This document shows positions 1 through 64,000 of a DNA stretch of 64,000 nt, piece after piece. The notes beneath the pieces were generated by a model. It was not told the DNA's origin and made no database searches. It saw only the letters and a list, made by a program, of their open reading frames with translations. The stretch is from an uncultured bacterium (GTDB lineage: Bacteria > Oederibacteriota > Muellerivitia > Muellerivitales > Muellerivitaceae), in assembly GCA_964392085.1 (NCBI GenBank), contig CAYMOV010000002.1, positions 27,314 to 91,313 of the forward strand, given 5' to 3'. The stretch's first letter is position 1. The number at the start of each line of letters is the position of its first letter. Both the position numbers and the translations under genes were made by a program.

Positions 1-70
1 TTGGCCGTTCGCCGCTAGCCGTTGGCTTAAGCTTAAAAGGCTAACCGCTAACGGCCAACGGCTACCACCC
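1..70. repeat. Palindromic intergenic element built of AACCGCY/GCCAACGG-type heptamers around a central TTAAGCTTAA. Perfect inverted repeats AGCCGTTGGC (17-26) / GCCAACGGCT (54-63) and TTGGCCGTT (1-9) / AACGGCCAA (51-59).
   Basis: Read directly: reverse-complementary arms flank an AAGCTT core. A TAG at 16-18 is preceded by CGTTCGCCGC, resembling the aroA 3' end (CGTTCGCCGTTAG). The element is truncated by the window start. Confidence 0.6.
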
Positions 71-122
71 CATCGGATGTCGTGCCTCGAGTGTCGATAA
101 GAACTGCCAGGATTGAAGGCGC

Positions 123-1229
123 ATGGACATGCCTGAATTCAAAGTCCCGTTAAGGGAACAGATCGCCTCCATCGCGCCCTACGTCCCGGGAAAACCCATC
201 GAGGAAGTCGAGCGGGAGTACGGCATCACCGGCGCCTCGAAGATCGCCTCGAACGAGAACCCCCTGGGTCCCTCGCCCAAGGCGCTCGAGGCGGTCCGGC
301 GGGCCGCGTCGGACCTCCATCGCTATCCCGACGGGTCGGCCTTCCGCCTCCGCCGGGCCCTCGCGGGAAAATTCGGCCGACCGGAGGAAGGCATCCTGCT
401 GGGCAACGGCTCCAACGAACTGCTGGTGCTCCTGGCCCAGTGCGTCCTGGCCCCGGGTGATGAGGTCCTCTTCGCCCAACCCAGCTTCGTGGTGTATCCC
501 CTGGTGACCCAATTGTTCCAGGCGAAGGCCGTCACCCTTCCCCTGAGGGACGACGCCCACGACCTCCAGGCCTTCAGCCGCGCCCTCACCCCGAAGTCCC
601 GGCTGGTCTTCATCTGCAACCCCAACAACCCCACGGGCACCGCGGTGTCCCTCCTGGGGATCGAGGCCCTGCTCAAGACCTGTTCCCCCGAAACCCTGGT
701 GGTCTTGGACGAGGCCTATTACGAGTACGTGGAACTCAAGACCTATTTCGAGTCTTTGGACCTCCTCGAGCGTTACCCGAACCTGGCGGTGCTCCGGACC
801 TTCTCGAAGGCCTACGGCCTGGCGGGACTTCGGGTGGGGTACGGCTTCGCCCATCCGGCGTTGGCCGCCGCGGTGCAGAAGGTACGCCAACCCTTCAACG
901 TGAACAGCCTTTCCCTGGTGGGGGCCGAGGCGGCCTTGGGGGACGGCGAGTTCGTCGCGAAGGCCGTGGCCCTCAACGCGCGGATGCGCTCGCGGCTCCA
1001 GGAAGGCCTCCGGGATTTGGGGTTCCAACCGGCGCCCAGCCAGGCCAACTTCGTGTATTTTAGGGACACCCAGGCCCCGGCCCACTACGAGGCCTTGCTG
1101 CGCCGGGGCGTGATCGTCCGGCCCATGGGGACGGGCGCCTTGCGGGTGACCACCGGTTCTGAGGCGGAAACCGAACGGTTCCTGATCGCCCTGCGGGAAA
1201 TCCTTGGACGTTCGAATGGGGAACCATGA
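123..1229 (+). CDS. hisC: Histidinol-phosphate aminotransferase (class II PLP aminotransferase)
   Basis: 368-aa ORF with HisC hallmarks: SNENPLGPS, NPNNPTG and the PLP-lysine region RTFSKAYGLAGLRVGY. Its stop overlaps the tyrA start (ATGA at 1226). Confidence 0.9.
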   Translation: MDMPEFKVPLREQIASIAPYVPGKPIEEVEREYGITGASKIASNENPLGPSPKALEAVRRAASDLHRYPDGSAFRLRRALAGKFGRPEEGILLGNGSNELLVLLAQCVLAPGDEVLFAQPSFVVYPLVTQLFQAKAVTLPLRDDAHDLQAFSRALTPKSRLVFICNPNNPTGTAVSLLGIEALLKTCSPETLVVLDEAYYEYVELKTYFESLDLLERYPNLAVLRTFSKAYGLAGLRVGYGFAHPALAAAVQKVRQPFNVNSLSLVGAEAALGDGEFVAKAVALNARMRSRLQEGLRDLGFQPAPSQANFVYFRDTQAPAHYEALLRRGVIVRPMGTGALRVTTGSEAETERFLIALREILGRSNGEP

Positions 1230-2065
1230 AGCCGAAAATCGCGATCATCGGGGTGGGGCTTTTGGGCGGGTCCTTGGCCCGGGCACTCCGCCGGAACGGC
1301 GGCTGGGAGATCGTGGGTTGGAACCACCGGGCCTCCTCGCGCCGACGCGCCGCGAAGCTCTTGCGGGTCGCCCCGAGCCTGGAAGCCGCCGTCCGGGGGG
1401 CCCAAGTGGTGGTCCTCTGCGCCCATTCCCTCGCGGTGTGGAAACTCCTCCAGGAGATCCTCCCGTGGTTGGGGAAGGACACCCTGGTGCTGGATGTCTC
1501 CAGCCTCAAGAAAAACCTCTCCGACCGCGCCAAGACCTTGAAGGTCCTCCAGGGCCGTTTCGTGCCCTGTCACCCCATGGCGGGCAAGGAGCAATCCGGG
1601 CCTGAGGCCTCCGACGCGGACCTGTACCGGGACCGTTGGGTTTTCGTCACCCCGATCCCCGGGACGCCGAAAAGGAACATCGCCCGCGCCGCATCACTTT
1701 GGAGGTCCGTGGGCGCCCAGGTGGCGGTTTGGGACCCGGGGGACCATGACCGGCGGGTCGCGGTCACCAGCCACCTGCCGCACCTCCTGGCCTGCGCCTT
1801 GACGGAACTTTATGGGAAGCGGCTGAAGTCCGACCGGGTCCTTTCCGCCGCCGTGGGATCCGGTTTCCGGGACAGCACCCGCATCGCGGGGGGCCATCCC
1901 GTCATGTGGGCGGATATCCTCACCTTGAACGCGCCTGAAATCAGCAAGGCCCTTGCCGCCTACCGGCGGAGGTTGACCGGACTCGAGAGGGACCTGGCCC
2001 GGGGCGACCGGTCCAAATGGGTGAGGTTTTTTGAGCGTTCCCGGTCCATCCGCGAGAAGCTTTGA
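1226..2065 (+). CDS. tyrA: Prephenate/arogenate dehydrogenase
   Basis: N-terminal Rossmann motif IAIIGVGLLGGSLARAL, a conserved HPMAG motif, and the SHLPHLLA region typical of the TyrA family. Translationally coupled to hisC. Confidence 0.85.
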   Translation: MKPKIAIIGVGLLGGSLARALRRNGGWEIVGWNHRASSRRRAAKLLRVAPSLEAAVRGAQVVVLCAHSLAVWKLLQEILPWLGKDTLVLDVSSLKKNLSDRAKTLKVLQGRFVPCHPMAGKEQSGPEASDADLYRDRWVFVTPIPGTPKRNIARAASLWRSVGAQVAVWDPGDHDRRVAVTSHLPHLLACALTELYGKRLKSDRVLSAAVGSGFRDSTRIAGGHPVMWADILTLNAPEISKALAAYRRRLTGLERDLARGDRSKWVRFFERSRSIREKL

Positions 2066-2213
2066 AGAAAATCAAAACCCATTCACCACGGAGGCCACGG
2101 GGGTCACGGAGTTTTAAAGGTCTTTAACAGGGATTTTCTCCGGGCCCTTCGTTTTCCCCGTGGTTCAAATTTTGCCTGAGTCGAAACCGGACCTTAAAAC
2201 CGAAAGGCGCAAC

Positions 2214-3509
2214 GTGACGACGCTCAAGATCCAGCCGGCCAAAAGGATCCAAGGCCGGATCCGGGTTCCCGGGGACAAGTCCATCTCCCACCGCGCGATC
2301 ATGCTGGGATCCCTGGCTTACGGCACCACCCGCGTGGAGAACTTCCTCGATTCGGCCGATTGCCTCTCGACCGCCGAGATCTTCCGGTCCCTGGGGACGA
2401 GGATCCAGCGCGCGGGAACCCGTGTGGTGATCCAGGGCCGGGGCCTCCAGGGCTTGGCGGCGCCGAAGCGGACGCTGGACGCCGGTAATTCCGGCACCAC
2501 GAGTAGGATCCTCCTGGGCCTCCTGGCGGGACAACCCTTTGAAAGCCGGCTAACGGGTGACAAGTACCTCCGCAAGCGTCCCATGCGCCGAGTGACGGAG
2601 CCCGTGTCCCGGATGGGGGCCCAATTCATCGGCAAGGAGCAAGGATCCTTCCTGCCGATCCGGGTGAAGGGCGGCGCGCTCAAGGGCATCCAGTACGAGT
2701 TGCCGGTCGCCAGCGCCCAGGTCAAGAGCGCGATCCTCCTGGCGGGGCTCTACGCCCAGGGGGTGACGTCGGTCACCGAACCCCTTCCCACCCGGGACCA
2801 CACCGAGAGGATGTTCGCGGCCTTCGGGATCCCCCTGAAGCGACGGGGAAAGACCGTTTCCCTGAGGGGCCCGGTCCAACCCTTCAAGGGACGGAACATT
2901 CGGGTGCCGGGGGACATCTCTTCGGCGGCATTTTTTCTGGTGGCGGGGCTCCTGGTGCCCGGTTCCGAACTGACGATCGAAGGCGTGGGGGTGAACCCCA
3001 CCCGAACGGGCCTCTTGGAGGTGCTCCTCAAGATGGGCGCGGACATGTCGGTGACGCCCCGAAAAGTGGGAAAGGGCGAGGAGCCGGTGGCCGACCTTAC
3101 CGTCAGGGCCTCCAAGCTCAAGGCCGTCCAGGTCTGGGGCGCCACCGTGCCCAAGATGGTGGACGAGTTCCCAATCCTGGCCGTGGCCGCGACCCAGGCC
3201 CAGGGTACGACCGTCGTGCGGAACGCCGAGGACCTCCGGGTCAAGGAGTCGAACCGCATCGAGGCCGTGACGGCCTTCCTCACGCGCATGGGAGCCAACA
3301 TCTCCTCGACCCCGGACGGGTGGATCATTAAGGGCCCGACCCCCCTGATGGGCGTCTCGGTGGATTCCCACGGCGACCACCGCATCGCCATGTCGGCGGC
3401 CATCGCCGCGTTGGTGGCGAAGGGCCCCACGGTGATCCGCGACGTGGACAACATCGAGACTTCCTTCCCGGGCTTCGAGAAGTTGTTGGGAAAGGTCGTT
3501 CGCCGTTAG
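2214..3509 (+). CDS. aroA: 3-phosphoshikimate 1-carboxyvinyltransferase (EPSP synthase)
   Basis: LKIQPAKRIQGRIRVPGDKSISHRAIMLGSLA aligns with the E. coli AroA N-terminus ([31 protein letters not shown]). A GTG at 2214 with an upstream GAAAGG is preferred as the start. The ORF is open from an ATG at 2160, which is an alternative. Confidence 0.85.
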   Translation: MTTLKIQPAKRIQGRIRVPGDKSISHRAIMLGSLAYGTTRVENFLDSADCLSTAEIFRSLGTRIQRAGTRVVIQGRGLQGLAAPKRTLDAGNSGTTSRILLGLLAGQPFESRLTGDKYLRKRPMRRVTEPVSRMGAQFIGKEQGSFLPIRVKGGALKGIQYELPVASAQVKSAILLAGLYAQGVTSVTEPLPTRDHTERMFAAFGIPLKRRGKTVSLRGPVQPFKGRNIRVPGDISSAAFFLVAGLLVPGSELTIEGVGVNPTRTGLLEVLLKMGADMSVTPRKVGKGEEPVADLTVRASKLKAVQVWGATVPKMVDEFPILAVAATQAQGTTVVRNAEDLRVKESNRIEAVTAFLTRMGANISSTPDGWIIKGPTPLMGVSVDSHGDHRIAMSAAIAALVAKGPTVIRDVDNIETSFPGFEKLLGKVVRR

Positions 3510-3565
3510 TTTTGTTTTGGCTAACCGCCAACCGCTAACCGCCAACGGCCCTAAGTGACCGACTG
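3510..3565. repeat. Heptamer tandem element (TAACCGC CAACCGC TAACCGC CAACGGC) immediately after the aroA stop codon
   Basis: Read directly: 4 tandem AACCGCY-type heptamers, same family as 1-70 and 5494-5580. Preceded by a T-rich TTTTGTTTTGG. Confidence 0.6.
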
Positions 3566-3605
3566 ACATACCCGAAACTGTTTCACAACAACGAAGGGTG
3601 ATCGC

Positions 3606-4292
3606 ATGACTCAGCAGCCTGTGATTGTCGCCATCGATGGACCGGCGGGGGCGGGAAAAAGCACCGTGGCGAAACGCCTGGCGAAGATACTCGGCTTCCT
3701 CCATATCGACACGGGCGCCATGTACCGTTCCGTCACCCTCGCGGCACTCCGGCAAAAGTTGGACCTGAAGGACGATTCCGCCTTGGAGGCCCTGGCCCGC
3801 CGCTCGAAGATCGTCCTGGAGCCGGGGGAACCTGAGAACAAGGTGTTCCTCGACGGGGAAGACGTCAGCCAAGCCATCCGCACCCCCGAGGTGACGGCGG
3901 CCTCGGCCCACATCGCCAATAGCGTTCCGGTCCGGAGGATACTGGTGGCCCGGCAACAGCAGATGGGCCGGGAGGACGCGCGCCCCTTCGGCGGCGCCGT
4001 CCTGGAGGGCCGGGACATCGCCACCGACGTCTTCCCGGACGCCCCATTCAAGTTCTACCTGGACGCTTCGGTGGAGATGCGGGCGAAGCGGCGCCTACGG
4101 GACCTGGAGAAGGCGGGGGTGAAGACCACTTTAGCGGAGGTTATGGCGGACGTGAAGGCGCGGGACGAGAGGGACATGGGCCGGGCCGTGGGGGGACTGC
4201 GCAAGACGCCCGAATCCATCGTGTTGGACCATTCGGACCTGTCGGTGGATGAGTCCGCGGAGGCCCTGTACCGCATCATTCGGCCCCATTAA
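3606..4292 (+). CDS. cmk: Cytidylate kinase
   Basis: P-loop IAIDGPAGAGKST and the DTGAMYR motif. Cmk-family length of 228 aa. Conserved aroA-cmk-rpsA neighbourhood. Confidence 0.9.
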   Translation: MTQQPVIVAIDGPAGAGKSTVAKRLAKILGFLHIDTGAMYRSVTLAALRQKLDLKDDSALEALARRSKIVLEPGEPENKVFLDGEDVSQAIRTPEVTAASAHIANSVPVRRILVARQQQMGREDARPFGGAVLEGRDIATDVFPDAPFKFYLDASVEMRAKRRLRDLEKAGVKTTLAEVMADVKARDERDMGRAVGGLRKTPESIVLDHSDLSVDESAEALYRIIRPH

Positions 4293-4377
4293 CCGGACGG
4301 GATGCCTTTTATATAATGAAGTAAAAGAATATAATCCCGCCTCCTGACGAACCCCGTGAACGGACCGGACGGCACCC
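4293..4377 (+). promoter_or_regulatory. AT-rich putative promoter region upstream of the DAHP synthase gene (TTTTATATAATGAAGTAAAAGAATATAAT)
   Basis: Locally AT-rich stretch with two TATAAT-like hexamers in an otherwise GC-rich genome. Inference only. Confidence 0.3.
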
Positions 4378-5493
4378 ATGAAGAAGGCGAATAAACCCAA
4401 GAAGCACAGGCTCTCCCAGATCGGGAAGGTGTCGGCCAACGCCCGCACCACCGACACCCACGTGGCCGCCAGCGAACTGCTGATCCCACCCCGCAAGGTC
4501 GCGAAGCTCCTGCCGGCCTCCAAGCGGCACTACCAGACCGTCTTGATGGGCCGCCAGTCGATCCAGAACATCATGGACAAGAAGGACCGTCGCCTGTTCG
4601 TGGTGGTGGGCCCCTGCTCGATCCACGACCCCAAGGCCGCCTGGGAATACGCCAACCGCCTCAAGCGGGTGGCGGCATTGGTCAAGCCCACGATCCAGGT
4701 GGTCATGCGGGTCTATTTCGAGAAGCCCCGCACCACCACCGGGTGGAAAGGCCTCATCAACGATCCGCGCATGGACGATTCGTTCCGCATCGAGGAGGGC
4801 ATCCTCACGGCGCGCCGACTGTTGTTGAAGTTCAACGAGCTGGGCCTGCCCTGCGCCACCGAGGCCCTGGACCCCGTCATCCCCCAATACATCGCGGACC
4901 TGATCAGCTGGTCGGCCATCGGAGCCCGCACCACCGAGAGCCAGACCCACCGGGAGCTGGCCTCGGGGCTCAGCATGCCCGTCGGCCTCAAGAACGCCAC
5001 GGACGGCGGGGTGCAGATCGCCATCAACGGCATCCAGTCGGCCCGATCGAGCCACCACTTCCTCGGCCTGAGCCCCGACGGCCGGTCGGCGGTCATCCGC
5101 ACCACCGGCAACCCCTACGCCCACATCGTGCTCCGGGGCGGCGCCAAGCCCAACTTCGACCCCGAGTCGATCCGATCCTGCGAGGAGGCGCTGGCCAAGG
5201 CGAAACTCCCGGTCAACATCGTGGTGGACTGCAGTCACGGCAATTCCAACAAGGACTACCGTCTCCAACCCGTGGCCTTCGAGAGCGCCCTTTCCCAGGT
5301 CGAGGCGGGGAACAAGTCGATCGTGGGCATGATGCTGGAAAGCCACCTGAACGAAGGCAACCAGCCGATCCCCAAGAACCTGAAGGAACTGAAATACGGG
5401 GTCTCGGTGACCGACGCCTGCATCAACTGGGAAACCACCGAGGAAATCCTCCTGGACGCGCATAAGAGGTTGTCGAAGGTGGTCAACCGATAA
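4378..5493 (+). CDS. aroG: 3-deoxy-7-phosphoheptulonate (DAHP) synthase, class I (AroF/G/H type)
   Basis: RLFVVVGPCSIHDPKAAWEYANRL and VMRVYFEKPRTTTGWKGLINDP match E. coli AroG nearly residue for residue. About 20-aa basic N-terminal extension. Confidence 0.9.
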   Translation: MKKANKPKKHRLSQIGKVSANARTTDTHVAASELLIPPRKVAKLLPASKRHYQTVLMGRQSIQNIMDKKDRRLFVVVGPCSIHDPKAAWEYANRLKRVAALVKPTIQVVMRVYFEKPRTTTGWKGLINDPRMDDSFRIEEGILTARRLLLKFNELGLPCATEALDPVIPQYIADLISWSAIGARTTESQTHRELASGLSMPVGLKNATDGGVQIAINGIQSARSSHHFLGLSPDGRSAVIRTTGNPYAHIVLRGGAKPNFDPESIRSCEEALAKAKLPVNIVVDCSHGNSNKDYRLQPVAFESALSQVEAGNKSIVGMMLESHLNEGNQPIPKNLKELKYGVSVTDACINWETTEEILLDAHKRLSKVVNR

Positions 5494-5580
5494 CGACGCG
5501 GTTGGCGGTTGGCGGATTGCGGTTAGGGTAAGCCTAAAGCTTAAAGCCTGATCCATCCGCCATCCGCTATCCGCGAGAAA
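5494..5580. repeat. Large imperfect palindromic element: (GCGGTTG)x4, then GCCTAAAGCTTAAAGCC, then (ATCCGCY)x3
   Basis: Read directly after the aroG TAA stop. The two heptamer blocks are mutually reverse-complementary around an AAGCTT core. Inverse-orientation copy of the 3510-3565 element. Possible hairpin or terminator. Confidence 0.6.
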
Positions 5581-5592
5581 GCGTCTTTCGAT

Positions 5593-6240
5593 ATGTATCT
5601 CCCCTCCTTCCCCGCGGTGCGGCTCGTCACCTTCATCCCGGTCCGCCTTTTCCTCCGGCCGGACATCCGGGGCCTTGAAAACATCCCCCAGACCGGGCCC
5701 TTCGTGGTGGTGTCGAACCACGCCTCCAACCTGGACCCCTACCTCATGGGCTACGCCAGCGTCCGGCGGGCCGTCGGCTTCATGGCGAAGGAGGAACTTT
5801 TCCGCATCCCGGTCTTCGGCCCCGCCATCCGGCGCTGGGGCGCCTTTCCCATCAAGCGGGGAAGGGTGGACGAGGAGGGCATCCAGAAGTTCTACGATTT
5901 CATCCACTCCAACCACCCGGTGGTGATCTTCATCGAGGGGACCCGCACCCTGGACGGTGAGCTCCAGCCCCCCAAGAAGGGCGTGGGGATGCTCCTGCAA
6001 AAGGTGCGCGTTCCCGTGATTCCCGTGTACATCGGGGGTACCTTCCAATGCTGGCCCAAGGGAAAGACCTTCCCGAAACCCGGCAAGGTCAAGATCATCT
6101 ACGGTCCGCCCGTCCCCTTGGACGACCTTTACGCGCTTCCGGCCGAGAAACCGACCTATCGTTTGATCGCCGAACGGTTGATGGATCGGATCCGCGGCCT
6201 GAAGGAATCCCAGAACCCCTCCGGGACCCCCATTCCCTGA
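5593..6240 (+). CDS. plsC: 1-acyl-sn-glycerol-3-phosphate acyltransferase
   Basis: HxxxxD acyltransferase motif (VVVSNHASNLDPYLMG), FPIKRG, and the EGTRT region. Confidence 0.8.
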   Translation: MYLPSFPAVRLVTFIPVRLFLRPDIRGLENIPQTGPFVVVSNHASNLDPYLMGYASVRRAVGFMAKEELFRIPVFGPAIRRWGAFPIKRGRVDEEGIQKFYDFIHSNHPVVIFIEGTRTLDGELQPPKKGVGMLLQKVRVPVIPVYIGGTFQCWPKGKTFPKPGKVKIIYGPPVPLDDLYALPAEKPTYRLIAERLMDRIRGLKESQNPSGTPIP

Positions 6241-6451
6241 GTATCCCCAATTGGTCAGGCCCTTTTCGGGTGGAAATGACACCCATGGCCGGGCTATCAT
6301 TCTTGACGAATTTCATGTTTCGACGAAGTGCGCTCAAACCCCCCCGGGGGAGTCGGAACGTCGAGTCAAAATAGGAAAGGCCACACCTAAATTGGAAACC
6401 GAAACCAACAACGAACCCCTAGAGTCTATGGAAGCCCTCGGAGAGGGCGAG

Positions 6452-8176
6452 ATGTCCATGGCGGAGCTTTTAGCCCAATCCACCGACCCCTCGGTCGGGA
6501 AATTGGTGAAGGGACTGGTCGTCAAGATCGACGAGGAGCAGGTCATCGTCGACATCGGCTTCAAGTCCGAGGGTTGCATCGCCAAGTCCGAGCTCCTCGA
6601 CATCGAGGGCAAGCTGACCGTGAAGGTCGGCGACGAGCTGGAGGCCGCCATCGAGCGGATGCGCGGGCCCAACGGCCTCGTCCGCCTGTCCAAGCGCAAC
6701 GTGGACAAGGGCCGCATCTGGGAGACCCTGGAAGCCGCCCTTAAGAACAACGAGCCCATTAAGGGCCGGGTCACCCGCAAGGTGAAGGGGGGCCTTCGGG
6801 TCGACATCGGCCAGATGGAAGGCTTCCTCCCGGCCAGCCAGGCCGCCCTGGAGAAGAACCCCAACCTCGACCCCCTGGTCGAACAGCTGTTGGAGTTCCG
6901 AATCCTGTCCCTGGAGCGCGCCCGCAACAACGTGGTGCTGTCGCGCCGCGCGGTGCTCGAGGGCGAGCGCAACGTCAAGAGGCAGGAACAGCTCGATAAG
7001 ATCCAACCCGGCGACCTGATCGAGGGCAAGGTCAAGAACATCACGAACTACGGCGCCTTCCTCGACTTGGGCGGCGTGGACGGCCTGCTGCACATCGCCG
7101 ACGTGGCCTGGGTGCGGGTGTCCAAGGTGGAGGAACACCTGCAGGTGGGACAATCGCTCCAGGTCATGGTCCTGCAGGTGGACCGCGAGAAGGGCAAGAT
7201 CTCCCTGGGCCTCAAACAGATGACCCCGGACCCCTGGTCCCTGGCCCAAGGCAAGTACGTGGTGGGCCAGCAGGTCGAGGTCACCCCGATCCATTTCGTG
7301 GACTACGGCGCCTTCCTTTCCACCGAGGACGGCCTGGAGGGCTTCTGCCACATTTCCGAGGTGTCCTGGTCGAAGAAGGTGAAGCACCCGACCCACGCCC
7401 TCAAGATCGGGCAGAAGGTCACCGCCGAGGTGCTGGAGATCGACTTCGAAAAGCACAAGATCAGCTTCAGCGTGAAGAAGACCACCAAGAGCCCCTGGGA
7501 GGGCGCCGTGGAGCGCTATCCCGTGGGCGACACCGTAAAGGCCCGGGTCACCAGCCTGGCCGACTTCGGCGCATTCCTGGAACTGGAGGACGGCCTCGAG
7601 GGGCTGCTGCACGCCTCGGACATCACCTGGGACAAGGCCCAAAAGACCCCACAGAAGAACCTCAAGTCGGGCCAGGAACTCTCGGTCCGCATCCTGGCGG
7701 TGGACCCCGCCAAGAAGCGCATCTCGCTCGGCCTGAAGCAGGTCGAGGGGGACCCTTGGGATAAGGTGGAGGAGAAGTTCCCGGTGGGCGCCAAGCTCTC
7801 CGGCTCCATCACCCGCATCGCCGACTTCGGGGTCTTCCTGGAGTTGGACAAGAACGTCGAGGGCCTCTTGCACCGCCAGGAGATGGCGGCGCCGCCCCCC
7901 AAGAAGCTCGAGGACATCTTCAAGATCGGGGACGTCCTGGAGACCCAAGTCATCGCCCTGGACGCCAAGAAACGCCGCCTGTCGCTGAGCCAGAAGGCCC
8001 TGCACCAGAAGGCCGCCCCCGCGGCCGCCGGCGCAGCCGCCGGTTCCACCCCCACGGAGGCCAAGCCCGAGCTGGACCTGGAGTCGGTCGAGAAGAAGAC
8101 CGGTTCCTTCCTCAAGGCATGGGGCAAGTTGGTCAAGCGGGTCAAGAAGTCCGAGGACGAGGACGATGACGAATGA
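6452..8176 (+). CDS. rpsA: 30S ribosomal protein S1 (six S1 domains)
   Basis: Repeated S1 motifs (GKVKNITNYGAFLDLGGVDGLLHI and similar). The ATG at 6452 is preceded by GGAGAGGG, so it is chosen as start. The ORF is open from 6251 and an ATG at 6428 is an alternative. Acidic C-terminus. Confidence 0.85.
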   Translation: MSMAELLAQSTDPSVGKLVKGLVVKIDEEQVIVDIGFKSEGCIAKSELLDIEGKLTVKVGDELEAAIERMRGPNGLVRLSKRNVDKGRIWETLEAALKNNEPIKGRVTRKVKGGLRVDIGQMEGFLPASQAALEKNPNLDPLVEQLLEFRILSLERARNNVVLSRRAVLEGERNVKRQEQLDKIQPGDLIEGKVKNITNYGAFLDLGGVDGLLHIADVAWVRVSKVEEHLQVGQSLQVMVLQVDREKGKISLGLKQMTPDPWSLAQGKYVVGQQVEVTPIHFVDYGAFLSTEDGLEGFCHISEVSWSKKVKHPTHALKIGQKVTAEVLEIDFEKHKISFSVKKTTKSPWEGAVERYPVGDTVKARVTSLADFGAFLELEDGLEGLLHASDITWDKAQKTPQKNLKSGQELSVRILAVDPAKKRISLGLKQVEGDPWDKVEEKFPVGAKLSGSITRIADFGVFLELDKNVEGLLHRQEMAAPPPKKLEDIFKIGDVLETQVIALDAKKRRLSLSQKALHQKAAPAAAGAAAGSTPTEAKPELDLESVEKKTGSFLKAWGKLVKRVKKSEDEDDDE

Positions 8177-8191
8177 TCCGGTCGTAAACGA

Positions 8192-8227
8192 AGCCCGGTC
8201 CCCACTGGGGCCGGGCTTTTTCGTTTT
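8192..8227 (+). terminator. Rho-independent terminator downstream of rpsA
   Basis: Stem AGCCCGG(T)CCCC / GGGGCCGGGCT with a short loop, followed by TTTTTCGTTTT. Confidence 0.7.
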
Positions 8228-8323
8228 GGGATGTGGAACGGCAAATCGGCGATCGTCGAATGAGGACCTGACAAGGACGATTGGGTTTCGAGTCAACGCA
8301 GGAAATACCCTGGGGGCGGTCCA

Positions 8324-9703
8324 GTGGCGAACCATCGCCTGATCGTGTTGAGGCTTTTCGTCTTGTCCCTTCTCCTGGCCCTTCCGATGCTTGGGGGGCG
8401 AACCCGTATCCAACCGCTTTTGTTGGGCCTAGGTGGTTGCTCAAAACCCGCATCTTCCGCCGGGACTTACGCGCCGGGCGCGTTGGCCAGCCACTGGACC
8501 CCGACCCCCGCCCCGTCCCCGACGGCCACGCCCGTCGCCACCCCGACGGTTACCACGACCCCTACGCCGAATCCCTGCGCCTTCCCCTACGGCATTGACG
8601 TCCTCGGCCGGGTGGACGGGAAGGAGGCCGGGGCGTTTGAATCGCCTTTGGACCTATCCCGTCCCGCGACGATCCAAGCCATCCACTGCTACTCATCACG
8701 GGCCGAGACGGTCACGGCGGGCCTTTACGATTCCACCAATACCCTTGTGAGATCCGCCAGGTTGGTTTCGCGGGGTGCCGGGTGGTACACCGCGGATTTC
8801 CCCGTCACGCTGGGGCCCACCCGGTATTACCTGGGAAGATTTGGGACGGATGGGGGCCCCCGATTGTCCGACGAGGCGGGCATCGGCTGTTCCTTCGCCG
8901 ATACGGGGAACCTGCCCGAACGGTTCATCCCGACGGGTTCCTACGTCACTTTGGGGCTGCCCGTTTATTTGACGGGATGCAGGCCCCTGACGTTGTCGGG
9001 GAACCTGATCGGCATCGGGGACTCCATCCAGGAAGGGGTCGGGGCCTCGTCCATCGAGAGCTCCTATTTCAGGCGGTTCGGGTCGTGGTTGGCCGCCCAA
9101 TATGGGCCGGTCACCGCCGTCAACCTGGCGATCTCGGGGGTCAACTCGAAATGCGTGAGCGTCAATATCGACGTCCAGATGAAGGGCCGGGAGGTCGCGC
9201 TCTGCGTCCTGGAGGGCGGCGCCAAGAATTTCGAGAACCCCGGGCAACCGGGGATCTCCGATTGCGGGGGGGTGTCCCGGGCGGTGGGCTACACCAACGC
9301 GCTCATCTATGGGAATGACATGAGGCACGCCATCGACGTGGTCAAACGCCACCTTCTTCCCGGGGGGATGGTGCTCGTCATGAACAACTACGAGAACGAC
9401 GAATTCATCGAGCTGGTCCGACCCGGCTGGGACGATTACCCCGCCATCCTGCGGGCCTACAACCGGGCCTTGGCGAAGGTGGCCGCGGACACCGGCGTGA
9501 GGCTGGTCGACGTCTACACCTTGTTCAAGGACCACCCTTCCTATAGGAAAATGCCCGATCTGCACCCGAGCGACGCCGGCCACGCGGCCATCGCTGAACT
9601 GCTCAAGGAGTGCGTCGAAGCGCCCGGGCCTTCCGCCCCGGCGGCTTCGCCGAACGGCCCGCTCGCTCCGATCCCCACACCGGCCCCATCGGCCCAGCGG
9701 TGA
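8324..9703 (+). CDS. Secreted/lipoprotein SGNH (GDSL-like) hydrolase with Thr/Pro-rich linker
   Basis: GIGDSIQEG (GDS nucleophile block) and the C-terminal DxxH block LHPSDAGHAAIA. Lipobox-like LLGLGGC after a signal peptide. An ATG at 8387 is an alternative start. TPTPAPSPTATPVATPTVTTTPTP linker. Confidence 0.7.
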   Translation: MANHRLIVLRLFVLSLLLALPMLGGRTRIQPLLLGLGGCSKPASSAGTYAPGALASHWTPTPAPSPTATPVATPTVTTTPTPNPCAFPYGIDVLGRVDGKEAGAFESPLDLSRPATIQAIHCYSSRAETVTAGLYDSTNTLVRSARLVSRGAGWYTADFPVTLGPTRYYLGRFGTDGGPRLSDEAGIGCSFADTGNLPERFIPTGSYVTLGLPVYLTGCRPLTLSGNLIGIGDSIQEGVGASSIESSYFRRFGSWLAAQYGPVTAVNLAISGVNSKCVSVNIDVQMKGREVALCVLEGGAKNFENPGQPGISDCGGVSRAVGYTNALIYGNDMRHAIDVVKRHLLPGGMVLVMNNYENDEFIELVRPGWDDYPAILRAYNRALAKVAADTGVRLVDVYTLFKDHPSYRKMPDLHPSDAGHAAIAELLKECVEAPGPSAPAASPNGPLAPIPTPAPSAQR

Positions 9704-9978
9704 GGACGGCCTGGGTCTTTAGGTCATCGTTGCATGGGGCCGGCATGACTTCTTTTATCCTCAAAGACAAGCCTTAACACTGGGCCCGGCTTTTCATTTA
9801 AGCTTAAAACAAGCCATAACCCGTCCCTGATAACGAACTGCTTGTTGGACTAGCGACATTGGAATAACATGGCTGGCAATTAGCTGGTGTTTGAAGGATT
9901 GGGCTTCAGGCGTACGTTCGCCGAATGGAATCTTGATCCGTAAGCATTACATTCTGCAGGCAAAAAGGTCTAGGACGA

Positions 9979-12900
9979 ATGGGTATCCATCCGGGTGGTT
10001 TCACCAAACTGTTTCGGTTAATGATGGCTTTCATGGTTTGCGTGGTCCTCTCGGCACAGGTCGTCCATTGTTTTGCACAGGGAAGGCCCCCTTCCAACAC
10101 TCCCACGCCTTCTATGGACCCCTCGACCGGGCCGTCGAATCTCACCTTAACTTCAGTAGGTACCCGGGTGATTCTATCTTGGGACCCGCCGACGAATGGT
10201 TTATTGACCCAGCCGGATGGGTATCGTTTGTGGCGTGCCGTCCTTCCGGGGGAAGCCTATAACACGATTGATGGGATATCCTCCAACGCCGCGACGGCTT
10301 CCAGTCCGACAGCCCAGGACTCACCGGGATACGGGACTTGGTTCTATAAGGTGGAGGCCTATCACGCCACGGCCTCGGGGAATTATTCCCAGTTCTCGAA
10401 CGTGGTGGGAGTGAACATGGGTCAACATATGACCCCGACTCCCACGGCCGCCTCTGGGTTGGCTTATTCGCTGGTCCAACCCTTGTTGGCGAACACCAGC
10501 ACCTTTACCCGGACTCCGACGAGGACCTTCACGCCGACCGTCAATAGGACCGGCACGGCAACCTTCACGCGCACGAAGACAAACACCCCGACCATCACCC
10601 GAACCGGCACTTTCACCTTCACACCGACGAAGACGGGGACGCCTACCGTCACCCGAACCGGTACTGCAACTTTCACCCTCACGAAGACGTTTTCCCCGAC
10701 GATCACCCGAACCGGAACATTCACCTTCACACCGACGAAGACCGCCACGGTCACCTTCACCCCGACCAAAACCAATACCCCCACCCTCAACCGCACCGGA
10801 ACGCCTACCCCGACCCCGACGAGGACCGGCACCCGGACCAATACTCCCACGCGGACATCGACCAAAACCTTCACTCCCAGCTTTACCCCAACGCGAACAT
10901 TCACATCCACCTCAACCAAGACCTTTACATCCACCTGGACGAGTACCCCGACCCCGTCTTATTCCCCGACGCCGACTTCGACCCCCACCTTTACTTGGAC
11001 TTGGACCTACACTCCGTCGGCCACGTTCAGCGCCACCTCGACGACGACTAGGACAGACACCTCGACCATGACCTTTACCTATACACCGACCCCGAGCGAA
11101 ACATTCACACCTACCGACACTTTCACCTTTACTTCAACATTTACCCTTACCGACACTTTTTCCCCAACGGATACGCCCACCTCTACGCCGACTTCCACCT
11201 GCACAGATACCCCCACTTCAAGTGATACCTTTACCCCGACCTGGACCGATTCGGCGACTCCAACAGGGACCGACACTTTCACTTCGACCTTTTCCTTCAC
11301 ACCGACACCGACCGACACGAATACGGCATCCCCCACCGATACAACTACGAATACCTTCACAGCCACTCCTACTTGGACCATCACGGATACCCCTACCTTA
11401 ACCGCAACCTCCACATGGACAGGAACCGATACGGACACCTTCACGCCTGTCGACACGAGCACGAATACAACAACTCCGACCATTGCCTCTACAGCCACAG
11501 TGACCCCAACCCGTACCGCAACGGCGACCAACACCCCCTCGAATACTATGACCTTGACCCTAACGCCCTCCAATACTCCAGCGGCTTTACCGCCCGGAAC
11601 GAATTTTGTCGGCAACCAGGCCCCGGTGGATGGTTATGACGACTTCCTGATGATGTCCCCGACGAGCCAAGGTAGTGTGCGCTTTACTTCGAGGCAAAGC
11701 GGGACCTTGACGTTTGTCATGGTTTACTTCAGCCAAGCGACGGGATCCCCGTTTTATTACGCGGAAATCCAGGGAGATAACGCCGGTGTTCCGAATGGAA
11801 TTGTTTTAGGTTCCTCTTCGACCTACCTCCTCGGCAGTAACCAATGGATCATGTTGATGTTCGGCTCTACGCATTTGACGGCTGGTACGGTGTACCACTT
11901 GGTCATGCGTGCCGGGACGGTCGACCCCTCGAACTACGCGACTTGGCGGATCGGGACGAGCCCCGGGCATCATTTATTCCCCTATGACCAAGTCGCGGAT
12001 CCAAACCAAGGGACCGCAAAGAATCTTGGTGCTGGGTGGGTGGCCTCGTCGGAACAGCCTGTGTTCGACCTTGTGTTTGGAGCATATCCATATTCTTTTG
12101 ACGGAAATCCATATTCAGTGGGGACCGAATACCAGGTGAACTCCGGTTCATTCTTGGGGGAACGGTTCGTGGTGGCAGCGGCGCCTCTGACACTGCAAGG
12201 GGTGGGTGCTTATGTGAAGAAGGTGGGGTCGCCCACGGCGGATCTCAATTGGCAGATTAAATCGGAATCCAATGGGGCTACTGTGGCTTCAGGGACTCTA
12301 GTTAATGCGGGAGCGGCCCCGGGTACCTACCAATGGGTTGATGCGTCGGCGTCCGTGACGCTGGGAACCGGAATTTACCGATTTGTTTTATTGTCGGGAA
12401 CGGCGCCCGGTTCGGATTATCGGTGGATATCTGGAAATATCGGCGGTGGCGGTGGATTCGGATCAACCCCATTAACCTATGGTGGTGAGACTGCTAGGGC
12501 CGGTCAGTCGTTTGACGGCATCAACTGGTCTGATTTTACGAGTGGCCAGGGATATAACGACGACTTCGCTTTCAGGCTCTTGCAGTCGACGGTTGCCGTG
12601 ACCCCGACACCCACCCCGACGGCGTTGCCGCCCGGGATGGATTTCGTGGGGAACCAGGCGCCTGTGGACGGATATGACGAGTTTCCCATGATGAACCAGG
12701 CCTACCAGGGAAGCATTCGCTTCACGGCCAGGCGAACGGATGCGTTGAATATTGTCTGGCTGTATTTCAGCCAGTCAACGGGCGGCCAATATGTCGTGGA
12801 AATCCAGGCGGACAACGCCGGTGTTCCAAGTGGGACGGCGCTGGCAAGGTCAGTGACTTTTTACGGAAATTACGGATGGACAATGGCGAGTTTCTCGCCC

Positions 12901-14523
12901 ATGCCGAACCTGACTGCCGAGTCGGTGTACCACCTGGTTTTGAAAGCGAGTTCGGTCAATGCGACCAGCTACGCGACGTGGCGGCTGGGGTCGAGTCCGG
13001 GACACCATTTGTATCCCTATGATCAGGTTTTGGATCCAAACCAAGCAACCTTGAAAAACGTAGGAGTGGGGTGGGCAACCTCGGTGGATCAGCCAATTTT
13101 CGCTTTAACGTATGGCGTATACCCGAATTTCAACTATGACGGAAACCCCTATGGAATCGGGACTGAATACCGGGTGAATGCCAGTTCATACTTGGGGGAG
13201 AGGTTCGTAGTGGCTGCGGCGCCGCTGACCCTGCAAGGGGTGGGTGCTTATGTGAAGAAGGTGGGAGTCCCGACTGCGGATCTACAGTGGCAGATTCAGA
13301 GGGAGTCAGACGGGACAACGGTTGTCTCGGGGACACTGGTCACGGCGGGCTCCGCGCCTGGGGCGTACCAGTGGGTGGATGCACCTACGACCGGGATCGT
13401 GCCAACCGGTGTATACCGGTTCGTCTTGTTGTCGGGTACCAATCCCGGAACTGATTACCGGTGGATTTCTGGAGGGGGAGAAGCTCTGCCGGGCGCATCC
13501 TCGATGACGTATGACGGGGATCGCGGGCGAGCCGTGACGTCGGCGACAGGGACCAATTGGATGAACATCAGCTATCTCGGATACACCAACGACGACTTCG
13601 CGTTCCGCATCCTACGGTCGACGGTTGCCGCGACCCCGACTGACACCCCGACATTTACCGCCACACCGAGTATAACTCCGACCCTAGATCCAACTGATAC
13701 CCCCTTCTTGACATCGACGCAGACCCCTACCGCTACCACGACTATTGATTTGAACCAAACCCCAAGTTTTACCGCGACCGCTGAATTGACCGATACGCCA
13801 ACCATTATTCCCCCCCTTACCTCGACTGACACGGCGACATCGACCATCCAATTAACGGTGACCTCCACTGAAACGCCAACAATGCAAAATACATACACGG
13901 AAACACCCACTTATACCGCCACACCCACCACCACCCCGCATACTTCTCCTACAAGCGCCATGACTCCACCACCGGGTGTTTATTGGGATTTGGCGGAATT
14001 CGGGAGATATCGACAAGCCGGCATAACACTCATATTCACTAATTTGCAGATATCCGCCAACAGAAGGCCGGATCCCACTGCGAGCGTGACCCTGACAACC
14101 CCCTTGGGGCCTGTGCCACTGGTTAACTTCATGAATACAGACACCTATTCTCATTTTTCTCCCTCGGGGGGTGTGTCTTATATACCAGGCGGAACCTACA
14201 TTCTCACAACCGTTACGTCGGCGGGCACCGCCGCCGCCACGTTGGTCGCACCCGGTGGAAATATTGTGATCACGCCGGATGGGAAGTCGGCCACATGGGA
14301 TGTTGAAGGGAATGAGGATTATTTATTCGACAACCAATTTGCTTCCTACAACGTCACGTCAGATATCGATTCGCCCTACAGCATTCCTGATTTGGCCTAT
14401 CCAGCCGCAGGGACCTATAATGTGTCGTTGTATTCACAAAACACGACCTATAACGTGAGCGGGGTTAGTGTGCCATGCCGTTTCACCATTAAAGATTCGC
14501 TTACGGTGCCAGTCGTTAAATAA
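9979..14523 (+). CDS. Giant secreted Thr-rich surface protein: signal peptide, FN3-like domain, Thr-rich 18-aa tandem repeats, two copies of a ~345-aa module of unknown fold, a second Thr-rich linker, C-terminal domain
   Basis: 1514-aa ORF. N-terminal hydrophobic signal (MMAFMVCVVLSAQVVHCFAQG). FN3-like LTLTSVGTRVILSWDPP...WFYKVEAYH. Repeats TxTKTxTPTxTRTGTxTF. Duplicated module NQAPVDGYD...DDFAFR(L/I)L. Confidence 0.8.
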   Translation: MGIHPGGFTKLFRLMMAFMVCVVLSAQVVHCFAQGRPPSNTPTPSMDPSTGPSNLTLTSVGTRVILSWDPPTNGLLTQPDGYRLWRAVLPGEAYNTIDGISSNAATASSPTAQDSPGYGTWFYKVEAYHATASGNYSQFSNVVGVNMGQHMTPTPTAASGLAYSLVQPLLANTSTFTRTPTRTFTPTVNRTGTATFTRTKTNTPTITRTGTFTFTPTKTGTPTVTRTGTATFTLTKTFSPTITRTGTFTFTPTKTATVTFTPTKTNTPTLNRTGTPTPTPTRTGTRTNTPTRTSTKTFTPSFTPTRTFTSTSTKTFTSTWTSTPTPSYSPTPTSTPTFTWTWTYTPSATFSATSTTTRTDTSTMTFTYTPTPSETFTPTDTFTFTSTFTLTDTFSPTDTPTSTPTSTCTDTPTSSDTFTPTWTDSATPTGTDTFTSTFSFTPTPTDTNTASPTDTTTNTFTATPTWTITDTPTLTATSTWTGTDTDTFTPVDTSTNTTTPTIASTATVTPTRTATATNTPSNTMTLTLTPSNTPAALPPGTNFVGNQAPVDGYDDFLMMSPTSQGSVRFTSRQSGTLTFVMVYFSQATGSPFYYAEIQGDNAGVPNGIVLGSSSTYLLGSNQWIMLMFGSTHLTAGTVYHLVMRAGTVDPSNYATWRIGTSPGHHLFPYDQVADPNQGTAKNLGAGWVASSEQPVFDLVFGAYPYSFDGNPYSVGTEYQVNSGSFLGERFVVAAAPLTLQGVGAYVKKVGSPTADLNWQIKSESNGATVASGTLVNAGAAPGTYQWVDASASVTLGTGIYRFVLLSGTAPGSDYRWISGNIGGGGGFGSTPLTYGGETARAGQSFDGINWSDFTSGQGYNDDFAFRLLQSTVAVTPTPTPTALPPGMDFVGNQAPVDGYDEFPMMNQAYQGSIRFTARRTDALNIVWLYFSQSTGGQYVVEIQADNAGVPSGTALARSVTFYGNYGWTMASFSPMPNLTAESVYHLVLKASSVNATSYATWRLGSSPGHHLYPYDQVLDPNQATLKNVGVGWATSVDQPIFALTYGVYPNFNYDGNPYGIGTEYRVNASSYLGERFVVAAAPLTLQGVGAYVKKVGVPTADLQWQIQRESDGTTVVSGTLVTAGSAPGAYQWVDAPTTGIVPTGVYRFVLLSGTNPGTDYRWISGGGEALPGASSMTYDGDRGRAVTSATGTNWMNISYLGYTNDDFAFRILRSTVAATPTDTPTFTATPSITPTLDPTDTPFLTSTQTPTATTTIDLNQTPSFTATAELTDTPTIIPPLTSTDTATSTIQLTVTSTETPTMQNTYTETPTYTATPTTTPHTSPTSAMTPPPGVYWDLAEFGRYRQAGITLIFTNLQISANRRPDPTASVTLTTPLGPVPLVNFMNTDTYSHFSPSGGVSYIPGGTYILTTVTSAGTAAATLVAPGGNIVITPDGKSATWDVEGNEDYLFDNQFASYNVTSDIDSPYSIPDLAYPAAGTYNVSLYSQNTTYNVSGVSVPCRFTIKDSLTVPVVK
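10500..11580 (+). repeat. Coding tandem repeat (about 54-bp period, Thr/Pro codon-rich) inside the giant surface protein gene
   Basis: Periodic ACC/ACG/CCG-rich units encoding T(R/P)TKTxTPT(I/V)TRTGT(A/F)TF. Decays into irregular Thr-rich low complexity. The minus strand reads as Val-rich shadow ORFs. Confidence 0.8.
11581..12615 (+). repeat. Copy 1 of an internally duplicated ~1.03 kb coding module (ALPPGTNFVGNQAPVDGYDDF ... FAFRLLQSTVAVTPTPTPT)
   Basis: About 60% amino-acid identity to copy 2 over about 345 aa, with collinear conserved blocks (GSPGHH(L/F)(Y/F)PYDQV, GERFVVAAAPLTLQGVGAYVKKVG, YRFVLLSGT). Confidence 0.8.
12620..13650 (+). repeat. Copy 2 of the duplicated module (ALPPGMDFVGNQAPVDGYDEF ... 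FAFRILRSTVAATPTDTPT)
   Basis: See copy 1. A near-identical 24-aa stretch GERFVVAAAPLTLQGVGAYVKKVG is shared. Confidence 0.8.
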
Positions 14524-14599
14524 ACCTACGATTTCCTTTGGGGCCAAAATGCCCCGATGCCAATTTCGTTGGAACTTTCGTCGTGCCATCTGCGATTTT

Positions 14600-14623
14600 T
14601 TTCGGTGACTGAAATTTGAACGA
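14600..14623 (+). promoter_or_regulatory. Degenerate copy of the TTTAAATG-N7-TTTGAACGA motif (TTTCGGTG-ACTGAAA-TTTGAACGA) in the AT-rich region upstream of the TPR/Exb operon
   Basis: TTTGAACGA is exact and the upstream half-site is 5/8. Sits about 200-400 bp upstream of the first operon gene. Confidence 0.35.
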
Positions 14624-15023
14624 CTTCCAAAATTCGATTTCCCCGATATTCAACTATCTGGATCCCAATGCGGAAATGCCCAAGGCTCCTCATTCCTTGT
14701 CCTTTAAATTGAAAAAGCCTGAAATGTTCTGCTGGTTATGGCGTGACTGATTACTGCGTCCCTGGAATCATTGAGGGTGTTTTGTAATAACCGAATGAAT
14801 TTACGGCGGGTCATAGGTGGACTCCGATGGGGTTGGGATTTTAAGCAATGGCTATTGTTCAAGGAGACCCCTGGGGCCCATAGGGGCTGGAACAGTGGGG
14901 CCGGGCAGGGGTCCTAGGGGGTGGAGCGGGGCCTCATTCCAGGCGCTTTCTGCTTCTAGGGGGCCCCAAGGGTGGGTATACTGGCCCACGAAACCACCAT
15001 CCTTGGGGGCGCAAAGACCCATC

Positions 15024-18020
15024 GTGATCCCGGAGAAAAGCCTGAAAGCCTCCTCCTTACCTATACGCCAAGTCCTGGCGCTTCTTCTCCTATTTGCGCC
15101 AGGCGGCATGGCCTGGGCCGCCGGTCCCTCGCCCATGGAAGAAGGCAAGGTCCTCCTTAAGGCTCGGGCCTACAAGTTAGCCCTGGAGCGGTTCTTGACC
15201 GCCGGGGAACGGTCCTCCGACGCCAGCGCCAAGGCCGAGGCCTTCCGCTTGGTGGCGGAAGCCCAGTTCCGGGCCAAGGATTTCGAGGCGGCCTATGAGG
15301 CCAGCCGACAGGCGATCCGGCTCGAGCCCCTCAGCTCCGCCGCCGACGATTCCGAGTTCCGCGCCGCCATCTCCCAGATCCACCTCCATGAGTTCCACTC
15401 CGCCCAGGCCGCATTGGAACGTTACCAGGCGACCCATCCCCACGGGGACCGGGCTTCCGACGTCCGGTTCTGGATCGGGGAATGCCTGTTCCAAACCGGA
15501 AAGTCCGCTGACGCCCAGGACCAGTACCGGAAGATCCTCGAGACTGACCCCAAGTACGCCCATACGGACCTCGTGCGGTTCCTCAACGCCTGGTGCTCCT
15601 ACCGGCTCGGCGCCTTCGAGGAGGCCCGCGAGGGCTTCGCCACGGCGCGGGACACCACGCTCGACCCGGCGCTCCAGAAACTGGCTTCCTTCCAGGTGGC
15701 CGAGGCGGATTACCGGTTGGGGCATTTCAAGGACGCCTCCGAAGGTTACTCGGCCTTCATGGACAAGTACCCGGGCGATTCGCTGGAACCCGCCGCACTT
15801 TATGGCTCAGGTTGGTCCAAGGCGAAGCTGAACGATTCCGCCGGAGCCCAGGCGGCGTTCGGCAAGGTCGTGTCGGGTTGGGGCTCCCATCCCCTGGCCC
15901 CCTGGGCCGCGGTTCGGCAGGGCGTCAACGCCACCCTCGCGGGGAAGACCGACGACGCCCGGGCGGCCTACGGCAAGGCCCTCGACCTGGCGGCGGGCAA
16001 GCCGCCCGCGGACCAGGCCGCCTTCGGCCTGGGTTGGATCGACTTCAAGGACGGCAAACGGAAGGACGCGGCCGAACATTTCCGTTTGACGGCGAATTTC
16101 CAGCCCGAGAGCCCCCTGAAGAACGACGCGACTTACCTGTTGGCGGGCTGCCTCTACCTTGACGGTAAGACCGACGACGCGCTTCCTTACTATGAGCGCC
16201 TGGCCCAGGCGAAGGCGGGTGAGTTGTCCACCGCCTCCGCCTATTGGAGCGGTTGGTGCTATTACGCCCAGGGCCGCGCGAAGGACGCCTTGGACCGTTT
16301 CCTCAAGCCGCCCGCCGGGATCGGGAGCCCCTGGAAGGCCCGGTTCCTCTGGGCCGCCGCCGAGTCCGCCTACCGGTCCGGCGATAAGGCCCAGGCGCGG
16401 CGCCTTTACCAAAAGTCCCTCGATGTCCCCAACAGCCCGGTGGCCCAAGAGGCCTGGCTTGGGTTGGGTTGGTGCTGGTTCGACGACGAGAACTACGATG
16501 AGGCCTACAAGGCGTTCCAAAAAGCCGCAGCCGCCAAAAGCGGTAATTCCGCCTCGGTGGAGGCCCGCCTCCGGGCAGGAGATTGCCTCTACAACCTGCA
16601 CCGTTACGGTGAGGCGGAGGGAGCCTACAAGGCCCTGGCGGATTCCAAACCCGGGGGCGACACCGAATTGGACGCCCTGGAACAATGGGGCTGGTGCGCC
16701 TACCGACAGGACCGTTACGGCGACGCGGACAGCCGGTGGAAGGCCCTGCTGGCCAAGCCTGAGGCGGCGGACCGGGCACCCCGGCTGAGGTATTGGATCG
16801 CCTGGTCGAAGTTCCGCGCCAAGAAATTCGAGGAGGCCGCCGACGCCTTCCAACAGGTCCTGGACAAGGACCCGGACCATCCCCTGGCCGCCGAGGCGCT
16901 CCTGCGGATCGGCGACTGCTATTTCAACCTGGGCCGCTTCAACAAGTCCCTCGAGACCTACCAGAAGTTCCTCAAGGCCTACCCCGACCACCGGCTCCTG
17001 CCGGACGCCCTCTACGGGGTGCAATGGTCCTACGAAAAGATGGGGAAGAAGGGGGAGGCGGCCAAGGCCGCCCAGCAATTCCTGGTCGATTACCCCAAGT
17101 CCGCATTCGCCCCCGAGGTCCAATACCGCTTGGCCGACACCCTTTACCACGACGAGAAGTTCGACAAGGCCGCGGCGGCCTACCAGGAACTGCTCGACAA
17201 GTACCCCAAGAGCGCCCAGGCCCCCCGGGCCCTGTTCTGGCTCGGCACGGCCCAGGTGAAGATCGACAAGCTTTACGAGGCCTCCCTGACCTTCAAGAAG
17301 CTCCTGTCCGACTTCCCCGACGATCCCCTCACCCTCGAGGGGCGCTTCAGCCTGGGGTCGGTTTACTTCCAACAGAAGGACTACCTGAACGCCTTGGACG
17401 CCTACCGGTACGTGTCCGACAAGTTCCCGACCCACCGGTTGGCGCCCCACGCCCTCTTCAACGCGGCCATCTGCGCCAAGGAAATGCACCAGGAGGACCG
17501 CGCCCTCAAGATGTTCGAGCGCCTGAGGGTGGAGCACGCCGCCGATCCCCTGGCCGACGAGGCCTCCCTCCAGTCGGGCATCCTGCTGGAACAGGCGGGG
17601 CGTCTCCCCGAGGCCTTGGCGGCCTACGACCAGGCCAAAAAGATCCCGAAGGAATCGTTGGCCGTGGAGGCCACCTACGACCACGCCCAGCTCCAGATGA
17701 CGATGAAGAACTACGACGCGGCGGCCGAGGAGTTCAACTTCCTCACGATCCATTACCCCAAACAGGACCAATGGGTGGTGACGGCCTTCGCGAGGATCGC
17801 GGAGTGCTATGAGGCCCAGTCCAAATACCAGAAGGCCGCGGACACCTATAAGCGCATCCTGAAATACACCGGCGTTAAGGAATGGCGTGATTCCGCCCAG
17901 AAACGCCTGGACGCCCTCCAACCCTTCCTCACCCCGACGCCCGGCGTACCGGGCGGGACACCCGCCAAAGCAAAAAAGAAACCCGCCAAGAAGCGCAAGA
18001 AGGCGGTGGCGAAACCATGA
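15024..18020 (+). CDS. Large tetratricopeptide-repeat (TPR) protein with signal peptide, about 1000 aa, Lys-rich C-terminus
   Basis: A GTG at 15024 gives a classic signal peptide (IPEKSLKASSLPIRQVLALLLLFAPGGMAWA/AGP). The ORF is open from an ATG at 14817, but that upstream part is Gly/Pro-rich and looks non-coding. Many TPR-like motifs (Y..A...Y..LL..YP). C-terminal KAKKKPAKKRKKAVAKP. Its stop overlaps the next start (ATGA at 18017). Confidence 0.7.
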   Translation: MIPEKSLKASSLPIRQVLALLLLFAPGGMAWAAGPSPMEEGKVLLKARAYKLALERFLTAGERSSDASAKAEAFRLVAEAQFRAKDFEAAYEASRQAIRLEPLSSAADDSEFRAAISQIHLHEFHSAQAALERYQATHPHGDRASDVRFWIGECLFQTGKSADAQDQYRKILETDPKYAHTDLVRFLNAWCSYRLGAFEEAREGFATARDTTLDPALQKLASFQVAEADYRLGHFKDASEGYSAFMDKYPGDSLEPAALYGSGWSKAKLNDSAGAQAAFGKVVSGWGSHPLAPWAAVRQGVNATLAGKTDDARAAYGKALDLAAGKPPADQAAFGLGWIDFKDGKRKDAAEHFRLTANFQPESPLKNDATYLLAGCLYLDGKTDDALPYYERLAQAKAGELSTASAYWSGWCYYAQGRAKDALDRFLKPPAGIGSPWKARFLWAAAESAYRSGDKAQARRLYQKSLDVPNSPVAQEAWLGLGWCWFDDENYDEAYKAFQKAAAAKSGNSASVEARLRAGDCLYNLHRYGEAEGAYKALADSKPGGDTELDALEQWGWCAYRQDRYGDADSRWKALLAKPEAADRAPRLRYWIAWSKFRAKKFEEAADAFQQVLDKDPDHPLAAEALLRIGDCYFNLGRFNKSLETYQKFLKAYPDHRLLPDALYGVQWSYEKMGKKGEAAKAAQQFLVDYPKSAFAPEVQYRLADTLYHDEKFDKAAAAYQELLDKYPKSAQAPRALFWLGTAQVKIDKLYEASLTFKKLLSDFPDDPLTLEGRFSLGSVYFQQKDYLNALDAYRYVSDKFPTHRLAPHALFNAAICAKEMHQEDRALKMFERLRVEHAADPLADEASLQSGILLEQAGRLPEALAAYDQAKKIPKESLAVEATYDHAQLQMTMKNYDAAAEEFNFLTIHYPKQDQWVVTAFARIAECYEAQSKYQKAADTYKRILKYTGVKEWRDSAQKRLDALQPFLTPTPGVPGGTPAKAKKKPAKKRKKAVAKP

Positions 18021-19762
18021 ACAAACCGAACCTTCCGAAAGCCATGATGAGGGCGTTCCTTTTCCTGCTCGCAGTCGCCCTCCTCCAGTCCGGACGGCTA
18101 TCGGCGGCTGACCAGATCTCCCAGCCGGCACCCCCGGAGTCGGCCCCAGAGGCGGCGCCGGAGGCGCCGGCCGCCGCGCCGGCCGAGAAGGCGCCTCCCG
18201 CCGCGCGCCCCACGGCCCAACCCCAATTCACCCTGCCCGAAGTGGTCATCACCGGGGACAACCAGCTCACGATCGGGGCCCAGCGGTTGGATCTCCGGGA
18301 GGACGACGTGACCCTCGGTTCCAAGGACCTCCGCGGGCTCAACCGGGCCTCCGACGACCTGCCGGGGCTCGACCAGTCCAGGACCGGTGTTTCCGCCCTC
18401 TCGCCGGAACCCCCGCGCGATACGGTGGGTATCCTGCACCTGGGCGCGGGCCTCAAAAAAAGCCTGGAGGGTTGGGGCTTGTTCGGGCACCAAGACAAGG
18501 CATTCCAAATCCTGCTTAAGGGCTTCGGCGACCGGTACGGGGGAGAAGTCGCGGGGCCGGGCCGAACCGCCTCGGACAGCTTGGGATGGGGCGCCGTGCT
18601 CCAAGCGCAACCTACCGACCGGCTGAAGTTCCATTTCTCACGCCAATTCGAGCAGACCCACCATGACCTGCCTTGGCAGTCCGGCGGGGAAAACCGGAAA
18701 CCCGTGGATCTCGACGGAAGCGCGGCCTGGAGCTTCGCGTCCGACTGGACCCTGTCCTTGAAGGGCGCCGCTTCCGATACCCGTGTGGACGCGGCCGATC
18801 CCTTGATCCCTCCGGTCACTGCCCGGGAACGGCGGGGTAGCGCCCGGGTCGAATATGAGGGCCCGTCCTGGGCCGAATCCCTTTGGGCCGAGGGCGGGGT
18901 GAAGACCTCCCGGATCGACCTGGCCCCGCCGGTCCTGTCGGCCTACGACGACTCTTGGGCCAAAATCGGGACGCGCTTGCGGCCCTCGAACAAGCTGGGT
19001 CTTACTGCATCCTGGGGATTCACCCGGTTCGCGAAACTGGACTTGCCGGACCGGGGGGAACCCTCGGTGGAACTCGAGTTCCTGCCCCTGGAGGCGACCC
19101 GGGTCCGGATCCATTGGAAAAGCGCCCGCTCACTGCCTTCGTTCCGCGACCTTGAAGGGGAGGCCTTCACCACTTTGCCCGTCAACGGCCTTCCGGTCCC
19201 CGGATGGATCCGGGATGAAATCGGGGGGGATCTCACGCACCGCTGGGGGGACCGTTTGACGGCCACCCTCGGGGGGCGGGCCTGGTGGGAGGAGAACCGT
19301 TCCCAATGGGAGGAGTCCTCGCTCCTCGAGAACCGCCAGGTCCTGGAATCCTTGGGGCTGGTCCGGCTTTGGGAAGGGACCGCGGGCCTGGAGTGGACGC
19401 CGCTCCCTTCCCTCGTGGCCCGGGCCGACCTGCGGTACGGTGAGGCCCAAGACCGCTCCGGGACCGACCTGCGGGTCACCGGTTGGGCCAGGCAACAGGC
19501 CCAGTTCAGCGTCGGCCACAGTCGGCCGGGCGCGTCCACCCGCCTCTTCGTCATGGCGTCGGGACGCCGGGAGGGGGATTCCTCGAACCCGGTTCCCTTG
19601 TCACCTTACTGGACCTTGGGTTTGGAGACCCGGCGGGATTTGGGCGGTCACGTGACGCTTTGGGGCCGGGCGGACAACCTGACGGGCCAGCGGTACGAGA
19701 TCCGGCCGGGCTATCCCGAGCCGAGGTTCCTCGCGCGGGTCGGGTTGGAAGTTGTTTTTTAA
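18017..19762 (+). CDS. Outer-membrane beta-barrel protein (TonB-dependent-receptor-like or porin-like), C-terminal Phe
   Basis: Signal peptide MMRAFLFLLAVALLQSGRLSAA. Pro/Ala-rich linker. Alternating amphipathic beta-strand pattern. Ends ...RVGLEVVF, a typical OMP C-terminal signature. Confidence 0.6.
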   Translation: MNKPNLPKAMMRAFLFLLAVALLQSGRLSAADQISQPAPPESAPEAAPEAPAAAPAEKAPPAARPTAQPQFTLPEVVITGDNQLTIGAQRLDLREDDVTLGSKDLRGLNRASDDLPGLDQSRTGVSALSPEPPRDTVGILHLGAGLKKSLEGWGLFGHQDKAFQILLKGFGDRYGGEVAGPGRTASDSLGWGAVLQAQPTDRLKFHFSRQFEQTHHDLPWQSGGENRKPVDLDGSAAWSFASDWTLSLKGAASDTRVDAADPLIPPVTARERRGSARVEYEGPSWAESLWAEGGVKTSRIDLAPPVLSAYDDSWAKIGTRLRPSNKLGLTASWGFTRFAKLDLPDRGEPSVELEFLPLEATRVRIHWKSARSLPSFRDLEGEAFTTLPVNGLPVPGWIRDEIGGDLTHRWGDRLTATLGGRAWWEENRSQWEESSLLENRQVLESLGLVRLWEGTAGLEWTPLPSLVARADLRYGEAQDRSGTDLRVTGWARQQAQFSVGHSRPGASTRLFVMASGRREGDSSNPVPLSPYWTLGLETRRDLGGHVTLWGRADNLTGQRYEIRPGYPEPRFLARVGLEVVF

Positions 19763-19847
19763 AACCATTTAACACAGGGACCACCGAGTGCACAGGGACG
19801 GCGGTCGACTCTTAGATTGAAGAGCAAGCAACTTACGGAGGGGTTTC

Positions 19848-20462
19848 ATGACGCACGAATTCTCGCTGTTGCAGGTCATGCTCAAGGGGGGATGGGTCAT
19901 CGGTTTCCTCCTGATCCTCTCCGTCCTGGCATTGGCCATCCTGATCGACCGCTGGCGGGCTTTCGCCCGTTCGGGCCGGGACCGGGGGGAATTGATGAAG
20001 TCCGTGGAGCCATTCTGGAAAAAGAACCCCCAGGAGGCCGCGGCCTCCTGTGAGCGGGACGGCAGTGTCCCGGCCCTGGCCCTGGCGGCCGGGTTAAGGG
20101 CCAAGAAGGACGGCACCGGGGACCCGCGAGGCGCCATGGACCGCGAGGCCAAGGCCCGTTTGATGGACCTAGAGACCCGGTTGCCCCTGTTGGGAACCCT
20201 CGGGAACCTGGCCCCCTACATCGGCTTGTTCGGCACTGTCCTGGGGATCATCCGCGCCTTCCGTGACCTCTCCCTGGCCAACGCCGGGGGCGCCGCCGTG
20301 GTGAGCCAGGGGATCGCCGAGGCCCTGGTGGCCACCGCCTCGGGCCTTTTCGTGGCGGTCCTGGCCAGCGCGGGGTTCAATTACTTCCAATCCCGGCTGG
20401 ATGTCCTGGCCCGCGAGACCGAACTGGTGATCGACGAGGCCGCCGAAAAACTCCAGGACTGA
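19848..20462 (+). CDS. exbB: MotA/TolQ/ExbB proton-channel family protein
   Basis: Three TM segments and the conserved LGTLGNLAPYIGLFGTVLGII...AIAEALVATASGL block of TolQ/ExbB. RBS GGAGGGG upstream. Confidence 0.85.
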   Translation: MTHEFSLLQVMLKGGWVIGFLLILSVLALAILIDRWRAFARSGRDRGELMKSVEPFWKKNPQEAAASCERDGSVPALALAAGLRAKKDGTGDPRGAMDREAKARLMDLETRLPLLGTLGNLAPYIGLFGTVLGIIRAFRDLSLANAGGAAVVSQGIAEALVATASGLFVAVLASAGFNYFQSRLDVLARETELVIDEAAEKLQD

Positions 20463-20492
20463 CCTTTTCGCCGTGATTCCCCGGGAGGCAAG

Positions 20493-20978
20493 ATGGAAAA
20501 CCGATTGAGGCACAAGACCAAGCTCATCACCGACATCAACATGGTGCCCTTCACCGACGTGGTGCTGGTGCTGTTGGTGATCTTCATGGTGACCACCCCT
20601 TTCCTGTTCCAGGGCGACTTCCAGGTGAGCTTGCCCAAGGTGGCGGCCCCGAACCCCAATATCCCCGAGGCCCTGACGCTCACGGTCGCCCAGGGTGGCC
20701 GGTTGGCGTTGAACGGCCAGGAGATCAAGTTCGAGGAACTGGCCGAGAAGATCGGGGTTTTGATGAAGCAGAACCCCAACCAACAAGTGGTCATCGAGGC
20801 CGACAGCGGGGTGTCCCACGGGACCGTCATGGGCGTCATGGGGGAAGCCTACGCGGCCGGGGTGACGAAGATGGGCATCGCGGTGGAGCAAAGCCACGGA
20901 TCGGTCGTGGAGCAGAACCCAAGCCCCGCAGGGGCGCAGAATCCAGGCGCCGCCGTGGCGCCCGTCACGGCGAAGTAA
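20493..20978 (+). CDS. exbD: ExbD/TolR biopolymer transport protein
   Basis: INMVPFTDVVLVLLVIFMVTTPF TM motif with the conserved Asp, plus a periplasmic domain. 161 aa. Confidence 0.85.
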   Translation: MENRLRHKTKLITDINMVPFTDVVLVLLVIFMVTTPFLFQGDFQVSLPKVAAPNPNIPEALTLTVAQGGRLALNGQEIKFEELAEKIGVLMKQNPNQQVVIEADSGVSHGTVMGVMGEAYAAGVTKMGIAVEQSHGSVVEQNPSPAGAQNPGAAVAPVTAK

Positions 20979-21021
20979 AGGGTAGCTGATCCGGGAACTT
21001 AAACCGGGAAAGGAGGCGGCC

Positions 21022-21795
21022 ATGGACAAGAACTTCGGACAGTCGTTCCTCATCTCGCTCGGCGTCCACCTGGCCCTGTTCCTGGTCCTTTTCGGGGTCC
21101 TGGGGACCTTCCTCGTGGCCCGGACGCCTGCCTTCATGGAACTCACCCTCATCGGCATCAGTTCCCGCGGCGACGGGCCCGGCGCCCAACAGACCCTGCG
21201 GGGCGAGACCTCCGTTTCGCCGGAGGCCGCCGACCCCGGAAAAGGGGACACCTTCTCAAGCCCCAAGGTGAAGTCCGACCTGAAACAGCAGGCCGCTCCG
21301 AAGGCAGGGGACCTCGCGGTCAAGCGGCCTACGCCCTCAACCGCCCAGACCAGCAAGTCCGACCAATCGGCCTACCTCCAGGCCCTTCACCAATCGGCGC
21401 CCATCGGGATTTCCCCGAAGCGGGCCGTGCCCGACAGCATCAAGACCACCGCGGGGCTGGGCTATGGAGGCGTGACGGGCACCCCCAACGGCCGGGTGGA
21501 CATTGAGGGCGAACTGGCGGCCCGGGGCATCCAACGGAAGGTCGTGCCCGCCTACCCCGATTGGGCCAAGAAGCAGGGCGTCGAGGGGACCATCCAATAC
21601 CGGGTCACGGTGCTCCCGAACGGGTACCTGCGCGACGACGTCCAATTGGAGCAGACCAGCGGGTGGCGTGAACTGGACCGACAGGCTTATGAGGCCCTGC
21701 TCCAATGGGAGTTTGACCCCCTGCCCTCCGCCATGCCCCAGGTCAACCAATCGGGGTTGGTGACCTTCAACTTCAGCTTCAAGAACCAACCGTGA
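21022..21795 (+). CDS. tonB: TonB/TolA-like energy transducer (N-terminal TM anchor, Pro/Ser-rich linker, TonB C-terminal domain)
   Basis: N-terminal TM LISLGVHLALFLVLF. C-terminal domain with PAYPDWAKKQGVEGTIQYRVTVLPNG...V, typical of the TonB_C fold. Confidence 0.7.
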   Translation: MDKNFGQSFLISLGVHLALFLVLFGVLGTFLVARTPAFMELTLIGISSRGDGPGAQQTLRGETSVSPEAADPGKGDTFSSPKVKSDLKQQAAPKAGDLAVKRPTPSTAQTSKSDQSAYLQALHQSAPIGISPKRAVPDSIKTTAGLGYGGVTGTPNGRVDIEGELAARGIQRKVVPAYPDWAKKQGVEGTIQYRVTVLPNGYLRDDVQLEQTSGWRELDRQAYEALLQWEFDPLPSAMPQVNQSGLVTFNFSFKNQP

Positions 21796-23894
21796 GAGCC
21801 CGCGGGTTCTTGGCCTTGTCGTTCCTGGCGGCCTGGGCCCTGGGCCTCCAATTGGTCGCCCCGGGCCTCATGGCGGGGGATTCCCCCGAATTGGCGGCCT
21901 CGGCCTACGGTTGGGGAATCTCCCACCCTCCCGGTTATCCCCTTTGGACCCTGTTGGCCCACCTCGCCGGTTCCATCCCCTTGGGATGCCCCGCCTTCCG
22001 GACGAACCTCGTCTCCCTTTTCCCGACCGCCCTCGCGACTGCGGCCTTGGGGTTCCTCCTGGCCCGCCGGACCGGTGGGGGCGCCCTCGGGGAATGGGTG
22101 GGTTACGGGACGGCTTTTTTCATCGGGACGGGTCCCTTGTTCCTGGACCAAGCCACCGGCACCGAAGTCTACGGTCTCCATGGGTTGATCCTGACGGGCC
22201 TCCTGGCCCTCACCCTGGAAATTTCCTCCGAGCGTTTTTACGCCGTGATGTTCCTCGTGGGGCTCGGCGTGGCCCACCACCACCTACTGCTCCTCTTCCT
22301 GCCGGCGATCGGTTGGGCCTACCGGGATTTCCTGCGAAGACCCTCCTTCCTCCTGAGGGGGATGTCGCTCGTAGGTTTGGGCCTCTCGCTTTATTTGCTC
22401 CTGCCCATCCGGGCGTTGGCCCATCCGGCGGCGGATTGGAGCCGTCCCGATACCTGGACCCAATTTTGGAGCCACGTGAGCCGAAACCAATACGGCGGGG
22501 ATCTCCAAAGCGGGGCCTTCCTCCACGCCCTTTGGAACGCTTTGTTTTTTTGGAAGGACATCCTACGGGACGGTTGGTTCTTGGCGGGGATCCTCGCGTC
22601 CTGGGGGATCTGGACCCGGCGGAAAGCCTGGAGGGGTGAAATCCCGATCGCCTTAGGCCTGGCGGGTTTGGGCCTGGGCCTGCCGTTGCTCCTTCGGGTA
22701 CATCCCGATCCCCAAAACAACTCGGTCATGGAGGCCTTTTTCCCCCCGATGATGATCTGGGGATCCCCTTGGGTGGCGGTAGGGCTCCAGGGGCTATCCG
22801 CGCGGATGTCACGACCCTGGGTCCGGACGGTCGGGGCCCTCCTGCTCACCGGATTATTGGCCGCGCGGGTTGGCTCCGCCCTTTTTGTCTCGAGCCAATC
22901 CCGAAACCTCGCCTGCGAGGACATGGGCCGCAACTTCCTCTTGAACCTGCCCCGGGGCGCGGCTCTCTACAGCGAGGGTGATACGGCCACGTTTCCATTG
23001 GCTTACCTAAAGCAGGTAATGGGTCTCCGGCCCGACGCCGAGGTTTTCGACCGGACCGGTGGGCTGTTCGGCGATTTTTACGGCTTGCTCGATGTCGGGG
23101 GGACTGGGTCGGAGGATCCGACGGTTATGGTCCGAAAGGAACGGGGCCGCGAGTCTTCCCATCCAAGCCAATCCATCTTTTACAGCGAGAAGGAGACTGC
23201 TCCCGGCAGGACCCTGGCCCCAGCCGGGTTCCTCTTCCAGGCGACTGACTCGGGCGCGCCCTCCTGGGACGAGTCCAAGTTTTGGCCGAGGGCCCGGGAG
23301 CCCCGGGCGGGTTTGGCCCAGGACTTCCTCAGCCGGGAAACCGGCGCCCGGTTCTACGTCTTCCGCGCCCTGGCGGGGCTCCGGGGCAAAGCCCCCCTGG
23401 GGAAGATCCGGGACGACTTCGCCGGGACGGCGCGTTTGGCCTGGGACAATACCCGTGTCCTGAATAACGTGGGGATGGAAACCCTCAGGGCGGGATGGGT
23501 GGACGGGAGCCTTCCGTATTTTGAAGGCGCCGTGGAGCAGGATCCGGACTTCACCCTGGGCTGGTACAACCAGGGAATCGTCGCGCGGCAACAGGGTCGG
23601 ACCCGGGACGCGGTCCAGTTCTTCCAAAGGGCGCTCCAGGCGGACCCGGCCTACAGCCCGGCGCGGGACAGTTGGGCGATCCTCCTCTACAACAACGGCC
23701 ATCCCCCGGAGGCCGTGGACCAATGGCAGAGGCTCCTGGAACTCGATCCGTCCTACGCCCCGGGGTACCGGAACCTGGGTTTCGCACTCGCCACCCAGGA
23801 CGTGACGATGTCCAAACAACTCCTGGCCCGGTACCTCCAAATAAACCCGGGTGCCCCTGAACGGGCCCAGGTCGAGGCTTTGTTGAACCATTGA
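21792..23894 (+). CDS. Polytopic membrane protein of the DUF2723/TMEM260-like (GT-C-fold-like) family with C-terminal TPR repeats
   Basis: N-terminal motif AGDSPELAASAYGWGISHPPGYPLWTLL matches the D-x-GE-(L/F)-x-x-A-x-x-LG-x-x-HPPG-YPL signature of DUF2723. 8-10 predicted TM helices, then TPR-like repeats (WYNQGIVARQQGR..., AYSPARDSWAILLYNNGH...). Start overlaps the tonB stop. Confidence 0.55.
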   Translation: MRARGFLALSFLAAWALGLQLVAPGLMAGDSPELAASAYGWGISHPPGYPLWTLLAHLAGSIPLGCPAFRTNLVSLFPTALATAALGFLLARRTGGGALGEWVGYGTAFFIGTGPLFLDQATGTEVYGLHGLILTGLLALTLEISSERFYAVMFLVGLGVAHHHLLLLFLPAIGWAYRDFLRRPSFLLRGMSLVGLGLSLYLLLPIRALAHPAADWSRPDTWTQFWSHVSRNQYGGDLQSGAFLHALWNALFFWKDILRDGWFLAGILASWGIWTRRKAWRGEIPIALGLAGLGLGLPLLLRVHPDPQNNSVMEAFFPPMMIWGSPWVAVGLQGLSARMSRPWVRTVGALLLTGLLAARVGSALFVSSQSRNLACEDMGRNFLLNLPRGAALYSEGDTATFPLAYLKQVMGLRPDAEVFDRTGGLFGDFYGLLDVGGTGSEDPTVMVRKERGRESSHPSQSIFYSEKETAPGRTLAPAGFLFQATDSGAPSWDESKFWPRAREPRAGLAQDFLSRETGARFYVFRALAGLRGKAPLGKIRDDFAGTARLAWDNTRVLNNVGMETLRAGWVDGSLPYFEGAVEQDPDFTLGWYNQGIVARQQGRTRDAVQFFQRALQADPAYSPARDSWAILLYNNGHPPEAVDQWQRLLELDPSYAPGYRNLGFALATQDVTMSKQLLARYLQINPGAPERAQVEALLNH

Positions 23895-23983
23895 ACGGTT
23901 CGAACGATCCCTCAGGACAGGGTCCCCAACCCAAGTCGGCTGGGTTAAACTACACATCAGCTTGAACAAGGCGGGATGCGGCC

Positions 23984-24922
23984 ATGGCGAGATTGGCGGG
24001 GGTATTCGCGAACGAGGGCGCCCAAAACGTGGGCATGGGCAAGGAATTCTACGACAAGTCCCTGACCGCCCGGAAATACTTCGATGACGCCGAGAAGATC
24101 CTGGAACTGAAGGTCGCCAAGCTTTGCTTCCTCGGCCCCAAGGAGGAGCAGGACCTCACCCCGAACGCCCATTACGCCACGTTTGTCTGCGGCGTGGCGG
24201 CCTGGGAACTCCTGGTGGCCAACAAACGGCGCGCCGAGGTGGTGACGGGGGCCGGGGTTGGCGAGATCGCCGCCCTGACGGCCGCCGAATGCCTGCCCTA
24301 CGGGGCCGCCTTGAATTTCATCTACAAACGCGCCCAATGGATCGACGCGAAGGTGGGCCCGGACAAGGGCCGGTCGCTCATGGTCCAGGGGATCCCCACG
24401 GAGAGGCTGTCGGGGGCCCTCTCCCGGGAGGAAGGTGAGCTCCACCTGACCCACCGGTTGGCCCCTGACGTCCAGGTGGTGTGGGGCCCGCGGGAGGCGG
24501 CGGAATCCCTCGAGCTGGAATTGCAAGGCGCACCCGGCGTGAAGGTTACGTCCGCCACCACCCGGGGGCCGCTCCACACGCCCTTGGCGGCCGCCTGGGA
24601 AGCCGACCTGGAGGCCCTCCTGACGGCCTGCCTGGCGGGCGCCCCCCTCAAGAACCCGAAGGCCACCGTCCACCGGGTCTCCGACGGGGAATACGTGGGG
24701 ACCCCCGAGGGTATCCGGGACATCCTGATCCGGCAGTATTCAAGACCGGTGGACTGGACCCAAACGGTGTCCGTCCTGACGGGCCGGGGGTACCGGACTT
24801 TCGTGGAGATGGGACCGGGGAAGGTCTACACCACCCTCGTCAAACGCATCGACAGCAACACCCGGGTGGCCAACGTGGAGGACGTGAAGTCGCTATCGGT
24901 GGCCCTGAAGGTGACTTCCTGA
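23984..24922 (+). CDS. FabD-like (malonyl-CoA:ACP transacylase fold) protein with degenerate active site
   Basis: Collinear with FabD: GVFANEGAQNVGM vs FVFPGQGSQTVGM, GAGVGEIAAL vs GHSLGEYSAL (nucleophilic Ser replaced by Gly), VEMGPGKVYTTLVKRI vs YEVGPGKVLTGLTKRI. No fab or acp neighbours. Confidence 0.6.
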   Translation: MARLAGVFANEGAQNVGMGKEFYDKSLTARKYFDDAEKILELKVAKLCFLGPKEEQDLTPNAHYATFVCGVAAWELLVANKRRAEVVTGAGVGEIAALTAAECLPYGAALNFIYKRAQWIDAKVGPDKGRSLMVQGIPTERLSGALSREEGELHLTHRLAPDVQVVWGPREAAESLELELQGAPGVKVTSATTRGPLHTPLAAAWEADLEALLTACLAGAPLKNPKATVHRVSDGEYVGTPEGIRDILIRQYSRPVDWTQTVSVLTGRGYRTFVEMGPGKVYTTLVKRIDSNTRVANVEDVKSLSVALKVTS

Positions 24923-24929
24923 GGACCGA

Positions 24930-25574
24930 ATGAAATTGCCCGTCCAAACCAGTTATTCCCGAGCCGGTCAATCCTCGTTTGGGACCCGGCGCCTTCGTCT
25001 CCTGGCCTTGGCCTTTGGGATCCTCGGGGTGTTCGGTTACGGCCCGGTCCCGGATCGGACCGCCGTTCCCGAGCCGCCGCCCCCCCCGACGGCGACTTCG
25101 ACCGACAGCCCCGCCTCGACCCCCACGGGGACCCTCACGCCGCCCCCCAGTCCCACCCCCACGGGTTCCCCGACGGCCACGCCCGTGATCGTATTGCCGG
25201 TTTACCTGGAACCGACCGAAACGGCGACGCCGGTGGTGCCGGTCCCCACCCAAGAGTTGGACGACGTGGGGCCTGTCCCGACGCTGCCCGAACTGTCGGT
25301 CTTCCCGAATCCCGCCCAGGATAAGAACGTTTATTTCCGCTTCAGGTCCCCGGAGGATTGGAAGGTGGTGGTGCGTATCTTCGATTCCTACGGCGACGAG
25401 GCGGCCCGCCTCGATCAGGAAGGCAAGGACACCTTCGACCTCCCATGGGCCTTGGGCAAGATCGAGTCGGGCATCTATTACTACCGGATCACCGCGGAGC
25501 ACTTGGCGTCCGGACGGATCCTGCGGTACCCCGTGGGCCGGTTCGTCGTGGACCGCATCAAGACCCGCAAATAG
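24930..25574 (+). CDS. Small secreted protein with Pro/Thr-rich linker and a Por/T9SS-type C-terminal beta-sandwich (FlgD-Ig-like) domain
   Basis: Signal peptide RRLRLLALAFGILGV. PPPPPTATSTDSPASTPTGTLTPPPSPTPTGSPTATP linker. C-terminal LSVFPNPAQDKNVYFRF...GIYYYRI resembles the T9SS sorting-domain consensus. Confidence 0.5.
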   Translation: MKLPVQTSYSRAGQSSFGTRRLRLLALAFGILGVFGYGPVPDRTAVPEPPPPPTATSTDSPASTPTGTLTPPPSPTPTGSPTATPVIVLPVYLEPTETATPVVPVPTQELDDVGPVPTLPELSVFPNPAQDKNVYFRFRSPEDWKVVVRIFDSYGDEAARLDQEGKDTFDLPWALGKIESGIYYYRITAEHLASGRILRYPVGRFVVDRIKTRK

Positions 25575-25649
25575 GGACGCCGGGACCGGGAAGGACTTTC
25601 CGTCGCTCGGGACCTGTTTTTCCCTTATGATGATCGGGGTTCTCCAAAC

Positions 25650-27173
25650 ATGAACGAAAAACCGCCTGAAATCCTGATCGTGGGCCGGCCCAACGTGGGC
25701 AAGTCCACCCTTTTCAACCGTTTCCTGGGCAAACCCATGGCCCTGGTGGACGACCGCCCCGGCACGACCCGTGACCTCAAGAGCGGTGAAGTCGAATGGG
25801 GAGGCCGGCTGTTCCAGGTGACCGATTCCGGCGGCTGGCTGCCGGGGGATGTCGAGGACCGAATCGCGGGCCAAGTGGGCCGGCTGATCGATGAGAAAAG
25901 CCGCGAAGCCGACCTCCTGCTCTTCCTGGTCGACGGCCAACAGGGCCTGACCCCGATGGACCAAAGCCTCGCCCGCTACCTGCACCAGCAGGGCGGCCGG
26001 GTGATCCTGGTCATCAACAAGGCCGACCGCCAGGAGGATGAGACGCCGTTCATGTCCGACTTCTCCCAACTGGGGTTCGAGGACGTCGTCTCCCTGTCCG
26101 CCATGCACGGCCTGGGCACGGATACCCTTTTGGACCTGCTCTGCGAACGGCTCCCCGTCACCCGGCTCGATCCGGAGGGGGAGGATTCCCAAAAGCCCTT
26201 CAAGATCGCGGTGGTGGGGAAACCCAACGTGGGGAAGTCCTCGCTCCTAAACGCCTTGATCGGGAAGAACCTCCTGGTCGTGGACAACACCCCTGGGACC
26301 ACCCATGATTCCATCGCCGTGGTCCTCGAGCAGGGTGAACGGGACCTCGTGGCGGTGGACACCGCCGGCATCCGGGCGCCCAAACAGGTCGAATCCCGGG
26401 TGGAGAAGATCTCAATCGACCAGGCGCTGTACGAGATCCAGACCTGCCAAGTGGTGCTCTTCATCCTGGACGGGGAATTGGGCATGGCCCACCAGGACGT
26501 GACCTTGGCTCGGATGCTCCAGGAGGCCTTCCGGCCCGTGGTCATTGTGGTGAACAAGTGGGACATCCACCCGCCCGGCGCGGAACAGGCTTGGGCCGAG
26601 AAGAATGCCCGCCACACCCTCCGTTCCCTACGGTTCGCCCCGATCGTCTTCATTTCCGCCAAGACCAAGAAAAACTTGGAAAAAGTGGTGCCCCTGGCGA
26701 AGCAGGTCTATGAGGAAAGCTGCCGGAGGATCTCCACGGCGAAATTCAACCTGGCCCTCCGGGACGCCGTCAGCCGCCAAGCCCCGCCGTTCCGGCGGGG
26801 CAACCGTCTCCGCCCACTCTATGGTTTCCAGCGGTTGGGGCACCCTCCGGCCTTTGAGATCTTCGCCAACCATCCCGAATCGGTGGTTCCTTCGTATTTA
26901 AGGTTCCTGGAGGAGTCCCTTCGGACGTCGTTCGACCTCCGAAACACCCCGCTTCAACTGGTGTTCAAGGCCAAGTCCCCCAATCCCAAGCGCCCCCGCA
27001 AACCCCATTACGTGAAGACCGAGAGATCCGGCCGGACCGCCCATCCGGACCCGGAGGTGCGGCCCAAAAGTCCCGGCGGTCCCCGGGTGGAGTCGTCCGG
27101 GGTCCCGAAGACGAAGAGAGAACGCCGGAAGCGCAGCGCCCGCCCGGGCTACCGGGGAGGCCGGCCGCGATGA
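25650..27173 (+). CDS. der: Ribosome-biogenesis GTPase Der (EngA) with a basic C-terminal extension
   Basis: Two GTPase domains (GRPNVGKSTLFNR and GKPNVGKSSLLNAL), a KH-like domain, and about 70 extra C-terminal residues rich in K/R/P. Stop overlaps the plsY start. Confidence 0.9.
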   Translation: MNEKPPEILIVGRPNVGKSTLFNRFLGKPMALVDDRPGTTRDLKSGEVEWGGRLFQVTDSGGWLPGDVEDRIAGQVGRLIDEKSREADLLLFLVDGQQGLTPMDQSLARYLHQQGGRVILVINKADRQEDETPFMSDFSQLGFEDVVSLSAMHGLGTDTLLDLLCERLPVTRLDPEGEDSQKPFKIAVVGKPNVGKSSLLNALIGKNLLVVDNTPGTTHDSIAVVLEQGERDLVAVDTAGIRAPKQVESRVEKISIDQALYEIQTCQVVLFILDGELGMAHQDVTLARMLQEAFRPVVIVVNKWDIHPPGAEQAWAEKNARHTLRSLRFAPIVFISAKTKKNLEKVVPLAKQVYEESCRRISTAKFNLALRDAVSRQAPPFRRGNRLRPLYGFQRLGHPPAFEIFANHPESVVPSYLRFLEESLRTSFDLRNTPLQLVFKAKSPNPKRPRKPHYVKTERSGRTAHPDPEVRPKSPGGPRVESSGVPKTKRERRKRSARPGYRGGRPR

Positions 27174-27820
27174 ACCAAAATTTCATCTTTTGGTTCGTCA
27201 TCCTCTGGTCATACTTTTGGGGTTCCATCCCGACGGGGTACTGGTTGATGAAGTTCGGCAAGGACGTCGATATCCGCCGCCAAGGGAGCGGCAATATCGG
27301 CATGACCAACGTTTGGAGGTTCGCCGGGGCGAAGTGGGGGATCGCCACCCTGATCCTGGATATCCTCAAGGGCGTCGTGGCGGTCTGGATGGCCGGGAAA
27401 CTGGACCCCGTTAACCGCGGGACGATGGTTCTTGCCGGGCTTTTCGTGATCATCGGGAACCTGTTTCCGATCTTCCTCCGGTTCAAGGGCGGGAAGGGAG
27501 TCGGGACGAGCATCGGGGTCTTTTACACCCTGTTGCCGATCCCCAGCCTGATCGGGACGGCCTTTTTCGGGCTCGTGATTTGGAGGTGGAAGATGGTGTC
27601 CGCCGCGAGCCTCGCCGGCGTCACGGCCATGGCCCTCGCGTCCTGTTATTTCCTGGGCGCCGACCAGGTGGAGCCCCATTTGGCCCTCTTGGTCTGCCTT
27701 TTGGTCTGGTACGGCCACCGCGCCAACCTGCTTCGCCTGTTGGCCGGCACCGAACGGAGAATCGGGTCCACGCCGCCTTCGGCCGCGCCGGAACCTCCCG
27801 GGAAGGACCAACCCGCATGA
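27170..27820 (+). CDS. plsY: Glycerol-3-phosphate acyltransferase PlsY
   Basis: GSIPTGYWLMK...QGSGNIGMTNVWR...RFKGGKGVGTS motifs. 216 aa. Confidence 0.9.
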   Translation: MNQNFIFWFVILWSYFWGSIPTGYWLMKFGKDVDIRRQGSGNIGMTNVWRFAGAKWGIATLILDILKGVVAVWMAGKLDPVNRGTMVLAGLFVIIGNLFPIFLRFKGGKGVGTSIGVFYTLLPIPSLIGTAFFGLVIWRWKMVSAASLAGVTAMALASCYFLGADQVEPHLALLVCLLVWYGHRANLLRLLAGTERRIGSTPPSAAPEPPGKDQPA

Positions 27821-28818
27821 AAACCGCGGTCCTGGGGGCGGGAAGTTGGGGGATGACCCTGGCGGTCCATCTCCAACGGGTCGGTCATGGGGTGCGTCTA
27901 TGGGAAATCGACCCGACCCGCGCGGGACGCCTCCAGGCGGAACGTGTGGATCGGGTGATCCTGCCGGGTTTGACCTTGCCGCCTCCCATCGAGGTGTCGT
28001 CCGACCTCGCCCAGGTTTTGGGGGGGGTCGGCGCCGTGGTTTTCGTGGTCCCATCGCACCACATGCGGTCCTCAGCCCGACGGGCCGCGTTATCCTGGCC
28101 GGGGGGGGCCTTCGCGGTCAACGCCGCGAAAGGTTTGGAGGAGGGAAGCCTCCGGCGCATGGATGAGGTGTTGGCGGAGGAACTCCCGAAAGGAACCTCC
28201 CTCGGGGTCCTTTCGGGACCCAGCCACGCCGAGGAGGTGGCCGAACTCCACCCCACGGCGCTGGTCGCGGCGGCCCGTGAGAAGGCCGAAGCGGCCCGGA
28301 TCCAGGATCTTTTCCATGGTGATCCCCTCCGGATCTACACCTCCTCCGATCTTGTGGGGGTGGGTTTGGGAGGGAGCCTGAAAAACGTCATCGCCCTCGC
28401 CGCGGGGGTCCTCGATGGCCTGGGACTGGGGGACAACACCAAGGCCGCCCTCATGACCCGGGGCCTCCATGAGATCACCCGGTTGGGAGTCGCCTTGGGC
28501 GCCGCCCCGGAAACCTTCGCGGGGTTGGCGGGCATGGGGGACCTGTTCGTCACCTGCATGAGCCGTCACAGCCGTAACCGCCTCCTCGGGGAGAAGATCG
28601 GCAAGGGTTTGACCTTGGAGGCCGCCCTGGGCCAAATGGTCATGGTGGCCGAGGGCGTCAAGACGGCCCGAGCCGCGCGGGACCTCGCCCACGGTGTCCG
28701 GGTCGAGGTACCGATCGTGGAGCAGGTTTGCCGGGTCCTTTTCGAAGGGGTGCCGGCCCGGGAGGCCGTCAGGGCCCTCATGGCCCGGGACGCCAAGCCC
28801 GAGACCGGGGAACCCTGA
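27817..28818 (+). CDS. gpsA: NAD(P)H-dependent glycerol-3-phosphate dehydrogenase
   Basis: MKTAVLGAGSWGMTLAVHL Rossmann motif. ATGA overlap with the plsY stop. The ORF is open further upstream (27580) but homology starts at 27817. Confidence 0.85.
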   Translation: MKTAVLGAGSWGMTLAVHLQRVGHGVRLWEIDPTRAGRLQAERVDRVILPGLTLPPPIEVSSDLAQVLGGVGAVVFVVPSHHMRSSARRAALSWPGGAFAVNAAKGLEEGSLRRMDEVLAEELPKGTSLGVLSGPSHAEEVAELHPTALVAAAREKAEAARIQDLFHGDPLRIYTSSDLVGVGLGGSLKNVIALAAGVLDGLGLGDNTKAALMTRGLHEITRLGVALGAAPETFAGLAGMGDLFVTCMSRHSRNRLLGEKIGKGLTLEAALGQMVMVAEGVKTARAARDLAHGVRVEVPIVEQVCRVLFEGVPAREAVRALMARDAKPETGEP

Positions 28819-29105
28819 TGGACCGCGTGGGGCTAGCGCGGGGCCTCAAGCCGTTGGGCCTCAACCATGAACGGGCGAGGGCCGCCGTGGACGCCTTCTT
28901 TGACCAGATGGCCGATGTCTTGAACCGGGGCCGGGCCGTTTCTATAGTGGGTTTCGGCAAGTGGGAGTGGCGGACCCAACCCGCCAAGGACGCCTTGGAT
29001 CCCCGGACCGGGGCGCCCCGTCGGGTCCCGGCCAGGCGAAAAGTGGGCTTCAAGCCGAGCGAACGGTTGAAAAGCGATCTCAATCCCGGCTTGGACCCGC
29101 CGTAA
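28818..29105 (+). CDS. HU/IHF family DNA-binding protein
   Basis: 95 aa. GFGKWEWRTQPAKDALDPRTGAPRRVPARRKVGFKPS is the beta-arm signature of IHF/HU. Start overlaps the gpsA stop (TGATG). Confidence 0.75.
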   Translation: MDRVGLARGLKPLGLNHERARAAVDAFFDQMADVLNRGRAVSIVGFGKWEWRTQPAKDALDPRTGAPRRVPARRKVGFKPSERLKSDLNPGLDPP

Positions 29106-29121
29106 CCGAAAGGAGGCCGTC

Positions 29122-29601
29122 ATGGTTCCTGAGGAAAAGTTGATTTATACTATCGGCGACGCCGCACGGTTGATCGACGTGAAGCCCTATGTCCTCCGTT
29201 ATTGGGAGACCGAATTCCACCGATTGAACCCCGAGAAATCCGTGACGGGTCAAAGGTGTTACCGCGCCAAGGACCTCCGGACGGCGCTGACGATCAAGCG
29301 GCTCCTCCATGCCGAGAAGTTCACCATCGCGGGAGCCAAGCAGAAACTTGAGGAATTGGGGGAGGATGGCTTGGACCAACTGAACATCTTCGGCGCTGCG
29401 GCCCCCAACCCGGGCCCTTCGGAGTCCTTGGTCCCGGAACCGGTCGTTCAGGCGAACGCCCCGGCCGCTAAGGAAAACCCGGTGGGGCGGCCCGCCATGA
29501 TCCAAAGCGGGGAAGACGAGAGTTTGGCCACCCGGGCTGATCTAGGAGCCCTTCGCCGACTTATCGCCGAAAGCCTGGAACTCCTCCGGAAATACCCCTG
29601 A
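29122..29601 (+). CDS. MerR-family transcriptional regulator
   Basis: N-terminal HTH YTIGDAARLIDVKPYVLRYWETEF. Located immediately after the IHF/HU-like gene. Confidence 0.75.
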   Translation: MVPEEKLIYTIGDAARLIDVKPYVLRYWETEFHRLNPEKSVTGQRCYRAKDLRTALTIKRLLHAEKFTIAGAKQKLEELGEDGLDQLNIFGAAAPNPGPSESLVPEPVVQANAPAAKENPVGRPAMIQSGEDESLATRADLGALRRLIAESLELLRKYP

Positions 29602-29849
29602 CCTGAGCCCGGGAATTCCCTTGATCGGTTGGGTTTCCGCTTGAGCTATTGAACCCTTTTCCCTAAACTTGGTGTCCCTTCGGCCCCCCTATTGGGAGGC
29701 CGCTTCTTTTTGTGGAGGGACGGGGCCGGGGTGGACCCGGGGGCGGATGAAAGTCCACTTTGGAACGGATCCCAAAGTGATGGCAACCCGTCTGCGCATT
29801 GGGTTCGGGACAAAGCTGGTCTTTTTGACGATAGATCTGGCTTCTTGGA

Positions 29850-29925
<76 letters not shown>

Positions 29926-30015
29926 AGAAGCCAGATCTGTAGGAAGTTTGGGTCAAACCCGACCAAGATGCCAGAAATGGATGGGCGGGATCACCCCGAC
30001 CCAGAAGCTAGATTT
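29926..30015 (+). repeat. Three tandem degenerate copies of the tRNA-Pro 3' end plus trailer (CCCGACCAAGAAGCCAGATCT-like)
   Basis: CACCCCGACCAAGAAGCCAGATCTG, then CAAACCCGACCAAGATGCCAGAAATGG, then CACCCCGACCCAGAAGCTAGATTTAATGG. The 5' leader AGATCTGGCTTCTTGG is the exact reverse complement of the trailer. Confidence 0.7.
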
Positions 30016-30067
30016 AATGGGGAGAAAAAGCCGGTTCGTTCAAGCCGTCAAATGGTCGGTGACAATT

Positions 30068-30144
30068 CGGGGCGTGGCGCAGCCTGGTAGCGCAATTGCA
30101 TGGGGTGCAAGAGGTCGCAGGTTCAAATCCTGCCGCCCCGACCA
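30068..30144 (+). tRNA. tRNA-Pro: tRNA-Pro (anticodon GGG)
   Basis: Acceptor CGGGGCG/CGCCCCG, D-arm GCGC-AGCCTGGTA-GCGC, anticodon loop ATGGGGT, T-arm GCAGG-TTCAAAT-CCTGC, encoded CCA. Confidence 0.8.
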
Positions 30145-30187
30145 TTTTAAACCCGGGAAACCTGGGGACCGGCAACGGTCATGACAA

Positions 30188-30216
30188 CCCTCCGAGCCCT
30201 CGGGGGGTTTTTCTTT
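30188..30216 (+). terminator. Putative intrinsic terminator after the tRNA-Pro pair (CCTCCGAG-CCC-CTCGGGGGG + TTTTTCTTT)
   Basis: GC stem of 8-9 bp followed by a T-run. Confidence 0.45.
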
Positions 30217-30469
30217 ATGGATTTTTCGGCAGTTTGGGATGGGCTGGTAATCCGACCCTTCCCTCAGTATATATATGCCGACATTTGACACTTTGTCCCG
30301 GAACCCAACGTCCAATCGACGAATCCCGAATGCTGAAGATGGGACATGACCGGAGAATTGGAACCGCATGGGCCGCCGCACCCACGTTCGTAACCTCCCC
30401 AAGCGAAAACGGCCCACGATCCGCGCCCGTCGGGCCCGTCTCGCGTCGGTTCCGGCCGACTCGGTGCCG

Positions 30470-30877
30470 ATGGATCCCGAGCGGAGCGGTCTTCCTTTCG
30501 CACCGGGATGGGGTTTGTTCCTATTGCGCCTGGTGTTCGGGTTGGGCCTCATGCGTCACGGCATGGGCAAGTGGGGACAAATGGACGCTTTCACCCAAAC
30601 CATCGCGGCCCTGGGGTTTCCCTTGGCGGAGCAGGCGGCTTGGGCGGCCATGGGGTCCGAGTTCCTCGGGGGCGCCCTTTGGGTCCTGGGTTGGAAGACC
30701 CGGTTGGCCTCCTTCTTCATTGGAGTGACGATGTCCGTCGCGGTTTTCCTGCAATACGCCCAGGACCCTTTCGAGAAAAAGGAAACAGCCCTGGCGTACC
30801 TGGCAGTGGCCGGGGTCCTGTTCATCGCGGGGCCCGGGCGTTGGTCGTTGGACCGATCTGAAAGGAACCTTTCCTGA
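30470..30877 (+). CDS. DoxX-family membrane protein
   Basis: [23 protein letters not shown]...[25 protein letters not shown], typical of DoxX. The ORF is open from 30368, which is an alternative start. Confidence 0.65.
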
Positions 30878-30879
30878 CC

Positions 30880-32292
30880 ATGACATCCCCGAATTCCCTT
30901 GGACGTATCGTGTCGCGATGCCTTTGGCTCGTCCCATTGCTGTTGGCCGGCTGTTCCGGCACCCGGGTCCGGGTGGGGGACGGGGTGGTGGAGGCGCCGT
31001 TACAAGAAGTGACCGGAGTGGATACGGCCGCTGTGGCCCGCGCCAAGGACAAGCCCGCGGTGGGCCTATGGGACGCCTATGCTTTTGCTGTGGAGCGCAC
31101 CGAACGGCTCGCGGTTGAATATGAGGATGTGGAACAGTCGCGTGCCCACGCCGAGGAAGCAATCGGGAGCTACCTGCCCCAGGTTTCCCTCAAGGGGTCC
31201 AAGGGCTACCAACAATCGGTCCCGGGCGTGGCGCCCCCGGTCCAAACGGTTTTCTTGAACGTCCATCAACCCCTCATCACGGGCTTGAACGAGGTGGCGG
31301 CTCTCAAGGGCGCCTCCCATGAGCGTTGGATGAGGATCAGCCTACTCCGTCATGACGCGGGCCGCCTTCTTCTTGACGTGGCCCGGGCCTATTACACCGT
31401 CATCCAGACCCAGGAATCACTCCGGACCGAGTTGTCGACCCAGGAAATCACCAAGAAGATGTTGGCCCAGGAACGGGTTTTCCGCGACCAGGGCCGTATC
31501 CGCCAGAGCGACCTCTTAAGCACCGAGGCCCAGTTGGCCCAGGGGGACGCCGTGGTCTCGACCCTCCAGGACCAGCTCGTGCAGGCCCGGGAGAATTTGG
31601 CCAACCTGACCGGAATGGAGCCGGACCGGGAACTGGCATTGGACGATCCGGCGGGCTTCCCGGAATATCAGGGAACGTTGGAAGACGCCGTCCATAAGTC
31701 CGGTATCCGTTGGGATGTCCGCGCGTCCTATGAGGCCTACCAGATGGCCAAGGACCAACTGCTGGCCGCCGAGGGAAGCCGCCTGCCGAGCCTTGCCGCC
31801 GACGGCGATTATTACCTCGACCGGACGGGCGGGAGCAACCCCGGTAAGTGGGACGCGATGCTGAGCGTCCAGATACCTATTTTCAACCTGGCGGGCCTGG
31901 AGGGGAAGGCGCGGGAATACCAGTCAAAAAAACGACAGGCCGCCTTGGCCCTCACGCAGGCGCTCCGCTCGGCCAAGGAGGAGATCCGCGAGGCCTTCCA
32001 GGCCTACCAGAATTCCCTGAAGGAAGATGAGGCCTACCAGAAGGCCCTGACGGCCACCCAAAAGAGCCATGACGCGATGGAGCAGGACTACAGCCACCAT
32101 CTGATGAACATCGTGGATTACCTGAAGTCGGTCTCCGACCTGGAACAGGCGGAATTGGCCCGGGCCAGGTCGCGCACCCAATGGCGCATCCAGCGCGTTT
32201 GGCTGGGGGTCGCCACGGGCGAGTTCCCGGTCACCCACGCCTTGCCGTCTGGAGAAGCTACCCCCGCCGTTTCCCCCGAGGTGAAGCCATGA
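30880..32292 (+). CDS. Outer-membrane efflux protein (TolC/OprM-family outer membrane factor) lipoprotein
   Basis: Lipobox LLLAGCSG. Two coiled-coil/beta repeats with OEP-family motifs (LSTEAQLAQGDAVVSTLQDQLVQARENLANLTG). 470 aa. Confidence 0.8.
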   Translation: MTSPNSLGRIVSRCLWLVPLLLAGCSGTRVRVGDGVVEAPLQEVTGVDTAAVARAKDKPAVGLWDAYAFAVERTERLAVEYEDVEQSRAHAEEAIGSYLPQVSLKGSKGYQQSVPGVAPPVQTVFLNVHQPLITGLNEVAALKGASHERWMRISLLRHDAGRLLLDVARAYYTVIQTQESLRTELSTQEITKKMLAQERVFRDQGRIRQSDLLSTEAQLAQGDAVVSTLQDQLVQARENLANLTGMEPDRELALDDPAGFPEYQGTLEDAVHKSGIRWDVRASYEAYQMAKDQLLAAEGSRLPSLAADGDYYLDRTGGSNPGKWDAMLSVQIPIFNLAGLEGKAREYQSKKRQAALALTQALRSAKEEIREAFQAYQNSLKEDEAYQKALTATQKSHDAMEQDYSHHLMNIVDYLKSVSDLEQAELARARSRTQWRIQRVWLGVATGEFPVTHALPSGEATPAVSPEVKP

Positions 32293-35200
32293 CCCTTTCC
32301 GACATCTCCATCAAGAACCCGGTCTTCGCCTGGATGCTCATGGCCGCGCTGATCCTGTTCGGCGCCATTTCCTTCTCCCGTATGGGCGTAAGCCAGATGC
32401 CCGACGTGGACTTCCCGGTGGTCAACGTCAGCATCACCAACCAGGGCGCGGCGCCCGTGGTCATGGAAACCGAGATCGTGGACATCGTCGAGGACGCCGT
32501 CATGACCGTTGAGGGCGTGCGCCACGTGACCTCCACCAGCCGGGAAGGGTCCGCCAACATCACCATCGAATTCAACTTGAACCGAGACATCGACGTGGCC
32601 CTCCAGGAGGTGCAGACAAAGGTGTCGCAAGCCCAGCGGTTGTTGCCGAAGGAAATGGACCCGCCGATCATCACCAAGACCAATCCCGAGGACAATCCCA
32701 TCATTTGGCTCGCGCTGACCGCGAACGACCCGTCCATCCACCCGCGGGACCTGATGATCTACGTCCGGGACGTCCTTCGGACGCAGTTCACCAGCGTCGC
32801 GGGCGTCGGCGACGTGCGTTTGGGCGGCTACCTCGACCCGAACCTCCGGATCTGGGTCAACGGTGACGCGATGTCCAGGAACCAGCTCACCGCCAATGAC
32901 CTCGTGAACGCCATCACTAATGAGCACGTCGAGCTGCCCAGCGGCCTGCTGGAGTCGGGGGCCACCAACGCCAACGTCCGCACGATGGGGGAAGCCACGA
33001 AGGTCAAGGAATTCGAGGACATCCTCATCAATACCAGGGGGGGCCAGCCCAATTACTCGCCTTTCCCCCTCAAACGGGTGGCCCGCATCGAGGAAGGCAT
33101 GGCCGACGTGACCCGTATCAGCCGGGCCAACGGCCTTCCCGCGGTGGGGTTGGGAATCATCAAGCAACGCGGCACGAACGCCGTCGAAGTGGCCCGCAAC
33201 GTGAAACAGAGGATTGAGGAGGTCCGGAAAGTCCTTCCTCCGGGCTTTGGGCTGGGCATCCGGGTGGACACCACCAAGTTCATCGAGAACTCGGTCCACG
33301 ACCTGAACAAAAACCTGGTCCTTTCGGCCCTGGGTACGGCCCTGGTCTGCTGGCTTTTCCTAGGCTCCTGGACCTCGACCCTCAACATCCTGTTGGCGAT
33401 CCCGACTTCCATTGTGGGGGCCTTCACCATCCTCTATTTCGCCGGTTTCACCTTGAACACCTTCACCCTCTTGGGCCTGTCGCTGGCCATCGGCATCGTG
33501 GTGGACGACGCCATCATGGTCCTGGAGAACATCGTTCGACACCAGGAGATGGGTAAACACCGCATCCTGGCCGCGTCCGTGGGCGCCCGGGAAGTCACCT
33601 TCGCCGCCATCGCCACGACCATGGCCATCCTGGCGATCTTCCTGCCGGTCGCCTTCATGAGCGGCATCATCGGCAAGTACCTTTTCCAATTCGGCGTGAC
33701 CCTGACCGCCACGGTCCTGCTGTCCCTGCTGGAGGCCCTGACCCTCACCCCGATGCGCTGCTCGCAGTTCGTGACGGTGGGAACGCGCACCTCGGGGCTC
33801 GAGAAGTTCGTGGAGTCCGCCTTCCACTCCATGGCGGACGCTTACCGGCGGATGTTGGGAAAAACCCTCCGGTACCGTTGGAGCGTCGTCTTGTTGGCCA
33901 CGGGGTTCTTCATCGCCAGCATCTTCCTGACTTTCTTCCTCCGTAAGGAATTCGTTCCATCCCAGGACCAGTCGATGTATCTCGTCTCACTGACGACGGC
34001 CGTCAACTCCTCGTTGGACACCACCAACGACAAGTTCGTGGAGGCCGAGAAGCTGCTGTTGAAACGGCCTGAAGTCGAAGGGTATTTCGGCAACGTCGGT
34101 GGTTTCCAGGGGGGACAGCTCAATACCGGCAGCCTGTTCGTCAACCTCAAGGATAAGGGCAAGCGAGGTATCGATCCGGAGGCACACCATGAATTGTCCC
34201 AAATCGAGTCCATGGGAGCCCTTCGCAAGGACCTTTCGAAGCTCACCGGTGTCCGGATCTCGTTTCGGGACCTTTCCACCGGCGGATTCGCCGCCTCCCG
34301 CGGATACCCCATCGAATTAGGTATCCGGGGACCGGATTGGGATACCCTCACCGGGGCGGCGGAGAAGATGAGGGCGGCCATGGCCGCAAGCGCCCTCATG
34401 ACGGACGTGGACACCGACTACCAAACGGGAATGCCCGAAGTGGATGTCATCCCCGACCGGGAAAAAGCCACCCGCCGCGGCGTCAGCATCGGGGCCATCG
34501 CGCAAACCGTGGACTTCCTGGTGGGCGGCGAAAAAGTGGGGGAGTATCCACGGGGAGACCACCGGGACGACATCCGGATCCGCCTGGAACCCGACCAGAG
34601 GTCCAAGGCCGAGCAGATCCAACGGTTGTATGTCCGCAATAACCGGGGTGAACTGGTGCCCCTTTCCGACCTGGTCACCCTCGTGACGAAACCGACCCTC
34701 CAACAGATCAGCCGGGTGGACCGCCAACGCACCATCAGCCTCTTCGCCAACGTGGCAAAAGGGAAGTCGCAGACCGACGCCATGGCCGAAGTCCAGAGAC
34801 TCGCCAAGAATATCCTGCCGCCGGGCTATTTCGCGGTCTTCACGGGATCTTCCCAAACCTTCAGCGAGTCCTTCAGCGACCTGGGGTTCGCCCTCTTGCT
34901 GGGCGTCCTGGTGGCCTACATGGTCTTGGCGAGCCAATTCAACAGTTTCGTCGACCCCTTCAGCGTCCTGATGGCGTTGCCTTTCAGCGTGTCAGGGGCC
35001 TTCCTGGGGTTGTTGATCTTCAACCAGTCCTTGAACATCTACAGTTTCATCGGTCTCATCCTATTGATGGGCATCGTGAAAAAGAACTCCATCATGATGG
35101 TGGACTTCACCAACCAGATCCGGAAAAGGGACAAGAAATCCGTCGAGGAGGCGCTTTTGGAGGCCTGCCCCCTGCGGTTCCGCCCGATCCTGATGACTTC

Positions 35201-35438
35201 CGTCGCCTGTATCGCGGCCGCCATGCCCCAGGCTTTCGCCCATGGGGCGGGATCCGAAACCCAAGTGCCTATGGCCGTGGTGGTGATCTTCGGGATGATG
35301 GTTTCCACCATCCTCACTTTGTTCGTGGTTCCATGCTTCTACAGCCTGGTGGCACCCCTGGAAAGCCGCCATGCCCATGAGGATCTCTTGGAGGAAGTCC
35401 TGGGCAACACCCTGGAACACGTGGAATCCCAAGCCTGA
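32289..35438 (+). CDS. RND-family efflux transporter permease (AcrB/HAE1-like), 12 TM
   Basis: N-terminus MTLSDISIKNPVFAWMLMAALILFG, large periplasmic loops, conserved GIVVDDAIMVLENI. ATGA overlap with the outer-membrane efflux gene stop. The ORF is open upstream but homology starts here. Confidence 0.85.
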   Translation: MTLSDISIKNPVFAWMLMAALILFGAISFSRMGVSQMPDVDFPVVNVSITNQGAAPVVMETEIVDIVEDAVMTVEGVRHVTSTSREGSANITIEFNLNRDIDVALQEVQTKVSQAQRLLPKEMDPPIITKTNPEDNPIIWLALTANDPSIHPRDLMIYVRDVLRTQFTSVAGVGDVRLGGYLDPNLRIWVNGDAMSRNQLTANDLVNAITNEHVELPSGLLESGATNANVRTMGEATKVKEFEDILINTRGGQPNYSPFPLKRVARIEEGMADVTRISRANGLPAVGLGIIKQRGTNAVEVARNVKQRIEEVRKVLPPGFGLGIRVDTTKFIENSVHDLNKNLVLSALGTALVCWLFLGSWTSTLNILLAIPTSIVGAFTILYFAGFTLNTFTLLGLSLAIGIVVDDAIMVLENIVRHQEMGKHRILAASVGAREVTFAAIATTMAILAIFLPVAFMSGIIGKYLFQFGVTLTATVLLSLLEALTLTPMRCSQFVTVGTRTSGLEKFVESAFHSMADAYRRMLGKTLRYRWSVVLLATGFFIASIFLTFFLRKEFVPSQDQSMYLVSLTTAVNSSLDTTNDKFVEAEKLLLKRPEVEGYFGNVGGFQGGQLNTGSLFVNLKDKGKRGIDPEAHHELSQIESMGALRKDLSKLTGVRISFRDLSTGGFAASRGYPIELGIRGPDWDTLTGAAEKMRAAMAASALMTDVDTDYQTGMPEVDVIPDREKATRRGVSIGAIAQTVDFLVGGEKVGEYPRGDHRDDIRIRLEPDQRSKAEQIQRLYVRNNRGELVPLSDLVTLVTKPTLQQISRVDRQRTISLFANVAKGKSQTDAMAEVQRLAKNILPPGYFAVFTGSSQTFSESFSDLGFALLLGVLVAYMVLASQFNSFVDPFSVLMALPFSVSGAFLGLLIFNQSLNIYSFIGLILLMGIVKKNSIMMVDFTNQIRKRDKKSVEEALLEACPLRFRPILMTSVACIAAAMPQAFAHGAGSETQVPMAVVVIFGMMVSTILTLFVVPCFYSLVAPLESRHAHEDLLEEVLGNTLEHVESQA

Positions 35439-35535
35439 ATGGGAAGAAACCCCGGTTGGGCCGTCCATAGGGGTGAACAACGCGGAATCCGAGGATCTGG
35501 GCTGCGGTCAGATGGGATGCAACTAGGGGGAAGCC

Positions 35536-35811
35536 ATGGGGAAGGCCTTCATCGGAGTCGTTTCCGGCCGGGTCCAGGGTGTGGGTTTCCGCTATTTCAC
35601 CAGGGACTTGGCCCAGGAACTGAAGGTCCAAGGTTGGGTGAGGAACCTCCCGGACGGCCAGGTGGAGTTCCATGTTGAAGGGCCCGAGGACGCCGTCGAA
35701 GAACTGTTGCTGCGTTTGAAGCAAGGCCCCGTCTCGGGAAGGGTGGACCGGATGGTGGGCGACTGGCTGCCCTCACCCCAAGGTTTCGGCCATTTCGAGA
35801 TCCGGCCCTGA
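35536..35811 (+). CDS. acyP: Acylphosphatase
   Basis: 91 aa. [14 protein letters not shown] and [12 protein letters not shown] motifs. Confidence 0.85.
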
Positions 35812-35812
35812 C

Positions 35813-36781
35813 ATGGCCCCCCGAACCCTTCCCCGCGAAAATGGCGCCCCCAAGAAAAAGGCCAGGGGCCCTTCCCTGGTGTTGGCCCGCGGCCAGAAGC
35901 CCGCGGCGCCCCAAGGGACCTATCCCACCCACCACGTCACCACGGACAGCCTGAAGCTCTACTTCAAGGAAATCTCCCGGGTACCCCTCATCAACGGCGA
36001 CGAGGAGAAGGCCCTTTCCAAACGCATCGAGCAGGGCGACCTGGAAGCCAAGCAAAAGCTCGTGGCGGCCAACCTCCGCCTTGTCATCAAGATCGCCAAA
36101 CGGTACATGAACCAGGGCATCGCCTTCCAGGACCTCATTGAGGAAGGCAACCTCGGCTTGATCAAGTCCGCCGAGAAGTTCAATTGGCGCCGGGGGTTCA
36201 AGTTCAGCACCTACGCGACTTGGTGGATCCGGCAATTCATTACCCGGACCCTCGCGAACCATTCCCGGACCGTCCGGGTCCCCGTCCATGTTTCCGAGGA
36301 CATCCAAAAGGTCCAGCGGACCGCACGGGACCTGGGGCGGAAACTGGGGCGCGAGGTGACCGCCTCCGAGATCGCCCAGGGCGCACGGATGCCCTTGGAA
36401 CGCGTGAGGCACCTCCAACGGCTGGCCCAACGGGACCTTTCCCTGGAGGTCCCCGTGGGGGATGAGGGCGGGTCGAAGACCTTCGGCGATTTCATCCCGG
36501 ACACCAACGCCGCGAGCCCGTCCGAAAAGATGTTTGAGCAGCTCCGCTCCGAGAAGCTCAAGACCCTGATGGGGCGGCTCAGCGAGAAGGAGAGGGCCGT
36601 CCTCCTCATGCGGTTCGGGTTCGACGAAATGGAGCCCAAGACCCTGGAAGATACCGGGCGAGTTTTGGGCGTGACCCGGGAACGGATCCGGCAGATCGAG
36701 GAGCGGGCCCTTAAGAAGATCCGGTCCGCGGTCAAGGGCAAGACCCAGGAGTATCGGGCCCTTTTGGAGGAATTCCTCTAG
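35813..36781 (+). CDS. RNA polymerase sigma factor, sigma-70 family (RpoD/RpoS-like; regions 2, 3 and 4)
   Basis: [28 protein letters not shown], region 2.4 [15 protein letters not shown], and region 4.2 [19 protein letters not shown]. Confidence 0.85.
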
Positions 36782-36825
36782 CTGTTTCCGGGGGACGGAT
36801 CCCCGGGTGCCCTGATTTAAAGACG

Positions 36826-37422
36826 GTGATATCCAGCGGTTGGATTTATAATCCTGGGCGAAGCGCCCGGGGGGGGACTCCTCCCGATCCCTTGGAGGAG
36901 ACGCCCGACTTGGACCTTAAGACCTACATCCGAGATATCCCCGATTTCCCGAAGAAGGGGATCGTTTTCAAGGACATCACCCCGCTCCTGAAATCCCCCG
37001 AGGCCTTCGGTTTCGTGATTGAGACCTGGGCCGCGCGCTACGCCTCCCGAAAGTTGGACGCCGTGATCGGCATGGAATCCCGGGGGTTCATCTTCGCCGC
37101 GCCCCTCGCGGTCCGGCTGAAGGTGCCCTTTATTCCGGTCCGAAAGCCCGGGAAGCTTCCCGCCAAGACCGTCCGGGAGACCTACCAGCTCGAATACGGA
37201 ACGGACAGCCTGGAAATCCACGAGGACGCCCTGGCCCCCGGGGCGAAGGTCCTGGTGTTGGACGACGTCTTGGCCACGGGCGGGACGGCCGAGGCCGTGG
37301 TCCATTTGGTGGAACGGGTGGGCGCGAGGGTGGAGGAGGCCTCGTTTCTCATGGAATTGGGCTTCCTGAAGGGCCGTGATAAATTGAAAAGCGTCCCGGT
37401 GCACTCTATAATCACCTATTAA
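36826..37422 (+). CDS. apt: Adenine phosphoribosyltransferase
   Basis: IRDIPDFPKKGIVFKDITPLL and the PRPP-binding VLVLDDVLATGGTAEA. The true start may be downstream of 36826, since the first 25 aa are not Apt-like. Confidence 0.8.
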   Translation: MISSGWIYNPGRSARGGTPPDPLEETPDLDLKTYIRDIPDFPKKGIVFKDITPLLKSPEAFGFVIETWAARYASRKLDAVIGMESRGFIFAAPLAVRLKVPFIPVRKPGKLPAKTVRETYQLEYGTDSLEIHEDALAPGAKVLVLDDVLATGGTAEAVVHLVERVGARVEEASFLMELGFLKGRDKLKSVPVHSIITY

Positions 37423-37474
37423 TTCCCGCAGCCTGAGGTCCGTTCCGTTCGGACTTCCGCGCTGTCCTTTGATC

Positions 37475-37551
37475 GCCCTCGTAGCTCAGATGGATAGAGC
37501 GACCCTTTCCTAAAGGGTAGGCCACGTGTTCGACTCACGTCGAGGGTACCA
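37475..37551 (+). tRNA. tRNA-Arg: tRNA-Arg (anticodon CCU)
   Basis: Acceptor GCCCTCG/CGAGGGT, D-arm GCTC-AGATGGATA-GAGC, anticodon arm ACCCT-TTCCTAA-AGGGT, T-arm ACGTG-TTCGACT-CACGT, encoded CCA. Confidence 0.8.
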
Positions 37552-37749
37552 CCGTAGTGCGGACCTTACCGAGCGGACTCTCATAGCCCCGTTCTCCATG
37601 ACCCGGAATTTAAATCCCGGGTCTGACAGGGAAACGGGGTTGTACCTCCCCAAGGCAAAGGAACGCTAGAGCAAAACAGCCTTTTGTGTTCAGGTGTGAG
37701 GGCCGATTGGGGGTTTTCAGTTGTCGGAGAATGTCCGGGAGGGTTCGGG

Positions 37750-39153
37750 ATGTCCCAGAAGCTGATAGCGGCTCTTATCCTCGGTTTCCTAGTCGTCATC
37801 CCCCCCTTGTCGGCCCAAACCGTAGTGGATCCCGTCCTGCTGGGGCAACGGACCTGGACCGCCGCCGCGGGCCCCTACATGATCAACCACGACACCCTCC
37901 TGCCGGCCGGCAGCACCCTGGTGATCGAGGAAGGGACCGTGGTGGAGATCTCCACGGGGAACGACGAAACCATCCCGAACATCTCCAAACAGGTGGATTG
38001 GGTGATCCAAGGAAAGTTGGTCGTCCGGGGCAGCGAGACCCGCCCGGTGAAGTTCGTCCCCAGCCAATCCACCGCGACCTGGGGCACCCTTTTTGTGGCG
38101 TCCAAGGATCCCCAGGATTGGAATTACCTCCAGGTCAAGACCGGCCGGATCGTCACGGCCCAGACCCGGTTGACCCTCGAGAATTGCAGGATCACGAACA
38201 GCCAAGGGCTCCTGGCGGGCGCGGGGTCGGTGGTCGATTTCGTCCAATGCCAGTTGGACGACAACCAATACGGCTTGGCCTTTTGGGACCCCGGGGCGAA
38301 GATATCCCTGATCCGGACGCGGCTTTGGGACAACAAATACTCCCTCTATTTCAAGGCGCCGGGGACCCTCACGGCGGTGGATTCCAGCGTTGCCTCCAGC
38401 GGCGAGTGGAACGTGGTGAACGCCTCCACGACCCCGGTCCACATCCCGGTCCTTTGGTGGGGAACCCAGGATTCCTCGGAAGTGGCGGGCAAGGTCCTCG
38501 ACGGCCGCAAACGGGCGGGCTTGGGCGCCGTGGAGTTCGATGGGATCGCCGCCAAGGATCCTTTCATGGCCCTGGTGGCCGGTTATGACCCTGGGGTGGA
38601 CCCCCGGAGCCGCCTTTGGGTGGGTCCCAAGTATTTCGGGGGTGTGATAGCCCAATGGGTGATGCCTTCGGTCAACCTTCCCAATTCCACCCTCGGCGGT
38701 TCCTTCGGGTACGGCGCCATGGCGGGATTCGTCATCAGCCCCCCTTTCGAACTTGGGGTCCTGGCCCAAACCGTGGCTTTTTCCGGCCGGAACCCGTCTC
38801 TCCTCAGCAACGTCGACCTTTCCCTGGTCCAGGCGGGCGTCGTGGGACGTTATCCCTTGGCCATGGGCGCCAAGAAGTCCTGGTTCCTGTTCGCCCAAGC
38901 GGGTGGGCTTTTCACCCAAACCAAGTTGACCTCCACCCACCCGATCGACTTTTTTAACCTGAGTTCCCCCATGATCACCCGGTCCTCGGTCACCTCCGGT
39001 ATCAGCGTGATGGCGGGGGCCGGGGTGGAACGGCGGATCGGCCAATGGCACAAGGCCGAATTGGGGATCCATTACATGCCCATCCCCTTGGGAAATGGGC
39101 TCAGTGGTTCGGCCATCCTGATCCAGGGCGGGATCACCCTTTTCTTCAGGTAA
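37750..39153 (+). CDS. Secreted protein with N-terminal parallel beta-helix repeats and a C-terminal putative outer-membrane beta-barrel (autotransporter-like layout)
   Basis: Signal peptide MSQKLIAALILGFLVVIPPLSAQ. PbH1-like repeats (NCRITNSQGLLAGAGSVVDFVQCQLDDNQYGLAF). C-terminal about 200 aa of alternating hydrophobic strands ending ...GGITLFFR. Confidence 0.5.
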   Translation: MSQKLIAALILGFLVVIPPLSAQTVVDPVLLGQRTWTAAAGPYMINHDTLLPAGSTLVIEEGTVVEISTGNDETIPNISKQVDWVIQGKLVVRGSETRPVKFVPSQSTATWGTLFVASKDPQDWNYLQVKTGRIVTAQTRLTLENCRITNSQGLLAGAGSVVDFVQCQLDDNQYGLAFWDPGAKISLIRTRLWDNKYSLYFKAPGTLTAVDSSVASSGEWNVVNASTTPVHIPVLWWGTQDSSEVAGKVLDGRKRAGLGAVEFDGIAAKDPFMALVAGYDPGVDPRSRLWVGPKYFGGVIAQWVMPSVNLPNSTLGGSFGYGAMAGFVISPPFELGVLAQTVAFSGRNPSLLSNVDLSLVQAGVVGRYPLAMGAKKSWFLFAQAGGLFTQTKLTSTHPIDFFNLSSPMITRSSVTSGISVMAGAGVERRIGQWHKAELGIHYMPIPLGNGLSGSAILIQGGITLFFR

Positions 39154-39271
39154 GCCCTGTTTTAGGGGGTTCTCACGGGCCCTCCGGACGCTGGACATTT
39201 CGGCCAGACGCTGACAGGCCCCTTTTCCATTGCTATAATCCACCGCCCGATAACCCAACCCCGAGGAAACC

Positions 39272-39970
39272 ATGTCCAACTGGAAGCCTAATCTTCATAT
39301 TGAAATCGAGCAGAAGGAACCCTGGGAAAAGGCGCTGGAATGGGCCAAGTCCAAGCAGGAAATCCTGGCGGTGGCCGCCATCCTGATCCTGTTGGTTTCC
39401 GTGGGCATCCCCTATTACCTTAAGAGCCAAGCCCAAACCGAAAAGGACGCACTGCAAAAACTCAACGTGGCCCAGTATTACCTCGGGTCCAAGGTGGACC
39501 CCAAGAACGGGCCCTTCAAGACCGACGACGAGAAATACAAGAACTCCCTCCAGCAGTTCGAGCAGATCTACCAGCAGGACGCCGGCACCTGGGCCGCCAA
39601 GGCCGCGCAATTTTACGTGGCCAAGTGCCAGTTGATCATGGGCCAGAACTCCCAGGCATACGTATCCTTCGATGAGGCGTCCCAGCGCCTGAAAGGCACC
39701 CCGCTGGGCGAGGCTTCCATGCTGGGTAAGGCCATGGCCTTGGTGATGCAGGAAAAATGGCCGGAAGCCATCGGGGTCTATAACGCCTACTTGACCCAAT
39801 ATCCCAACGGTTTCCTCGTGGAGGAAGCCCGGATGAACATGGCGGACGCTTATAACAAGTCGGGGGACCGGGCGCGGTCCCAGGAGACCCTGGAACAGGT
39901 CGCGAAAGAGGACCCGAAAGGGAATTACGGGCTTGAAGCCGCGCGGCTCCTGAAGAAATCAGCCTCCTAA
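39272..39970 (+). CDS. Single-pass membrane protein with periplasmic TPR-like domain (YfgM/UPF0070-like)
   Basis: N-terminal TM ILAVAAILILLVSVGIPYY, then helical TPR-like repeats (AQFYVAKCQLIMGQNSQAYVSF; EAIGVYNAYLTQYPNG). Confidence 0.55.
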   Translation: MSNWKPNLHIEIEQKEPWEKALEWAKSKQEILAVAAILILLVSVGIPYYLKSQAQTEKDALQKLNVAQYYLGSKVDPKNGPFKTDDEKYKNSLQQFEQIYQQDAGTWAAKAAQFYVAKCQLIMGQNSQAYVSFDEASQRLKGTPLGEASMLGKAMALVMQEKWPEAIGVYNAYLTQYPNGFLVEEARMNMADAYNKSGDRARSQETLEQVAKEDPKGNYGLEAARLLKKSAS

Positions 39971-39989
39971 ACGGTCACCACCCTGACCC

Positions 39990-41147
39990 TCAACCGGCGT
40001 TACCCCAGGCCTGGATCAACCGATCCAGGCCTTTTTCATAGGTCCCCGGCTCGCCCAATAGGCTGATGACCCAAAAGCCATCCACTGGAAAATCAAAAAA
40101 GGCGCCGGGAAGGGCCCAAACGCCCCGATCCAAGAGCCGTCTGGCCATCAATTCGTCCCCCAAGGCGGGATCCACCTGTTGAACCAGGGCCGACCACCCG
40201 CCTTCCGAAGGCCAAAGGCGCCATTGGCTTCCGAGGGGCGCCAAGGCGCGGTCCAACCGACCTTTGTTTTCCAAGACCCGGGTTAGGATGGCTTCCCGTA
40301 CGTCCCCTCCCATCCTCAGGAGATCCGGTAAAGACAACAGCACGGGCGATCCGACCGAAAGGGCCAGGTCGGCCGAGAATTCCAGCCGCTCCTTGGCTTG
40401 TGCCACCAACCGGGTCGGCCCACGGAGGCCCATCCAGGAACACTTTAATTGCGGCAACCCACAGGATTTGGAAAGCCCACCGAGGGTGAAGGTCAAGGCC
40501 TGTGGTTCGAAGGAGACCCGTTTCGGTTTCCCCGTCCAACCGTAATCCCAAAAGACCTCATCGAGGACCAGGGCCCATTGGTTTTTGGCGCAGAGGGAAT
40601 CCAGGAACTTCAAGTCCGATGGGGAGAGGTAGGTGCCGGTCGGGAAATGGGGGGTGATCGCCACCAAGACCCTGGCTTGGTCCTGGGGAATGGACTCCAG
40701 GGCCTGACGATCCAGGGGCCAACCCGGTTTGGCGATCAACGGATAACCCATGGGCTGGAGTCCCTCGGCCTGGGAAAGGTGAGCCAAGAGGGGGTACCCG
40801 GGGGTGGGGAAGAGTACGCCCTGCCCCGGATCCGCCATGAGCTTCATAACCAGTGAATAGGCCTCGCTGGTACCGGAAGTCAGGAAGAGGTCGTCGGGGG
40901 ATTGGGTTTGACCTTGACGTTGATACTCTAGGGCCACAGCTTCCCGTGACGGTCTCAATCCCTGTGGGTCGGGTTCGTAGGGACCGATGGAGATTCGAAG
41001 ATCTTTGAGACCAGACGGATAGGGAAGTCCCACGACCGTCGGATTGGAGGAGGACAAGTCGATCAGGCTGTCCTTTTGGGACTCGATCGCCTGAAAGAGC
41101 TCATTGGGGCTTAAATCCTCCGGATATCTGGATGAAAAGTTCAACAT
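39990..41147 (-). CDS. Pyridoxal-phosphate-dependent aminotransferase (class I/II fold)
   Basis: LTSGTSEAYSLVMKLMADPGQGVLFPTPGYP and the PLP-lysine block FTLGGLSKSCGLPQLKCSWM. Confidence 0.75.
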   Translation of the reverse strand: MLNFSSRYPEDLSPNELFQAIESQKDSLIDLSSSNPTVVGLPYPSGLKDLRISIGPYEPDPQGLRPSREAVALEYQRQGQTQSPDDLFLTSGTSEAYSLVMKLMADPGQGVLFPTPGYPLLAHLSQAEGLQPMGYPLIAKPGWPLDRQALESIPQDQARVLVAITPHFPTGTYLSPSDLKFLDSLCAKNQWALVLDEVFWDYGWTGKPKRVSFEPQALTFTLGGLSKSCGLPQLKCSWMGLRGPTRLVAQAKERLEFSADLALSVGSPVLLSLPDLLRMGGDVREAILTRVLENKGRLDRALAPLGSQWRLWPSEGGWSALVQQVDPALGDELMARRLLDRGVWALPGAFFDFPVDGFWVISLLGEPGTYEKGLDRLIQAWGNAG

Positions 41148-41459
41148 GAAGGCCTCAAGTTAAACTTTAACGCAATGAATATGATTGGGCATTTAGGGGC
41201 TTTTAGGGTTAGTCGACCCCGGGGATCCCCTATGAGATTAGAAATGTTTGGAAAACCGGGCCTTTCAACGGTGAATCGGGGTCCTAAACGAAACCTTTTC
41301 AATAAAACCAACATTTTTGAGGGGCTGAGCAGGTGCAGACCTGCGACTGCCTTGGAGAACTTCGTTTGAGGTCCTGGTCCAACCAGTCCGTTTTGAAACG
41401 CGAAAGGACCGCATTGAGCAAATGAGACGGTACATGCACGTGTTGCTGATGAGAAACAA

Positions 41460-41483
41460 TCGTTCAAAAAAACAGCATTTAAA
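41460..41483 (-). promoter_or_regulatory. Copy A of the bipartite motif (minus-strand reading CCGTTTTTGCATTTAAATG-CTGTTTT-TTTGAACGA), about 300 bp upstream of the minus-strand aminotransferase gene
   Basis: Read directly. Contains the perfect 12-bp palindrome GCATTTAAATGC. Same half-sites and 7-nt spacer as copies B, C and D. Confidence 0.5.
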
Positions 41484-41604
41484 TGCAAAAACGGCCTATC
41501 TGAGTGACCTAAACGGAGTAAGCACCTGAGGAGCCTCAAGGGTTGGACCCAATTGGCTTTAATGCACCTGAAAAATCTATAGTTAAGGTTGTGGTTATAA
41601 AGGT

Positions 41605-42678
41605 TCATTGTAATTTGTCGCGGCTGATGAGTATACGGAAAGTTTGGAGGATGGCCCCATGGGGACCGCCGGTGAGTTTCAAGGCATAGGCCCCAAAGGC
41701 CTTCTTGTGGGCGTCGCGGGCGCCCTTGGAGGCCATTTTGACGTAACTCTCGCTGACCGAGATGCTGGAATGGCCCATCAAGTCCCGGATCTCATACACG
41801 CTTGCGCCCGCCTCGGCTAAGCAAGACCCAAAGGTGTGCCTTAAAACGTGGACTGTGAGCTCGTCCGGGGACTCAAAGCCGGCCCAAAGGGCCGCTTTCT
41901 TGACCCATTGCTCCAGGAAATGCGGATGAATGGGCTTGAGGGAGTTCCTAGGACTGCAAAAAAGGTATGGGGAGGAAGCCAACTTCGCCTCCGTTTTACG
42001 GTCCTGAAGATATTTCTGGACCAGTTTCTTGGTCGCCAGGGTCATGGGAACGGACCGTTCCTTATCGCCCTTACCGATGACGGTGACCAGGTCCTCCGGT
42101 AGTTGGATATCCCGGACCTTTAGGCCGGCGATCTCGGAGACTCGGAGGCCGCACTCGAAGCCCAGGCGTACGGTCAAACTGACCTGGAGATCTTCCAGAA
42201 GGTCCGTCTTGAGCGAAGCCAGGAGGCTTTGGCGTTCCGACATGGGCAAGGGCCTGGGATTGCGCTTGGGCGAGCGGATCGGCAGGTTGTGGAAGACCGC
42301 CGTAGGATCCGTGGCCACCAATTGGCTGGCGGCCATATGGCGGTAAAACGACCGGGTGGTTCCCAGGATCCGTTTCAAGGACCTGGTGGAATAAGGAGGC
42401 CGGGGTTTGCCGGTGGGCGTTTTGCCGGCTTGGGCGAGAAAGCCCGCGAAACGGGTCATGTCCTGGTGGGTCGCCTGGAGGGGCCCTGGAACGGAGGATT
42501 CATCCAAGAAATACTTCAGCACCCGGAGGTCCTGGTGGTAATTGGTTTGGGTATGCTTGGATTTGCATACCGCCAGGAATTCGGAATAGGGTTTGAGGGT
42601 CCGTAAATCCTCAAAGCGCTGGAAGTCGATCGTTTCATCCATGAAACTATTATATCTATAAATATAGAAGATGTTCAA
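41605..42678 (-). CDS. Tyrosine-type site-specific recombinase/integrase (phage integrase family)
   Basis: Catalytic-domain motifs: GLRVSEIAGLKVRDI (Arg box), HVLRHTFGS (HxxR), and the LMGHSSISVSESY region with the catalytic Tyr. N-terminal SAM-like domain. Confidence 0.85.
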   Translation of the reverse strand: MNIFYIYRYNSFMDETIDFQRFEDLRTLKPYSEFLAVCKSKHTQTNYHQDLRVLKYFLDESSVPGPLQATHQDMTRFAGFLAQAGKTPTGKPRPPYSTRSLKRILGTTRSFYRHMAASQLVATDPTAVFHNLPIRSPKRNPRPLPMSERQSLLASLKTDLLEDLQVSLTVRLGFECGLRVSEIAGLKVRDIQLPEDLVTVIGKGDKERSVPMTLATKKLVQKYLQDRKTEAKLASSPYLFCSPRNSLKPIHPHFLEQWVKKAALWAGFESPDELTVHVLRHTFGSCLAEAGASVYEIRDLMGHSSISVSESYVKMASKGARDAHKKAFGAYALKLTGGPHGAILQTFRILISRDKLQ

Positions 42679-42780
42679 GGCTCATTTGGAGGCGTGGAGT
42701 CACAGGATTCCGTTCGATGGGTCCTTGAAGGTTCTTTTCATCTCCGAGCCGGTTCACCTGGAAAAAAACCTAAATTAAGC

Positions 42781-42814
42781 CGAATTTGCGTTTAAATGTC
42801 GTTTATTTGAACGA
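42781..42814 (+). promoter_or_regulatory. Copy B of the bipartite motif (CGAATTTGCG-TTTAAATG-TCGTTTA-TTTGAACGA), about 100 bp from the integrase start codon
   Basis: Read directly. Shares a 16-nt identical stretch CGAATTTGCGTTTAAA with copy C. Confidence 0.5.
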
Positions 42815-43904
42815 TGGTTGGAATCCGTGGATCTGATTACCCTTTTCGATTCAGCCCTGTTTAGTCTGGAGCGGTCAGGATCACGGACCGATTTGACCTT
42901 TCTTGGGACTGTCCGCGCTTCATTAAGCTTTCGGAATGACCCTGGAAGGCCTTGAGGACAACGGATTGCGCCAAGCCAGGGGTTCAAGTGCCCCTTGAAG
43001 GCTTCCAACTGGGATCATCGGGCGTCCCAATGGATTCGGTTCTCGGGGCTTGATCAAGGCTGGGTTACCCGGCCAGCCTGGGACTTCCTGAGGCACCCAA
43101 CCCCGTTCCGATGACGGCTATTTTCCGACCAGACGAAAGATCTTGGCAGGTTGGGACCGCCGAGGGGTCCTTGAGCCGGTTCAAGCCAGGGTTTGGCTTC
43201 AAGTGGTTTACCCTTTGAATGTCCGAGGGCGCCTTGAAGTCGAACTTGAAGGGTTCGAGGGCATTTCTGGGTCCGGCCTGTCCTGGGGTGGTCCCCGCAA
43301 AATGTTGGCTCATGGGTTTGGACTCGTTTCGGCGCCCAGCAAATCCTTGGCTCCCGGCTTCGCAGTCGCTGCCGTCTTCGCCTGGCTATGGCTCCCAGGG
43401 CGTCGGACATGCCGTTTTCGAGAACAGCCCTTTAAAGTATTTGTCATTCCGGAGAGGTATGAGGCTTGCCGGGCATGGCATTGCGAAATCAGGAGCAGAC
43501 CCGACAAGGAACCTGCCATCAGTTGATAAGTGAAAATGTTGCAGCGGCCTTCACCTGGAGGGTTCAAGCGATACCTCATCGCCCTGGGTGGAGCTCGCAG
43601 GGAAATTTACCCAGTTTCCACGCGGTAGGAGACCACCGAGCCTGGTTGTTGTTCCCCGCTTTTTGGGTTGAAGTCAAACTTGAGCAGGACTGGTTCGGCT
43701 TTCAGGGATTCTCCGAGGGTCGATGGGAGACAACCGGTATCCACCCCGAAGACGCGATCGGGTTCGTTTTGGTGGCCGTGGGTCTTTTGAGGCCCGGGAT
43801 TTCGATCAAAGGACGCGTTAGGGTGACTTGAGCGTTGTCGACGGAGGGATGGAAAGGATTAAATGAACCAGGGACTTTGTGTCAGAAGAATCCAGGGAAT
43901 GGGT
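42815..43904. other. About 1.1 kb non-coding, lower-GC stretch between motif copies B and C. Dense in CTTGAAG/TTCAAG-type short repeats, no credible ORF
   Basis: Only short overlapping ORFs on both strands with no recognisable product. Recurrent CCTTGAAGG, GGTTCAAG and GGCTTCAAGTGG motifs. Possible degraded mobile-element cargo, binding-site array or long ncRNA. Confidence 0.4.
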
Positions 43905-43938
43905 CGAATTTGCGTTTAAAGGGCCGAAATTTCAACGA
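43905..43938 (+). promoter_or_regulatory. Copy C of the bipartite motif (CGAATTTGCG-TTTAAAGG-GCCGAAA-TTTCAACGA)
   Basis: Read directly. Same architecture and spacing as copies A, B and D. Confidence 0.5.
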
Positions 43939-44027
43939 CCGATCGGTGGGATGAAGCCGAGGACGCTTCCTGATTTCGCTTCGGATCGGTCCTATTTGGG
44001 ATCCTCCCGTGGCGGATGAGAGTCGAT

Positions 44028-44813
44028 TCATCCAGGGAGGGTGCCCACGAACTCGTTCAGAAGGTTTTGAAATTGGTCCGGCGATTCCCAGGGCACCAGA
44101 TGGCCGACTTGATCCAACACTTGAAGTCGGATCTTGGAACTGAGCGAGGCGTTCTGGCGGGCCTCGTCGGTTGAAACGAACTGATCCTCGGCGCCGGCCA
44201 GCCAGAGGGCCGGGACCCGAAGGACCCTCAGGGTCTCGGATTGGTCCCGTCGGACCGCCATGGCCCGTTGCGCGCCCGCGATGGCTCGGGGCGGGGCTAG
44301 ACGGACGCAGTCCCGGACCCGTTCCAGCAACGCGGGGTTCCCTTGGATCGTCGTGGCCCCCAGTAAATTGTTCGGCATGACCTTCAACAGGAAACCGGTC
44401 CCCTCCCGTTCGACCTTGTCGGCGACCTCCAACCTCCTGAACCGGGCGGTCTCCTCATCCAGCCCGGCCTTGGTTCCGGCGAGCAACAGCCCCTCGACCT
44501 GGTCCGGAAAGAGCCGGACGTACTCCAGGGCTCCATAACCTCCCATGGAGACCCCCCCCAGGACCACTTTTTGGCGGACACCCAAGTCCTCTAGGGCCCG
44601 TTGGAGGCTACGAGCGAAGTCTTCCAGCGTCCATCCTGCCTCCGCCCAGGGGGTGGAACCGAATCCCGGGAAGTCCGGGAGGATCAGTTGGGTTTGAGGC
44701 GGGGGGAGAAGCTTGTCATAAAGGATATGGGACAGGGGATAGGCGTGGAGCAGGACAAGGGGTCGGCCTTCCCCGCGGGCCTGGACCTGGATTTTTAGGT
44801 TGGAAGCGGACAT
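44028..44813 (-). CDS. Alpha/beta-fold hydrolase
   Basis: LVLLHAYPLSHILY, nucleophile elbow GGVSMGG, and a C-terminal His (DQVGHLVPWESP). 261 aa. Confidence 0.75.
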   Translation of the reverse strand: MSASNLKIQVQARGEGRPLVLLHAYPLSHILYDKLLPPPQTQLILPDFPGFGSTPWAEAGWTLEDFARSLQRALEDLGVRQKVVLGGVSMGGYGALEYVRLFPDQVEGLLLAGTKAGLDEETARFRRLEVADKVEREGTGFLLKVMPNNLLGATTIQGNPALLERVRDCVRLAPPRAIAGAQRAMAVRRDQSETLRVLRVPALWLAGAEDQFVSTDEARQNASLSSKIRLQVLDQVGHLVPWESPDQFQNLLNEFVGTLPG

Positions 44814-44883
44814 GTCGGGACCTCGTTCCGATCGATCTTAAGCGTTTTCGTGGAAGGTGTCATGATCAAGGTCCCAAAACAAT

Positions 44884-44917
44884 CTTCGAAAAAAACAGTG
44901 TTTAAATGTAAATTCGC
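44884..44917 (-). promoter_or_regulatory. Copy D of the bipartite motif (minus-strand reading CGAATTTACA-TTTAAACA-CTGTTTT-TTTCGAAGA), about 70 bp upstream of the alpha/beta-hydrolase start
   Basis: Read directly. Weaker second half-site. Confidence 0.45.
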
Positions 44918-45221
44918 CACTTCCGCCTGGTTTTTAAATATGATTTTTAAAATCACCCAGCAACGGATTCGGTTCAAACCCTTTCACTTAAGGATGCCGG
45001 GTGAAGCGTCTGATGAACCTGAAGTTAGCCTGGTAAACCTCAAATCAAGCGGGTTAGATGGCCAGAAGCCCTAGATCACCCATCGCCAAGCCCATCGAAG
45101 TCCAAACGGGAAGTGGAACCTCCTGAAGGGGGCTGGAGACTCCGGCGATAGTCCCCCTAGGGAGTGGGTCTTGATAAGACCATGGAGTCCCAAACGGATG
45201 ACAGGGAAAGGGTTATGTCGT

Positions 45222-45246
45222 CTTGCTCAAGCGTCACTTGAACCCC
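45222..45246. other. Perfect 10-bp-stem hairpin CGTCACTTGA-ACCCC-TCAAGTGACG abutting the stop codon of the minus-strand dehydrogenase gene
   Basis: Exact inverted repeat with no adjacent U-run on either strand. Contains the CTTGAA/TTCAAG motif that recurs in the island. Confidence 0.45.
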
Positions 45247-46200
45247 TCAAGTGACGGGTGTGAGTGGCTCTTTCCCGCTTAAAACCAGGTCGATGTTCCG
45301 AGCGGCCAGGAGGGCCATCGTATCCCGGGTCTGGACCGTCGCGCTTCCGATGTGGGGCAAAAGGGTCACTCGATCCGAGCGAAGGAGACGGGGATCCACT
45401 TGGGGCTCCTTTTCGTAGACATCCAAACCTGCGTAAAAGGGTATTCCCTCCCCCAAGGCCCGGGCGAGGTCCTTCTCGATATGGATGGGGCCACGGCCGG
45501 TGTTGATGAAGACCGCCGTGGGTTTCATACGTTTGAAGTCCCGGTAGGTGAAACGGCCCCGGGTTTCCGGGGTCAAGGGCGCCGTGACGACCAGGAAGTC
45601 CGACTCCTGAACCAGCCGGTCGAAGGGGACGAACCGGGCTCCCAAAAGCCTTTCCAACCGGGGATCCAAACGGCGCCGGTTGTGGTAGATCACCTTCATG
45701 TCCCAGCCCCGACTCCTCCGGGCCACGGCTTGGCCGATGCGGCCGCATCCATAGATGCCCAGGGTCTTCCCTCGGAGATCCAATCCCAGGAGCATGAGGG
45801 GGTGGGTGCCCTTGAACTTTCCGGACCGGACCAACCGTTCCCCCTCGGGGATCCGCCTGGCGCAGGAAAGCAACAGGGCCCAGGTCAGGTCCGCGGTGGC
45901 GTCGGTCAGGACCTCGGGGGTGTTCGTGACCCGGATGCCCAGTTCCCGGGCCGCGGCCAGGTCGATGTTGTTGAATCCGACGGCGAAATTGGCGACGACC
46001 TTGAGGGCCCGGCCGGCCCGCAGGACCCGCGACGTCAGGGGGTCCGCGAGGGTTGTGAGGAGGCCTTGGTAGGGGCCGATTTTGCGGGTGAGCTGGTCCT
46101 CGGTGAGCTTCTTCTTGTTCCAGGTGACGGAATAGCGCCGCCGGAGGAAGGCGTAAGCGACTTGGGGGATCTCGTAGGTGATGAGGACCGTGGGTTTCAT
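45247..46200 (-). CDS. D-isomer-specific 2-hydroxyacid dehydrogenase (glyoxylate/hydroxypyruvate reductase-like)
   Basis: NAD-binding GIYGCGRIGQAVARR and catalytic His region LPHIGSAT. The start MKPTVLITYEIP is at 46200. The ORF is open further upstream but that extension is Arg/Pro-rich junk. Confidence 0.8.
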   Translation of the reverse strand: MKPTVLITYEIPQVAYAFLRRRYSVTWNKKKLTEDQLTRKIGPYQGLLTTLADPLTSRVLRAGRALKVVANFAVGFNNIDLAAARELGIRVTNTPEVLTDATADLTWALLLSCARRIPEGERLVRSGKFKGTHPLMLLGLDLRGKTLGIYGCGRIGQAVARRSRGWDMKVIYHNRRRLDPRLERLLGARFVPFDRLVQESDFLVVTAPLTPETRGRFTYRDFKRMKPTAVFINTGRGPIHIEKDLARALGEGIPFYAGLDVYEKEPQVDPRLLRSDRVTLLPHIGSATVQTRDTMALLAARNIDLVLSGKEPLTPVT

Positions 46201-46241
46201 GGCTTGTTTATAACAAAGGAAGGGATCCGGGCCAAGGGCCG

Positions 46242-47177
46242 TTATTCGGCAGCCAGATGGGCCCTGGCCGCGGTGAGCTCCGCTTCCTTCACGGCGGTCA
46301 ACTTGGGGAATTTGAGGCCCAAGGACCGGATGGTGTCGGTCAGGATGTCGGCCACGAGGGTCCGGGCGGCCCATTTGTGGTTGGCGGGGATCACGTACCA
46401 AGGGGCCCACTCGGTGCTGGTGGCGGAGAGGGCCTCCTCATAGGCCTTCATGTAGTCCTTCCAATAGGCCCTTTCCCTCAGGTCATTGGCCGAGAACTTC
46501 CAATGCTTGTCCGGATTGTCCAGGCGGGCCATGAACCGGTCCTTCTGCTCCTTCTTGGAGATGTGGAGGAAGAACTTCAGGACGAGGATCCCATTGCGGA
46601 CCAGGTGCTTCTCGAAATGCCGGATGTCGCTGTAGCGGGATTTCCAGAAATCGGTCTGCCGTAGGACCGGGGGGACCTTTTGGCTTTCCAGGATGTCGGG
46701 GTGGACCTTCACCACCAATACGTCCTCGTAATAAGACCGGTTGAAGATCCCGATGCATCCGCGCTCCGGAAGGGCCTTCATGTAGCGCCAGAGGAAGTTA
46801 TGGTTGATCTCGAGGGCGGAGGGCTGCTTGAAGCCATGGACCTGGCAACCCTGGGGGTTCAACCCGGTCATGACGTGCTTGATGAGGCCGTCCTTGCCGG
46901 CCGCGTCCATGGCCTGGAGCACGATGAGGATGCCGAAGGTGTCGCTGGCCCACAACAGCTCCTGGGCCCCGGACAGGTTCTCGAGGTTCTTCCGGAGGAG
47001 CCGTTTGGCGACCTTCTGCACCCGTTCTTCGCCGTACCGGTCGATCAAGTCCTTGCTGGAGGACCAATCGGGGTCGTGGTCCTTCAGGGAGAGGGCTTCC
47101 CCGGGTTGGACGAAGAATTGTCGGTGGAATTTTCGCAGGACCATCGGGGCGCCTCCTGGGCGGCGGTAGCATGCCAT
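46242..47177 (-). CDS. ppk2: Polyphosphate kinase 2 family (polyphosphate:nucleotide phosphotransferase)
   Basis: Walker A-like LIVLQAMDAAGKDG, lid and Walker B regions, and the C-terminal WAPWYVIPANHKWAAR typical of PPK2. The true start may be the internal Met (MVLRKF...). Confidence 0.8.
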   Translation of the reverse strand: MACYRRPGGAPMVLRKFHRQFFVQPGEALSLKDHDPDWSSSKDLIDRYGEERVQKVAKRLLRKNLENLSGAQELLWASDTFGILIVLQAMDAAGKDGLIKHVMTGLNPQGCQVHGFKQPSALEINHNFLWRYMKALPERGCIGIFNRSYYEDVLVVKVHPDILESQKVPPVLRQTDFWKSRYSDIRHFEKHLVRNGILVLKFFLHISKKEQKDRFMARLDNPDKHWKFSANDLRERAYWKDYMKAYEEALSATSTEWAPWYVIPANHKWAARTLVADILTDTIRSLGLKFPKLTAVKEAELTAARAHLAAE

Positions 47178-47228
47178 AAAGGGGTCGGGAAGGAGGCGGG
47201 TCCGGCGGAATTAACCCACTATTTACAA

Positions 47229-48380
47229 TCAGGTTTCCGGGATCCGGGTTTGGGCGTCGGGGCGGGAGGTCAGGCCGCCGAGGCGGTCCTCCAGCTTGTC
47301 CAGGTCCCGTTGGGACTTCTCGTAGTTCTGCCGGGCGTGGCCCAACTGGCTCCCGAGCTTCTCGAAGCTCTCGCGGAAGGCCCGGAGGTGGCCGTCGAAC
47401 TGCTGGAGGTGCTCCAGCACCTCCCGGGTGTGGGCCTCCAATTCCAGGCCCTTGAGGCCCAGCAGGATGACCTGAAGGTAGGCGTAAAGGCTGTTGGGCG
47501 AGACCGGGATGACCCGCTTTTCGAGGGCGGTCGCGTTGATCGAGGAACCGTCCTCGTCCCGCAGGATGACCTCGTAATAGACGTTCTCGGCCGGGATGTA
47601 CATCAGGGCGAAATCGTAGGTGTTCTCCGCGGGGCGGATGTATTTGGAGGCGATGTCGCCGATGTGCTTCTCGACGTCCCGGGAGAACTCCCGCCGCCTC
47701 TTTTTCCGCTCGGCCTCGTCCGTGGTTTCCAGGACCCGCTTGAAGTTTTCCATGGGGAATTTCGAGTCGATGGGCACCAATCGCCCGCCCAGGAGCAGGG
47801 CCGCGTCCACCTTCAGCCCGTCGGAGAAGCCGTATTGCAGGTGGATGTGGGCCGCCGGGAGGAGCTGTTTCAACAGGTCGCCGAGGAAAAGCTCGCCCAG
47901 CCCGCCCCGCAGTTTCGGGGTCTTGAGGATCTCCTGGAGCGAGGCGATGTCCTTCCCCACCTCATAGATGCGCTTTTGGGACTCCTCCAGCTGGGCCAGG
48001 CGGTTGGTGACTTCCCGGACGGCCACGGCGGCGCCGTCCAGGCGCTTCCCCACGGAATCCTGGGTCGTCTGGAGGGTGCCGGTCTGTTCCTTCAGCCGTT
48101 CCTGGATCTCGGACCGCACCTGGTGGAGCTGGGTCTCGACCTGCTGGGAAAGGCGGCCCGTGGAGTCCATCAGGGATTGGGTCAGGTTCTGGGAAAGGCG
48201 GCTGGTCTCCCCCCGGATCTCGGTGAGTTGCTGTTGGATCAGGGGGATCGCGTTGTTGGGCTCGGCCGAGGGGCTTGAGGGCCGAAAGAATGCCCAAGCC
48301 AGGGCCGCGGCCATGCCGACGACCAAGAGGAGGAGGATCCAATCCAGGGGTGTCATGGGGGTATTAAAGCATAAACCCAT
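47229..48380 (-). CDS. rmuC: DNA recombination protein RmuC
   Basis: N-terminal TM, a long coiled-coil (QQLTEIRGETSRLSQNLTQSL...), and the conserved RmuC C-terminal nuclease-like domain (FALMYIPAENVYYE). Confidence 0.8.
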   Translation of the reverse strand: MGLCFNTPMTPLDWILLLLVVGMAAALAWAFFRPSSPSAEPNNAIPLIQQQLTEIRGETSRLSQNLTQSLMDSTGRLSQQVETQLHQVRSEIQERLKEQTGTLQTTQDSVGKRLDGAAVAVREVTNRLAQLEESQKRIYEVGKDIASLQEILKTPKLRGGLGELFLGDLLKQLLPAAHIHLQYGFSDGLKVDAALLLGGRLVPIDSKFPMENFKRVLETTDEAERKKRRREFSRDVEKHIGDIASKYIRPAENTYDFALMYIPAENVYYEVILRDEDGSSINATALEKRVIPVSPNSLYAYLQVILLGLKGLELEAHTREVLEHLQQFDGHLRAFRESFEKLGSQLGHARQNYEKSQRDLDKLEDRLGGLTSRPDAQTRIPET

Positions 48381-48473
48381 GGGACGTAGAGCCGGGATTC
48401 AGGGCCTGGGCAATGGGTAAAACGAAAATGCCGCCTTCCCCTTGGGGGAAAGGCGGCATGGCTTTTCGGGGCA

Positions 48474-49211
48474 TCAGGCCTGGGGCGCTTTGTGGTGTTT
48501 CCTGGTGCGTTTCTTTTTCTTGGCCGTCGGATGAGACGGTCCCGGCGTGTCGGTCGGGGTGACGGTGACCTCGGGGCTCGATCCCGGGGTGGCGTCCGGC
48601 GTGATCGTGCCGGTGGGGGTGGCCGTTTCCTGGGGGTTGATCTTGGCCCAAGTGCGCTTGATCCAGCTCGGTCCCGGCGTGGGGGTTGGGGACGGGGTCG
48701 GCGTGAAGGTGGCGGCCATCCGGTAATCGCTTACCAGCGAATGCTCGAACCCGCCTTGGTCGATGGACTCAACCACGTCCACCACCAGGGACCATTCGCT
48801 TTGGGGCAGCTTGAAATAGGTGCCGTAAAGGGCCAGGTGCTGGCCCGGCCGCAGGCCCTTGAGTTCGGATTGGTCGCCCAGGGCCGCCCGGAAGAGGAGG
48901 ATTGGGAAGGAATAGCGGATGTCGTCGGACGGCTGTTCCTTCAGGGAGAACTTGATCACGTTGAACTCGCGGTTGTTCAGGCCGATTTCCTTCAGGCGGG
49001 CCTGGTAGGTATAGAGGGGCTGCCACTGGTTGTCGACGTACCAGCCCTCGAAACGGATTCGCCGCCCGTTCTCGATCAGGTTGTAGTTTTCCCGCAGGAA
49101 GCTGAGCTCGACCTTCTCATAGCCCTCGAAATAGAAATCGGGGGCGGCTTTGGCGAAAAGCGCCGGCGCGGCCATGAAGGCCAGGGCGATGACGGTCAGG
49201 AATTTCCTCAT
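48474..49211 (-). CDS. Secreted hypothetical protein with Thr/Pro-rich linker and Lys-rich C-terminal tail
   Basis: Signal peptide MRKFLTVIALAFMAAPALFA. TFTPTPSPTPTPGPS...TATPTGTITPDATPGSSPEVTVTPTDTPGP. Ends AKKKKRTRKHHKAPQA. Confidence 0.5.
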   Translation of the reverse strand: MRKFLTVIALAFMAAPALFAKAAPDFYFEGYEKVELSFLRENYNLIENGRRIRFEGWYVDNQWQPLYTYQARLKEIGLNNREFNVIKFSLKEQPSDDIRYSFPILLFRAALGDQSELKGLRPGQHLALYGTYFKLPQSEWSLVVDVVESIDQGGFEHSLVSDYRMAATFTPTPSPTPTPGPSWIKRTWAKINPQETATPTGTITPDATPGSSPEVTVTPTDTPGPSHPTAKKKKRTRKHHKAPQA

Positions 49212-49891
49212 GCGGGCGTTTCCTCCCAGGGTTTAAATCGATAGCTCCACGGGTTCGAGGACCGGACCTCGACCTTGTCCCGGGCCCAAATCGATTCGGC
49301 CCTCCGGGGTTCGACCCAGGAAGGGTAAAGCTCCAACAAGGTGCCGGGTTCCAACCCCAGGCTGTGGCGAAGGCGGTCCTGGATGAAGTTGCAGTCCTCC
49401 AGTTGGATGGGGCCCCTCGGGGCGGGTCCTCCCGCCCCCAAGACCGGTAGCCAACGCCAGACCAGGGTGTAGCAGCGTTTCAACCCCGGGAGGTAAAGGA
49501 ACTCGCAATCCACCTCGGGCTCCGGGTCCTTCGCGGCTTCCGCCCCGTTCAGCCGGACTACCCGGTCTTCCCCGCCCAAAGCCGATTCGAACCAGCGCTC
49601 GTGCTTGCGGAGAAAATCCGGATCCAGCGCTTGGGTAGGTTCCAGGAGGCGGTTATAAACGCTGAAGATCCTCTCGGAAGCTTCCTCCGGGTTCAACAAG
49701 GGCATCATGGTCCGAAAACGCCGGGTGAGCCTAGCCACGGACTCATCCGGCAGCGACCGGGACAATTTGAACAATTCTCCGGCTTGGCGAACGGCGCACC
49801 GGACATAAAGAAAAGCGTGGTTTCGGGATGGGCCTGGGGAGGCGTGAGAGTCCGCCGTCAGGTCCGGGTAGGCGAGGCAAGGGGCGTTCAA
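49208..49891 (-). CDS. Hypothetical protein (227 aa), no recognisable domain
   Basis: ORF with GC3-typical coding bias. 4-bp overlap with the downstream gene suggests co-transcription. Confidence 0.4.
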   Translation of the reverse strand: MNAPCLAYPDLTADSHASPGPSRNHAFLYVRCAVRQAGELFKLSRSLPDESVARLTRRFRTMMPLLNPEEASERIFSVYNRLLEPTQALDPDFLRKHERWFESALGGEDRVVRLNGAEAAKDPEPEVDCEFLYLPGLKRCYTLVWRWLPVLGAGGPAPRGPIQLEDCNFIQDRLRHSLGLEPGTLLELYPSWVEPRRAESIWARDKVEVRSSNPWSYRFKPWEETPA

Positions 49892-50148
49892 GGGGTCTCC
49901 CGGGGTCTAAAATGTTCGCACATTATAACGATTGCCGGTGCCCCTCCCAATGGAAAAAACCTCGGGAAAACCAGGCGGGAGCCTACGGAATGGGCCTGGT
50001 AGGTGGGTTGGGTGGGGCATTGGTTCAGGAGCCGAGGGCTGGATGGGCCTAAAAATGCCAATTCAGTGGGTTCCGGCCGTAAATGACGTTAGGTCTCGAA
50101 ATAAAAAACCCCGGCCGGAAGGTCCGGTCGGGGCTTGGGGCACTCGAA

Positions 50149-52167
50149 TTAACGGAGAACGCCGACCCAGATCCCAGAGGTAGTCGACCATCCGGAAAAG
50201 GGTTGGGGATACCACAGCCCAGGGGATCCCAAAAAAGCGATCTTGACCCCATCCGGCGAGAGGGCCGGGGCATGGTGTCCGAATTGGGGTTGGATAAGGG
50301 TGGCGCTGGTCCCCACGTTGACGTCTAAGACCCGGATATTCCGGACAGGGTTGACGAAAAAGTGGGTCCATCGGGGAGTGGTTTCCTGGAAAACCAACTG
50401 TTGTCCATCAGGGGTCCATGCCACATCGCTTATCTCACCGTAGGTCGAATATACATCCTTGGCCATTTCACCATCCGTCAGGACGGCCCAGATGTCGGTC
50501 GTTTTCCCCGTTTTGACGGTATAGGCCAACCGGAAATTATCCGGGGCCGCGACCACCAGGTTGATTCGTGAGACTTCCCTCGTTTTGGGCTTGGCCTGAA
50601 TCTTCAACTTGGCTTCGACGCTCGAAAGGGCTTGTTGGCCCTCGGGGGTCAGGTTGGACTCGTCATTCGACTGTTCGGGCCGGCCAACCACGGTGATCTT
50701 TTTGGTGGCCAAGTCCATTGTGCAAACAACCGGGTGTTCCAAGTCTCCGCCCACCCAGGTAATTTTCTTGCCGGCGTCGAACCATCCGAAAGACTTCATG
50801 GGCTTCGGGTCCCGGTAAAGGACCAGGGGCTTACCCCCCTTCAAGGGGTCCACGGTCCGGACCTCGTAATCCTCGCCGACCCGGGTCCCGTAAAGGAATT
50901 TCCCCGTGACGTCGGACCAAGGCTGGCCCTCTTCCTCGGCTAGGACGCCCTCCCGGGTCAAGGGCTGGGCTAAACCGGATTCGGTATCGACCCGATACAG
51001 GTTTCGGACGCCCTGAACGGTGAAGTCGGCCACCAGGCCCTTGCCCCCCAAAACGAAGAGCGGACGGAATTTGCTCTCGCCGGCCGGCACTGAGAGGGGA
51101 TGATCGGCCTTGGCCGGATCGAAGACCAAAAGGTCCCAACGCTTTTCGTTCAACTGGGCCAGTGCCAAAGTCTTGCCATCGGGCGAGTAAGTGAGGCTCG
51201 AAAGCTCGCCCTGGACGCTCTTATAGGCCGGCCCCAAATCCACCAACTTCAGCGTATGGGCGCCTGGCCGCAACATGCCGATGGCGGGCGGAATGAGGAG
51301 CAAAACCGTGAGCCCCAGGAACAAGTAGCGGAATTTCATCCGCCGCGGGGAATCGTCGGACGAGGAGGTCAGGAGACTTGCGATGGCGCAGATGAGGGCA
51401 TAGAAACCCAGGATCATGGAGGGGAAAAGCTCCTGCCCCGCGGACCAGAGGATGAAGGACATGGCCGCGATGGCGATGGCAATCATGGCCATGATCCGTC
51501 CTGCGTTGTCGGGGAACCGGTGGGAGACGTAAGCCAGCATGAACCAAACCGCATACCCAATGATCACCAAAAGGAACGCGATCATGCTCACCAAGCTTTC
51601 CACGGGAGGCCATCCCCAATGCACGAACGGGATGGTGTGGAGGTCGACGCCGAGGAGGTAGACGCCGATTGAGTACAGGATAAAACCCTGGACCGCCAAG
51701 AGGGAGATCTTCCAACCGTGGGCGTCCTTGCGGTCCTTCATGACGCCGATTTCATAGGTGCGGCGGGTCATGCCGCGGCTATGGGCGATCGCCAGGAAAC
51801 CGAACCCGGCGAACAAATGGGCCAGGAAAGTCCCGTAGGCGGGGACGTTTTGGATCCATCCCAAGAAACGGATTTTCGAGAGGATGCCGTTGAGTTGGGG
51901 GATCAAGGACAGGAGGGCGAGAAGCAACAATCCCAATCCGGTCAGGCCCCAGACCAGGGTGGCCATCCAGGAAGGCGGATCGGGGATATATCGAGGCTTC
52001 GGGGGCGCGATCGTGGCTTGCGTGGAGGCTTGGCGCCGTCCCCTCGTGGGCCCTGACCCGGGACCGGTCGCGAACTTATTGGGTGCGGCCCCGGCGGAGG
52101 GCTTGGCTTCCTGGTGGGCATCGGCCAGGGAGCTCAGGTCGTTCATCATCTGGGAATCATCAGCCAC
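50149..52167 (-). CDS. Polytopic membrane protein fused to a C-terminal TolB-like (PD40/WD40-type) beta-propeller domain
   Basis: About 8 TM helices in the N-terminal about 300 aa. C-terminal repeats with SPDGKTLA, TPDGQQLVF and SPDGVKIAF, the PD40 signatures of TolB-like propellers. Confidence 0.6.
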   Translation of the reverse strand: MADDSQMMNDLSSLADAHQEAKPSAGAAPNKFATGPGSGPTRGRRQASTQATIAPPKPRYIPDPPSWMATLVWGLTGLGLLLLALLSLIPQLNGILSKIRFLGWIQNVPAYGTFLAHLFAGFGFLAIAHSRGMTRRTYEIGVMKDRKDAHGWKISLLAVQGFILYSIGVYLLGVDLHTIPFVHWGWPPVESLVSMIAFLLVIIGYAVWFMLAYVSHRFPDNAGRIMAMIAIAIAAMSFILWSAGQELFPSMILGFYALICAIASLLTSSSDDSPRRMKFRYLFLGLTVLLLIPPAIGMLRPGAHTLKLVDLGPAYKSVQGELSSLTYSPDGKTLALAQLNEKRWDLLVFDPAKADHPLSVPAGESKFRPLFVLGGKGLVADFTVQGVRNLYRVDTESGLAQPLTREGVLAEEEGQPWSDVTGKFLYGTRVGEDYEVRTVDPLKGGKPLVLYRDPKPMKSFGWFDAGKKITWVGGDLEHPVVCTMDLATKKITVVGRPEQSNDESNLTPEGQQALSSVEAKLKIQAKPKTREVSRINLVVAAPDNFRLAYTVKTGKTTDIWAVLTDGEMAKDVYSTYGEISDVAWTPDGQQLVFQETTPRWTHFFVNPVRNIRVLDVNVGTSATLIQPQFGHHAPALSPDGVKIAFLGSPGLWYPQPFSGWSTTSGIWVGVLR

Positions 52168-52196
52168 GGTATCCTCCTGGACTTGGACGGACCGGC

Positions 52197-53165
52197 TTAA
52201 AACGCGCGGTAATCGATCTGCATGTTCCCGAGCCGCCGCACCGCGACGCCGCCCGGCACCATCGAGTCGAACAACTCATCCCATTTCACCGGCCGATCCT
52301 GGCGGATCTTCGGGTCGCCTTTGAGGCCCCCCAGGTCGGCCGCCAGCTTCACGGCGTCGTAATAATTGCCGAGGGAGTCGATGAAACCCTCGCGGAGGGC
52401 CATGCGGCCCGTGAAGACGCGGCCGTCCGCCCATTGCTTGACATGAGCCCTCACTTCGGCCGTGGTGACCTGGGAGGCCTTCTTGCCGAGACGCTTGGCC
52501 AGGATGGCCTGGAAGGCGGCCTTGCGGCCTGACACCACATCCTCGACGAACTGGTCGAAGACGTCGTTGATGGTGGACTGCATGTAAAGGCGCTCGGCGG
52601 GGGTCATGGGCCGGTCGAAGTTGCCCGTATCCTTGAAGGTCCCGCTCTTGATGGTCTCGAACCTTACACCGACCTTCTTCAACAGGGCGGAGGCCTCCGG
52701 CCATTGGGCGATGACCCCGATGGACCCAGTCACCGAGCCGGGATTGGCGATGATCCGGTCGCAGGCCGAGGCGATGTAATAGCCCCCTGAGGCGCAAAGG
52801 CTGGAAACGCTGGCGATGACGATCTTCTTGTTTTCTTCCCGGGCCCGTTTGATTTCGGTGTAGATCTCCTGGGAGGGCGCCACCCCGCCCCCGGGCGTGT
52901 TAAGGCGGATCAACAGGACCTTGTTGTCGCTTTTACGGAAACGTTTGATGCGACGGACGGTGTCGTCGCTGCTCTCGATGGGCCCGTCGATCTCAAGGAG
53001 CGTGATCTCACCGCTGTCCGAGAGCATGGTCATGGGTTTTCCCATGATCCGGTGGAAGGCCCAAAAGGCCACGGCCAGGCTGAAAAGGAAGAAGAACCCC
53101 AAAATCCCCAGGAGGATCCAAAGGGAGCGGTTCGATTTAGGCTTGTTTTCCGTAAGGGTGGTCAT
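52197..53165 (-). CDS. sppA: Signal peptide peptidase SppA (S49 family, 36K type)
   Basis: N-terminal TM. Catalytic Ser region GSVTGSIGVIAQ and the Lys region of the S49 fold. 322 aa. Confidence 0.8.
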   Translation of the reverse strand: MTTLTENKPKSNRSLWILLGILGFFFLFSLAVAFWAFHRIMGKPMTMLSDSGEITLLEIDGPIESSDDTVRRIKRFRKSDNKVLLIRLNTPGGGVAPSQEIYTEIKRAREENKKIVIASVSSLCASGGYYIASACDRIIANPGSVTGSIGVIAQWPEASALLKKVGVRFETIKSGTFKDTGNFDRPMTPAERLYMQSTINDVFDQFVEDVVSGRKAAFQAILAKRLGKKASQVTTAEVRAHVKQWADGRVFTGRMALREGFIDSLGNYYDAVKLAADLGGLKGDPKIRQDRPVKWDELFDSMVPGGVAVRRLGNMQIDYRAF

Positions 53166-53249
53166 AGGGGACTCATGATAACAACCCCTTAAATCGTTCG
53201 CAATTGAAAGGGTTTTGATCTTGGGCCTGGGTACGGGGGCCTCCAGGGC

Positions 53250-53696
53250 TCAATCCCGCCAGTTATTCCCCAAATACAGGCAGGGTCCCGTCCAGCCGGC
53301 CTTAAGACCCTCCAGGACCTCGGTTTTCACGTTGGGATAGACCGGAAGGCCCGGCAAATCCCCTAAGGGATGGAACTGGGCCCCTTTGAGGACCCGGTCC
53401 TGGGTGACCCGGATCTCCGGTTTGTCGCAGGTCACAAGGAAATAGAGGTTCAGGACCTGCCGGTGGCGGTCCGGCGGGATGGAGTCGTGGACCAAGACGA
53501 TCTTCCCCGCCTCCACCTCCAGGCCCACTTCCTCCCGGAATTCGCGCTTCAGGCCCTCCTCGGCGGTTTCCCCATAGTCCACTCCCCCGCCCGGGAGGAG
53601 CCAATAGGATTTTCCGTTCTTCTCATGACGGACCAGGAGGATTTTACCTTCCCGGACCAGGATGCCCGCGGCTCGGATTCGGATGTGGTTGGTCAT
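53250..53696 (-). CDS. NUDIX hydrolase
   Basis: Nudix box GGGVDYGETAEEGLKREFREEVGL. Start overlaps the miaA stop. Confidence 0.8.
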   Translation of the reverse strand: MTNHIRIRAAGILVREGKILLVRHEKNGKSYWLLPGGGVDYGETAEEGLKREFREEVGLEVEAGKIVLVHDSIPPDRHRQVLNLYFLVTCDKPEIRVTQDRVLKGAQFHPLGDLPGLPVYPNVKTEVLEGLKAGWTGPCLYLGNNWRD

Positions 53697-54643
53697 ACGG
53701 GTTCCTCGGGTCCTGGGTTTCCGGCTTGGAGGATATTGTAAAGGGCTTCGGCCGCTTGGGCCGAGGTTTCAAAACGATCCAGATCGAACCACCGGGTGCC
53801 GTGGTGGTGCCGGAACCAAGTCATCTGCCGTTTGGCGTATTGCCGGGTTCGCCGGTACATCCGTTCCAGGGCTTCGGGTTCGCCCAGCCGGCCCTCCAGG
53901 AAGTCGGCGGATTCCTGGTAGCCGATGGCGCCCCAAAGGGACGCCTCCCGGGGAACCTTGGCTTGGATCAAGTCCTTGGTTTCGTCCAGCAACCCACCCC
54001 GCCAAAGGGCCTTGGTCCTTATTTGTAGGGCTTGATCCAATCGGTCCCGGGACCGTTCCAATCCCAACACCAGCGACACCAACGGGTCTTGGACCTGAGG
54101 GACGGTCTGGGGCGGGGACAGGCTCTTCTCCAGGGCCCGGCTGATGCGCTTGAGGTCGTTCGGGTGGATCCGTTCCGCGGCCTGGGGGTCCCGTTCGCGC
54201 AGCCAACGGAGCGAGCCCTCCGTCCCCAACCGCCGGGTCTCCTCAAGGACATGCCGCCGTGTCTCCGGGTCCGGCGCCTCCCCGGGGGGCGCGCCCTCCA
54301 AAAGCGCCTGGAGGTAAAAACCCGATCCACCGACCACCAACATCTTCCGGCCCTCCCGGCCGGCTTGATCCAGGAGGGCTCGGGCCTCCAGGGCGAAATC
54401 GGCCGCGCTCCAAGACTGAGTCGCGGGGTCCCGGGACGAGATGAAGTGGTGCGGAACTTCGCGCATCCACTCCGCCGGAGGTTGGTTGGTCCCCACGGTG
54501 ACGCCCCGGTAGATCTGGAAAGCGTCGGCGGAAAGGATCTCGGCGTTGAGAAGTTTGGCCAGGTGGAAGGCGACCTCTGACTTGCCGACGCCGGTGGGAC
54601 CGACGATACAGATCAACTTGGAATTCATAATTTTATAATTCAC
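53693..54643 (-). CDS. miaA: tRNA dimethylallyltransferase
   Basis: P-loop IVGPTGVGKS and SADAFQIYRG. 316 aa. The start may be at MNSKL, 5 codons downstream. Confidence 0.85.
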   Translation of the reverse strand: MNYKIMNSKLICIVGPTGVGKSEVAFHLAKLLNAEILSADAFQIYRGVTVGTNQPPAEWMREVPHHFISSRDPATQSWSAADFALEARALLDQAGREGRKMLVVGGSGFYLQALLEGAPPGEAPDPETRRHVLEETRRLGTEGSLRWLRERDPQAAERIHPNDLKRISRALEKSLSPPQTVPQVQDPLVSLVLGLERSRDRLDQALQIRTKALWRGGLLDETKDLIQAKVPREASLWGAIGYQESADFLEGRLGEPEALERMYRRTRQYAKRQMTWFRHHHGTRWFDLDRFETSAQAAEALYNILQAGNPGPEEPV

Positions 54644-54728
54644 AATTCAAAATGTGAAATCGGATTTGAGCCTTGTTGATTATGTTTTCATTGTTCATTT
54701 TACATTATCCATTATTCATTTCTTCGTT

Positions 54729-56645
54729 TCAGTGCCTATCGAACCGCCGGTACAGGTCCGTCAGGGGGATGGACATCAGGGTGGGCCTCCCGTGCGGGCA
54801 GGTGAAGGGTATGTTTTCCTTCCGCATGCGGTCGATCAAGCCTCGCATTTGGTCCTCGTTGAGCCGGTCCCCCGCCATGACCGCGCTGCGGCAGGACATG
54901 AACGCCGCGGCCCTTCGGCGGATTTGCTCGATTCGACGCTCGCCCTGGACGCCGGTGGACTCCTCCTGGGCGATCTGGTCGGCCAGGTCCCGGACCACCG
55001 AGGCAGGGTCCTTCCCCGAGAGGTCCGAAGGGACGGCCTTCACGATGAAGGTGTTGCCGCCGAAAGGCTCGACCTCGAGGCCCAATCCCGCCAGGATCTC
55101 CAGGCACCCGGTGAGGTTCTGGGTCTCCCGGGGCGGCAGGTCGAAGGTGATCGGCACCAGCAGTGGTTGGACCTCCACTTGGCGCCTTTTCCATTGGTCC
55201 AGGATCTTCTCGAAGTTCAACCGCTCATGGACCGTGTGCTGGTCCGCGATGAAGAGCTCGGAATCGGATTGGAAAACGATGAAGGTGTTGAAAAACTGGG
55301 AGAACTGGTAAAGCGGAACGGTCGGATCGATCCGACGGGCGTTCATCTCCAGCGCGGCGGGGGCCTGGTGACCCAGGCCTTGGGTCAGTTGGGCGAACGG
55401 GAGGTCCGAGGGGGGTGATCCGGAAGGCGCTTCCCAGAGTCCGGTCGGCATGGGTTCCGCGGCTTGGGCCAAGGGGCCCTGGCGAAGGACGCCATAGGGG
55501 GTTTCGGGGAAGGGGACGGGTTGGGGCGCGCCACCGCCCGCGGGGGCCGGGGTTTGATACGACCCCGGCACACCCAAAGCGCCGCCTCGGCTGGAGGCCT
55601 CGGCGGAGGGGCCGAGGGGCGAATCCAGCAGGGTCCGCCGCACGGCCTGAACCAAGGCGTCATAGACCGTCCGGTCCTGTGCGAACTTCACTTCCCTCTT
55701 AGTTGGGTGGATGTTCACGTCCACGGCCTCGGTCGGGAGGTCGAGGAAAAGCGTTCCCGCCGGGAAGCGCCGGGTGGGCAGGAGGGTTTGGTAGGCCGTC
55801 ATCACGGCGTGGGAAAGCGAGGGGTTCATCACCCATCGCTTGTTCACGAAGAAGAAGAGGGATTCCCTCGTGGATTTGGTGACGGCCGGTTCGGTGACGG
55901 CTCCGGAGACCTGGAGGGGCCCCGCCTGGTGGGAAACCGGGAGCAGGTGCTTGGCCAAATCCTTGCCGAAAACGTCCCGGCGGCGGGATTCGGGGGTTCC
56001 GGGGGCCGAATCAAGGATGCGCCGGCCGTCCACCGTGAGTTGGAACGCCGTCCCGGGGAAGGCCAGGGCGTAGGTGGTGACCACCAGGGCCGCCCGGTCG
56101 TTCTCGGTGCCGGTCTTCTTCATGAACTTGAGTCGGGCCGGGGTGTTGAAGAACAAGTTTGAGACGGAAACCGTGGTGCCCCTCGGTCGGGGCGCCGGGG
56201 TGCCCTCGACGGCCCCCCCGCCCCGGACCCGGATGCGGTAACCGGTGTCCTTGGACTCGACCCGGGTGGTCAGTTCGAAATGCGAGACGGCGGCCAGGCT
56301 GGCCAGGGCCTCTCCCCGGAAGCCGAAGCTCCGGAGTGATCCCAGGTCCTCGACGGAGCTGATCTTGCTGGTGGCGTGGTTCTCCACGGCCCGGCGCGCG
56401 TCCTCGGGGTCCATCCCCGAGCCGTCGTCGGTGACCTTGATGAGCTTGAGGCCGCCCTCCTGGATCTCGACGGTGATGGACTGGGCCCCGGCGTCCAAGG
56501 CGTTTTCCACCAGTTCCTTCACGACCGAGGCGGGCCGTTCCACCACCTCGCCGGCGGCGATCTGGTTCACGGTCTTGGCGTCGAGGATTCGGATGGGTTT
56601 CAAGGATCGCCTTGGAGGTTTGATCGGACCTGAGAACGGTCCCAT
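54729..56645 (-). CDS. mutL: DNA mismatch repair protein MutL
   Basis: GHKL ATPase N-terminus (NQIAAGEVVERPASVVKELVENALDAGA; DDGSGM). C-terminal dimerisation/endonuclease region. Conserved mutL-miaA linkage. Confidence 0.9.
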   Translation of the reverse strand: MGPFSGPIKPPRRSLKPIRILDAKTVNQIAAGEVVERPASVVKELVENALDAGAQSITVEIQEGGLKLIKVTDDGSGMDPEDARRAVENHATSKISSVEDLGSLRSFGFRGEALASLAAVSHFELTTRVESKDTGYRIRVRGGGAVEGTPAPRPRGTTVSVSNLFFNTPARLKFMKKTGTENDRAALVVTTYALAFPGTAFQLTVDGRRILDSAPGTPESRRRDVFGKDLAKHLLPVSHQAGPLQVSGAVTEPAVTKSTRESLFFFVNKRWVMNPSLSHAVMTAYQTLLPTRRFPAGTLFLDLPTEAVDVNIHPTKREVKFAQDRTVYDALVQAVRRTLLDSPLGPSAEASSRGGALGVPGSYQTPAPAGGGAPQPVPFPETPYGVLRQGPLAQAAEPMPTGLWEAPSGSPPSDLPFAQLTQGLGHQAPAALEMNARRIDPTVPLYQFSQFFNTFIVFQSDSELFIADQHTVHERLNFEKILDQWKRRQVEVQPLLVPITFDLPPRETQNLTGCLEILAGLGLEVEPFGGNTFIVKAVPSDLSGKDPASVVRDLADQIAQEESTGVQGERRIEQIRRRAAAFMSCRSAVMAGDRLNEDQMRGLIDRMRKENIPFTCPHGRPTLMSIPLTDLYRRFDRH

Positions 56646-56646
56646 G

Positions 56647-58638
56647 TCACGGCTGGGTTTGGGTCGCTTTCGCCAACAGATCCAGGTACCCGCGCACGAC
56701 CGGGTTCCCGGGTTGGAGGCGGTCGGCTTGATGGAGGAAATAAGCGCATTCCCGGTAGCGGTGCATTTTGCCGTACTGGACCCCCAAATTCAAATAGGGC
56801 GTGAAATCGTCCGGGTGGGTCTCCAAGGCGTGGTTCAGGCATGCCAGGCTCGCGTCATCCTCTCCTTCCATCCGTCCGTAATAGGCGGAGGCGTTGATGA
56901 GGGTATGGAGGCAATCGGGCCCTAAGGCCAAGGCCCGCTGGAGCTCCAGCCGGGCGGATGGCCCGTCGTCCCGGTCCAGGTCCCAGGCGGCCGCCATCAA
57001 GTGGATGTCCGAGATGGACTCCTGGGCCTCCGGATCCCTCTTTTCAGCCCAGGTGGGGTCGCGGTCCAAACCCAGGGGCTTTGGGGGCGGCGGCAGGCGT
57101 TGTTCCGAGGCCCGGTCGGACATGCGGTAGACCTGGCCCCAGGGACGGATGTGGAAGTCGCCGGAAACGATGCGTTCGTCCGGCAAAAACAGCTCACCCC
57201 CGCCTTCGTCGTACCACTTTTTCTCGAGGTCGGAGCGCCGGGCCCCAGGCCTGGCCGCCGCGAGGGCCCTTTTACCCTCCGGAAAGACCGTGGTTTCCCA
57301 CTCCACGACCCGGAGGTCCGGGCGCAGGCCCTGGGCCAAGACGGCGTAGGCCAGGGGGAACACCTGGTTGTCCCCCGCGATCAGGACCGTGGATTTCCGG
57401 GGAAGCGGCTTGAGAAGGTCCAGGATTTCCCCCCAACAGGATTCGGACCGGTTGAGGTCCGACCATTTCCAGGCTGGGACGGAGAGCATCAACGCGCCCA
57501 AAAGGACGAGGGCGGTGACTCGGCTGATTTTCAGGGCGGGACCCCATCGCCGCCATAGCAGGTCAAAGCCCTTTCCGGCGAGCAACGCGGAGGCGAGGTA
57601 GGTGGGAAGGAAATACCGGTAAAGGATGGGAAGGTCGGTCTCGTTCCCATAGGCGTAGAGGAGCGCGAAGTTGAACAGGACCACGGCGAGGAGCGCCCAC
57701 AGCTTTGTCCGGTGGACGCGCCAGGCGGAGGCGGCCCCCGCGAGGGCCAGGACCCAGGCCAGCGGGTTCCACTCCCGGCTCCAGGCACCCGCGAGGACCT
57801 TCAAGAAAAGCCAAGATCCCATCAGGCCCCGTGAGAACTTCTTTTGGGCGTAGGGTTTTTGGCTCAGGTAACCCCAAAGGGCCCTGAAATGGTCCGGCTT
57901 TCCCCAGGCCTCGTTGGCCACGGGATGGGCCCGGAGGGGGATCCACAGGTAGAGGGAGAGACCCAAGGCCAACCCCGGCAAAATCCAAGTCCCGAACGGG
58001 CGGATCTCCTCCCTTTTTGCCCAAAGCAGGACAAGGGTGAAGAGCGCCCCACCCAGGAAAAGCATGTGGGTGCCGGCGGAGAGGCCGAGGACAAAACCGA
58101 ACCCCAAAGCCCAGCGTTTATCCGGTTGGAACGACGTGGCCGCGACCAGGACCGCCGCGAGCAGGGCCAATTGGTACGGATAGACCCGGGCCATGGCCGA
58201 ATGGAGCGTCAAGGTGGTGGAACCGGCCAGGACAAGTGTCGCGGCCAGGGCGGAGGCCTGCCCGAAAGTTTTCCGGGCCAAAGCATAGGCCAGGGCGAGG
58301 GAAAGGGCCCCGAAGGCGGAGGAGGCCAAGTTGACGTGAAAAGCGCCGAGCCGTCCTGGGAGGGTGGAAAGGAGAAGGAACAGCGGGAAGCCTGTGGGAT
58401 GCGGCACGCCGCCGATCAGGATCGCCGTCAGCATATCCCCATTGTCCCCGAAATAAACCGAGGGGACCGCGTGGAAGGCGAACCAGCCGAAGGAAAGGAG
58501 GAAGATCAGGACGGGGGTCAACAAGGACAACTCCAGGGGAGAGGACCTGTTTCGAACCACGGGGTACACGGAGGTCACGGAGGAACCTTTAAAAAGGATC
58601 GGCATTAGAATGAAAAACGGTCTCCGTGACCCCCGCAT
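56647..58638 (-). CDS. Second DUF2723/TMEM260-like polytopic membrane protein with C-terminal TPR repeats
   Basis: YFGDNGDMLTAILIGGVPHPTGFPLFLL matches the DUF2723 N-loop signature. More than 9 TM helices. C-terminal TPR-like block (NASAYYGRMEGEDDASLACLNHALETHPDDFTPYLNLGVQYGKMHRY). Its stop codon is 1 nt from the mutL start. Confidence 0.55.
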   Translation of the reverse strand: MRGSRRPFFILMPILFKGSSVTSVYPVVRNRSSPLELSLLTPVLIFLLSFGWFAFHAVPSVYFGDNGDMLTAILIGGVPHPTGFPLFLLLSTLPGRLGAFHVNLASSAFGALSLALAYALARKTFGQASALAATLVLAGSTTLTLHSAMARVYPYQLALLAAVLVAATSFQPDKRWALGFGFVLGLSAGTHMLFLGGALFTLVLLWAKREEIRPFGTWILPGLALGLSLYLWIPLRAHPVANEAWGKPDHFRALWGYLSQKPYAQKKFSRGLMGSWLFLKVLAGAWSREWNPLAWVLALAGAASAWRVHRTKLWALLAVVLFNFALLYAYGNETDLPILYRYFLPTYLASALLAGKGFDLLWRRWGPALKISRVTALVLLGALMLSVPAWKWSDLNRSESCWGEILDLLKPLPRKSTVLIAGDNQVFPLAYAVLAQGLRPDLRVVEWETTVFPEGKRALAAARPGARRSDLEKKWYDEGGGELFLPDERIVSGDFHIRPWGQVYRMSDRASEQRLPPPPKPLGLDRDPTWAEKRDPEAQESISDIHLMAAAWDLDRDDGPSARLELQRALALGPDCLHTLINASAYYGRMEGEDDASLACLNHALETHPDDFTPYLNLGVQYGKMHRYRECAYFLHQADRLQPGNPVVRGYLDLLAKATQTQP

Positions 58639-58665
58639 TCTCCGTGGTTAAAATGTCGGTTTTGT

Positions 58666-60228
58666 TCAGGCCTTGAGGCCGGTCACTTCGAAGACGGCGA
58701 TCTTGTGGCTCTTGCCCTTCACCTGGACGGGGTCGAGCTTCTTGGTTTCCAGTTGGTCCCCGACCGCCGCGAGGACGGACTCGGTGATGAGGATCTGGTT
58801 GCCGCCGCTCTCGCCCTCGACCCGGGCCGTGGTGTTGACCATGTCCCCGATGGCGGTGTAGTCCATGCGTTTCTCGCTGCCGATGTTGCCCACGATGCAC
58901 TCGCCGGTATTGATGCCGTAACCCACCTGGATCTGGGGCTTCCCCTCCTGCGCCCACTTGGCGTTCAGGGTGACCAACCGTTCCTTCATCTTGAGGGCGG
59001 CCTTCACGCACTTGAGGACCGGATCCTTCACGTCCAGGGGCGCGCCCCAAAGGGCCATGATGGCGTCCCCGATGAACTTGTCGATGGTCCCCTCGAACGA
59101 GAAGATCACCTCGCTCATGGCGCTGAAGTACTCGTTGAGGAGCGACACGATGGTCTCGGGGGTTTCTTTCTCGGCCAGGGGGGTGAAGCCGCGGATGTCC
59201 GAAAAGAGGACCGTGATGGGTTTCTTCTCGCCGCCCAAGGCCAGCACCCCGCCGCCCTTGGTGATGATGTCGTCCACCACGTTGGGGGAAAGGTACCGTT
59301 GAAGGGTGGTCCGCAGGCGCTCCTCGCGCCGGACATTGTCGAAAAGCTTCGCGTTGGCGATGGCCACGGCCGACTGGTTGGCGAAGGCCGAGAGGAAGTA
59401 CATGTCCTCCTCGGTGAAGGTGCTGGTGCCCTCGGCCTTGTCCACGTAGATCACGCCGATGATGTTGTCCTTCTCCCAGATCGGCACGCAGATGACCGAG
59501 GACAGGGGCAGGGCCTGGAGGCTCTCCCGGTTGGCGAAACGCGAGTCGTGGATGGCGTCCAGCACCAGGACGGGTACCCGCTCCCGCAGGACGGTGTCCA
59601 CGATGCCTTGGCTGTAGGGGGCTTGGGACTCGGCGGCCGTCAAGGCGTGGGTGGCGACCGGCGAAAGCTTGCCCTCGCCGTCCTTCAGCAGGAGGAAACC
59701 CCGGTTGGCCTGCATGACCTTGATGGCCATGCCCATGACGATCCCCAGCAAGGTCTTGAGTTCCAGGACCGAATTGACGATGTTGCCGACCTCGTAGAGG
59801 GTCAGGAGCTTCTTATGGGCCAGGTCCTCGACCTTGGGGGCCTTGGCATCCATGGTTTCCCGGGTCACCTCGACGGCGAACCGCATGCGGGTGTTGCCGA
59901 CCGAGATGATGTCCTGGTTGCGGAGGGGCGACTCGGAGATCTTGGTGCCGTTGAGGAGGGTGCCGTTGGTGGACCCCAAGTCCTTCACGTTCACCCCGCC
60001 CATGCCCAGCATGATCTGGCAATGCTGGCGGGACACCAGGGGGTCGGAAAGGACCAGTTCGCAGGCGGAGGACCGGCCCACGACGGTGGTGGGCTTGGTG
60101 ATGCGGAAAACCTGGCCTTGTTCCGGCCCGGCCAACAAGGTCAGGAGGATCTGGGGTTTTCCCCCTCCCCCCTTGGGCGGCGTCAGGACGATTCGGCTGG
60201 TTTTTCCCGGTTCAGCGGCCATGGACAC
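58666..60228 (-). CDS. FHA domain - GAF domain - class III adenylate/guanylate cyclase
   Basis: FHA: VVGRSSACELVLSDPLVSRQHCQI...GSTNGTLLNG. Central GAF. Cyclase: VLFSDIRGFTPLAE...KFIGDAIMALWGAP. Confidence 0.8.
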   Translation of the reverse strand: MSMAAEPGKTSRIVLTPPKGGGGKPQILLTLLAGPEQGQVFRITKPTTVVGRSSACELVLSDPLVSRQHCQIMLGMGGVNVKDLGSTNGTLLNGTKISESPLRNQDIISVGNTRMRFAVEVTRETMDAKAPKVEDLAHKKLLTLYEVGNIVNSVLELKTLLGIVMGMAIKVMQANRGFLLLKDGEGKLSPVATHALTAAESQAPYSQGIVDTVLRERVPVLVLDAIHDSRFANRESLQALPLSSVICVPIWEKDNIIGVIYVDKAEGTSTFTEEDMYFLSAFANQSAVAIANAKLFDNVRREERLRTTLQRYLSPNVVDDIITKGGGVLALGGEKKPITVLFSDIRGFTPLAEKETPETIVSLLNEYFSAMSEVIFSFEGTIDKFIGDAIMALWGAPLDVKDPVLKCVKAALKMKERLVTLNAKWAQEGKPQIQVGYGINTGECIVGNIGSEKRMDYTAIGDMVNTTARVEGESGGNQILITESVLAAVGDQLETKKLDPVQVKGKSHKIAVFEVTGLKA

Positions 60229-60318
60229 TCCGAATGCAATTGGGGATCAGGAATGCTGAATGGGGAATGCCTTTAAAGGAATCCCGCATTCCTCATTTCG
60301 AATTCCGCGTTGTTGGTT

Positions 60319-62127
60319 TCATCCCTTTTTCAACTCGTAGACCACTACGTTGCAGTTGGCGATGTCGGTCAGGTAGAGGGAATTGTCCACATCGGTGCAG
60401 GTCCCCCAGTAGCGCGGGGCTGTCTTGTAGGATCCCGAGGGGGTCCCGAACTCGGTGACGTAGTATCCCTCCGGGTCGAACACCTGCACCCTCAGGTTGC
60501 GGTCGGTCACGAACAGGTTGCGCTTGGTGTCGGCCGCCACCCCCATCGGGTAGGCGAACTCACCCCGGCCCGTCCCCCGCTTGCCGAACTTGTTCTTGAA
60601 GACCCCCCGGGGGGTGAAGATCTGCACCCGGTAGTTCTTCTCATCCACGACCATGATCTGGCCGCTGTTGTCGGTGGCGATACCCGCCGGCGCGTTGAAC
60701 TCGCCGAGCCGGGCCCCGTGGTTGCCGAACTTGTTCAGGACCTTCCCCGCCGGGTTGAAGACCCGGATCCGGTTGTTGCCCGAGTCGCAGACGTAGATGT
60801 TGTCGTTGCCGTCCAGGGCCACGCCCTGGGGGTGGGAGAAGCCCCCCATGCCGACCTCGATTTTACCAGACTCGGGGGAAGCGGGTTCCCCGAACTTGGT
60901 GAGCACCTGCCCTGATTTCCCGATGACCTGGACCGTGCAGAGCTTGGCGTCGAGCACCACCATGTTACCCGCCTGGTCCACGGCCAGGGAGACGGGCATC
61001 AGGAAGCAGACTTCCTTGGGATCGGGGGAATCCTTGCCGAACTTCCCCACCGAATAGAGGTACTTGCCCTCGGGGTCGAAGACCTGCACGTTGCATTTGA
61101 GCGCGTCGGCCACGTAGACCCGCCGCTGGGAGTCGACGGCTACCGCCATGGGCTGCATGAACTGTCCCTCGTCCTTGCCCCGGGTGCCCAGGACCCTCGC
61201 GGCGCGGTAGGAATAACCGCGGTACCGGAACTGGTTGATGTCGGGGACTTCCTTCACCTCGGGCTTCTTCTCGCCCTGGATCAGCGTGCCGGCGGATTGG
61301 GATTCCCCACTGGTCTTCTGGGTGACGGGCTTGTCCAGGAACTCGGCCGGGATGGCCTCCAACTCGGCCTTCATCTCCTGGGCCGACTGGTAGCGCTTGG
61401 CGGGCTCCTTTTGGAGGGCCTTGAGGATGATGTTTTCGAGCATGGGCGGGACGCTGGGGTTGATCTTGCGGGGCGGCATGGGGTCGTCTTTGAGGATCTT
61501 ATTCAGCAGGACCATGGCCACTTCATCGATGAAGGGCAGTTGGCCCGTGACCATCTCATAGAGTATGACGCCGACCGAGTAGATGTCCGAGGCTGGGACC
61601 GGGTGGCCCAACACCTGTTCCTTGGCCATGTAATAGAGGGTGCCGCCGATGCCGGGACCCTTGGTGGCCTGGGACATGGTGGCGGTTCCGAAATCGGTGA
61701 TCTTGACCTTGCGGTCGCTCGTCAGGAGGATGTTGGCGGGCTTGAGGTCCCGGTGGATGACATTCTTCTCGTGGGCGTATTGCACGGCGGATAGGATCTG
61801 GGAGACCAGGTCCACGACCTCGCGGAGCGTGAGGGTGGCGTCCACCATCAATTGCCCCAGGTTTTGCCCGTCCACATACTCCATGACCATGAAGAAGATG
61901 TTCTCGGCCTTATCGACGGTCAGGATCTGGACGATATTGGGGTGGGCCAAGGAGGCGAGGAGTTTCGGTTCGGCGATCAGGCGGGTAAAATCTTCCTTTT
62001 GGTTGTGGGGGATCTTAAGGGCCACCTGTTTGCCCATCCAGGTATCCTCGGCCAGCCAGACGGTCCCGAAGGTGCCGCTTCCCTTTATTTCCAGGAGTTT
62101 GTATTTGTCGATGAAGCCCTGGAGCAT
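60319..62127 (-). CDS. Ser/Thr protein kinase with C-terminal NHL-repeat beta-propeller
   Basis: Kinase: GSGTFGTVWLAED, VALK, HRDLKPANILL, DFG. C-terminus: six NHL-like repeats (GEFNAPAGIATDNSGQIMVVDEKNYRVQIF). Confidence 0.85.
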   Translation of the reverse strand: MLQGFIDKYKLLEIKGSGTFGTVWLAEDTWMGKQVALKIPHNQKEDFTRLIAEPKLLASLAHPNIVQILTVDKAENIFFMVMEYVDGQNLGQLMVDATLTLREVVDLVSQILSAVQYAHEKNVIHRDLKPANILLTSDRKVKITDFGTATMSQATKGPGIGGTLYYMAKEQVLGHPVPASDIYSVGVILYEMVTGQLPFIDEVAMVLLNKILKDDPMPPRKINPSVPPMLENIILKALQKEPAKRYQSAQEMKAELEAIPAEFLDKPVTQKTSGESQSAGTLIQGEKKPEVKEVPDINQFRYRGYSYRAARVLGTRGKDEGQFMQPMAVAVDSQRRVYVADALKCNVQVFDPEGKYLYSVGKFGKDSPDPKEVCFLMPVSLAVDQAGNMVVLDAKLCTVQVIGKSGQVLTKFGEPASPESGKIEVGMGGFSHPQGVALDGNDNIYVCDSGNNRIRVFNPAGKVLNKFGNHGARLGEFNAPAGIATDNSGQIMVVDEKNYRVQIFTPRGVFKNKFGKRGTGRGEFAYPMGVAADTKRNLFVTDRNLRVQVFDPEGYYVTEFGTPSGSYKTAPRYWGTCTDVDNSLYLTDIANCNVVVYELKKG

Positions 62128-62265
62128 GGTGGACCTTGGCGCGAGGTTTCAGAGGGGCCCGTATAACGTTACAACCCGAGGACGGACAAAAGCTGAAAAG
62201 GACAACCTTCCGCGCGGCATGGGTTGGGTTCTTATCTTATCAATTTGGCGGGTGGGCTGAAACCC

Positions 62266-62802
62266 TCATTTCCGGTGGGGATATTGGGCCAGCTCCTTAT
62301 GGAGTAATCGGCGTTTTAAGGGGATCCCGCCGCCGAATCCCCCCAGCTTTCCGGAGGATTCAACCACCCGATGGCAGGGAACCAATAACGGCACGGGGTT
62401 GCGGTTCAGCGCTTGTCCGGCGGCACGACAACCCCTGGGGCTTCCAGCCCTGCGGGACGTCCAGGCGTAGGTGCGGGTTTCACCGACCGGGATCCGCGAG
62501 GTTGCCCTCAGGATCTTTCGTTGGAATTGCGTGAGGAACCAAAGGTCCAGCTTGGGGACCCGGTGCCGCTTTCCCGCCAAAACCTTGAGGGTTTCCCTGG
62601 CGAAGTCCGCCGGGACCTTGGCCTCGCTGGGGGGCGCTGGGTTGGGAGGTAGATAAGTAGCCAACTTTCGGAACGCCGAGTTTTTGGTGGCCTGGGGAAA
62701 GGTCAGGGCGCTGAGGCCCCTTGGGGTCCAGGCGGCCGCGCACCAACCCATGGGGGTCCGGAAGGCCCCTTGGCGGAGGAACGGGTGGGATGAGGGTTTC
62801 AT
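62266..62802 (-). CDS. ogt: Methylated-DNA--protein-cysteine methyltransferase
   Basis: Active-site PCHRVV and the helix-turn-helix YAWTSRRAGSPRGCRAAGQALNRNP. Start chosen at MKPSSHPF. The ORF is open to 62919 but would overlap murJ. Confidence 0.75.
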   Translation of the reverse strand: MKPSSHPFLRQGAFRTPMGWCAAAWTPRGLSALTFPQATKNSAFRKLATYLPPNPAPPSEAKVPADFARETLKVLAGKRHRVPKLDLWFLTQFQRKILRATSRIPVGETRTYAWTSRRAGSPRGCRAAGQALNRNPVPLLVPCHRVVESSGKLGGFGGGIPLKRRLLHKELAQYPHRK

Positions 62803-62812
62803 GTCCAGGTCC

Positions 62813-64000
62813 TCAGGCGGTTTTTCCGCGGGATCGGACCCAGGCCAGGCTCCGGCACTTGAATGACTTCGCCGCGATGAAATAGACCCCCGCGCCCAAG
62901 GTGATCGGGAGGAAAACACGCCAGACCTTCATCCAGGGCAAGCTCCAGGGGTCCATCAGGGTCAAGGTGCCCCAGACCGCCAGGCCCATCACGACGGTGG
63001 CGGAGAGGATCCGAAGGACTTCCAAGCCGATGGCCCGGTATTCCAACCGGATGCCGTAGCGGTGGAGTCCCGTTTGGAGCATGGCGAAGTTCACGACGGC
63101 GGCCAGGCTGGTGGCGGCCGGAAGCGCCAGGAATCGCAGGTGCATATCATCGACATAACGGAAGGTCGAGAAGTTCAGGATGAAGTCCGCCGCCACGCTG
63201 GCGCTCGCGGAGATAAGGGGCCAACGGGACTTTCGGAGGGCGTAGAAGGGCGGGATCATGATCTTGTTGGAGGAAAAGAAGAACAGCCCGGCGACGTAAA
63301 GCATGGTGGCCTCGGTGACCCGGGCTGTCGAGCTTGGGTCGAAACGGCCGTGTTGGAAGGCCAGGACGGTGATGGGGGCCGCCGTCAGGATCAGCCCCAA
63401 GGTACAGGGCAGGGTGATGAAGGCGGCCGCCTCCAGGGCCCGGCTCAGGGTTTCCTGGAAGGCCCCGCGGTTCCCCTCGGCGGCGTGTCGCGACACCAAT
63501 GGGAAGACCACGGTGGCGATGGAAACCCCGAAGACGCCGTAGGGAAGCTGCATGAGGCGGTTCCCGTAATACAGGCAGGACAGGTCGCCATTGGGCAGGT
63601 ACGAGGCGAAGAATTGGTTGATGAGGATGTTGAACTGCATGGCGGATTGGCTGAGGATCGCCGGGGCCATCAGGGAAATCATTTCGAAGACCCCCGGGTG
63701 GGTCGGGGGCCAATGCCATTTGAAGGACCAGCCCAGGTTCCGGAGGGCGGGAATCTGGACGGCCCATTGGAGGGCCATGCCCAGGGTGGTGGCGCCCGCC
63801 CAAAGGGACATGTTTCGGAGCTCGCCCTGGACATCCACGGCGGCGTGGAAATACCTGAGGTAAAGGCCGGCCGCGATGAGGGTGAGGTTCATGGCCACAG
63901 GGGCGAAAGCCGGCACCGCGAACTTGTTTTGGGCGTTGAGGCAGCCCATCCAGAGGGCCGCGAGGGACACGAACATCAGGACTGGAAAGAGGATCCGGGT
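62813..64000 (-). CDS. murJ: Lipid II flippase MurJ (MviN), C-terminal part. The N-terminus lies beyond the window end
   Basis: YYGNRLMQLPYGVFGVSIATVVFP, typical of MurJ. Multiple TM helices. The ORF runs off the 3' end of the window. Confidence 0.8.
   Translation of the reverse strand, partial: TRILFPVLMFVSLAALWMGCLNAQNKFAVPAFAPVAMNLTLIAAGLYLRYFHAAVDVQGELRNMSLWAGATTLGMALQWAVQIPALRNLGWSFKWHWPPTHPGVFEMISLMAPAILSQSAMQFNILINQFFASYLPNGDLSCLYYGNRLMQLPYGVFGVSIATVVFPLVSRHAAEGNRGAFQETLSRALEAAAFITLPCTLGLILTAAPITVLAFQHGRFDPSSTARVTEATMLYVAGLFFFSSNKIMIPPFYALRKSRWPLISASASVAADFILNFSTFRYVDDMHLRFLALPAATSLAAVVNFAMLQTGLHRYGIRLEYRAIGLEVLRILSATVVMGLAVWGTLTLMDPWSLPWMKVWRVFLPITLGAGVYFIAAKSFKCRSLAWVRSRGKTA

What the first reader, a model, noticed from the sequence alone, without database searches (positions are those of the whole stretch)
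14524..23894. Operon coupling a giant TPR protein, an outer-membrane barrel, ExbB-ExbD-TonB-like motor and a DUF2723/TMEM260-like TPR membrane protein
Six plus-strand genes are arranged with stop/start overlaps or short gaps: TPR protein, then OMP (ATGA overlap at 18017), then ExbB, ExbD, a TonB-C protein, then the DUF2723-TPR protein (ATGA overlap at 21792). This strongly suggests one transcript. The combination does not match canonical Tol-Pal, which has no TolB, Pal or YbgC here, although a TolB-like propeller is fused to a membrane protein 27 kb away. It also does not match a plain TonB-ExbBD iron-uptake unit, because the barrel is only 581 aa and TPR scaffolds are present. TolQ/TolR-type motors with TPR scaffolds, beta-barrels and TonB-C proteins are also the parts list of proton-motive-force-driven envelope machines such as the myxobacterial Agl/Glt gliding apparatus. 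Adding a GT-C-like DUF2723 protein is unusual. This is a candidate uncharacterised envelope system, possibly for energised surface-protein export or modification.
Basis: partly seen in the sequence, partly recalled or inferred. Interest (0 to 1): 0.8.

Follow-up and report, generated by a model that had tools for sequence, protein, structure and literature searches.

The report
Plug-less TonB-type barrel with motor
An uncultured bacterium carries a conserved gene block in which a proton-driven TolQ/TolR/TonB-type motor is paired with a TonB-dependent-transporter-type outer-membrane barrel that has lost its plug and with a 1000-residue TPR scaffold. This is an undescribed variant of the Ton/Tol envelope machines, and in this lineage a TMEM260-type glycosyltransferase gene is attached to it.

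Summary
Six co-directional genes lie at 15024-23894: a TPR protein, an outer-membrane protein (OMP), TolQ-like, TolR-like and TonB_C proteins, and a DUF2723/TMEM260-TPR protein. The second overlap is GTGA, not ATGA.

The 581-aa OMP is not a generic small barrel. It models as a 22-strand barrel (pLDDT above 90). All top 50 Foldseek matches are TonB-dependent transporters (TBDTs), and hhalign to bona fide TBDTs gives 99.4% probability. It has no plug domain. Its most conserved segment is an N-terminal TonB-box-like motif, P-x-F-x-LPEVVITG.

The five-gene core TPR-OMP-TolQ-TolR-TonB_C recurs in distant uncultured relatives with different flanking genes, one of them a candidate division FCPU426 MAG. 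The TPR/OMP 4-nt overlap is kept in 8 of 9 loci.

The DUF2723 gene is translationally coupled only in the window's subclade. Of 80 diverse DUF2723 loci, 2 have TolQR nearby, which is chance level.

My best reading is a dedicated Ton/Tol-type module that applies proton-motive-force-driven pull to a plug-less TBDT barrel under a CpoB-like TPR scaffold. Whether it maintains the envelope, exports or imports is unresolved. It is not Tol-Pal and not Agl/Glt. I rate it a new variant of a known kind.

The parts
14524..15023 (.). 500-nt intergenic region upstream of the TPR gene; presumed promoter/leader region
   Evidence: No ORF continues from the upstream gene. No Rfam family matches at E<=1. The promoter scan is not above shuffles. 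Upstream genes differ among relatives, so the unit starts here.
15024..18020 (+). Periplasmic giant TPR scaffold: 998 aa, about 10 YbgF/CpoB/BamD-type TPR units, Sec signal peptide, no lipobox, Lys/Ala/Pro-rich C-terminal tail
   Evidence: TIGR02795 285 bits in 10 stretches; BamD subfamily 165 bits; many Pfam TPR families. Start inferred from the signal peptide and homologue lengths. Homologues share 27-62% identity over nearly the full length in all related loci. The basic tail recurs in most relatives.
18017..19762 (+). Outer-membrane protein, 581 aa: a TBDT-family 22-strand beta-barrel without a plug domain
18215..18268 (+). TonB-box-like motif (residues 67-84, AQPQFTLPEVVITGDNQL) in the N-terminal extension of the OMP
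   Evidence: This is the most conserved 20-residue window of the 30-sequence family alignment. G80 is invariant and P74 is at 0.97. The motif is identical in all close homologues. A similar box, LPTEVVIKG, occurs in the protein after TonB in the Elusimicrobiota locus L098. Binding to the TonB C-terminal domain is inferred, not shown.
19848..20462 (+). TolQ/ExbB-type stator subunit (204 aa)
   Evidence: PF01618 E 2e-28. The best NCBIfam model is tolQ (111 bits, below the cut-off of 221), ahead of exbB at 64 bits.
20493..20978 (+). TolR/ExbD-type stator subunit (161 aa) with the conserved transmembrane Asp (PFTDVVL)
   Evidence: PF02472 E 3e-27. The best NCBIfam model is tolR (96 bits, cut-off 127). 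The Asp-containing transmembrane helix is conserved in all loci.
21022..21795 (+). TonB/TolA-type force transducer (257 aa): N-terminal TM helix with S-x3-H, a beta-strand 'motor box', a linker, and a TonB_C domain
   Evidence: PF03544 52 bits (cut-off 24.6); TIGR01352 44.6 bits. The TM motif and the post-TM strand FMELTLIG are conserved across relatives. The 'motor box' concept is from PMC12204202.
21792..23894 (+). DUF2723/TMEM260-type GT-C glycosyltransferase with a C-terminal periplasmic TPR domain (700 aa). Start GTG overlaps the tonB stop (GTGA). Subclade-specific accessory gene.
   Evidence: PF11028 57 bits plus TPRs. D30 (GDSxEL), H45-PPGYPL, E125, R231 and G396-D397 are invariant with vertebrate TMEM260. 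The overlap with tonB is conserved in 6 of 7 loci. The gene is absent from L094, L097 and L098.
24930..25574 (+). Small secreted protein with a Thr/Pro-rich linker and a T9SS C-terminal sorting domain. It is a conserved downstream neighbour; association with the block is uncertain.
   Evidence: TIGR04183 23.4 bits (cut-off 23); PF18962 E 6.5e-5. A homologue sits after DUF2723/FabD in L001, L005, L007, L008 and L092.

Best explanation
The block is a dedicated Ton/Tol-type trans-envelope module.

Proposed mechanism:
- A TolQ-TolR stator in the inner membrane converts proton-motive force into movement of a TonB-type transducer. The transducer has an S-x3-H TM helix, a motor-box strand, a linker and a TonB_C domain.
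- The transducer's C-terminal domain engages the invariant TonB-box-like strand (PQFTLPEVVITG) on the roughly 100-residue periplasmic N-terminal extension of a 22-strand TBDT-family barrel.
- This barrel has no plug domain. Only about 50 conserved residues lie between the box and the barrel. Pulling would therefore gate a wide channel, or mechanically couple the outer membrane to the motor, rather than unfold a classical cork.
- The ~1000-aa periplasmic TPR protein is built of CpoB/BamD-like units and is translationally coupled to the barrel gene. It is the periplasmic scaffold or partner of the barrel.
- In the window's subclade, a TMEM260-type GT-C glycosyltransferase with a periplasmic TPR domain is co-expressed with the transducer as a lineage-specific accessory. 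It is probably a protein O-glycosyl(mannosyl)transferase acting on Thr/Pro-rich envelope proteins.

Shown: the domain identities, the barrel fold and its homology, the absence of a plug, the conserved motif, and conservation of the five-gene core in different genomic contexts.

Inferred: TonB-box binding, the TPR-barrel complex, and the physiological role.

My split for the role: envelope maintenance or outer-membrane tethering about 0.4, macromolecule export about 0.25, import about 0.2, other about 0.15.
For: - Domain calls.
- The barrel has 22 strands at pLDDT above 90, and the N-terminal residues 24-132 are unstructured.
- The Foldseek top 50 are all TBDTs. hhalign to Plug-containing TBDTs gives 99.4% over the barrel only.
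- The distant hits of the OMP profile scanned against Pfam (10 proteins) fall into two groups: plug-less proteins of 566-595 aa that share the N- and C-terminal motifs, and bona fide TBDTs.
- The N-terminal motif is the most conserved window of the family.
- The five-gene core is conserved with different flanks in L094 and in the FCPU426 MAG L097. All six genes are conserved in L092, where Der is only 38% identical.
- The TPR/OMP 4-nt overlap is kept in 8 of 9 loci and the TonB/DUF2723 overlap in 6 of 7.
- The TolR Asp, the TonB S-x3-H and the motor-box strand are conserved.
- A giant CpoB-like TPR gene also precedes ExbB-ExbD-ExbD-TonB in an Elusimicrobiota MAG. TPR-tolQ-tolR-tolR-transducer clusters in the PVC group are noted in PMC12204202.
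- The DUF2723 residues shared with vertebrate TMEM260 are conserved. TMEM260 is a protein O-mannosyltransferase (PMC10214176).
Against: - There is no direct evidence for co-transcription. The promoter/terminator scan is uninformative, and tight + strand packing continues into housekeeping genes.
- Most relatives also conserve the downstream fabD-der-plsY-gpsA genes, so part of the synteny is lineage-wide gene order.
- Absence of a plug rests on a lack of HMM or profile hits and on low AF2 confidence. A novel small plug formed by residues 86-135 is not excluded.
- No multimer model was possible, so the TonB-box and TPR-barrel contacts are untested.
- The rest of the genome is unseen, so I cannot say whether this is the only TolQR/TonB set or whether a canonical Tol-Pal exists elsewhere.
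- L097's barrel gene is interrupted by masked or undetermined bases and possibly a frameshift, and the Pfam TonB_C match of its transducer is sub-threshold.
Confidence: 0.55

Rival explanations
1. It is a functional analogue, or an evolutionary intermediate, of Tol-Pal. TolQ-TolR-TolA-like proteins pull on an integral outer-membrane anchor, the TBDT-derived barrel. That anchor takes the place of TolB-Pal, with a multi-CpoB scaffold, to tether or invaginate the outer membrane and coordinate peptidoglycan remodelling at division.
For: - The stator subunits score best against tolQ and tolR rather than exbB and exbD. The TPR protein is made of YbgF/CpoB-type units.
- In L007, an OmpA-domain lipoprotein and a LysM lipoprotein lie immediately upstream. 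In L004, a LysM lipoprotein does.
- In L094, SpoIID and QueA lie downstream.
- The block sits among housekeeping envelope and lipid genes (fabD, plsY, gpsA).
- PMC12204202 argues that TolA arose from a TonB paralogue, that TolB arose from an OMP family, and that CpoB is ancestral to Tol-Pal.
Against: - No TolB or Pal lies in or near the block in the window.
- The L007 OmpA lipoprotein scores 48.8 bits against a Pal cut-off of 125. The PD40 protein scores 50 against a TolB cut-off of 343.
- The tolQ, tolR and tolA equivalog cut-offs are not reached.
- A 22-strand barrel is not needed for a mere anchor.
- Whether a canonical Tol-Pal exists elsewhere in the genome is unknown.
Confidence: 0.22
2. 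It is an ordinary TonB-dependent nutrient-uptake unit: a housekeeping exbB-exbD-tonB operon next to a small BtuB-like receptor. The TPR and DUF2723 genes are merely neighbours.
For: - The barrel is homologous to TBDTs and is BtuB-sized. The closest structural matches are PqqU and BtuB.
- A TonB-box-like motif is present.
- The weak NCBIfam hits are to TBDT models.
Against: - No Plug domain is found by Pfam, by profile-profile comparison or by AF2.
- The TPR gene overlaps the barrel gene by 4 nt in 8 of 9 loci and travels with it into unrelated contexts.
- No riboswitch lies in the 500-nt leader.
- The family is rare and restricted: 15 hits at E<1e-30 among 1.84 billion representatives.
Confidence: 0.12
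3. It is an energised export route for a polymer or for glycoproteins. A TPR scaffold plus an outer-membrane barrel act as in BcsC, PgaA or AlgK-AlgE, or as the TBDT Oar does in PopC secretion. The route is powered by TolQR-TonB, and the GT-C enzyme glycosylates the cargo.
For: - A TBDT is required for protein secretion in Myxococcus (PMC6434023, abstract listed).
- The DUF2723 gene is coupled to tonB.
- Thr/Pro-rich secreted proteins flank the block, at 9979-14523 and 24930-25574.
- A second DUF2723 paralogue lies in the window.
Against: - No synthase, flippase or polymerase gene lies in the block.
- The barrel is TBDT-type with 22 strands, not a 16-18-strand exopolysaccharide porin.
- DUF2723 is absent from the core module in L094, L097 and L098 and is not linked to TolQR in 78 of 80 other loci.
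Confidence: 0.12
4. It is an Agl/Glt-like gliding or surface-motility machine.
For: The parts list is shared: a TolQ/TolR motor, a TonB_C protein, TPR proteins and an outer-membrane barrel. The Agl/Glt 'core complex' also occurs outside myxobacteria with unknown function (PMC3169522).
Against: - The NCBIfam Glt and AgmX models fall far below their cut-offs: GltC 19 against 450, GltE 37 against 225, AgmX/PglI tail 16 against 40.
- There is one TolR-like gene, not two.
- The transducer has no FHA domain.
- The barrel is TBDT-type, unlike GltA, GltB or GltH.
Confidence: 0.03

Closest known systems
Ton system (ExbB-ExbD-TonB plus a TonB-dependent transporter, e.g. BtuB)
   Same: It has a 5:2-type stator pair and a transducer with an S-x3-H TM helix and a TonB_C domain. 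The outer-membrane partner is a 22-strand barrel homologous to TBDT barrels, with the TBDT C-terminal motif and an N-terminal TonB-box-like strand.
   Different: There is no Plug domain. Only about 50 conserved residues lie between the box and the barrel. A ~1000-aa TPR protein is translationally coupled and co-conserved. The stator scores closer to TolQ/TolR than to ExbB/ExbD. The motor is encoded with one dedicated barrel.
Tol-Pal system (TolQ-TolR-TolA-TolB-Pal-CpoB)
   Same: It has a TolQ/TolR-like stator, a TonB_C/TolA-like transducer, CpoB-type TPR units, a housekeeping envelope context, and an OmpA lipoprotein adjacent in one relative.
   Different: There is no TolB and no Pal in the window. 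The CpoB-like units are multiplied about 10-fold in a single 998-aa non-lipoprotein. A TBDT-type barrel occupies the outer-membrane position.
TPR-tolQ-tolR-tolR-transducer clusters of PVC bacteria (vWA 'force transducers', Williams-Jones et al. 2025, PMC12204202)
   Same: An uncharacterised TPR gene sits directly upstream of a TolQR-type motor and an inner-membrane-anchored transducer. Giant-TPR homologues of the window protein occur in Planctomycetes MAGs, and in an Elusimicrobiota locus with the order TPR-ExbB-ExbD-ExbD-TonB.
   Different: Here the transducer has a TonB_C domain, not a vWA domain, and there is one TolR-like gene. A TBDT-type barrel gene is inserted between the TPR and motor genes. 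Homology of the PVC TPR gene in that paper to this one was not tested here.
Vertebrate TMEM260 (protein O-mannosyltransferase, GT-C)
   Same: PF11028 N-terminal module, invariant loop-1 Asp (GDSxEL) and the HPPGYPL motif, a C-terminal TPR-type domain on the non-cytoplasmic side, 21-25% identity in the A2 alignment (PMC10214176).
   Different: It is bacterial, and its gene overlaps a tonB-type gene. Donor and acceptor are unknown. No bacterial member is characterised in the searched literature.
Myxococcus Agl/Glt core complex
   Same: The parts list is the same: TolQR-type motor, TonB_C-type protein, secreted TPR proteins, and outer-membrane barrels.
   Different: It fails every Glt family model tested. 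Stoichiometry and domain architectures differ.

Membership tests
TonB-dependent transporter (TBDT) family, for the OMP | 22-strand beta-barrel homologous to PF00593 | tested here: met
   AF2 gives 22 strands at pLDDT above 90. The Foldseek top 50 are all TBDTs, E about 1e-19. hhalign to TBDTs gives 99.4%, E 4e-21. Pfam PF00593 itself is not hit directly by the window protein; it is hit only by more distant family members.
TonB-dependent transporter (TBDT) family, for the OMP | N-terminal Plug (cork) domain PF07715 filling the barrel | tested here: not met
   No Plug hit even at E<=10 for 7 family members. hhalign aligns only residues 227-584. AF2 leaves residues 24-132 unstructured. Only about 50 residues lie between the box and the first strand.
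TonB-dependent transporter (TBDT) family, for the OMP | TonB box that binds the TonB C-terminal domain | tested here: inconclusive
   A conserved P-x-F-x-LPEVVITG motif sits at the expected position. Binding could not be modelled or measured.
Ton system motor (ExbB-ExbD-TonB) | MotA_ExbB and ExbD family proteins with the TM Asp, and a TonB with an S-x3-H helix and a TonB_C domain | tested here: met
   PF01618, PF02472 and PF03544 all score above their cut-offs. The motifs are visible in the sequence and conserved. The exbB, exbD and tonB equivalog models are below their cut-offs.
Tol-Pal system | TolB beta-propeller and Pal lipoprotein encoded with tolQRA | tested here: not met
   Neither is in the block or elsewhere in the window. 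The PD40 protein at 50149-52167 scores 50 bits against a TolB cut-off of 343. The L007 OmpA lipoprotein scores 48.8 against a Pal cut-off of 125.
Tol-Pal system | TolQ, TolR and TolA equivalogs | tested here: not met
   tolQ 111 against 221, tolR 96 against 127, tolA_full 23.7 against 59 bits. These are still the best-scoring motor models.
Tol-Pal system | CpoB/YbgF protein | tested here: inconclusive
   TIGR02795 scores 285 bits (cut-off 90), but as 10 repeated units in a 998-aa protein. Full-length CpoB (NF008068) scores 86 against 383.
Agl/Glt gliding machinery | GltC/D/E/G-type proteins and an AglR plus AglQ/AglS motor | tested here: not met
   GltC 19 against 450, GltE 37 against 225, AgmX/PglI tail 16 against 40 bits. 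There is a single TolR-like gene.
TMEM260/DUF2723 GT-C glycosyltransferases | PF11028 N-terminal GT-C module with the loop-1 catalytic Asp | tested here: met
   PF11028 scores 57 bits (cut-off 24.2). D30 and neighbouring motifs are invariant across bacterial and vertebrate members.
TMEM260/DUF2723 GT-C glycosyltransferases | Protein O-mannosyltransferase activity | not testable with these tools
   Known only for human TMEM260 (PMC10214176).
Synthase-dependent exopolysaccharide export (BcsC / PgaA / AlgK-AlgE) | 16-18-strand porin with a TPR domain or partner, encoded with a synthase | tested here: not met
   The barrel has 22 strands and is of TBDT type. No synthase lies in the block.

The most novel reading that the evidence does not exclude
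The module is an extant intermediate between Ton and Tol-Pal. In this reading a TBDT that lost its plug has been converted into a fixed outer-membrane anchor. A TolQR-TonB/TolA motor pulls on that anchor under a multi-CpoB scaffold, and an OmpA lipoprotein is adjacent in some members. It would then be the envelope-integrity and division machine of a poorly known candidate-phylum-level lineage that lacks TolB-Pal. In the window's subclade a TMEM260-type O-glycosyltransferase has been recruited to it.
Probability: 0.15. Interest if true: 0.85.

Novelty: new variant of a known kind. Interest (0 to 1): 0.62.

Why it matters
TonB-dependent transporters are defined by a barrel plus a plug, and force on the TonB box is thought to work by remodelling that plug. 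A conserved family that keeps the 22-strand barrel, the TonB-box position and a dedicated TolQR-TonB motor but has no plug poses a direct question: what does the motor do to such a barrel? It might gate a very wide channel, or it might pull on the outer membrane.

The family's obligatory partner is a 1000-residue scaffold made of CpoB/BamD-type units. This bears on the current debate about how Tol-Pal arose from Ton-like ancestors (PMC12204202). It also adds to the unexplored 5:2-motor machines noted there.

The translational coupling of a bacterial TMEM260 homologue to a tonB-type gene gives a first genomic handle on the unknown function of bacterial DUF2723 enzymes. It should be weighed cautiously because the link is confined to one subclade.

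Tried and rejected
1. General DUF2723-TolQR linkage is rejected. Of 80 diverse DUF2723 loci from metagenomes, 2 had TolQ/TolR within 10 kb, in both cases on the opposite strand. In L024 they are separated from the DUF2723 gene by unrelated genes. A 27%-identical DUF2723 homologue (L009) has no motor nearby.
2. Agl/Glt membership is rejected on the family models.
3. The TolB identity of the PD40 membrane protein about 27 kb away is rejected.
4. Sequence searches with the OMP gave nothing against Pfam or PDB sequences. Homology only emerged through the exhaustive profile search and profile-profile comparison.
6. The riboswitch search of the 500-nt leader found nothing.
7. The promoter/terminator scan was not above shuffles.
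8. Taxonomy could not be assigned. The genome-collection hits are titled only 'uncultured bacterium', and the cluster look-up gave no organism names for the close relatives. The only named relatives of the TPR protein are MAGs of FCPU426, Elusimicrobiota, Planctomycetes and Bacteroidota.
9. The afdb50 fold library was unavailable.
10. tblastn found no second TolQ, TolR, TonB or TBDT and no Pal in the 64-kb window.

Full report
**Observation.** ORF listing and translation confirm six consecutive + strand genes. Pfam and NCBIfam identify them as follows.
- A TPR protein. TIGR02795, the YbgF/CpoB-type TPR model, scores 285 bits in 10 stretches. BamD-type and many other TPR models also hit.
- A 581-aa protein with no Pfam hit and a single sub-threshold NCBIfam TBDT hit.
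- A MotA_ExbB protein (best NCBIfam model tolQ).
- An ExbD protein (best model tolR).
- A TonB_C protein.
- A TMEM260-like (PF11028) protein with C-terminal TPRs.

The TPR gene most likely starts at GTG 15024 (998 aa). That start gives a Sec signal peptide and matches homologues of 977-1003 aa. Positions 14524-15023 are intergenic. Co-directionality says little on its own, because all the genes I assigned in the first 37 kb of the window are on the + strand.

**The barrel.** The OMP has only seven word-index homologues. An exhaustive profile search of 1.84 billion representatives found 15 proteins at E<1e-30. Among the weaker hits, a Pfam scan of ten showed plug-less proteins of 566-595 aa and bona fide TBDTs carrying Plug plus TonB_dep_Rec domains. 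The wider ~546-595-aa group I aligned (A4 and the extra A5 members) shares the N-terminal and C-terminal motifs.

Profile-profile comparison gives 99.9% to that wider group over the full length. It gives 99.4% (E 4e-21) to plug-containing TBDTs, but only over barrel residues 227-584.

No Plug domain is detectable by Pfam at E<=10, by PDB sequence search or by hhalign.

The most conserved stretch of the whole family is P-x-F-x-L-P-E-V-V-I-T-G at residues 69-80, with G80 invariant. It lies where a TonB box lies in TBDTs. The TBDT-type C-terminal motif is the next most conserved. The OMP is therefore a TBDT-family barrel that keeps a TonB-box-like strand but lacks the cork.

**Synteny.**
- Close and intermediate relatives (OMP 31-48% identical) all carry TPR-OMP-TolQ-TolR-TonB_C-DUF2723 as far as their contigs reach. 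They also share the downstream fabD, T9SS-tail protein, der, plsY, gpsA, HU and merR genes. Part of this synteny is therefore lineage-wide gene order.
- Upstream genes differ: S1 plus a LysM lipoprotein, SHMT, an OmpA lipoprotein, or the 1514-aa Thr/Pro-rich protein. This fixes the left edge of the unit.
- L092/L093 (Der 38% identical) still has all six genes with both 4-nt overlaps, but no fabD.
- L094 has TPR(1000 aa)-OMP(566 aa)-MotA_ExbB-ExbD-TonB_C followed by a UvrD-type helicase, SpoIID and QueA. It has no DUF2723.
- A candidate division FCPU426 MAG (L097) has TPR(995 aa), an interrupted barrel gene, MotA_ExbB, ExbD and a weak TonB_C protein, followed by RNase PH. It has no DUF2723.
- An Elusimicrobiota MAG (L098) has a 1112-aa CpoB-type TPR protein followed by ExbB-ExbD-ExbD-TonB_C. 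Next comes a 356-aa protein carrying an LPTEVVIKG box.

The TPR/OMP overlap is kept in 8 of 9 loci and the TonB/DUF2723 overlap in 6 of 7. The five-gene core thus moves as a unit, and DUF2723 is a subclade-specific addition.

**The DUF2723 gene.** It retains the residues that are invariant between bacterial members and vertebrate TMEM260: D30 in GDSxEL, HPPGYPL, E125, R231 and G396-D397. Human TMEM260 is a GT-C protein O-mannosyltransferase whose TPR-like domain is proposed to select substrates (PMC10214176).

Across 80 diverse DUF2723 loci from metagenomes, only 2 have TolQ/TolR within 10 kb, in both cases on the opposite strand. In L024 the two are separated by unrelated genes. That is about chance level. 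A second DUF2723/PMT_2 paralogue lies at 56647-58638 in the window. Thr/Pro-rich secreted proteins flank the block. They are plausible but untested acceptors.

**Mechanism.** Three features of Ton/Tol force transduction are conserved in all relatives:
- the TolR transmembrane Asp (PFTDVVL);
- the S-x3-H motif in the TonB TM helix;
- a beta-strand directly after the TM helix, the 'motor box' of PMC12204202.

The best-supported mechanism is therefore Ton/Tol-type force transduction from a TolQR stator, through the TonB_C protein, to the N-terminal box of the plug-less barrel. The translationally coupled giant TPR protein acts as the periplasmic partner. These contacts are inferred; no multimer modelling was available.

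The physiological role is open.
- The CpoB/BamD-type units, the TolQ/TolR-like scores, the neighbouring OmpA and LysM lipoproteins in relatives, and the housekeeping context all lean towards envelope maintenance.
- The wide unplugged barrel plus a TPR scaffold also fits macromolecule export. Compare the TPR-porin exopolysaccharide exporters, and the TBDT Oar in PopC secretion (PMC6434023).
- TBDT ancestry fits import.

**Comparison with known systems.**
- It is not Tol-Pal. TolB and Pal are absent and the equivalog cut-offs are not met.
- It is not Agl/Glt. The Glt models fail, and the resemblance is only a parts list (PMC3169522).
- It resembles a Ton system but fails the defining plug criterion.
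- The nearest described relatives in gene organisation are the uncharacterised TPR-tolQ-tolR-tolR-transducer clusters reported in PVC bacteria (PMC12204202).

I found no description of a plug-less TBDT family paired with a giant TPR protein, and no characterised bacterial DUF2723 enzyme, in the searched literature. That library is incomplete.

**Verdict.** I classify the module as a new variant of the Ton/Tol kind of proton-motive-force-driven envelope machine, of moderate-to-high interest. The main limits are that the organisms are uncultured and that only 64 kb of the genome is visible.

Noticed in passing
window 9979-14523 (+): A 1514-aa secreted protein with very long Thr/Pro-rich tracts (TPTxT-type repeats) and two internal ~330-aa duplicated domains (ALPPG.NFVGNQAPVDGYD...FAFRLLQSTVA). 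It has no Pfam or NCBIfam hit. The codon bias produces a strong negative GC skew (-0.26) and a lower GC content at 10-14 kb. It is not present at this position in relatives. It is a possible O-glycosylation substrate.
   Followed up: partly
window 56647-58638 (-): A second DUF2723/TMEM260-like (PF11028, PMT_2) GT-C paralogue of 663 aa, 25% identical to the one in the block, next to mutL. The lineage carries several such enzymes.
   Followed up: partly
window 50149-52167 (-): A 672-aa protein with a hydrophobic, apparently multi-pass N-terminal half (judged from the sequence; no topology tool was run) and a C-terminal PD40 beta-propeller. It scores only 50 bits against a TolB cut-off of 343, so it is not TolB.
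   Followed up: yes
window 24930-25574 (+); L001, L005, L007, L008, L092: A small protein consisting of a signal sequence, a Thr/Pro-rich linker and a T9SS C-terminal sorting domain. It is conserved between DUF2723 (or fabD) and der across the subclade, and overlaps both neighbours in L092. Its function is unknown and it may belong to the unit.
   Followed up: partly
L098 16261-17331 (Elusimicrobiota MAG): The 356-aa protein after TonB carries an N-terminal LPTEVVIKG box similar to the OMP's TonB-box-like motif but has no barrel-sized C-terminus. It has no Pfam family. It may be an alternative target of the transducer in that lineage.
   Followed up: partly
L007 639-2505: A LysM lipoprotein and a 168-aa OmpA-domain lipoprotein (lipobox LNGC) lie directly upstream of the TPR gene in this relative. 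L004 has the LysM lipoprotein. The OmpA protein is below the Pal equivalog cut-off.
   Followed up: yes
window 40000-44000; 41605-42678 (-): A tyrosine recombinase (phage integrase family) lies in a stretch of lower GC (0.55 against about 0.62), a few kb from tRNA-Arg (37475-37551). This may be an integrated element.
   Followed up: no
window 58666-62127 (-): A signalling pair: an FHA-GAF-adenylate/guanylate cyclase (520 aa) and a Ser/Thr protein kinase with an NHL beta-propeller (602 aa). MurJ follows at 62813-63976.
   Followed up: no
L097 8928-9854 (FCPU426 MAG); L094 17714-18369: Weak UPF0164/PorV-like outer-membrane proteins lie near the core module in two distant relatives. Together with the T9SS sorting domains, this hints that these lineages have a type IX secretion system.
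   Followed up: no

What the first reader, a model, noticed from the sequence alone, without database searches (positions are those of the whole stretch)
23984..24922. FabD-like paralog lacking the catalytic serine (GHSLGE replaced by GAGVGE) beside the DUF2723 gene
The protein is collinear with malonyl-CoA:ACP transacylase over its full length (GPGKV...L.KRI block conserved). However, the nucleophilic Ser of GHSLG is Gly, and the PGQGSQ oxyanion motif is ANEGAQ. It is isolated from any fab or acp genes and sits between the Exb/DUF2723 operon and a T9SS-CTD-like secreted protein. It is likely a non-catalytic or repurposed acyltransferase-fold protein.
Basis: partly seen in the sequence, partly recalled or inferred. 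Interest (0 to 1): 0.5.

Follow-up and report, generated by a model that had tools for sequence, protein, structure and literature searches.

The report
FabD-fold protein without catalytic serine
This gene encodes a well-conserved copy of the fatty-acid enzyme FabD that has lost the serine and, in most relatives, the histidine it needs for its normal reaction, yet it is kept under strong selection in every sampled genome of the uncultured phylum FCPU426, so it must now do something else.

Summary
ORF 23984-24922 (+) encodes a 312-aa protein with a complete FabD (malonyl-CoA:ACP transacylase) fold: AF2 pLDDT 92 and TM about 0.9 to solved FabDs. Gly replaces the nucleophilic Ser (GHSLGE becomes GAGVGE), and FANEGAQ replaces FPGQGSQ.

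This is a discrete family, not a one-off. Among 66 distinct members, Ser92 is Gly in 66/66, His91 is V/I/A in 66/66, His201 is Phe in 58/66, and Gln11 is Glu in 64/64. Arg117, Gln250 and most ACP-docking Lys/Arg residues are kept. New invariant residues appear (N10, E11, R194, Y282).

dN/dS is 0.03-0.10. The former active-site positions are as conserved as in real FabDs. An exhaustive profile search finds no intermediates (557 bits, then at most 197).

All 26 species-level genomes carrying the family belong to candidate phylum FCPU426. The gene always heads a block of FabD-like gene, (T9SS-tail protein), der, plsY, gpsA, downstream of an ExbB/ExbD/TonB cluster. The DUF2723 neighbour is present in only about half.

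It cannot be a ping-pong transacylase. Most likely it is a repurposed protein that binds ACP or an anionic acyl ligand, or a new enzyme.

I could not test whether a canonical fabD exists elsewhere in these genomes.

The parts
23984..24922 (+). FabD-fold gene (called FabD* here), 312 aa, lacking the Ser nucleophile
   Evidence: ORF and codon-position GC. Pfam PF00698 40 bits; TIGR00128 132.9 bits vs cutoff 260.9. End-to-end alignment to FabD structures. AF2 pLDDT 92; Foldseek TM 0.89-0.91 to FabDs.
24005..24025 (+). N-terminal motif F-A-N-E-G-A-Q replacing FPGQGSQ (Gly10 to Asn, Gln11 to Glu)
   Evidence: Coordinates checked. Family counts: N 64/64 and E 64/64; canonical G and Q 17/17.
24245..24268 (+). 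Former nucleophile elbow T-G-A-G-V-G-E-I (canonical A-G-H-S-L-G-E-Y); Gly91 sits at the Ser92 position
   Evidence: Gly 66/66 at the Ser position; V/I/A 66/66 at the His91 position.
24329..24331 (+). Arg116, equivalent to FabD Arg117 (binds the malonyl carboxylate, or sulfate, in E. coli FabD); retained
   Evidence: Arg 66/66 in the family. Role of Arg117 taken from bioRxiv 10.1101/2020.05.15.098798.
24449..24469 (+). T156-H-R-L-A-P-D162: remodelled floor of the phosphopantetheine groove (canonical N160, N162, Q166 region)
   Evidence: N160 to H/Q, N162 to L/M, G165 to D/E, Q166 to T and others; T156 invariant 66/66. Role of N160/N162/Q166.
24560..24580 (+). Loop T-R194-G-P-L-H198-T (canonical V-S-V-P-S-H201-C): new invariant Arg194. 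His198 is kept in the window's clade only.
   Evidence: R 66/66 at the S197 position. H201 position is F in 58, H in 7, Y in 1.
24812..24853 (+). G-P-G-K280-V-Y282-T-T-L-V-K287-R288-I-D: retained basic ACP/CoA-docking residues (E. coli K279, K286, R287) plus the family-specific Tyr282
   Evidence: K/R at K279 in 62/66, at K286 in 66/66, at R287 in 66/66; Y282 in 65/66. Docking roles.
24930..25574 (+). Small secreted protein: signal peptide, Pro/Thr-rich linker, T9SS type A sorting domain. It starts 7 nt after the FabD* stop.
   Evidence: Pfam Por_Secre_tail 23.6 bits (below cutoff 27) and TIGR04183 23.4 bits (cutoff 23). Present downstream of FabD* in most FCPU426 loci, at 0-70 nt. No homologue was detected downstream in L022, L026, L027 and L029.
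25650..27173 (+). der (engA), ribosome-assembly GTPase
   Evidence: Two MMR_HSR1 domains plus the KH-like domain. Conserved downstream of FabD* in every locus long enough to show it.
27170..27820 (+). plsY (acyl-phosphate:glycerol-3-phosphate acyltransferase); its ATG overlaps the der stop (ATGA)
   Evidence: PF02660 162 bits. Overlap seen. Synteny.
27817..28818 (+). gpsA (NAD(P)H glycerol-3-phosphate dehydrogenase); its ATG overlaps the plsY stop (ATGA)
   Evidence: PF01210, PF07479 and PF20618. Start at 27817 checked. Synteny.
19848..23894 (+). Upstream block exbB (19848-20462), exbD (20493-20978), tonB-like (21022-21795), TMEM260-like/DUF2723 + TPR (21792-23894). It is separated from FabD* by 89 nt.
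   Evidence: The Ton genes are upstream of FabD* in most FCPU426 loci. DUF2723 is present in about half; elsewhere TonB abuts FabD* directly or 2-4 kb of other genes intervene.

Best explanation
The gene encodes a member of a discrete family of FabD-fold proteins, found here only in genomes of candidate phylum FCPU426, that has been repurposed.

Shown. The protein has the full two-subdomain FabD fold. The Ser92 nucleophile is Gly in every member, and His201 is Phe in most. The protein therefore cannot form the malonyl-enzyme intermediate of the ping-pong malonyl-CoA:ACP transacylase reaction. The gene is under strong purifying selection. The former active-site positions stay as conserved as in true FabDs but carry a new residue set (N10, E11, G91, R194, L197, F/H198, Y282). 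Arg117, Gln250 and the basic ACP/CoA-docking residues K279, K286, R287 and R190 are kept. The gene always opens a tightly packed block: FabD*, (T9SS-tail protein), der, plsY, gpsA.

Inferred. The old gorge is still the working site. It still binds an anionic ligand through the retained Arg: a malonyl or acyl thioester on ACP, or a phosphate or carboxylate head group. ACP still docks on the retained Lys/Arg patch. The protein acts without covalent catalysis, as a binding or regulatory partner that links the acyl-ACP or malonyl pool to PlsY-dependent phospholipid initiation. Less likely, it is a new non-covalent enzyme in that pocket.
For: Fold: AF2 pLDDT 92, pTM 0.91. Foldseek gives TM 0.85-0.91 and rmsd 2.0-3.0 A to 15 or more solved FabDs.

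Loss of catalytic residues, counted over 66 distinct sequences: S92 to G 66/66; H91 to V/I/A 66/66; H201 to F 58, H 7, Y 1; Q11 to E 64/64; G10 to N 64/64; N160, N162 and Q166 replaced.

Retained: R117 66/66; Q250 66/66; K/R at K279 62/66, K286 66/66, R287 66/66, R190 62/66. The roles of these residues in E. coli FabD come from bioRxiv 10.1101/2020.05.15.098798.

Selection: dN/dS is 0.03-0.10 for the pairs with dS at or below 1. Nearly all members are exactly 312 aa.

Pocket still constrained: mean entropy of 25 active-site positions is 0.69, against 1.23 for the rest (permutation p = 0.0008). In canonical FabDs the same positions score 0.68. Nineteen family-specific near-invariant residues are listed.

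Discrete family: 223-695 bits within the family, then 132 bits for the best canonical FabD. An exhaustive hmmsearch of 1.84 billion representatives gives 557.7 bits for the family representative, and at most 197 bits for any other full-length single-domain protein.

Lineage and synteny: 26 species-representative genomes carry the family. Most are titled candidate division FCPU426. The rest are titled uncultured or unclassified bacterium (8), proteobacterium (4) or Candidatus Firestonebacteria (1), but share the family and the synteny. The order TonB cluster, FabD*, (CTD protein), Der, PlsY, GpsA, HU, MerR is conserved. The FabD*-to-next-gene gap is 0-70 nt. There are ATGA overlaps at der/plsY and plsY/gpsA.
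Against: No ligand, partner or activity was tested, so the binding or regulatory role is inference.

The whole 20-kb region is syntenic across the phylum. Adjacency to der-plsY-gpsA may therefore reflect general genome conservation rather than functional coupling.

The phosphopantetheine-groove residues N160, N162 and Q166, and the region-3 ACP contacts K189, L192 and I136, are all replaced. This weakens the case for canonical ACP or CoA binding.

Glu11 could simply salt-bridge Arg116 and close the pocket.

Invariant new polar residues (E11, R194, T156, Y282) fit a new enzyme at least as well as a binding protein.

The list of 25 active-site positions is recalled from the PKS acyltransferase literature (Yadav et al. 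2003) and was not re-derived from coordinates here.
Confidence: 0.5

Rival explanations
1. It is a new enzyme using the remodelled gorge without a covalent intermediate. Candidates are a Glu11-assisted thioesterase or decarboxylase acting on malonyl- or acyl-ACP, or a PlsX-like acyl-ACP:phosphate acyltransferase. In the PlsX-like case, phosphate held by Arg116 and Arg194 would attack the thioester and produce the acyl-phosphate that the PlsY encoded downstream consumes.
For: New invariant charged or polar residues sit at former active-site positions (E11, R194, T156, Y282), together with the retained R116 and Q251. Pocket conservation equals that of true enzymes. The elbow backbone G-x-G-x-G-E is kept, so the oxyanion-hole amides could persist. 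E. coli FabD binds sulfate at Arg117. ACP-docking Lys/Arg residues are kept. plsY, gpsA and (18 kb upstream) plsC lie in the same region, but no plsX was found in the window or in 30 related loci.
Against: No activity data exist. plsX normally sits in the fab cluster, not beside plsY, so its absence from this region says nothing about the genome. The synteny may be incidental. No precedent is known to me for such chemistry on this fold.
Confidence: 0.2
2. The function has nothing to do with lipid synthesis. The fold has been recruited as a structural or adaptor subunit, for example with the ribosome-assembly GTPase Der or with the envelope Ton/Tol-T9SS genes. Its position beside plsY and gpsA is only inherited gene order.
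For: The whole block from rpsA to merR is collinear across the phylum, so adjacency is weak evidence. Many family-specific invariant residues are charged and lie outside the gorge positions (R30, E37, K43, R82, E102, E206, K226), as expected for a new protein interface. Human MCAT is found bound in a mitochondrial small-subunit assembly intermediate (PDB 8csp). The gene is usually coupled within 0-70 nt to a secreted T9SS-tail protein.
Against: The old gorge positions remain the most conserved part of the protein. The carboxylate-binding Arg and the ACP-docking basic residues are invariant or nearly so. A pure scaffold would not need either. The T9SS-tail gene is missing in deep-branching members (L026, L027, L029).
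Confidence: 0.2
3. It is still the cell's malonyl-CoA:ACP transacylase, the only fabD of the genome, working with another nucleophile or by direct transfer.
For: It is annotated as ACP S-malonyltransferase by source pipelines. No other fabD was seen in the DNA I could reach. Arg117 and Gln250 are kept.
Against: Ser92 is Gly in 66/66 members, and His201 is Phe in 58/66. No alternative invariant Ser or Cys sits in the elbow. S253 is present in only 61/66. C216 lies in an inserted helix segment away from the dyad positions. CoA and ACP use the same groove in FabD, so a ternary direct transfer is sterically unlikely. The TIGR00128 score is half the cutoff. The DNA examined covers only a few percent of any one genome, so failing to see a second fabD carries no weight.
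Confidence: 0.03
4. It is a decaying pseudogene or a sequencing or assembly artefact.
For: Catalytic residues are lost.
Against: There are 66 distinct intact sequences, nearly all 312 aa, from independent assemblies (NCBI, ENA, JGI, Logan). dN/dS is 0.03-0.10. The AF2 model is confident.
Confidence: 0.01

Closest known systems
FabD / MCAT, malonyl-CoA:ACP transacylase (TIGR00128, EC 2.3.1.39; e.g. E. coli 1MLA, 2G2Z, 6U0J)
   Same: Same length, and the same alpha/beta-hydrolase-like plus ferredoxin-like two-subdomain fold (TM about 0.9). Collinear over the full length, with 23-34% identity. Arg117, Gln250, the G-x-x-x-G-E elbow backbone, the GPGK...KRID block and the basic docking residues K279, K286, R287 and R190 are retained.
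   Different: Ser92 is Gly, His91 is V/I/A, His201 is Phe in most members, Gln11 is Glu, and Gly10 is Asn. N160, N162 and Q166 of the phosphopantetheine groove are replaced. The protein scores half the equivalog cutoff. It does not sit in a fab/acp cluster.
MdcH, malonate decarboxylase epsilon subunit (TIGR03131)
   Same: Second-best curated model (125 bits); same fold and malonyl-binding Arg.
   Different: The score is far below the cutoff of 297.9. MdcH is a Ser-dependent transacylase. No mdc genes lie nearby.
AT-like domain of Thraustochytrium PUFA synthase subunit B (PMC8003026)
   Same: An acyltransferase-fold unit that does not complement fabD and has a different job (thioesterase). It is a precedent for repurposing of the fold.
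   Different: That domain keeps and needs its Ser96 and His220, and it is part of a megasynthase. FabD* is free-standing and lacks the Ser.
KSQ / chain-length-factor ketosynthases (nucleophile Cys replaced by Gln; e.g. GfsA KSQ, PDB 7VEE)
   Same: An analogy only. It is a lipid/polyketide enzyme fold whose nucleophile is replaced in a conserved way, giving a non-covalent activity (decarboxylation) or a partner role. This comes from general knowledge; the PDB entry appears.
   Different: A different fold and a different substitution. No decarboxylase evidence exists for FabD*.
Other free-standing Ser-less FabD-like proteins found here (P0175/P0190 with GAGAG / GVGPG; the P0191 cluster with GHGLG)
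   Same: Single-domain proteins of about 310-320 aa with the FabD fold signature and Gly at the Ser position. P0175 shares 9 of 19 FCPU426-family-specific residues.
   Different: They keep GQGSQ and His201 and lack R194 and Y282. P0175 sits in an unrelated context (transaldolase, then an Lpd-like oxidoreductase) in another organism. These are probably independent losses.
PlsX, phosphate:acyl-ACP acyltransferase (PF02504)
   Same: Relevant only under the novel reading. It would supply acyl-phosphate to the PlsY encoded in the same block, acting on acyl-ACP without a covalent enzyme intermediate.
   Different: An unrelated fold. No evidence of activity exists. The presence or absence of plsX in FCPU426 genomes was not determined.

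Membership tests
FabD / MCAT (NCBIfam TIGR00128 equivalog) | Whole-protein score at or above the curated cutoff (260.9 bits) | tested here: not met
   132.9 bits.
FabD / MCAT | Nucleophilic Ser in the GHSxG elbow (E. coli Ser92) | tested here: not met
   Gly91 in the window protein. Gly in 66/66 family members; canonical Ser 17/17.
FabD / MCAT | General-base His (E. coli His201) | tested here: inconclusive
   The window protein and its clade keep His198 (7/66). 58/66 have Phe and 1 has Tyr, so the residue is not required by the family.
FabD / MCAT | Gln11 in the FPGQGSQ motif (its backbone amide contributes to the oxyanion hole) | tested here: not met
   F-A/P-N-E-G-S/A-Q/H. Glu in 64/64 and Asn at Gly10 in 64/64. 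Whether the backbone amides still form an oxyanion hole cannot be told from sequence.
FabD / MCAT | Carboxylate-binding Arg (E. coli Arg117) and Gln250 | tested here: met
   Arg116 in 66/66 and Gln251 in 66/66.
FabD / MCAT | Two-subdomain fold (alpha/beta-hydrolase-like core plus ferredoxin-like lid) | tested here: met
   AF2 pLDDT 92. Foldseek TM 0.85-0.91 to FabD structures.
FabD / MCAT | ACP-docking residues (K279; K286/R287; K189/R190, L192, I136) | tested here: inconclusive
   Regions 1 and 2, and R190, are kept as K/R in 62-66 of 66. K189 is I/V/L, L192 is mostly N/T, and I136 is mostly S/T.
FabD / MCAT | Gene located in a fab/acp (plsX-fabH-fabD-fabG-acpP-fabF) cluster | tested here: not met
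   No FASII gene was found in the 64-kb window, in 10 kb upstream, in the short contig L041 past the downstream end, or in 30 related loci. This feature is usual for fabD but not obligatory.
FabD / MCAT | Malonyl-CoA:ACP transacylase activity | not testable with these tools
   Needs an enzyme assay or fabD(ts) complementation.
Pfam Acyl_transf_1 (PF00698) superfamily | Score above the gathering threshold (32.7 bits) | tested here: met
   40 bits, residues 7-289.
MdcH (TIGR03131) | Score at or above 297.9 bits, with neighbouring mdc genes | tested here: not met
   125 bits. No mdc genes in the window.
Trans-acting PKS acyltransferase | Embedded in or beside a PKS cluster (KS, ACP, KR domains) | tested here: not met
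   No PKS domains anywhere in the window or in the FCPU426 loci.
PlsX-type function (novel reading only) | Genomes with plsY lack a conventional plsX, and the protein makes acyl-phosphate from acyl-ACP | not tested
There is no plsX in the fetched DNA, but that is uninformative.

The most novel reading that the evidence does not exclude
FCPU426 bacteria have no conventional Ser-dependent FabD and/or no PlsX. On this reading the dyad-less FabD-fold protein is a working enzyme with a new, non-covalent mechanism. It would be either an acyl-ACP:phosphate acyltransferase that feeds the PlsY encoded downstream (a PlsX analogue using Arg116, Arg194 and Glu11), or a direct malonyl loader or decarboxylase. 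That would be a new catalytic solution on the acyltransferase fold at the entry to membrane lipid synthesis.
Probability: 0.08. Interest if true: 0.8.

Novelty: new variant of a known kind. Interest (0 to 1): 0.45.

Why it matters
FabD is a textbook essential enzyme with a very stable active site. Source pipelines label this protein 'ACP S-malonyltransferase', which is almost certainly wrong for the whole FCPU426 family.

A free-standing FabD fold has lost both catalytic residues yet keeps a constrained pocket, the carboxylate-binding Arg and the ACP-docking residues, across an entire phylum. That makes it a clean natural case of pseudo-enzyme or neo-enzyme evolution in core lipid metabolism.

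If it binds ACP or malonyl species, it could be a new type of regulator of phospholipid initiation. If it is catalytic, it would define new chemistry on the acyltransferase fold.

Practically, metabolic reconstructions of FCPU426 that count this gene as fabD would overstate the completeness of their fatty-acid pathway.

Tried and rejected
(1) I looked for a canonical fabD or other FASII genes in the same genomes.
- tblastn with plsX, fabH, fabD, fabG, acpP and fabF from a normal cluster (L036) against the window and 30 loci found only FabD* itself.
- Pfam annotation of the likely genes of at least 145 aa across the window found none.
- Extending the window contig upstream (L037) and downstream (L041; one search found nothing) gave none.
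- This covers only a few percent of any genome, so it is uninformative about presence elsewhere.

(2) I checked the best canonical hits to FabD*. P0053 and P0054 lie on assemblies (CDLCOG01, JAUVWU01) that are not among the FCPU426 assemblies.

(3) I used contig length as a fingerprint, looking for canonical FabDs whose longest contig equals a known FCPU426 contig length. There was no match. This test is weak, because only the best 120-150 hits are listed.

(4) I looked for sister lineages, to see whether a canonical fabD sits upstream of der there. The Der search shows FCPU426 is isolated (at least 51% identity inside the phylum, at most 44% outside), so there is no close outgroup to compare.

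(5) I looked for intermediate forms between FabD* and FabD. The exhaustive profile search found none. It did reveal other, apparently independent Ser-less FabD-like proteins.

(6) Literature searches for FCPU426 physiology and for Ser-less FabD homologues gave nothing relevant. FCPU426 papers are surveys, and 'FABD2' hits are plant actin markers.

(7) The AFDB Foldseek library was unavailable. Model coordinates are not exposed, so distances in the pocket could not be measured.

(8) The promoter and terminator scan of 19.5-29.8 kb was not above the shuffled background.

(9) Alternative nucleophiles considered and rejected: T88, S253 (61/66) and C216 (in a 4-residue insertion, 65/66). None is both invariant and at a dyad position.
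Full report
THE OBSERVATION

The ORF at 23984..24922 (+) is a genuine gene. It has an ATG start and encodes 312 aa. Its GC by codon position is 0.65/0.46/0.88, the pattern of the other real genes in this 62-66% GC window.

The product matches Pfam Acyl_transf_1 above threshold (40 vs 32.7 bits). It reaches only 132.9 bits on the NCBIfam fabD equivalog, whose cutoff is 260.9, and 125 bits on MdcH, whose cutoff is 297.9.

Against solved structures it aligns end to end with FabDs: 2cuy at 6e-29 and 3ezo at 1e-28, down to E. coli 1mla at 4e-19. In every alignment the canonical elbow G-H-S-L-G-E faces G89-A-G91-V-G-E94, and F-P-G-Q-G-S-Q faces F8-A-N-E-G-A-Q14.

An AlphaFold2 model built on 28 family sequences is confident (pLDDT 92, pTM 0.91). 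It superposes on FabD structures with TM 0.85-0.91 and rmsd 2.0-3.0 A.

No alignment shift can bring a Ser to the nucleophile position.

A DISCRETE, CONSERVED FAMILY

A search of 5.8 billion proteins returns about 50 clusters at 223-695 bits. They share 43-70% identity with the query, and nearly all are exactly 312 aa. The score then drops abruptly to 132 bits for ordinary FabDs.

An exhaustive hmmsearch of 1.84 billion representatives with the family profile gives 557.7 bits for the single family representative. Apart from two family fragments, no other single-domain protein exceeds 197 bits. The hits in between are giant PKSs whose several domains add up. There are no intermediates.

I pooled database members with genes translated from fetched loci, giving 66 distinct sequences, and mapped them to E. 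coli FabD numbering.

| E. coli FabD position | State in the 66 family members |
|---|---|
| Ser92 | Gly 66/66 |
| His91 | Val/Ile/Ala 66/66 |
| His201 | Phe 58, His 7 (the window's clade), Tyr 1 |
| Gln11 | Glu 64/64 |
| Gly10 | Asn 64/64 |
| Asn160 | His/Gln |
| Asn162 | Leu/Met |
| Gln166 | mostly Thr |
| Ser197 | Arg 66/66 |
| Leu281 | Tyr 65/66 |
| Arg117 | kept, 66/66 |
| Gln250 | kept, 66/66 |

The roles of Ser92-His201 (catalytic dyad), Arg117 (malonyl carboxylate, also a sulfate site), the Gln11 and Leu93 amides (oxyanion hole) and Asn160, Asn162 and Gln166 (floor of the phosphopantetheine groove) are those described for E. coli FabD in bioRxiv 10.1101/2020.05.15.098798.

The AcpP-docking residues defined in that paper are partly retained. 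K279 is K/R in 62/66, K286 in 66/66, R287 in 66/66 and R190 in 62/66. In contrast K189, L192 and I136 are replaced.

THE GENE IS FUNCTIONAL AND THE OLD POCKET IS STILL UNDER SELECTION

Pairwise dN/dS is 0.03-0.10 for the least saturated orthologue pairs.

I took 25 positions that line the acyltransferase active site. The list is recalled from Yadav et al. 2003. The 13 core residues read Q-Q-G-H-S-L-G-R-S-H-N-Q-V in E. coli, as expected. These positions have mean entropy 0.69 in the family against 1.23 for the remaining positions (permutation p = 0.0008). That is the same level as in canonical FabDs, which score 0.68.

The window protein's 13-residue signature is E-H-G-A-G-V-G-R-L-H-V-Q-V. Nineteen residues are near-invariant in the family and rare or absent in FabDs. 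Some lie in the gorge (N10, E11, G91, T156, R194, Y282). Others are charged positions elsewhere (E37, K43, R82, E102, E206, K226), and Cys216 sits in a 4-residue insertion.

This is the signature of a remodelled functional site, not of decay.

LINEAGE AND CONTEXT

A scan of one genome per GTDB species found the family in 26 MAGs. Most are titled 'candidate division FCPU426'. Four are labelled proteobacterium, eight are labelled uncultured or unclassified bacterium, and one is labelled Candidatus Firestonebacteria. They come mostly from peat, bog and soil, and their GC ranges from 31% to 63%.

Three further weak hits belong to a different protein, discussed below under other observations.

A search with the neighbouring Der GTPase shows the phylum is isolated: at least 51% identity inside and at most 44% outside. 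For Der, the best outside score is about 0.64 of a typical inside score. For FabD* the ratio is about 0.36. FabD* therefore diverged from FabDs much further than a normally evolving orthologue would.

Gene order is conserved across the phylum: (plsC, rpsA), a YbgF-like TPR protein, an unknown 581-aa protein, ExbB, ExbD, TonB, a variable segment, FabD*, a small secreted protein, Der, PlsY, GpsA, HU, MerR.

- The variable segment holds the TMEM260-like/DUF2723 gene in about half of the genomes. In some genomes it holds nothing (TonB abuts FabD* in L001, L025, L026-L029). In others it holds 2-4 kb of unrelated genes. The DUF2723 adjacency is therefore incidental, and a transcription-unit boundary probably lies just upstream of FabD*.
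- Downstream, the next gene starts 0-70 nt after the FabD* stop.
- In the window that gap is 7 nt. The der/plsY and plsY/gpsA junctions are ATGA overlaps.
- The small protein consists of a signal peptide, a Pro/Thr-rich linker and a T9SS type A sorting domain (TIGR04183, 23.4 vs cutoff 23).
- It is missing in deep-branching members, where der or other genes follow directly (L026, L027, L029).

No FASII gene (plsX, fabH, fabD, fabG, acpP, fabF) occurs in the window, its reachable extensions, or the 30 loci.

WHAT IT MOST LIKELY DOES

Shown: without Ser92, and mostly without His201, the protein cannot form the malonyl-O-Ser intermediate. It is therefore not a ping-pong malonyl-CoA:ACP transacylase. 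Because CoA and ACP occupy the same groove in FabD, a direct ternary transfer is also unlikely.

Inferred:
- The invariant Arg116 argues that the ligand is still anionic. Acyltransferases that use non-carboxylated substrates usually lose this Arg (general knowledge; see also the R117A data quoted).
- The retained Lys/Arg at the docking patch suggests ACP rather than CoA. R287, which stacks on the CoA adenine, is Lys in 59/66 members.
- The pocket has become more hydrophobic (V/I90, G91, L197, F198) while gaining Glu11 and Arg194.

I therefore favour a repurposed protein that uses the old gorge to bind a malonyl- or acyl-ACP species, or an anionic lipid precursor, without covalent catalysis. 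It would act as a binding or regulatory partner at the start of the der-plsY-gpsA unit (confidence about 0.5 for this layered statement).

The main rival is a new enzyme in the same pocket (0.2). It could be a thioesterase, a decarboxylase, or most attractively a PlsX-like acyl-ACP:phosphate acyltransferase feeding PlsY. A second rival is a role unrelated to lipids, with the synteny being merely inherited (0.2). 'Still the real FabD' (0.03) and 'pseudogene' (0.01) are effectively excluded by the residue counts and the selection data.

WHAT I COULD NOT SETTLE

It remains open.

Only about 20 kb per related genome, and about 74 kb of contiguous sequence plus a short downstream contig for the window organism, were reachable. 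Indirect attempts failed.

On general grounds a canonical fabD elsewhere is likely. The window suggests a diderm organism, with TonB/ExbBD, an outer-membrane efflux protein, AcrB and PlsC/PlsY, and such organisms normally need FASII. That expectation is not a result.

COMPARISON WITH KNOWN FAMILIES, AND NOVELTY

The protein is a member of the Acyl_transf_1 superfamily. It fails the defining tests of FabD (score, Ser, Gln11, context), of MdcH and of trans-AT PKS acyltransferases.

Repurposed AT-like units are known. One example is the thioesterase-like AT domain of a PUFA synthase, which still needs its Ser and His (PMC8003026). Nucleophile-substituted ketosynthases (KSQ, CLF) offer an analogy.

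My two literature searches found no described free-standing, phylum-wide, dyad-less FabD family. I rate it a new variant of a known kind, of moderate interest. It would be much higher if the census shows no other fabD or plsX.

OTHER OBSERVATIONS

- The profile search exposed other free-standing Ser-less FabD-like proteins outside FCPU426. P0175 and P0190 carry GAGAG and GVGPG. A nine-member cluster around P0191 carries GHGLG.
- P0175 sits in an unrelated context in another organism.
- Kiritimatiellia MAGs encode a 1485-aa PKS-like protein whose AT-like domain reads FPGEGSQ / GAGVGEIAALE / FHTPWF. It is followed by dehydratase and phosphopantetheinyl-transferase domains.
- Loss of the AT nucleophile with retention of the fold may therefore be more common than annotation suggests.

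Noticed in passing
P0175 (locus L042 10001-10933), P0190, P0191 cluster: These are other free-standing FabD-like proteins with Gly at the nucleophile position, from outside FCPU426. P0175 and P0190 read FGAGAGLYAAL and FGVGPGLYAAL and keep GQGSQ and His201. The P0191 cluster (9 members) reads GHGLGQ. P0175 lies after transaldolase and an Lpd-like oxidoreductase, in another organism from the same soil sample.
   Followed up: partly
L031 8660-13117 (also L033 about 5664-6680): Kiritimatiellia MAGs encode a 1485-aa PKS-like protein with a KS-AT linker, a Ser-less AT-like domain (FPGEGSQ, GAGVGEIAALE, FHTPWF), a PS-DH domain and a C-terminal 4'-phosphopantetheinyl transferase domain. Like FabD*, it combines Gln11 to Glu with Ser to Gly.
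   Followed up: partly
window 24930-25574 (+); L018 3050-5014: The gene right after FabD* encodes only a signal peptide, a Pro/Thr-rich linker and a T9SS type A sorting domain, with no cargo domain. In L018 the same C-terminal domain ends a 654-aa subtilase-like protein at the same position.
   Followed up: partly
window 14817-21795 (+): The 1067-aa TPR protein contains about 10 YbgF/CpoB-like repeats (TIGR02795, 285 bits). It is followed by an unannotated 581-aa protein and then ExbB, ExbD and TonB. The cluster may be Tol-Pal-like rather than a TonB uptake system. It is conserved across FCPU426.
   Followed up: partly
window 56647-58638 (-): A second TMEM260-like/DUF2723 + TPR paralogue (663 aa) lies next to mutL, so this family is multi-copy in the genome.
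   Followed up: no
window 9979-14523 (+): A 1514-aa ORF has no Pfam or NCBIfam hit. Its codon-position GC is atypical (0.45/0.59/0.63). It lies in a lower-GC stretch (0.56) with strong negative GC skew (-0.26). It is present in same-species contigs (L037, L038). It may be a large surface or repeat protein, or foreign DNA.
   Followed up: no
window 39990-44000: A tyrosine recombinase/integrase (41605-42678, -) sits beside a lower-GC stretch (0.55) with few confident ORFs. In other FCPU426 genomes (L001) the same aminotransferase-integrase pair is present, so it may be a Xer-type recombinase rather than a mobile element.
   Followed up: no
P0354 (JGI contig, 17.7 kb): One relative of the window clade has der and plsY called as a single 505-aa fusion (MMR_HSR1 plus G3P_acyltransf). 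This is plausible through loss of the ATGA overlap, but it may be a frameshift or a gene-calling artefact.
   Followed up: no
PDB 8csp_8 versus window 23984-27173: Human mitochondrial MCAT (a FabD homologue) is a component of a mitoribosomal small-subunit assembly intermediate. Here the FabD-like gene sits two genes upstream of the ribosome-assembly GTPase Der. This is a curiosity only, with no evidence of a link.
   Followed up: no
window 29850-30144 and 37475-37551: Two tRNA-Pro genes (CGG, GGG) lie 140 nt apart, and a tRNA-Arg (CCT) lies further on. Rfam at gathering threshold reports only the two tRNA-Pro genes.
   Followed up: no

What the first reader, a model, noticed from the sequence alone, without database searches (positions are those of the whole stretch)
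41460..44917. Four copies of a 33-bp bipartite motif (CGAATTTGCG-TTTAAATG-N7-TTTGAACGA) arranged as two inverted pairs around the integrase island
Copies sit at 41460-41483 (minus), 42781-42814 (plus), 43905-43938 (plus) and 44884-44917 (minus). All share both half-sites with an identical 7-nt spacer. Copies B and C share 16 identical nucleotides. The layout is rcM, integrase, M, 1.1 kb non-coding, M, alpha/beta hydrolase, rcM. In orientation, copy A points at the aminotransferase start and copy D at the hydrolase start. Copy B lies about 100 bp from the integrase start. A degenerate copy (14600-14623) sits upstream of the TPR/Exb operon. Candidate explanations are a lineage-specific promoter, a repressor operator, or terminal/arm sites of a decayed integrative element.
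Basis: seen in the sequence. Interest (0 to 1): 0.65.

Follow-up and report, generated by a model that had tools for sequence, protein, structure and literature searches.

The report
Conserved sites bracketing a Xer recombinase gene
The four repeats are real, but they are not a promoter or the ends of a dead island: they are extra copies of a conserved pair of about 34-bp sites that flank a resident Xer-type recombinase gene and its dif-like site where the two chromosome arms converge in an uncultured phylum (FCPU426), and phages carry the same site.

Summary
All four copies exist and are far beyond chance. The claimed fifth copy at 14600 is only a 9-nt half match. The "integrase island" is not an island. 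The gene is a XerD/XerA-like tyrosine recombinase with all catalytic residues. It keeps a fixed position (2-hydroxyacid dehydrogenase, hydrolase, xer, aminotransferase | convergent TPR gene) in more than 20 FCPU426 loci, at the point where genes of the two arms converge.

Nearly every locus has one motif copy 111-167 nt after the xer stop and one inverted copy upstream. An unbiased metagenome scan found strong copies only beside this gene, at contig edges, or in two related phage contigs. The motif is therefore not a general promoter.

A second element turned up: a 26-28 bp dif-like palindrome just before the xer start codon.

In this genome, B and C split the ancestral upstream site around a 1.1-kb insert. 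D is a lineage-specific copy of the A-type site plus a promoter, placed ahead of the hydrolase.

Best reading: these are Xer-family recombinase binding or attachment sites that bracket a dif-xer module. Their host role is unsettled. A polar terminus element bound by another protein is the main rival.

The parts
41460..41493 (-). Copy A, the ancestral downstream bracket site (Dn). Sequence: CGTTTTTGCATTTAAA-TGCTG-TTTTTTTGAACGA; conservation extends over 41455-41498.
   Evidence: 66 bits, the best site in the window. Positional orthologues lie 111-167 nt after the xer stop in 19 of 20 loci tabulated, and in L477 and L478.
41605..42642 (-). xer: a XerD/XerA-like tyrosine recombinase of 345 aa (ATG at 42642).
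   Evidence: Pfam Phage_int_SAM_1 plus Phage_integrase. Scores fall below the NCBIfam XerC/XerD/XerA cut-offs. Best PDB matches are XerD 1a0p and XerA-type 4a8e, E about 3e-23, and the R-K-H-R-H-Y residues align. The family is tight, with about 110 members at 52-95% identity.
42646..42671 (-). dif-like palindrome directly before the xer start codon (TCTTCTATAT-TTATAG-ATATAATAGT). It is degenerate in this clade and perfect in most others. It overlaps a promoter-like site TTGAAC-N18-TATAAT at 42678-42649.
   Evidence: Searches show one copy per locus, 26-48 nt before the xer start. Arms are 10-11 bp, the spacer is mostly TTACAG, and the outer arm bases co-vary. One search gives the promoter-like match.
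42781..42814 (+). Copy B, the xer-proximal half of the split ancestral upstream bracket site (U). It lies 137 nt before the xer ATG.
   Evidence: U lies 119-154 nt before the xer start in most loci.
42815..43904 (.). 1.1-kb insert bounded by the direct copies B and C. No supported gene, and it evolves fast.
   Evidence: The ORFs have no Pfam hit. Similarity is found only to conspecific contigs, and to L081 over the ends at about 66-78% nt. No similarity to the phage contigs.
43905..43938 (+). Copy C, the hydrolase-proximal half of the split upstream site. It lies about 90 nt after the hydrolase stop and has a degenerate right arm.
   Evidence: In other loci U lies about 55-65 nt after the hydrolase stop.
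44028..44813 (-). alpha/beta hydrolase gene, a syntenic resident gene and not cargo.
44835..44863 (-). Promoter-like site ATGACA-N17-TAAGAT, 22 nt downstream of copy D. It resembles the promoter-like block that follows the Dn site in other genomes.
   Evidence: plus direct comparison of sequences.
44884..44917 (-). Copy D, a lineage-specific extra copy of the A/Dn type lying in an enlarged hadh-hyd spacer (434 nt here, 70-120 nt in other genomes).
   Evidence: No such copy exists in the hadh-hyd spacers of L082, L093, L103 or L106.
39990..41147 (-). Aminotransferase gene downstream of A. Its conserved leader TTAAAGTTTAACTTGAGG lies at 41152-41170.
40007..40032 (+). Strong terminator-like hairpin at the point where + strand genes (left 40 kb) meet - strand genes (right 24 kb).
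   Evidence: The same convergence is seen in L082, L264, L265, L475, L476 and L478.

Best explanation
The motif is the outer cis-element of a phylum-wide 'xer module'.

Shown: in candidate division FCPU426, a catalytically intact XerD/XerA-like recombinase gene sits at a fixed, vertically inherited position where the genes of the two chromosome arms converge. A 26-28 bp dif-like palindrome lies just before its start codon. One copy of the 31-34 bp motif lies on each side in inverted orientation, with the TTTGCATTTAAA half facing inward. The motif is a duplex element with no structure of its own. It has two conserved AT-rich blocks around a 5-nt variable centre, and can be parsed as 11-6-11, the dif geometry. 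Two related phage contigs carry a full-length copy. In this genome the ancestral upstream site is split into two direct copies (B, C) that bound a 1.1-kb insert exactly.

Inferred: the motif is a binding or strand-exchange site for Xer-family tyrosine recombinases, either the host enzyme or its phage relatives at 39-45% identity. It serves as an attachment site, while the palindrome is the more likely dimer-resolution core. A and the B+C parent are the two ancestral bracket sites. B and C are the attL/attR-like products of an old integration. D is a later copy of the A-type site together with its adjacent promoter.

The different centres (TGCTG, TGTCG, GGGCC, CACTG) would keep the four copies from recombining with each other. 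Why the host keeps two outward-facing copies is not settled.
For: Linkage to xer. The motif flanks xer in the same inverted arrangement in L001, L002, L082, L085, L093, L103, L106, L150, L165, L175, L265, L266, L475, L476 and L477. This holds in L477, where the upstream genes differ.

Unbiased scan. A metagenome scan returned 94 stretches. The roughly two dozen with high PWM scores are in 41-57% GC contigs. About 20 of these are next to a xer homologue and the rest are at contig edges or in phage contigs. The low scorers are chance hits in AT-rich DNA. No other copy occurs in 64 kb or in the flanks of other loci.

Conservation. Motif columns are at least 90% conserved while the surrounding spacer is not alignable. 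There is a 5-nt low-information centre between two high-information blocks.

No self-structure. Fold z-scores run from -0.9 to +0.7.

Phage copies. L130 and L122 (endolysin, ParB-like protein, PHROG families; about 70% aa to each other) carry full-length copies with centres TGCTG and CGCTG. Their left flanks are homologous, so the copy is internal to the phage.

Phage integrases. The nearest relatives of the host enzyme outside the family are phage integrases. Phage contig L182 holds a motif-like sequence that 0 of 200 shuffles reach.

The insert. It is bounded by B and C at the position of U.

Precedent. Single-recombinase Xer genes sit next to their sites (XerS/difSL, XerH/difH; PMC5357621), and mobile elements carry dif mimics (LME-1; PMC9765430).
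Against: No binding or cleavage data exist, so nothing shows which protein binds the motif.

The dif-like palindrome is a more natural target for a XerD/XerA-like enzyme. Its inner bases match the archaeal dif TTTTGATATAA-TGTACC-TTATATGACAA (PMC11840125). It is retained in L264, where the Dn copy is deleted and U is degenerate.

An inverted pair around the gene has no obvious rationale for a recombination site, and no inverted xer orientation was seen in more than 20 loci.

The dyad symmetry of the motif arms is weak (6-8 of 12-15 positions) and sits in AT-rich sequence.

B and C share an identical left arm, including the rare GCG variant. That fits a duplication or homologous (Campbell-type) integration as well as it fits site-specific exchange.

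The phage contigs are incomplete, so their integrase and real attP are unknown. The L182 match lies inside an ORF.
Confidence: 0.45

Rival explanations
1. Polar terminus element bound by some other protein. The two outward-facing copies mark the borders of the dif-xer region and stop or unload something that arrives along each chromosome arm. Candidates are a Ter-like replication-fork barrier, an SMC roadblock or unloading site, or an FtsK stop. Phages merely use the unique conserved sequence as attB.
For: The arrangement around the dif-like palindrome is symmetric and inverted, at the gene-convergence point. The site is asymmetric and bipartite, about 31 bp, with one or two copies per genome and only at this locus. 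The palindrome and not the motif is universal. [quoted passage not shown] From my own knowledge, Tus-Ter and RTP-Ter sites are asymmetric 23-30 bp sites in inverted groups.
Against: No candidate binding protein is linked to the locus. Copy D has the 'wrong' polarity on its side. The terminus assignment rests on gene orientation alone. The GC skew switches sign there, but in the direction expected from the coding strand and not from a classical terminus. The phage copies and the site-bounded insert need a separate explanation.
Confidence: 0.2
2. [quoted passage not shown] The palindrome at the xer promoter is only an operator.
For: The motif is nearly invariant across genomes, whereas the outer arms of the palindrome vary. 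It parses as 11-6-11, with a right arm TTATTTGAAMG that resembles XerD-side arms (TTATGTTAAAT, from the review PMC5357621). Phages mimic the motif and not the palindrome. The insert is bounded by motif copies.
Against: L264 keeps xer and a perfect palindrome but has lost Dn. A single recombinase is expected to use a near-palindromic site. Two inverted dif sites 1.4 kb apart are unexplained. The palindrome in L476 is a hybrid of two arm classes joined at the spacer, which suggests strand exchange happens there.
Confidence: 0.13
3. Terminal inverted repeats of a once-mobile, now domesticated xer-dif cassette.
For: Imperfect inverted repeats of 34-44 bp flank a single recombinase gene in a 1.3-1.9 kb unit. 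The unit is kept intact in L477 despite different upstream genes.
Against: There is one copy per genome in a conserved context across the phylum. Conservation is too deep for a relic. Single copies in phages and the B/C/D copies are not paired ends. Known tyrosine-recombinase elements do not need such terminal repeats (my own knowledge).
Confidence: 0.08
4. Transcriptional element (operator, activator site or UP-like element) for the flanking genes.
For: A and D are each followed within 20-40 nt by promoter-like hexamers aimed at the aminotransferase and the hydrolase. The phage copies lie 76-145 nt upstream of a gene.
Against: The upstream copy points into the 3' end of the hydrolase gene and has no promoter-like block after it. 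The motif occurs nowhere else in 64 kb. No sigma-70-like hexamer pair lies inside it. Conservation is far above that of ordinary promoters.
Confidence: 0.07
5. Invertible switch (inverton or shufflon). The recombinase flips the segments between inverted copies (A-B, C-D, B-D).
For: Inverted copies flank xer and, in this genome, the hydrolase gene. The layout resembles recombinase-inside-segment switches such as Hin/hix (my own knowledge).
Against: xer has the same orientation relative to hyd and amt in all loci, 0 inverted of more than 20. The centres of partner sites differ within each genome. Assemblies show only the majority orientation, so rare flipping is not excluded.
Confidence: 0.04

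Closest known systems
XerS/difSL (streptococci, lactococci) and XerH/difH (Helicobacter, Campylobacter) single-recombinase modules (PMC5357621, PMC2965235)
   Same: One long Xer-type recombinase (345 aa here, against 354-362 aa). Its cognate site lies next to the gene as a module. The site is atypical and AT-rich, about 31 bp, and its right arm resembles difSL TTTTCTTGAAA.
   Different: The protein is closer to XerD/XerA than to XerS or XerH. There are two kinds of site here: a dif-like palindrome and the bracket motif. The motif occurs twice, in inverted orientation, around the gene.
Archaeal XerA/dif (PMC11840125, PMC5357621)
   Same: A single recombinase. The 11-6-11 palindrome has TATAA-N6-TTATA inner bases like the palindrome found before xer. 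In haloarchaea a dif-like site lies upstream of the xerA operon. Sequences that flank dif carry a separate function as an SMC boundary.
   Different: This is a bacterial phylum. The bracket motif has no described archaeal counterpart.
XerL/dif and the LME-1 element of Legionella; IMEX elements in general (PMC9765430, PMC5357621)
   Same: Mobile elements carry a mimic of a chromosomal Xer-type site, and integration leaves two site copies, one of them modified. This parallels the phage contigs L130/L122 and the B-insert-C arrangement.
   Different: Here the mimicked site is the bracket motif and not the dif-like palindrome. Use of the host enzyme is not shown. Related phages (L182, L183) encode their own Xer-like integrase.
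XerD binding sites (XDS) that unload SMC near the B. subtilis terminus (Karaboja 2021, as cited in PMC10945525 and PMC11840125)
   Same: Extra terminus-proximal sites, distinct from dif, tied to a Xer protein.
   Different: I could not read the primary paper, so sequence and orientation rules could not be compared. No SMC data exist for FCPU426.
pdif modules of Acinetobacter plasmids (my own knowledge, not checked here)
   Same: Genes are flanked by Xer-type sites in inverted orientation, as with A-xer-B and C-hyd-D.
   Different: Those are plasmid-borne, mobile cargo modules bounded by canonical XerC/XerD sites. Here the flanked genes are syntenic chromosomal residents.
Tus-Ter and RTP-Ter replication fork traps (my own knowledge)
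   Same: Asymmetric 23-30 bp sites in inverted orientation around the terminus, close to a linked gene.
   Different: No terminator protein homologue was identified, and polarity and fork arrest are untested.

Membership tests
Single-recombinase Xer/dif module | Tyrosine recombinase with the Xer two-domain architecture and an intact catalytic R-K-H-R-H-Y set | tested here: met
   Pfam SAM_1 plus Phage_integrase. The alignment to XerD 1a0p pairs GLRVSE, GKGdKER, HvLRH, GHS and Y. These residues are invariant across 33 family members.
Single-recombinase Xer/dif module | Membership in a curated Xer family (XerC, XerD, XerA, XerS) | tested here: not met
   NCBIfam scores of 132-157 bits fall below the cut-offs of 220-335. 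XerS matches only over the C-terminal half.
Single-recombinase Xer/dif module | Cognate site genetically linked to the recombinase gene | tested here: met
   The palindrome lies 26-48 nt before the start codon. The motif lies 111-167 nt after the stop and 119-487 nt before the start.
Single-recombinase Xer/dif module | Site built as two partly symmetric arms of about 11 bp around a 6-8 bp (up to 11 bp) centre | tested here: inconclusive
   The palindrome meets this fully. The motif can be parsed as 11-6-11, but its arm symmetry is weak (6-8 of 12-15 positions) in AT-rich sequence.
Single-recombinase Xer/dif module | Location at the replication terminus | tested here: inconclusive
   Genes converge 1.5 kb from copy A in the window and in 6 or more other loci. 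The GC-skew sign change is confounded with the coding strand, and the KOPS-type test is uninformative. No complete genome was available.
Single-recombinase Xer/dif module | Only Xer in the genome, and dimer resolution depends on it | not testable with these tools
   No whole FCPU426 genome could be searched, and no genetics are available.
IMEX / phage attachment site | A mobile element carries a copy of the chromosomal site | tested here: met
   Phage contigs L130 and L122 carry a full-length copy, internal to the phage DNA.
IMEX / phage attachment site | Integrated element flanked by two direct site copies at the position of the empty site | tested here: met
   B and C are direct copies. They occupy the xer-side and hyd-side positions of the single U site of other genomes and bound a 1.1-kb insert. 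The insert itself has no recognisable phage content.
IMEX / phage attachment site | Observed attL/attR junctions of an identifiable prophage, or an excised circle | not tested
   This needs read-level data and complete phage genomes.
Sigma-70 type or lineage-wide promoter | Recurs upstream of many genes, with a hexamer pair at 16-18 nt spacing | tested here: not met
   Four copies in 64 kb, all at this locus. No promoter-like pair lies inside the motif. The metagenome copies occur only beside xer or in the phage contigs.
Integrative island with terminal att repeats | Variable presence between relatives, with foreign cargo between direct repeats | tested here: not met
   xer and hyd are syntenic in nearly all relatives. 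Only the 1.1-kb B-C insert, and D, are lineage-specific.
Inverton / shufflon | Both orientations of the flanked segment occur | tested here: not met
   0 of more than 20 loci are inverted. This is assembly-level evidence only.
Folded-strand recombination site, intrinsic terminator, or RNA motif | Stable secondary structure or an Rfam match | tested here: not met
   Fold z-scores run from -0.9 to +0.7. There are no Rfam hits in the region.

The most novel reading that the evidence does not exclude
The two outward-facing bracket sites are polar terminus elements: a replication-fork trap, or an SMC/FtsK stop or unloading site, placed symmetrically within 1.5 kb around dif. That would be the first such system defined by sequence in an uncultured phylum, and it would be unrelated to Tus-Ter, RTP-Ter or matS. 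Temperate phages would have adopted the unique site as their attachment site.
Probability: 0.15. Interest if true: 0.85.

Novelty: new variant of a known kind. Interest (0 to 1): 0.58.

Why it matters
Xer/dif systems are known in detail for only a few lineages (XerCD, XerS, XerH, XerA, XerL). This locus gives a sequence-level description of the system in candidate division FCPU426. The gene, a dif-like palindrome in its promoter, and a previously undescribed pair of conserved bracket sites are all defined well enough for direct biochemical tests with a protein that can be synthesised.

If the bracket sites are recombination or attachment sites, they show how phages target the terminus region of an uncultured phylum, and they supply a unique single-locus marker for it. 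If they are polar barriers, they would be a new kind of terminus organiser.

For annotation, the practical lesson is that this 'phage integrase' is a housekeeping gene and not evidence of an island.

Tried and rejected
- **Fifth copy at 14600.** Only a right-half 9-mer is present. Rejected.
- **tRNA-linked att site.** The nearest tRNA is 4 kb away, and Rfam finds nothing in the region.
- **Biotin-operon or BirA-operator idea** (aminotransferase plus hydrolase). The NCBIfam hits are not BioF or BioH equivalogs. Dropped.
- **Sigma-54, sigma-28, ECF or Bacteroidetes-type promoter readings, and an IHF site.** Spacing and sequence do not fit on inspection. The sigma-70 scan finds promoters only beside the motif and not in it.
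- **KOPS/SRS and unbiased skewed 7/8-mers.** Fully confounded with gene orientation.
- **Origin of the 1.1-kb insert and of the D spacer.** blastn and tblastx against all fetched loci and the rest of the window found only conspecific contigs.
- **IMG/VR scans for the motif (two patterns) and for the palindrome.** Only chance hits in AT-rich contigs.
- **Relatives of the phage integrase P0109 in IMG/VR.** Nothing closer than 32%.
- **L266 as a test of 'motif follows xer, not amt'.** Not clean, because the amt leader is still present.
- **RNA-level pairing of the inverted copies and hairpin or terminator readings.** No structure signal, the centres are not complementary, and single copies occur in phages.
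- **Karaboja 2021 (XDS paper).** It is not held in the library.

Full report
**Observation.** The region 41300-45100 was read directly.
- The four copies are A 41460-41493 (-), B 42781-42814 (+), C 43905-43938 (+) and D 44884-44917 (-).
- A PWM built from the four copies scores them at 45-54 bits. The next site in 64 kb scores 17.8, and the best shuffle value is 16.
- The repeat finder reports A/B as a 44-nt inverted repeat (82%), A/D as a 36-nt direct repeat (83%) and B/C as a 34-nt direct repeat (79%, with 16 identical bases).
- The two conserved blocks are the same distance apart in all copies, but the bases between them differ: TGCTG, TGTCG, GGGCC and CACTG.
- The proposed fifth copy at 14600 has only AAATTTGAACGAC and no left block. 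It does not rank in either PWM scan.

**Not an island.**
- The 'integrase' (41605-42642, -) has the Xer architecture. It scores best against XerC/XerD/XerA models but below their cut-offs. It aligns to XerD with all catalytic residues in place.
- A protein search found a tight family of about 110 clusters at 52-95% identity, then a gap.
- Genome contigs name the lineage as candidate division FCPU426.
- In every locus with enough flank, the order is 2-hydroxyacid dehydrogenase, alpha/beta hydrolase, xer, aminotransferase, then a TPR gene on the other strand.
- xer is better conserved (57-63%) than its neighbours (40-45%).
- Nearly all genes in the 40 kb to the left are on the + strand, and nearly all in the 24 kb to the right are on the - strand. 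They meet at a strong hairpin at 40007-40032, 1.5 kb from copy A. The same convergence is seen in other species.
- This is terminus-like, but it is not proven. The GC skew changes sign there in the direction expected from the coding strand, and oligomer skews are confounded with gene orientation.

**The motif belongs to the xer gene.**
- Scanning related loci shows one copy 111-167 nt after the xer stop on the gene's strand (Dn, the counterpart of A). A second copy lies upstream on the opposite strand (U), usually 119-154 nt before the start and about 55-65 nt after the hydrolase stop.
- Dn is present in 19 of the 20 loci tabulated, and also in L477 and L478. U is present in most, often with a degenerate right arm.
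- A context-blind scan of 241 million metagenome records with a 27-nt degenerate pattern gave 94 stretches.
  - All high-scoring ones are in 41-57% GC contigs.
  - About 20 sit beside a xer homologue.
  - A few are at contig ends.
  - Two are phage contigs.
  - The rest are low-scoring chance matches in AT-rich DNA.
- No further copy above 4 bits exists in the window or in +/-6-10 kb of ten other loci.
- L477 has other genes upstream yet keeps U, palindrome, xer and Dn.
- These results exclude a general promoter and tie the element to the recombinase module.

**Anatomy.**
- Across 29 non-redundant copies, information content is high over TTTGCATTTAAA, low over the next 5 bases, and high again over TTTWTTTGAAMGAT.
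- The element can be read as 11-6-11 (TTGCATTTAAA / NNNNNT / TTWTTTGAAMG), which is the dif geometry. Arm symmetry is weak.
- It has no self-structure. The sigma-70 scan finds no hexamer pair inside it.
- Promoter-like blocks lie just downstream of Dn (TTGTAC-N15/16-TCAAAAT in most genomes) and of D (ATGACA-N17-TAAGAT). No such block follows U.

**A second element.**
- Aligning the U-to-xer spacers revealed a 26-28 bp palindrome 26-48 nt before the xer start in almost every locus. It has 10-11 bp arms with inner (C/T)ATAA and TTAT(G/A) and a 6-bp spacer, mostly TTACAG.
- The outer arm bases differ between lineages but stay complementary. The classes are ACTTCTATAA, TTCGGTATAA, ATTAGTATAA, TTTCATATAA, TCTAGCATAA and TTTGGGATAA.
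- It overlaps a conserved -35/-10-like pair, so it acts at the DNA level.
- It closely resembles canonical and archaeal dif, for example T. kodakarensis TTTTGATATAA-TGTACC-TTATATGACAA (PMC11840125).
- In L476 the left arm is of one class and the right arm of another, as expected after strand exchange in the spacer.
- In the window it lies at 42646-42671 and is less perfect (7 of 10 arm positions pair).
- L264, the most divergent member (54%, 31% GC), keeps xer and a perfect palindrome. It has lost the Dn region and has a degenerate U.
- I therefore regard the palindrome as the more probable dimer-resolution core.

**Evidence that the motif is used in recombination.**
- Contigs L130 and L122 encode an endolysin, a ParB-like protein and PHROG families, and are about 70% identical in protein. 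Each has a full-length Dn-like copy (centres TGCTG and CGCTG, the former identical to copy A). Their left flanks are homologous, so the copy is internal to the phage. They have no palindrome.
- The closest relatives of the host enzyme outside its family (39-45%) are integrases in phage-like contigs.
- One of those contigs, L182, holds a motif-like sequence (left arm 10 of 11, then a T-run) that none of 200 shuffles reach. It lies inside an ORF.
- In this genome and its close relatives (L081, L118, L164), C occupies the hydrolase-side position of U and B the xer-side position. A 1.1-kb fast-evolving segment with no supported gene lies exactly between them.
  - C keeps a degenerate right arm.
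  - B has a consensus-type right arm.
  - This pattern fits attL/attR hybrids.
  - However, the identical left arms, including a rare GCG variant, also fit a duplication or a homologous single crossover.
- D lies in an enlarged hadh-hyd spacer (434 nt against 70-120 nt). It resembles A in centre and flank and carries a copy of the adjacent promoter-like block. It is a lineage-specific addition.

**Weighing the readings.**
- The data firmly support three points. The motif is a conserved duplex protein-binding element. It is specific to the xer module and present as an outward-facing pair. It recurs in phages and at the borders of an insert.
- The protein that binds it is not shown.
- I favour Xer-family recombinases (host or phage) using it as a binding or attachment site that brackets the true dif. 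Confidence is 0.45.
- The main rival is a polar terminus element bound by another factor (0.2). This explains the symmetric orientation and the universality of the palindrome better, but it has no candidate protein.
- The motif being dif itself (0.13) is weakened by L264 and by the palindrome.
- Relic terminal repeats, a transcriptional element and an invertible switch each conflict with one or more tested features.

**Comparison with known systems.** The module works like the single-recombinase Xer systems in which the gene and site form a unit (XerS/difSL, XerH/difH, XerA, XerL; PMC5357621, PMC9765430). The protein fails the curated thresholds of all named Xer families. The paired bracket motif is not described for any of them in the papers I could search. 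I rate it a new variant of a known kind.

Noticed in passing
window 42646-42671 (-); L106 1681-1706; L150 5404-5429; L264 9943-9968 and others: A dif-like palindrome (10-11 bp arms, spacer mostly TTACAG) lies 26-48 nt before the xer start in almost all FCPU426 loci. The outer arm bases co-vary between lineages. It overlaps a conserved -35/-10-like pair (window 42678-42649).
   Followed up: yes
L476 about 9965-9995: Here the palindrome is a hybrid. The left arm CTTTCTATAA is of one class and the right arm TTATACCGAA of another, joined at the TTACAG spacer. This is what past strand exchange between two different sites would leave.
   Followed up: partly
L130 686-729 (+); L122 304-347 (+): Two related phage-like contigs (GH108 endolysin, ParB-like protein, PHROG 3193 and 19005) carry a full-length copy of the motif in an AT-rich intergenic region upstream of a PHROG-3193 gene. 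No integrase is visible on the partial contigs.
   Followed up: partly
L182 2795-3745 and 1831-1874 (-); L183 552-1523: Phage-like contigs encode integrases 39-45% identical to the host Xer. L182 also has a motif-like sequence (TTTTGCATTTGAA-GGCCG-TTTTTTGG) inside a low-complexity part of an ORF, which 0 of 200 shuffles reach.
   Followed up: partly
window 39970-40040: This is the exact convergence point of + strand and - strand gene arrays. An 11-bp-stem GC-rich hairpin lies between the TPR gene and the aminotransferase gene. The cumulative GC skew has its minimum near here, the opposite of a classical terminus, probably because the coding strand is C-rich.
   Followed up: partly
window 41152-41170 (-); 43232-43252; also 42983-43005 and 43665-43690: A conserved leader TTAAAGTTTNACTTGARGG lies directly before the aminotransferase start in all loci. 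Weaker look-alikes occur inside the 1.1-kb B-C insert. It is not a general motif in the window (3 matches).
   Followed up: partly
window 41400-41455 (-), and the xer-amt spacers of other loci (alignment): Further conserved blocks surround Dn. TTAAGT-N4-TTTWTCAG lies about 85 nt before it. GCAATCTTTGTAC...AAAACGCTCAAAAT lies after it and is a likely aminotransferase promoter.
   Followed up: no
L266 10600-20597: On one 918-kb contig the aminotransferase ORF is gone. A DDE transposase follows, and the block that normally lies upstream of xer (IPPT, NUDIX, S49 peptidase, tricorn-like) sits downstream in inverted orientation. This is a rearrangement pivoting at this locus.
   Followed up: no
L266 10001-10597; L475 9545-10573: xer is called as truncated or split genes on long-read-type contigs. 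This probably reflects frameshift errors and not pseudogenes, because U, the palindrome and Dn are intact.
   Followed up: no
L082 9588-9956; L165 and L081 upstream spacers: In some lineages the U-to-xer spacer is 464-487 nt instead of about 120-155 nt. In L082 it holds a 122-aa ORF with no family match.
   Followed up: no
window 41247-41280 (-): A weak fifth PWM hit (16-18 bits, at the edge of the shuffle range) lies in the A-to-aminotransferase spacer. It is not conserved in other loci.
   Followed up: partly
window 37475-37551: ARAGORN calls tRNA-Arg(CCT), but it is not reported by the Rfam gathering-threshold scan that found the two tRNA-Pro genes.
   Followed up: no
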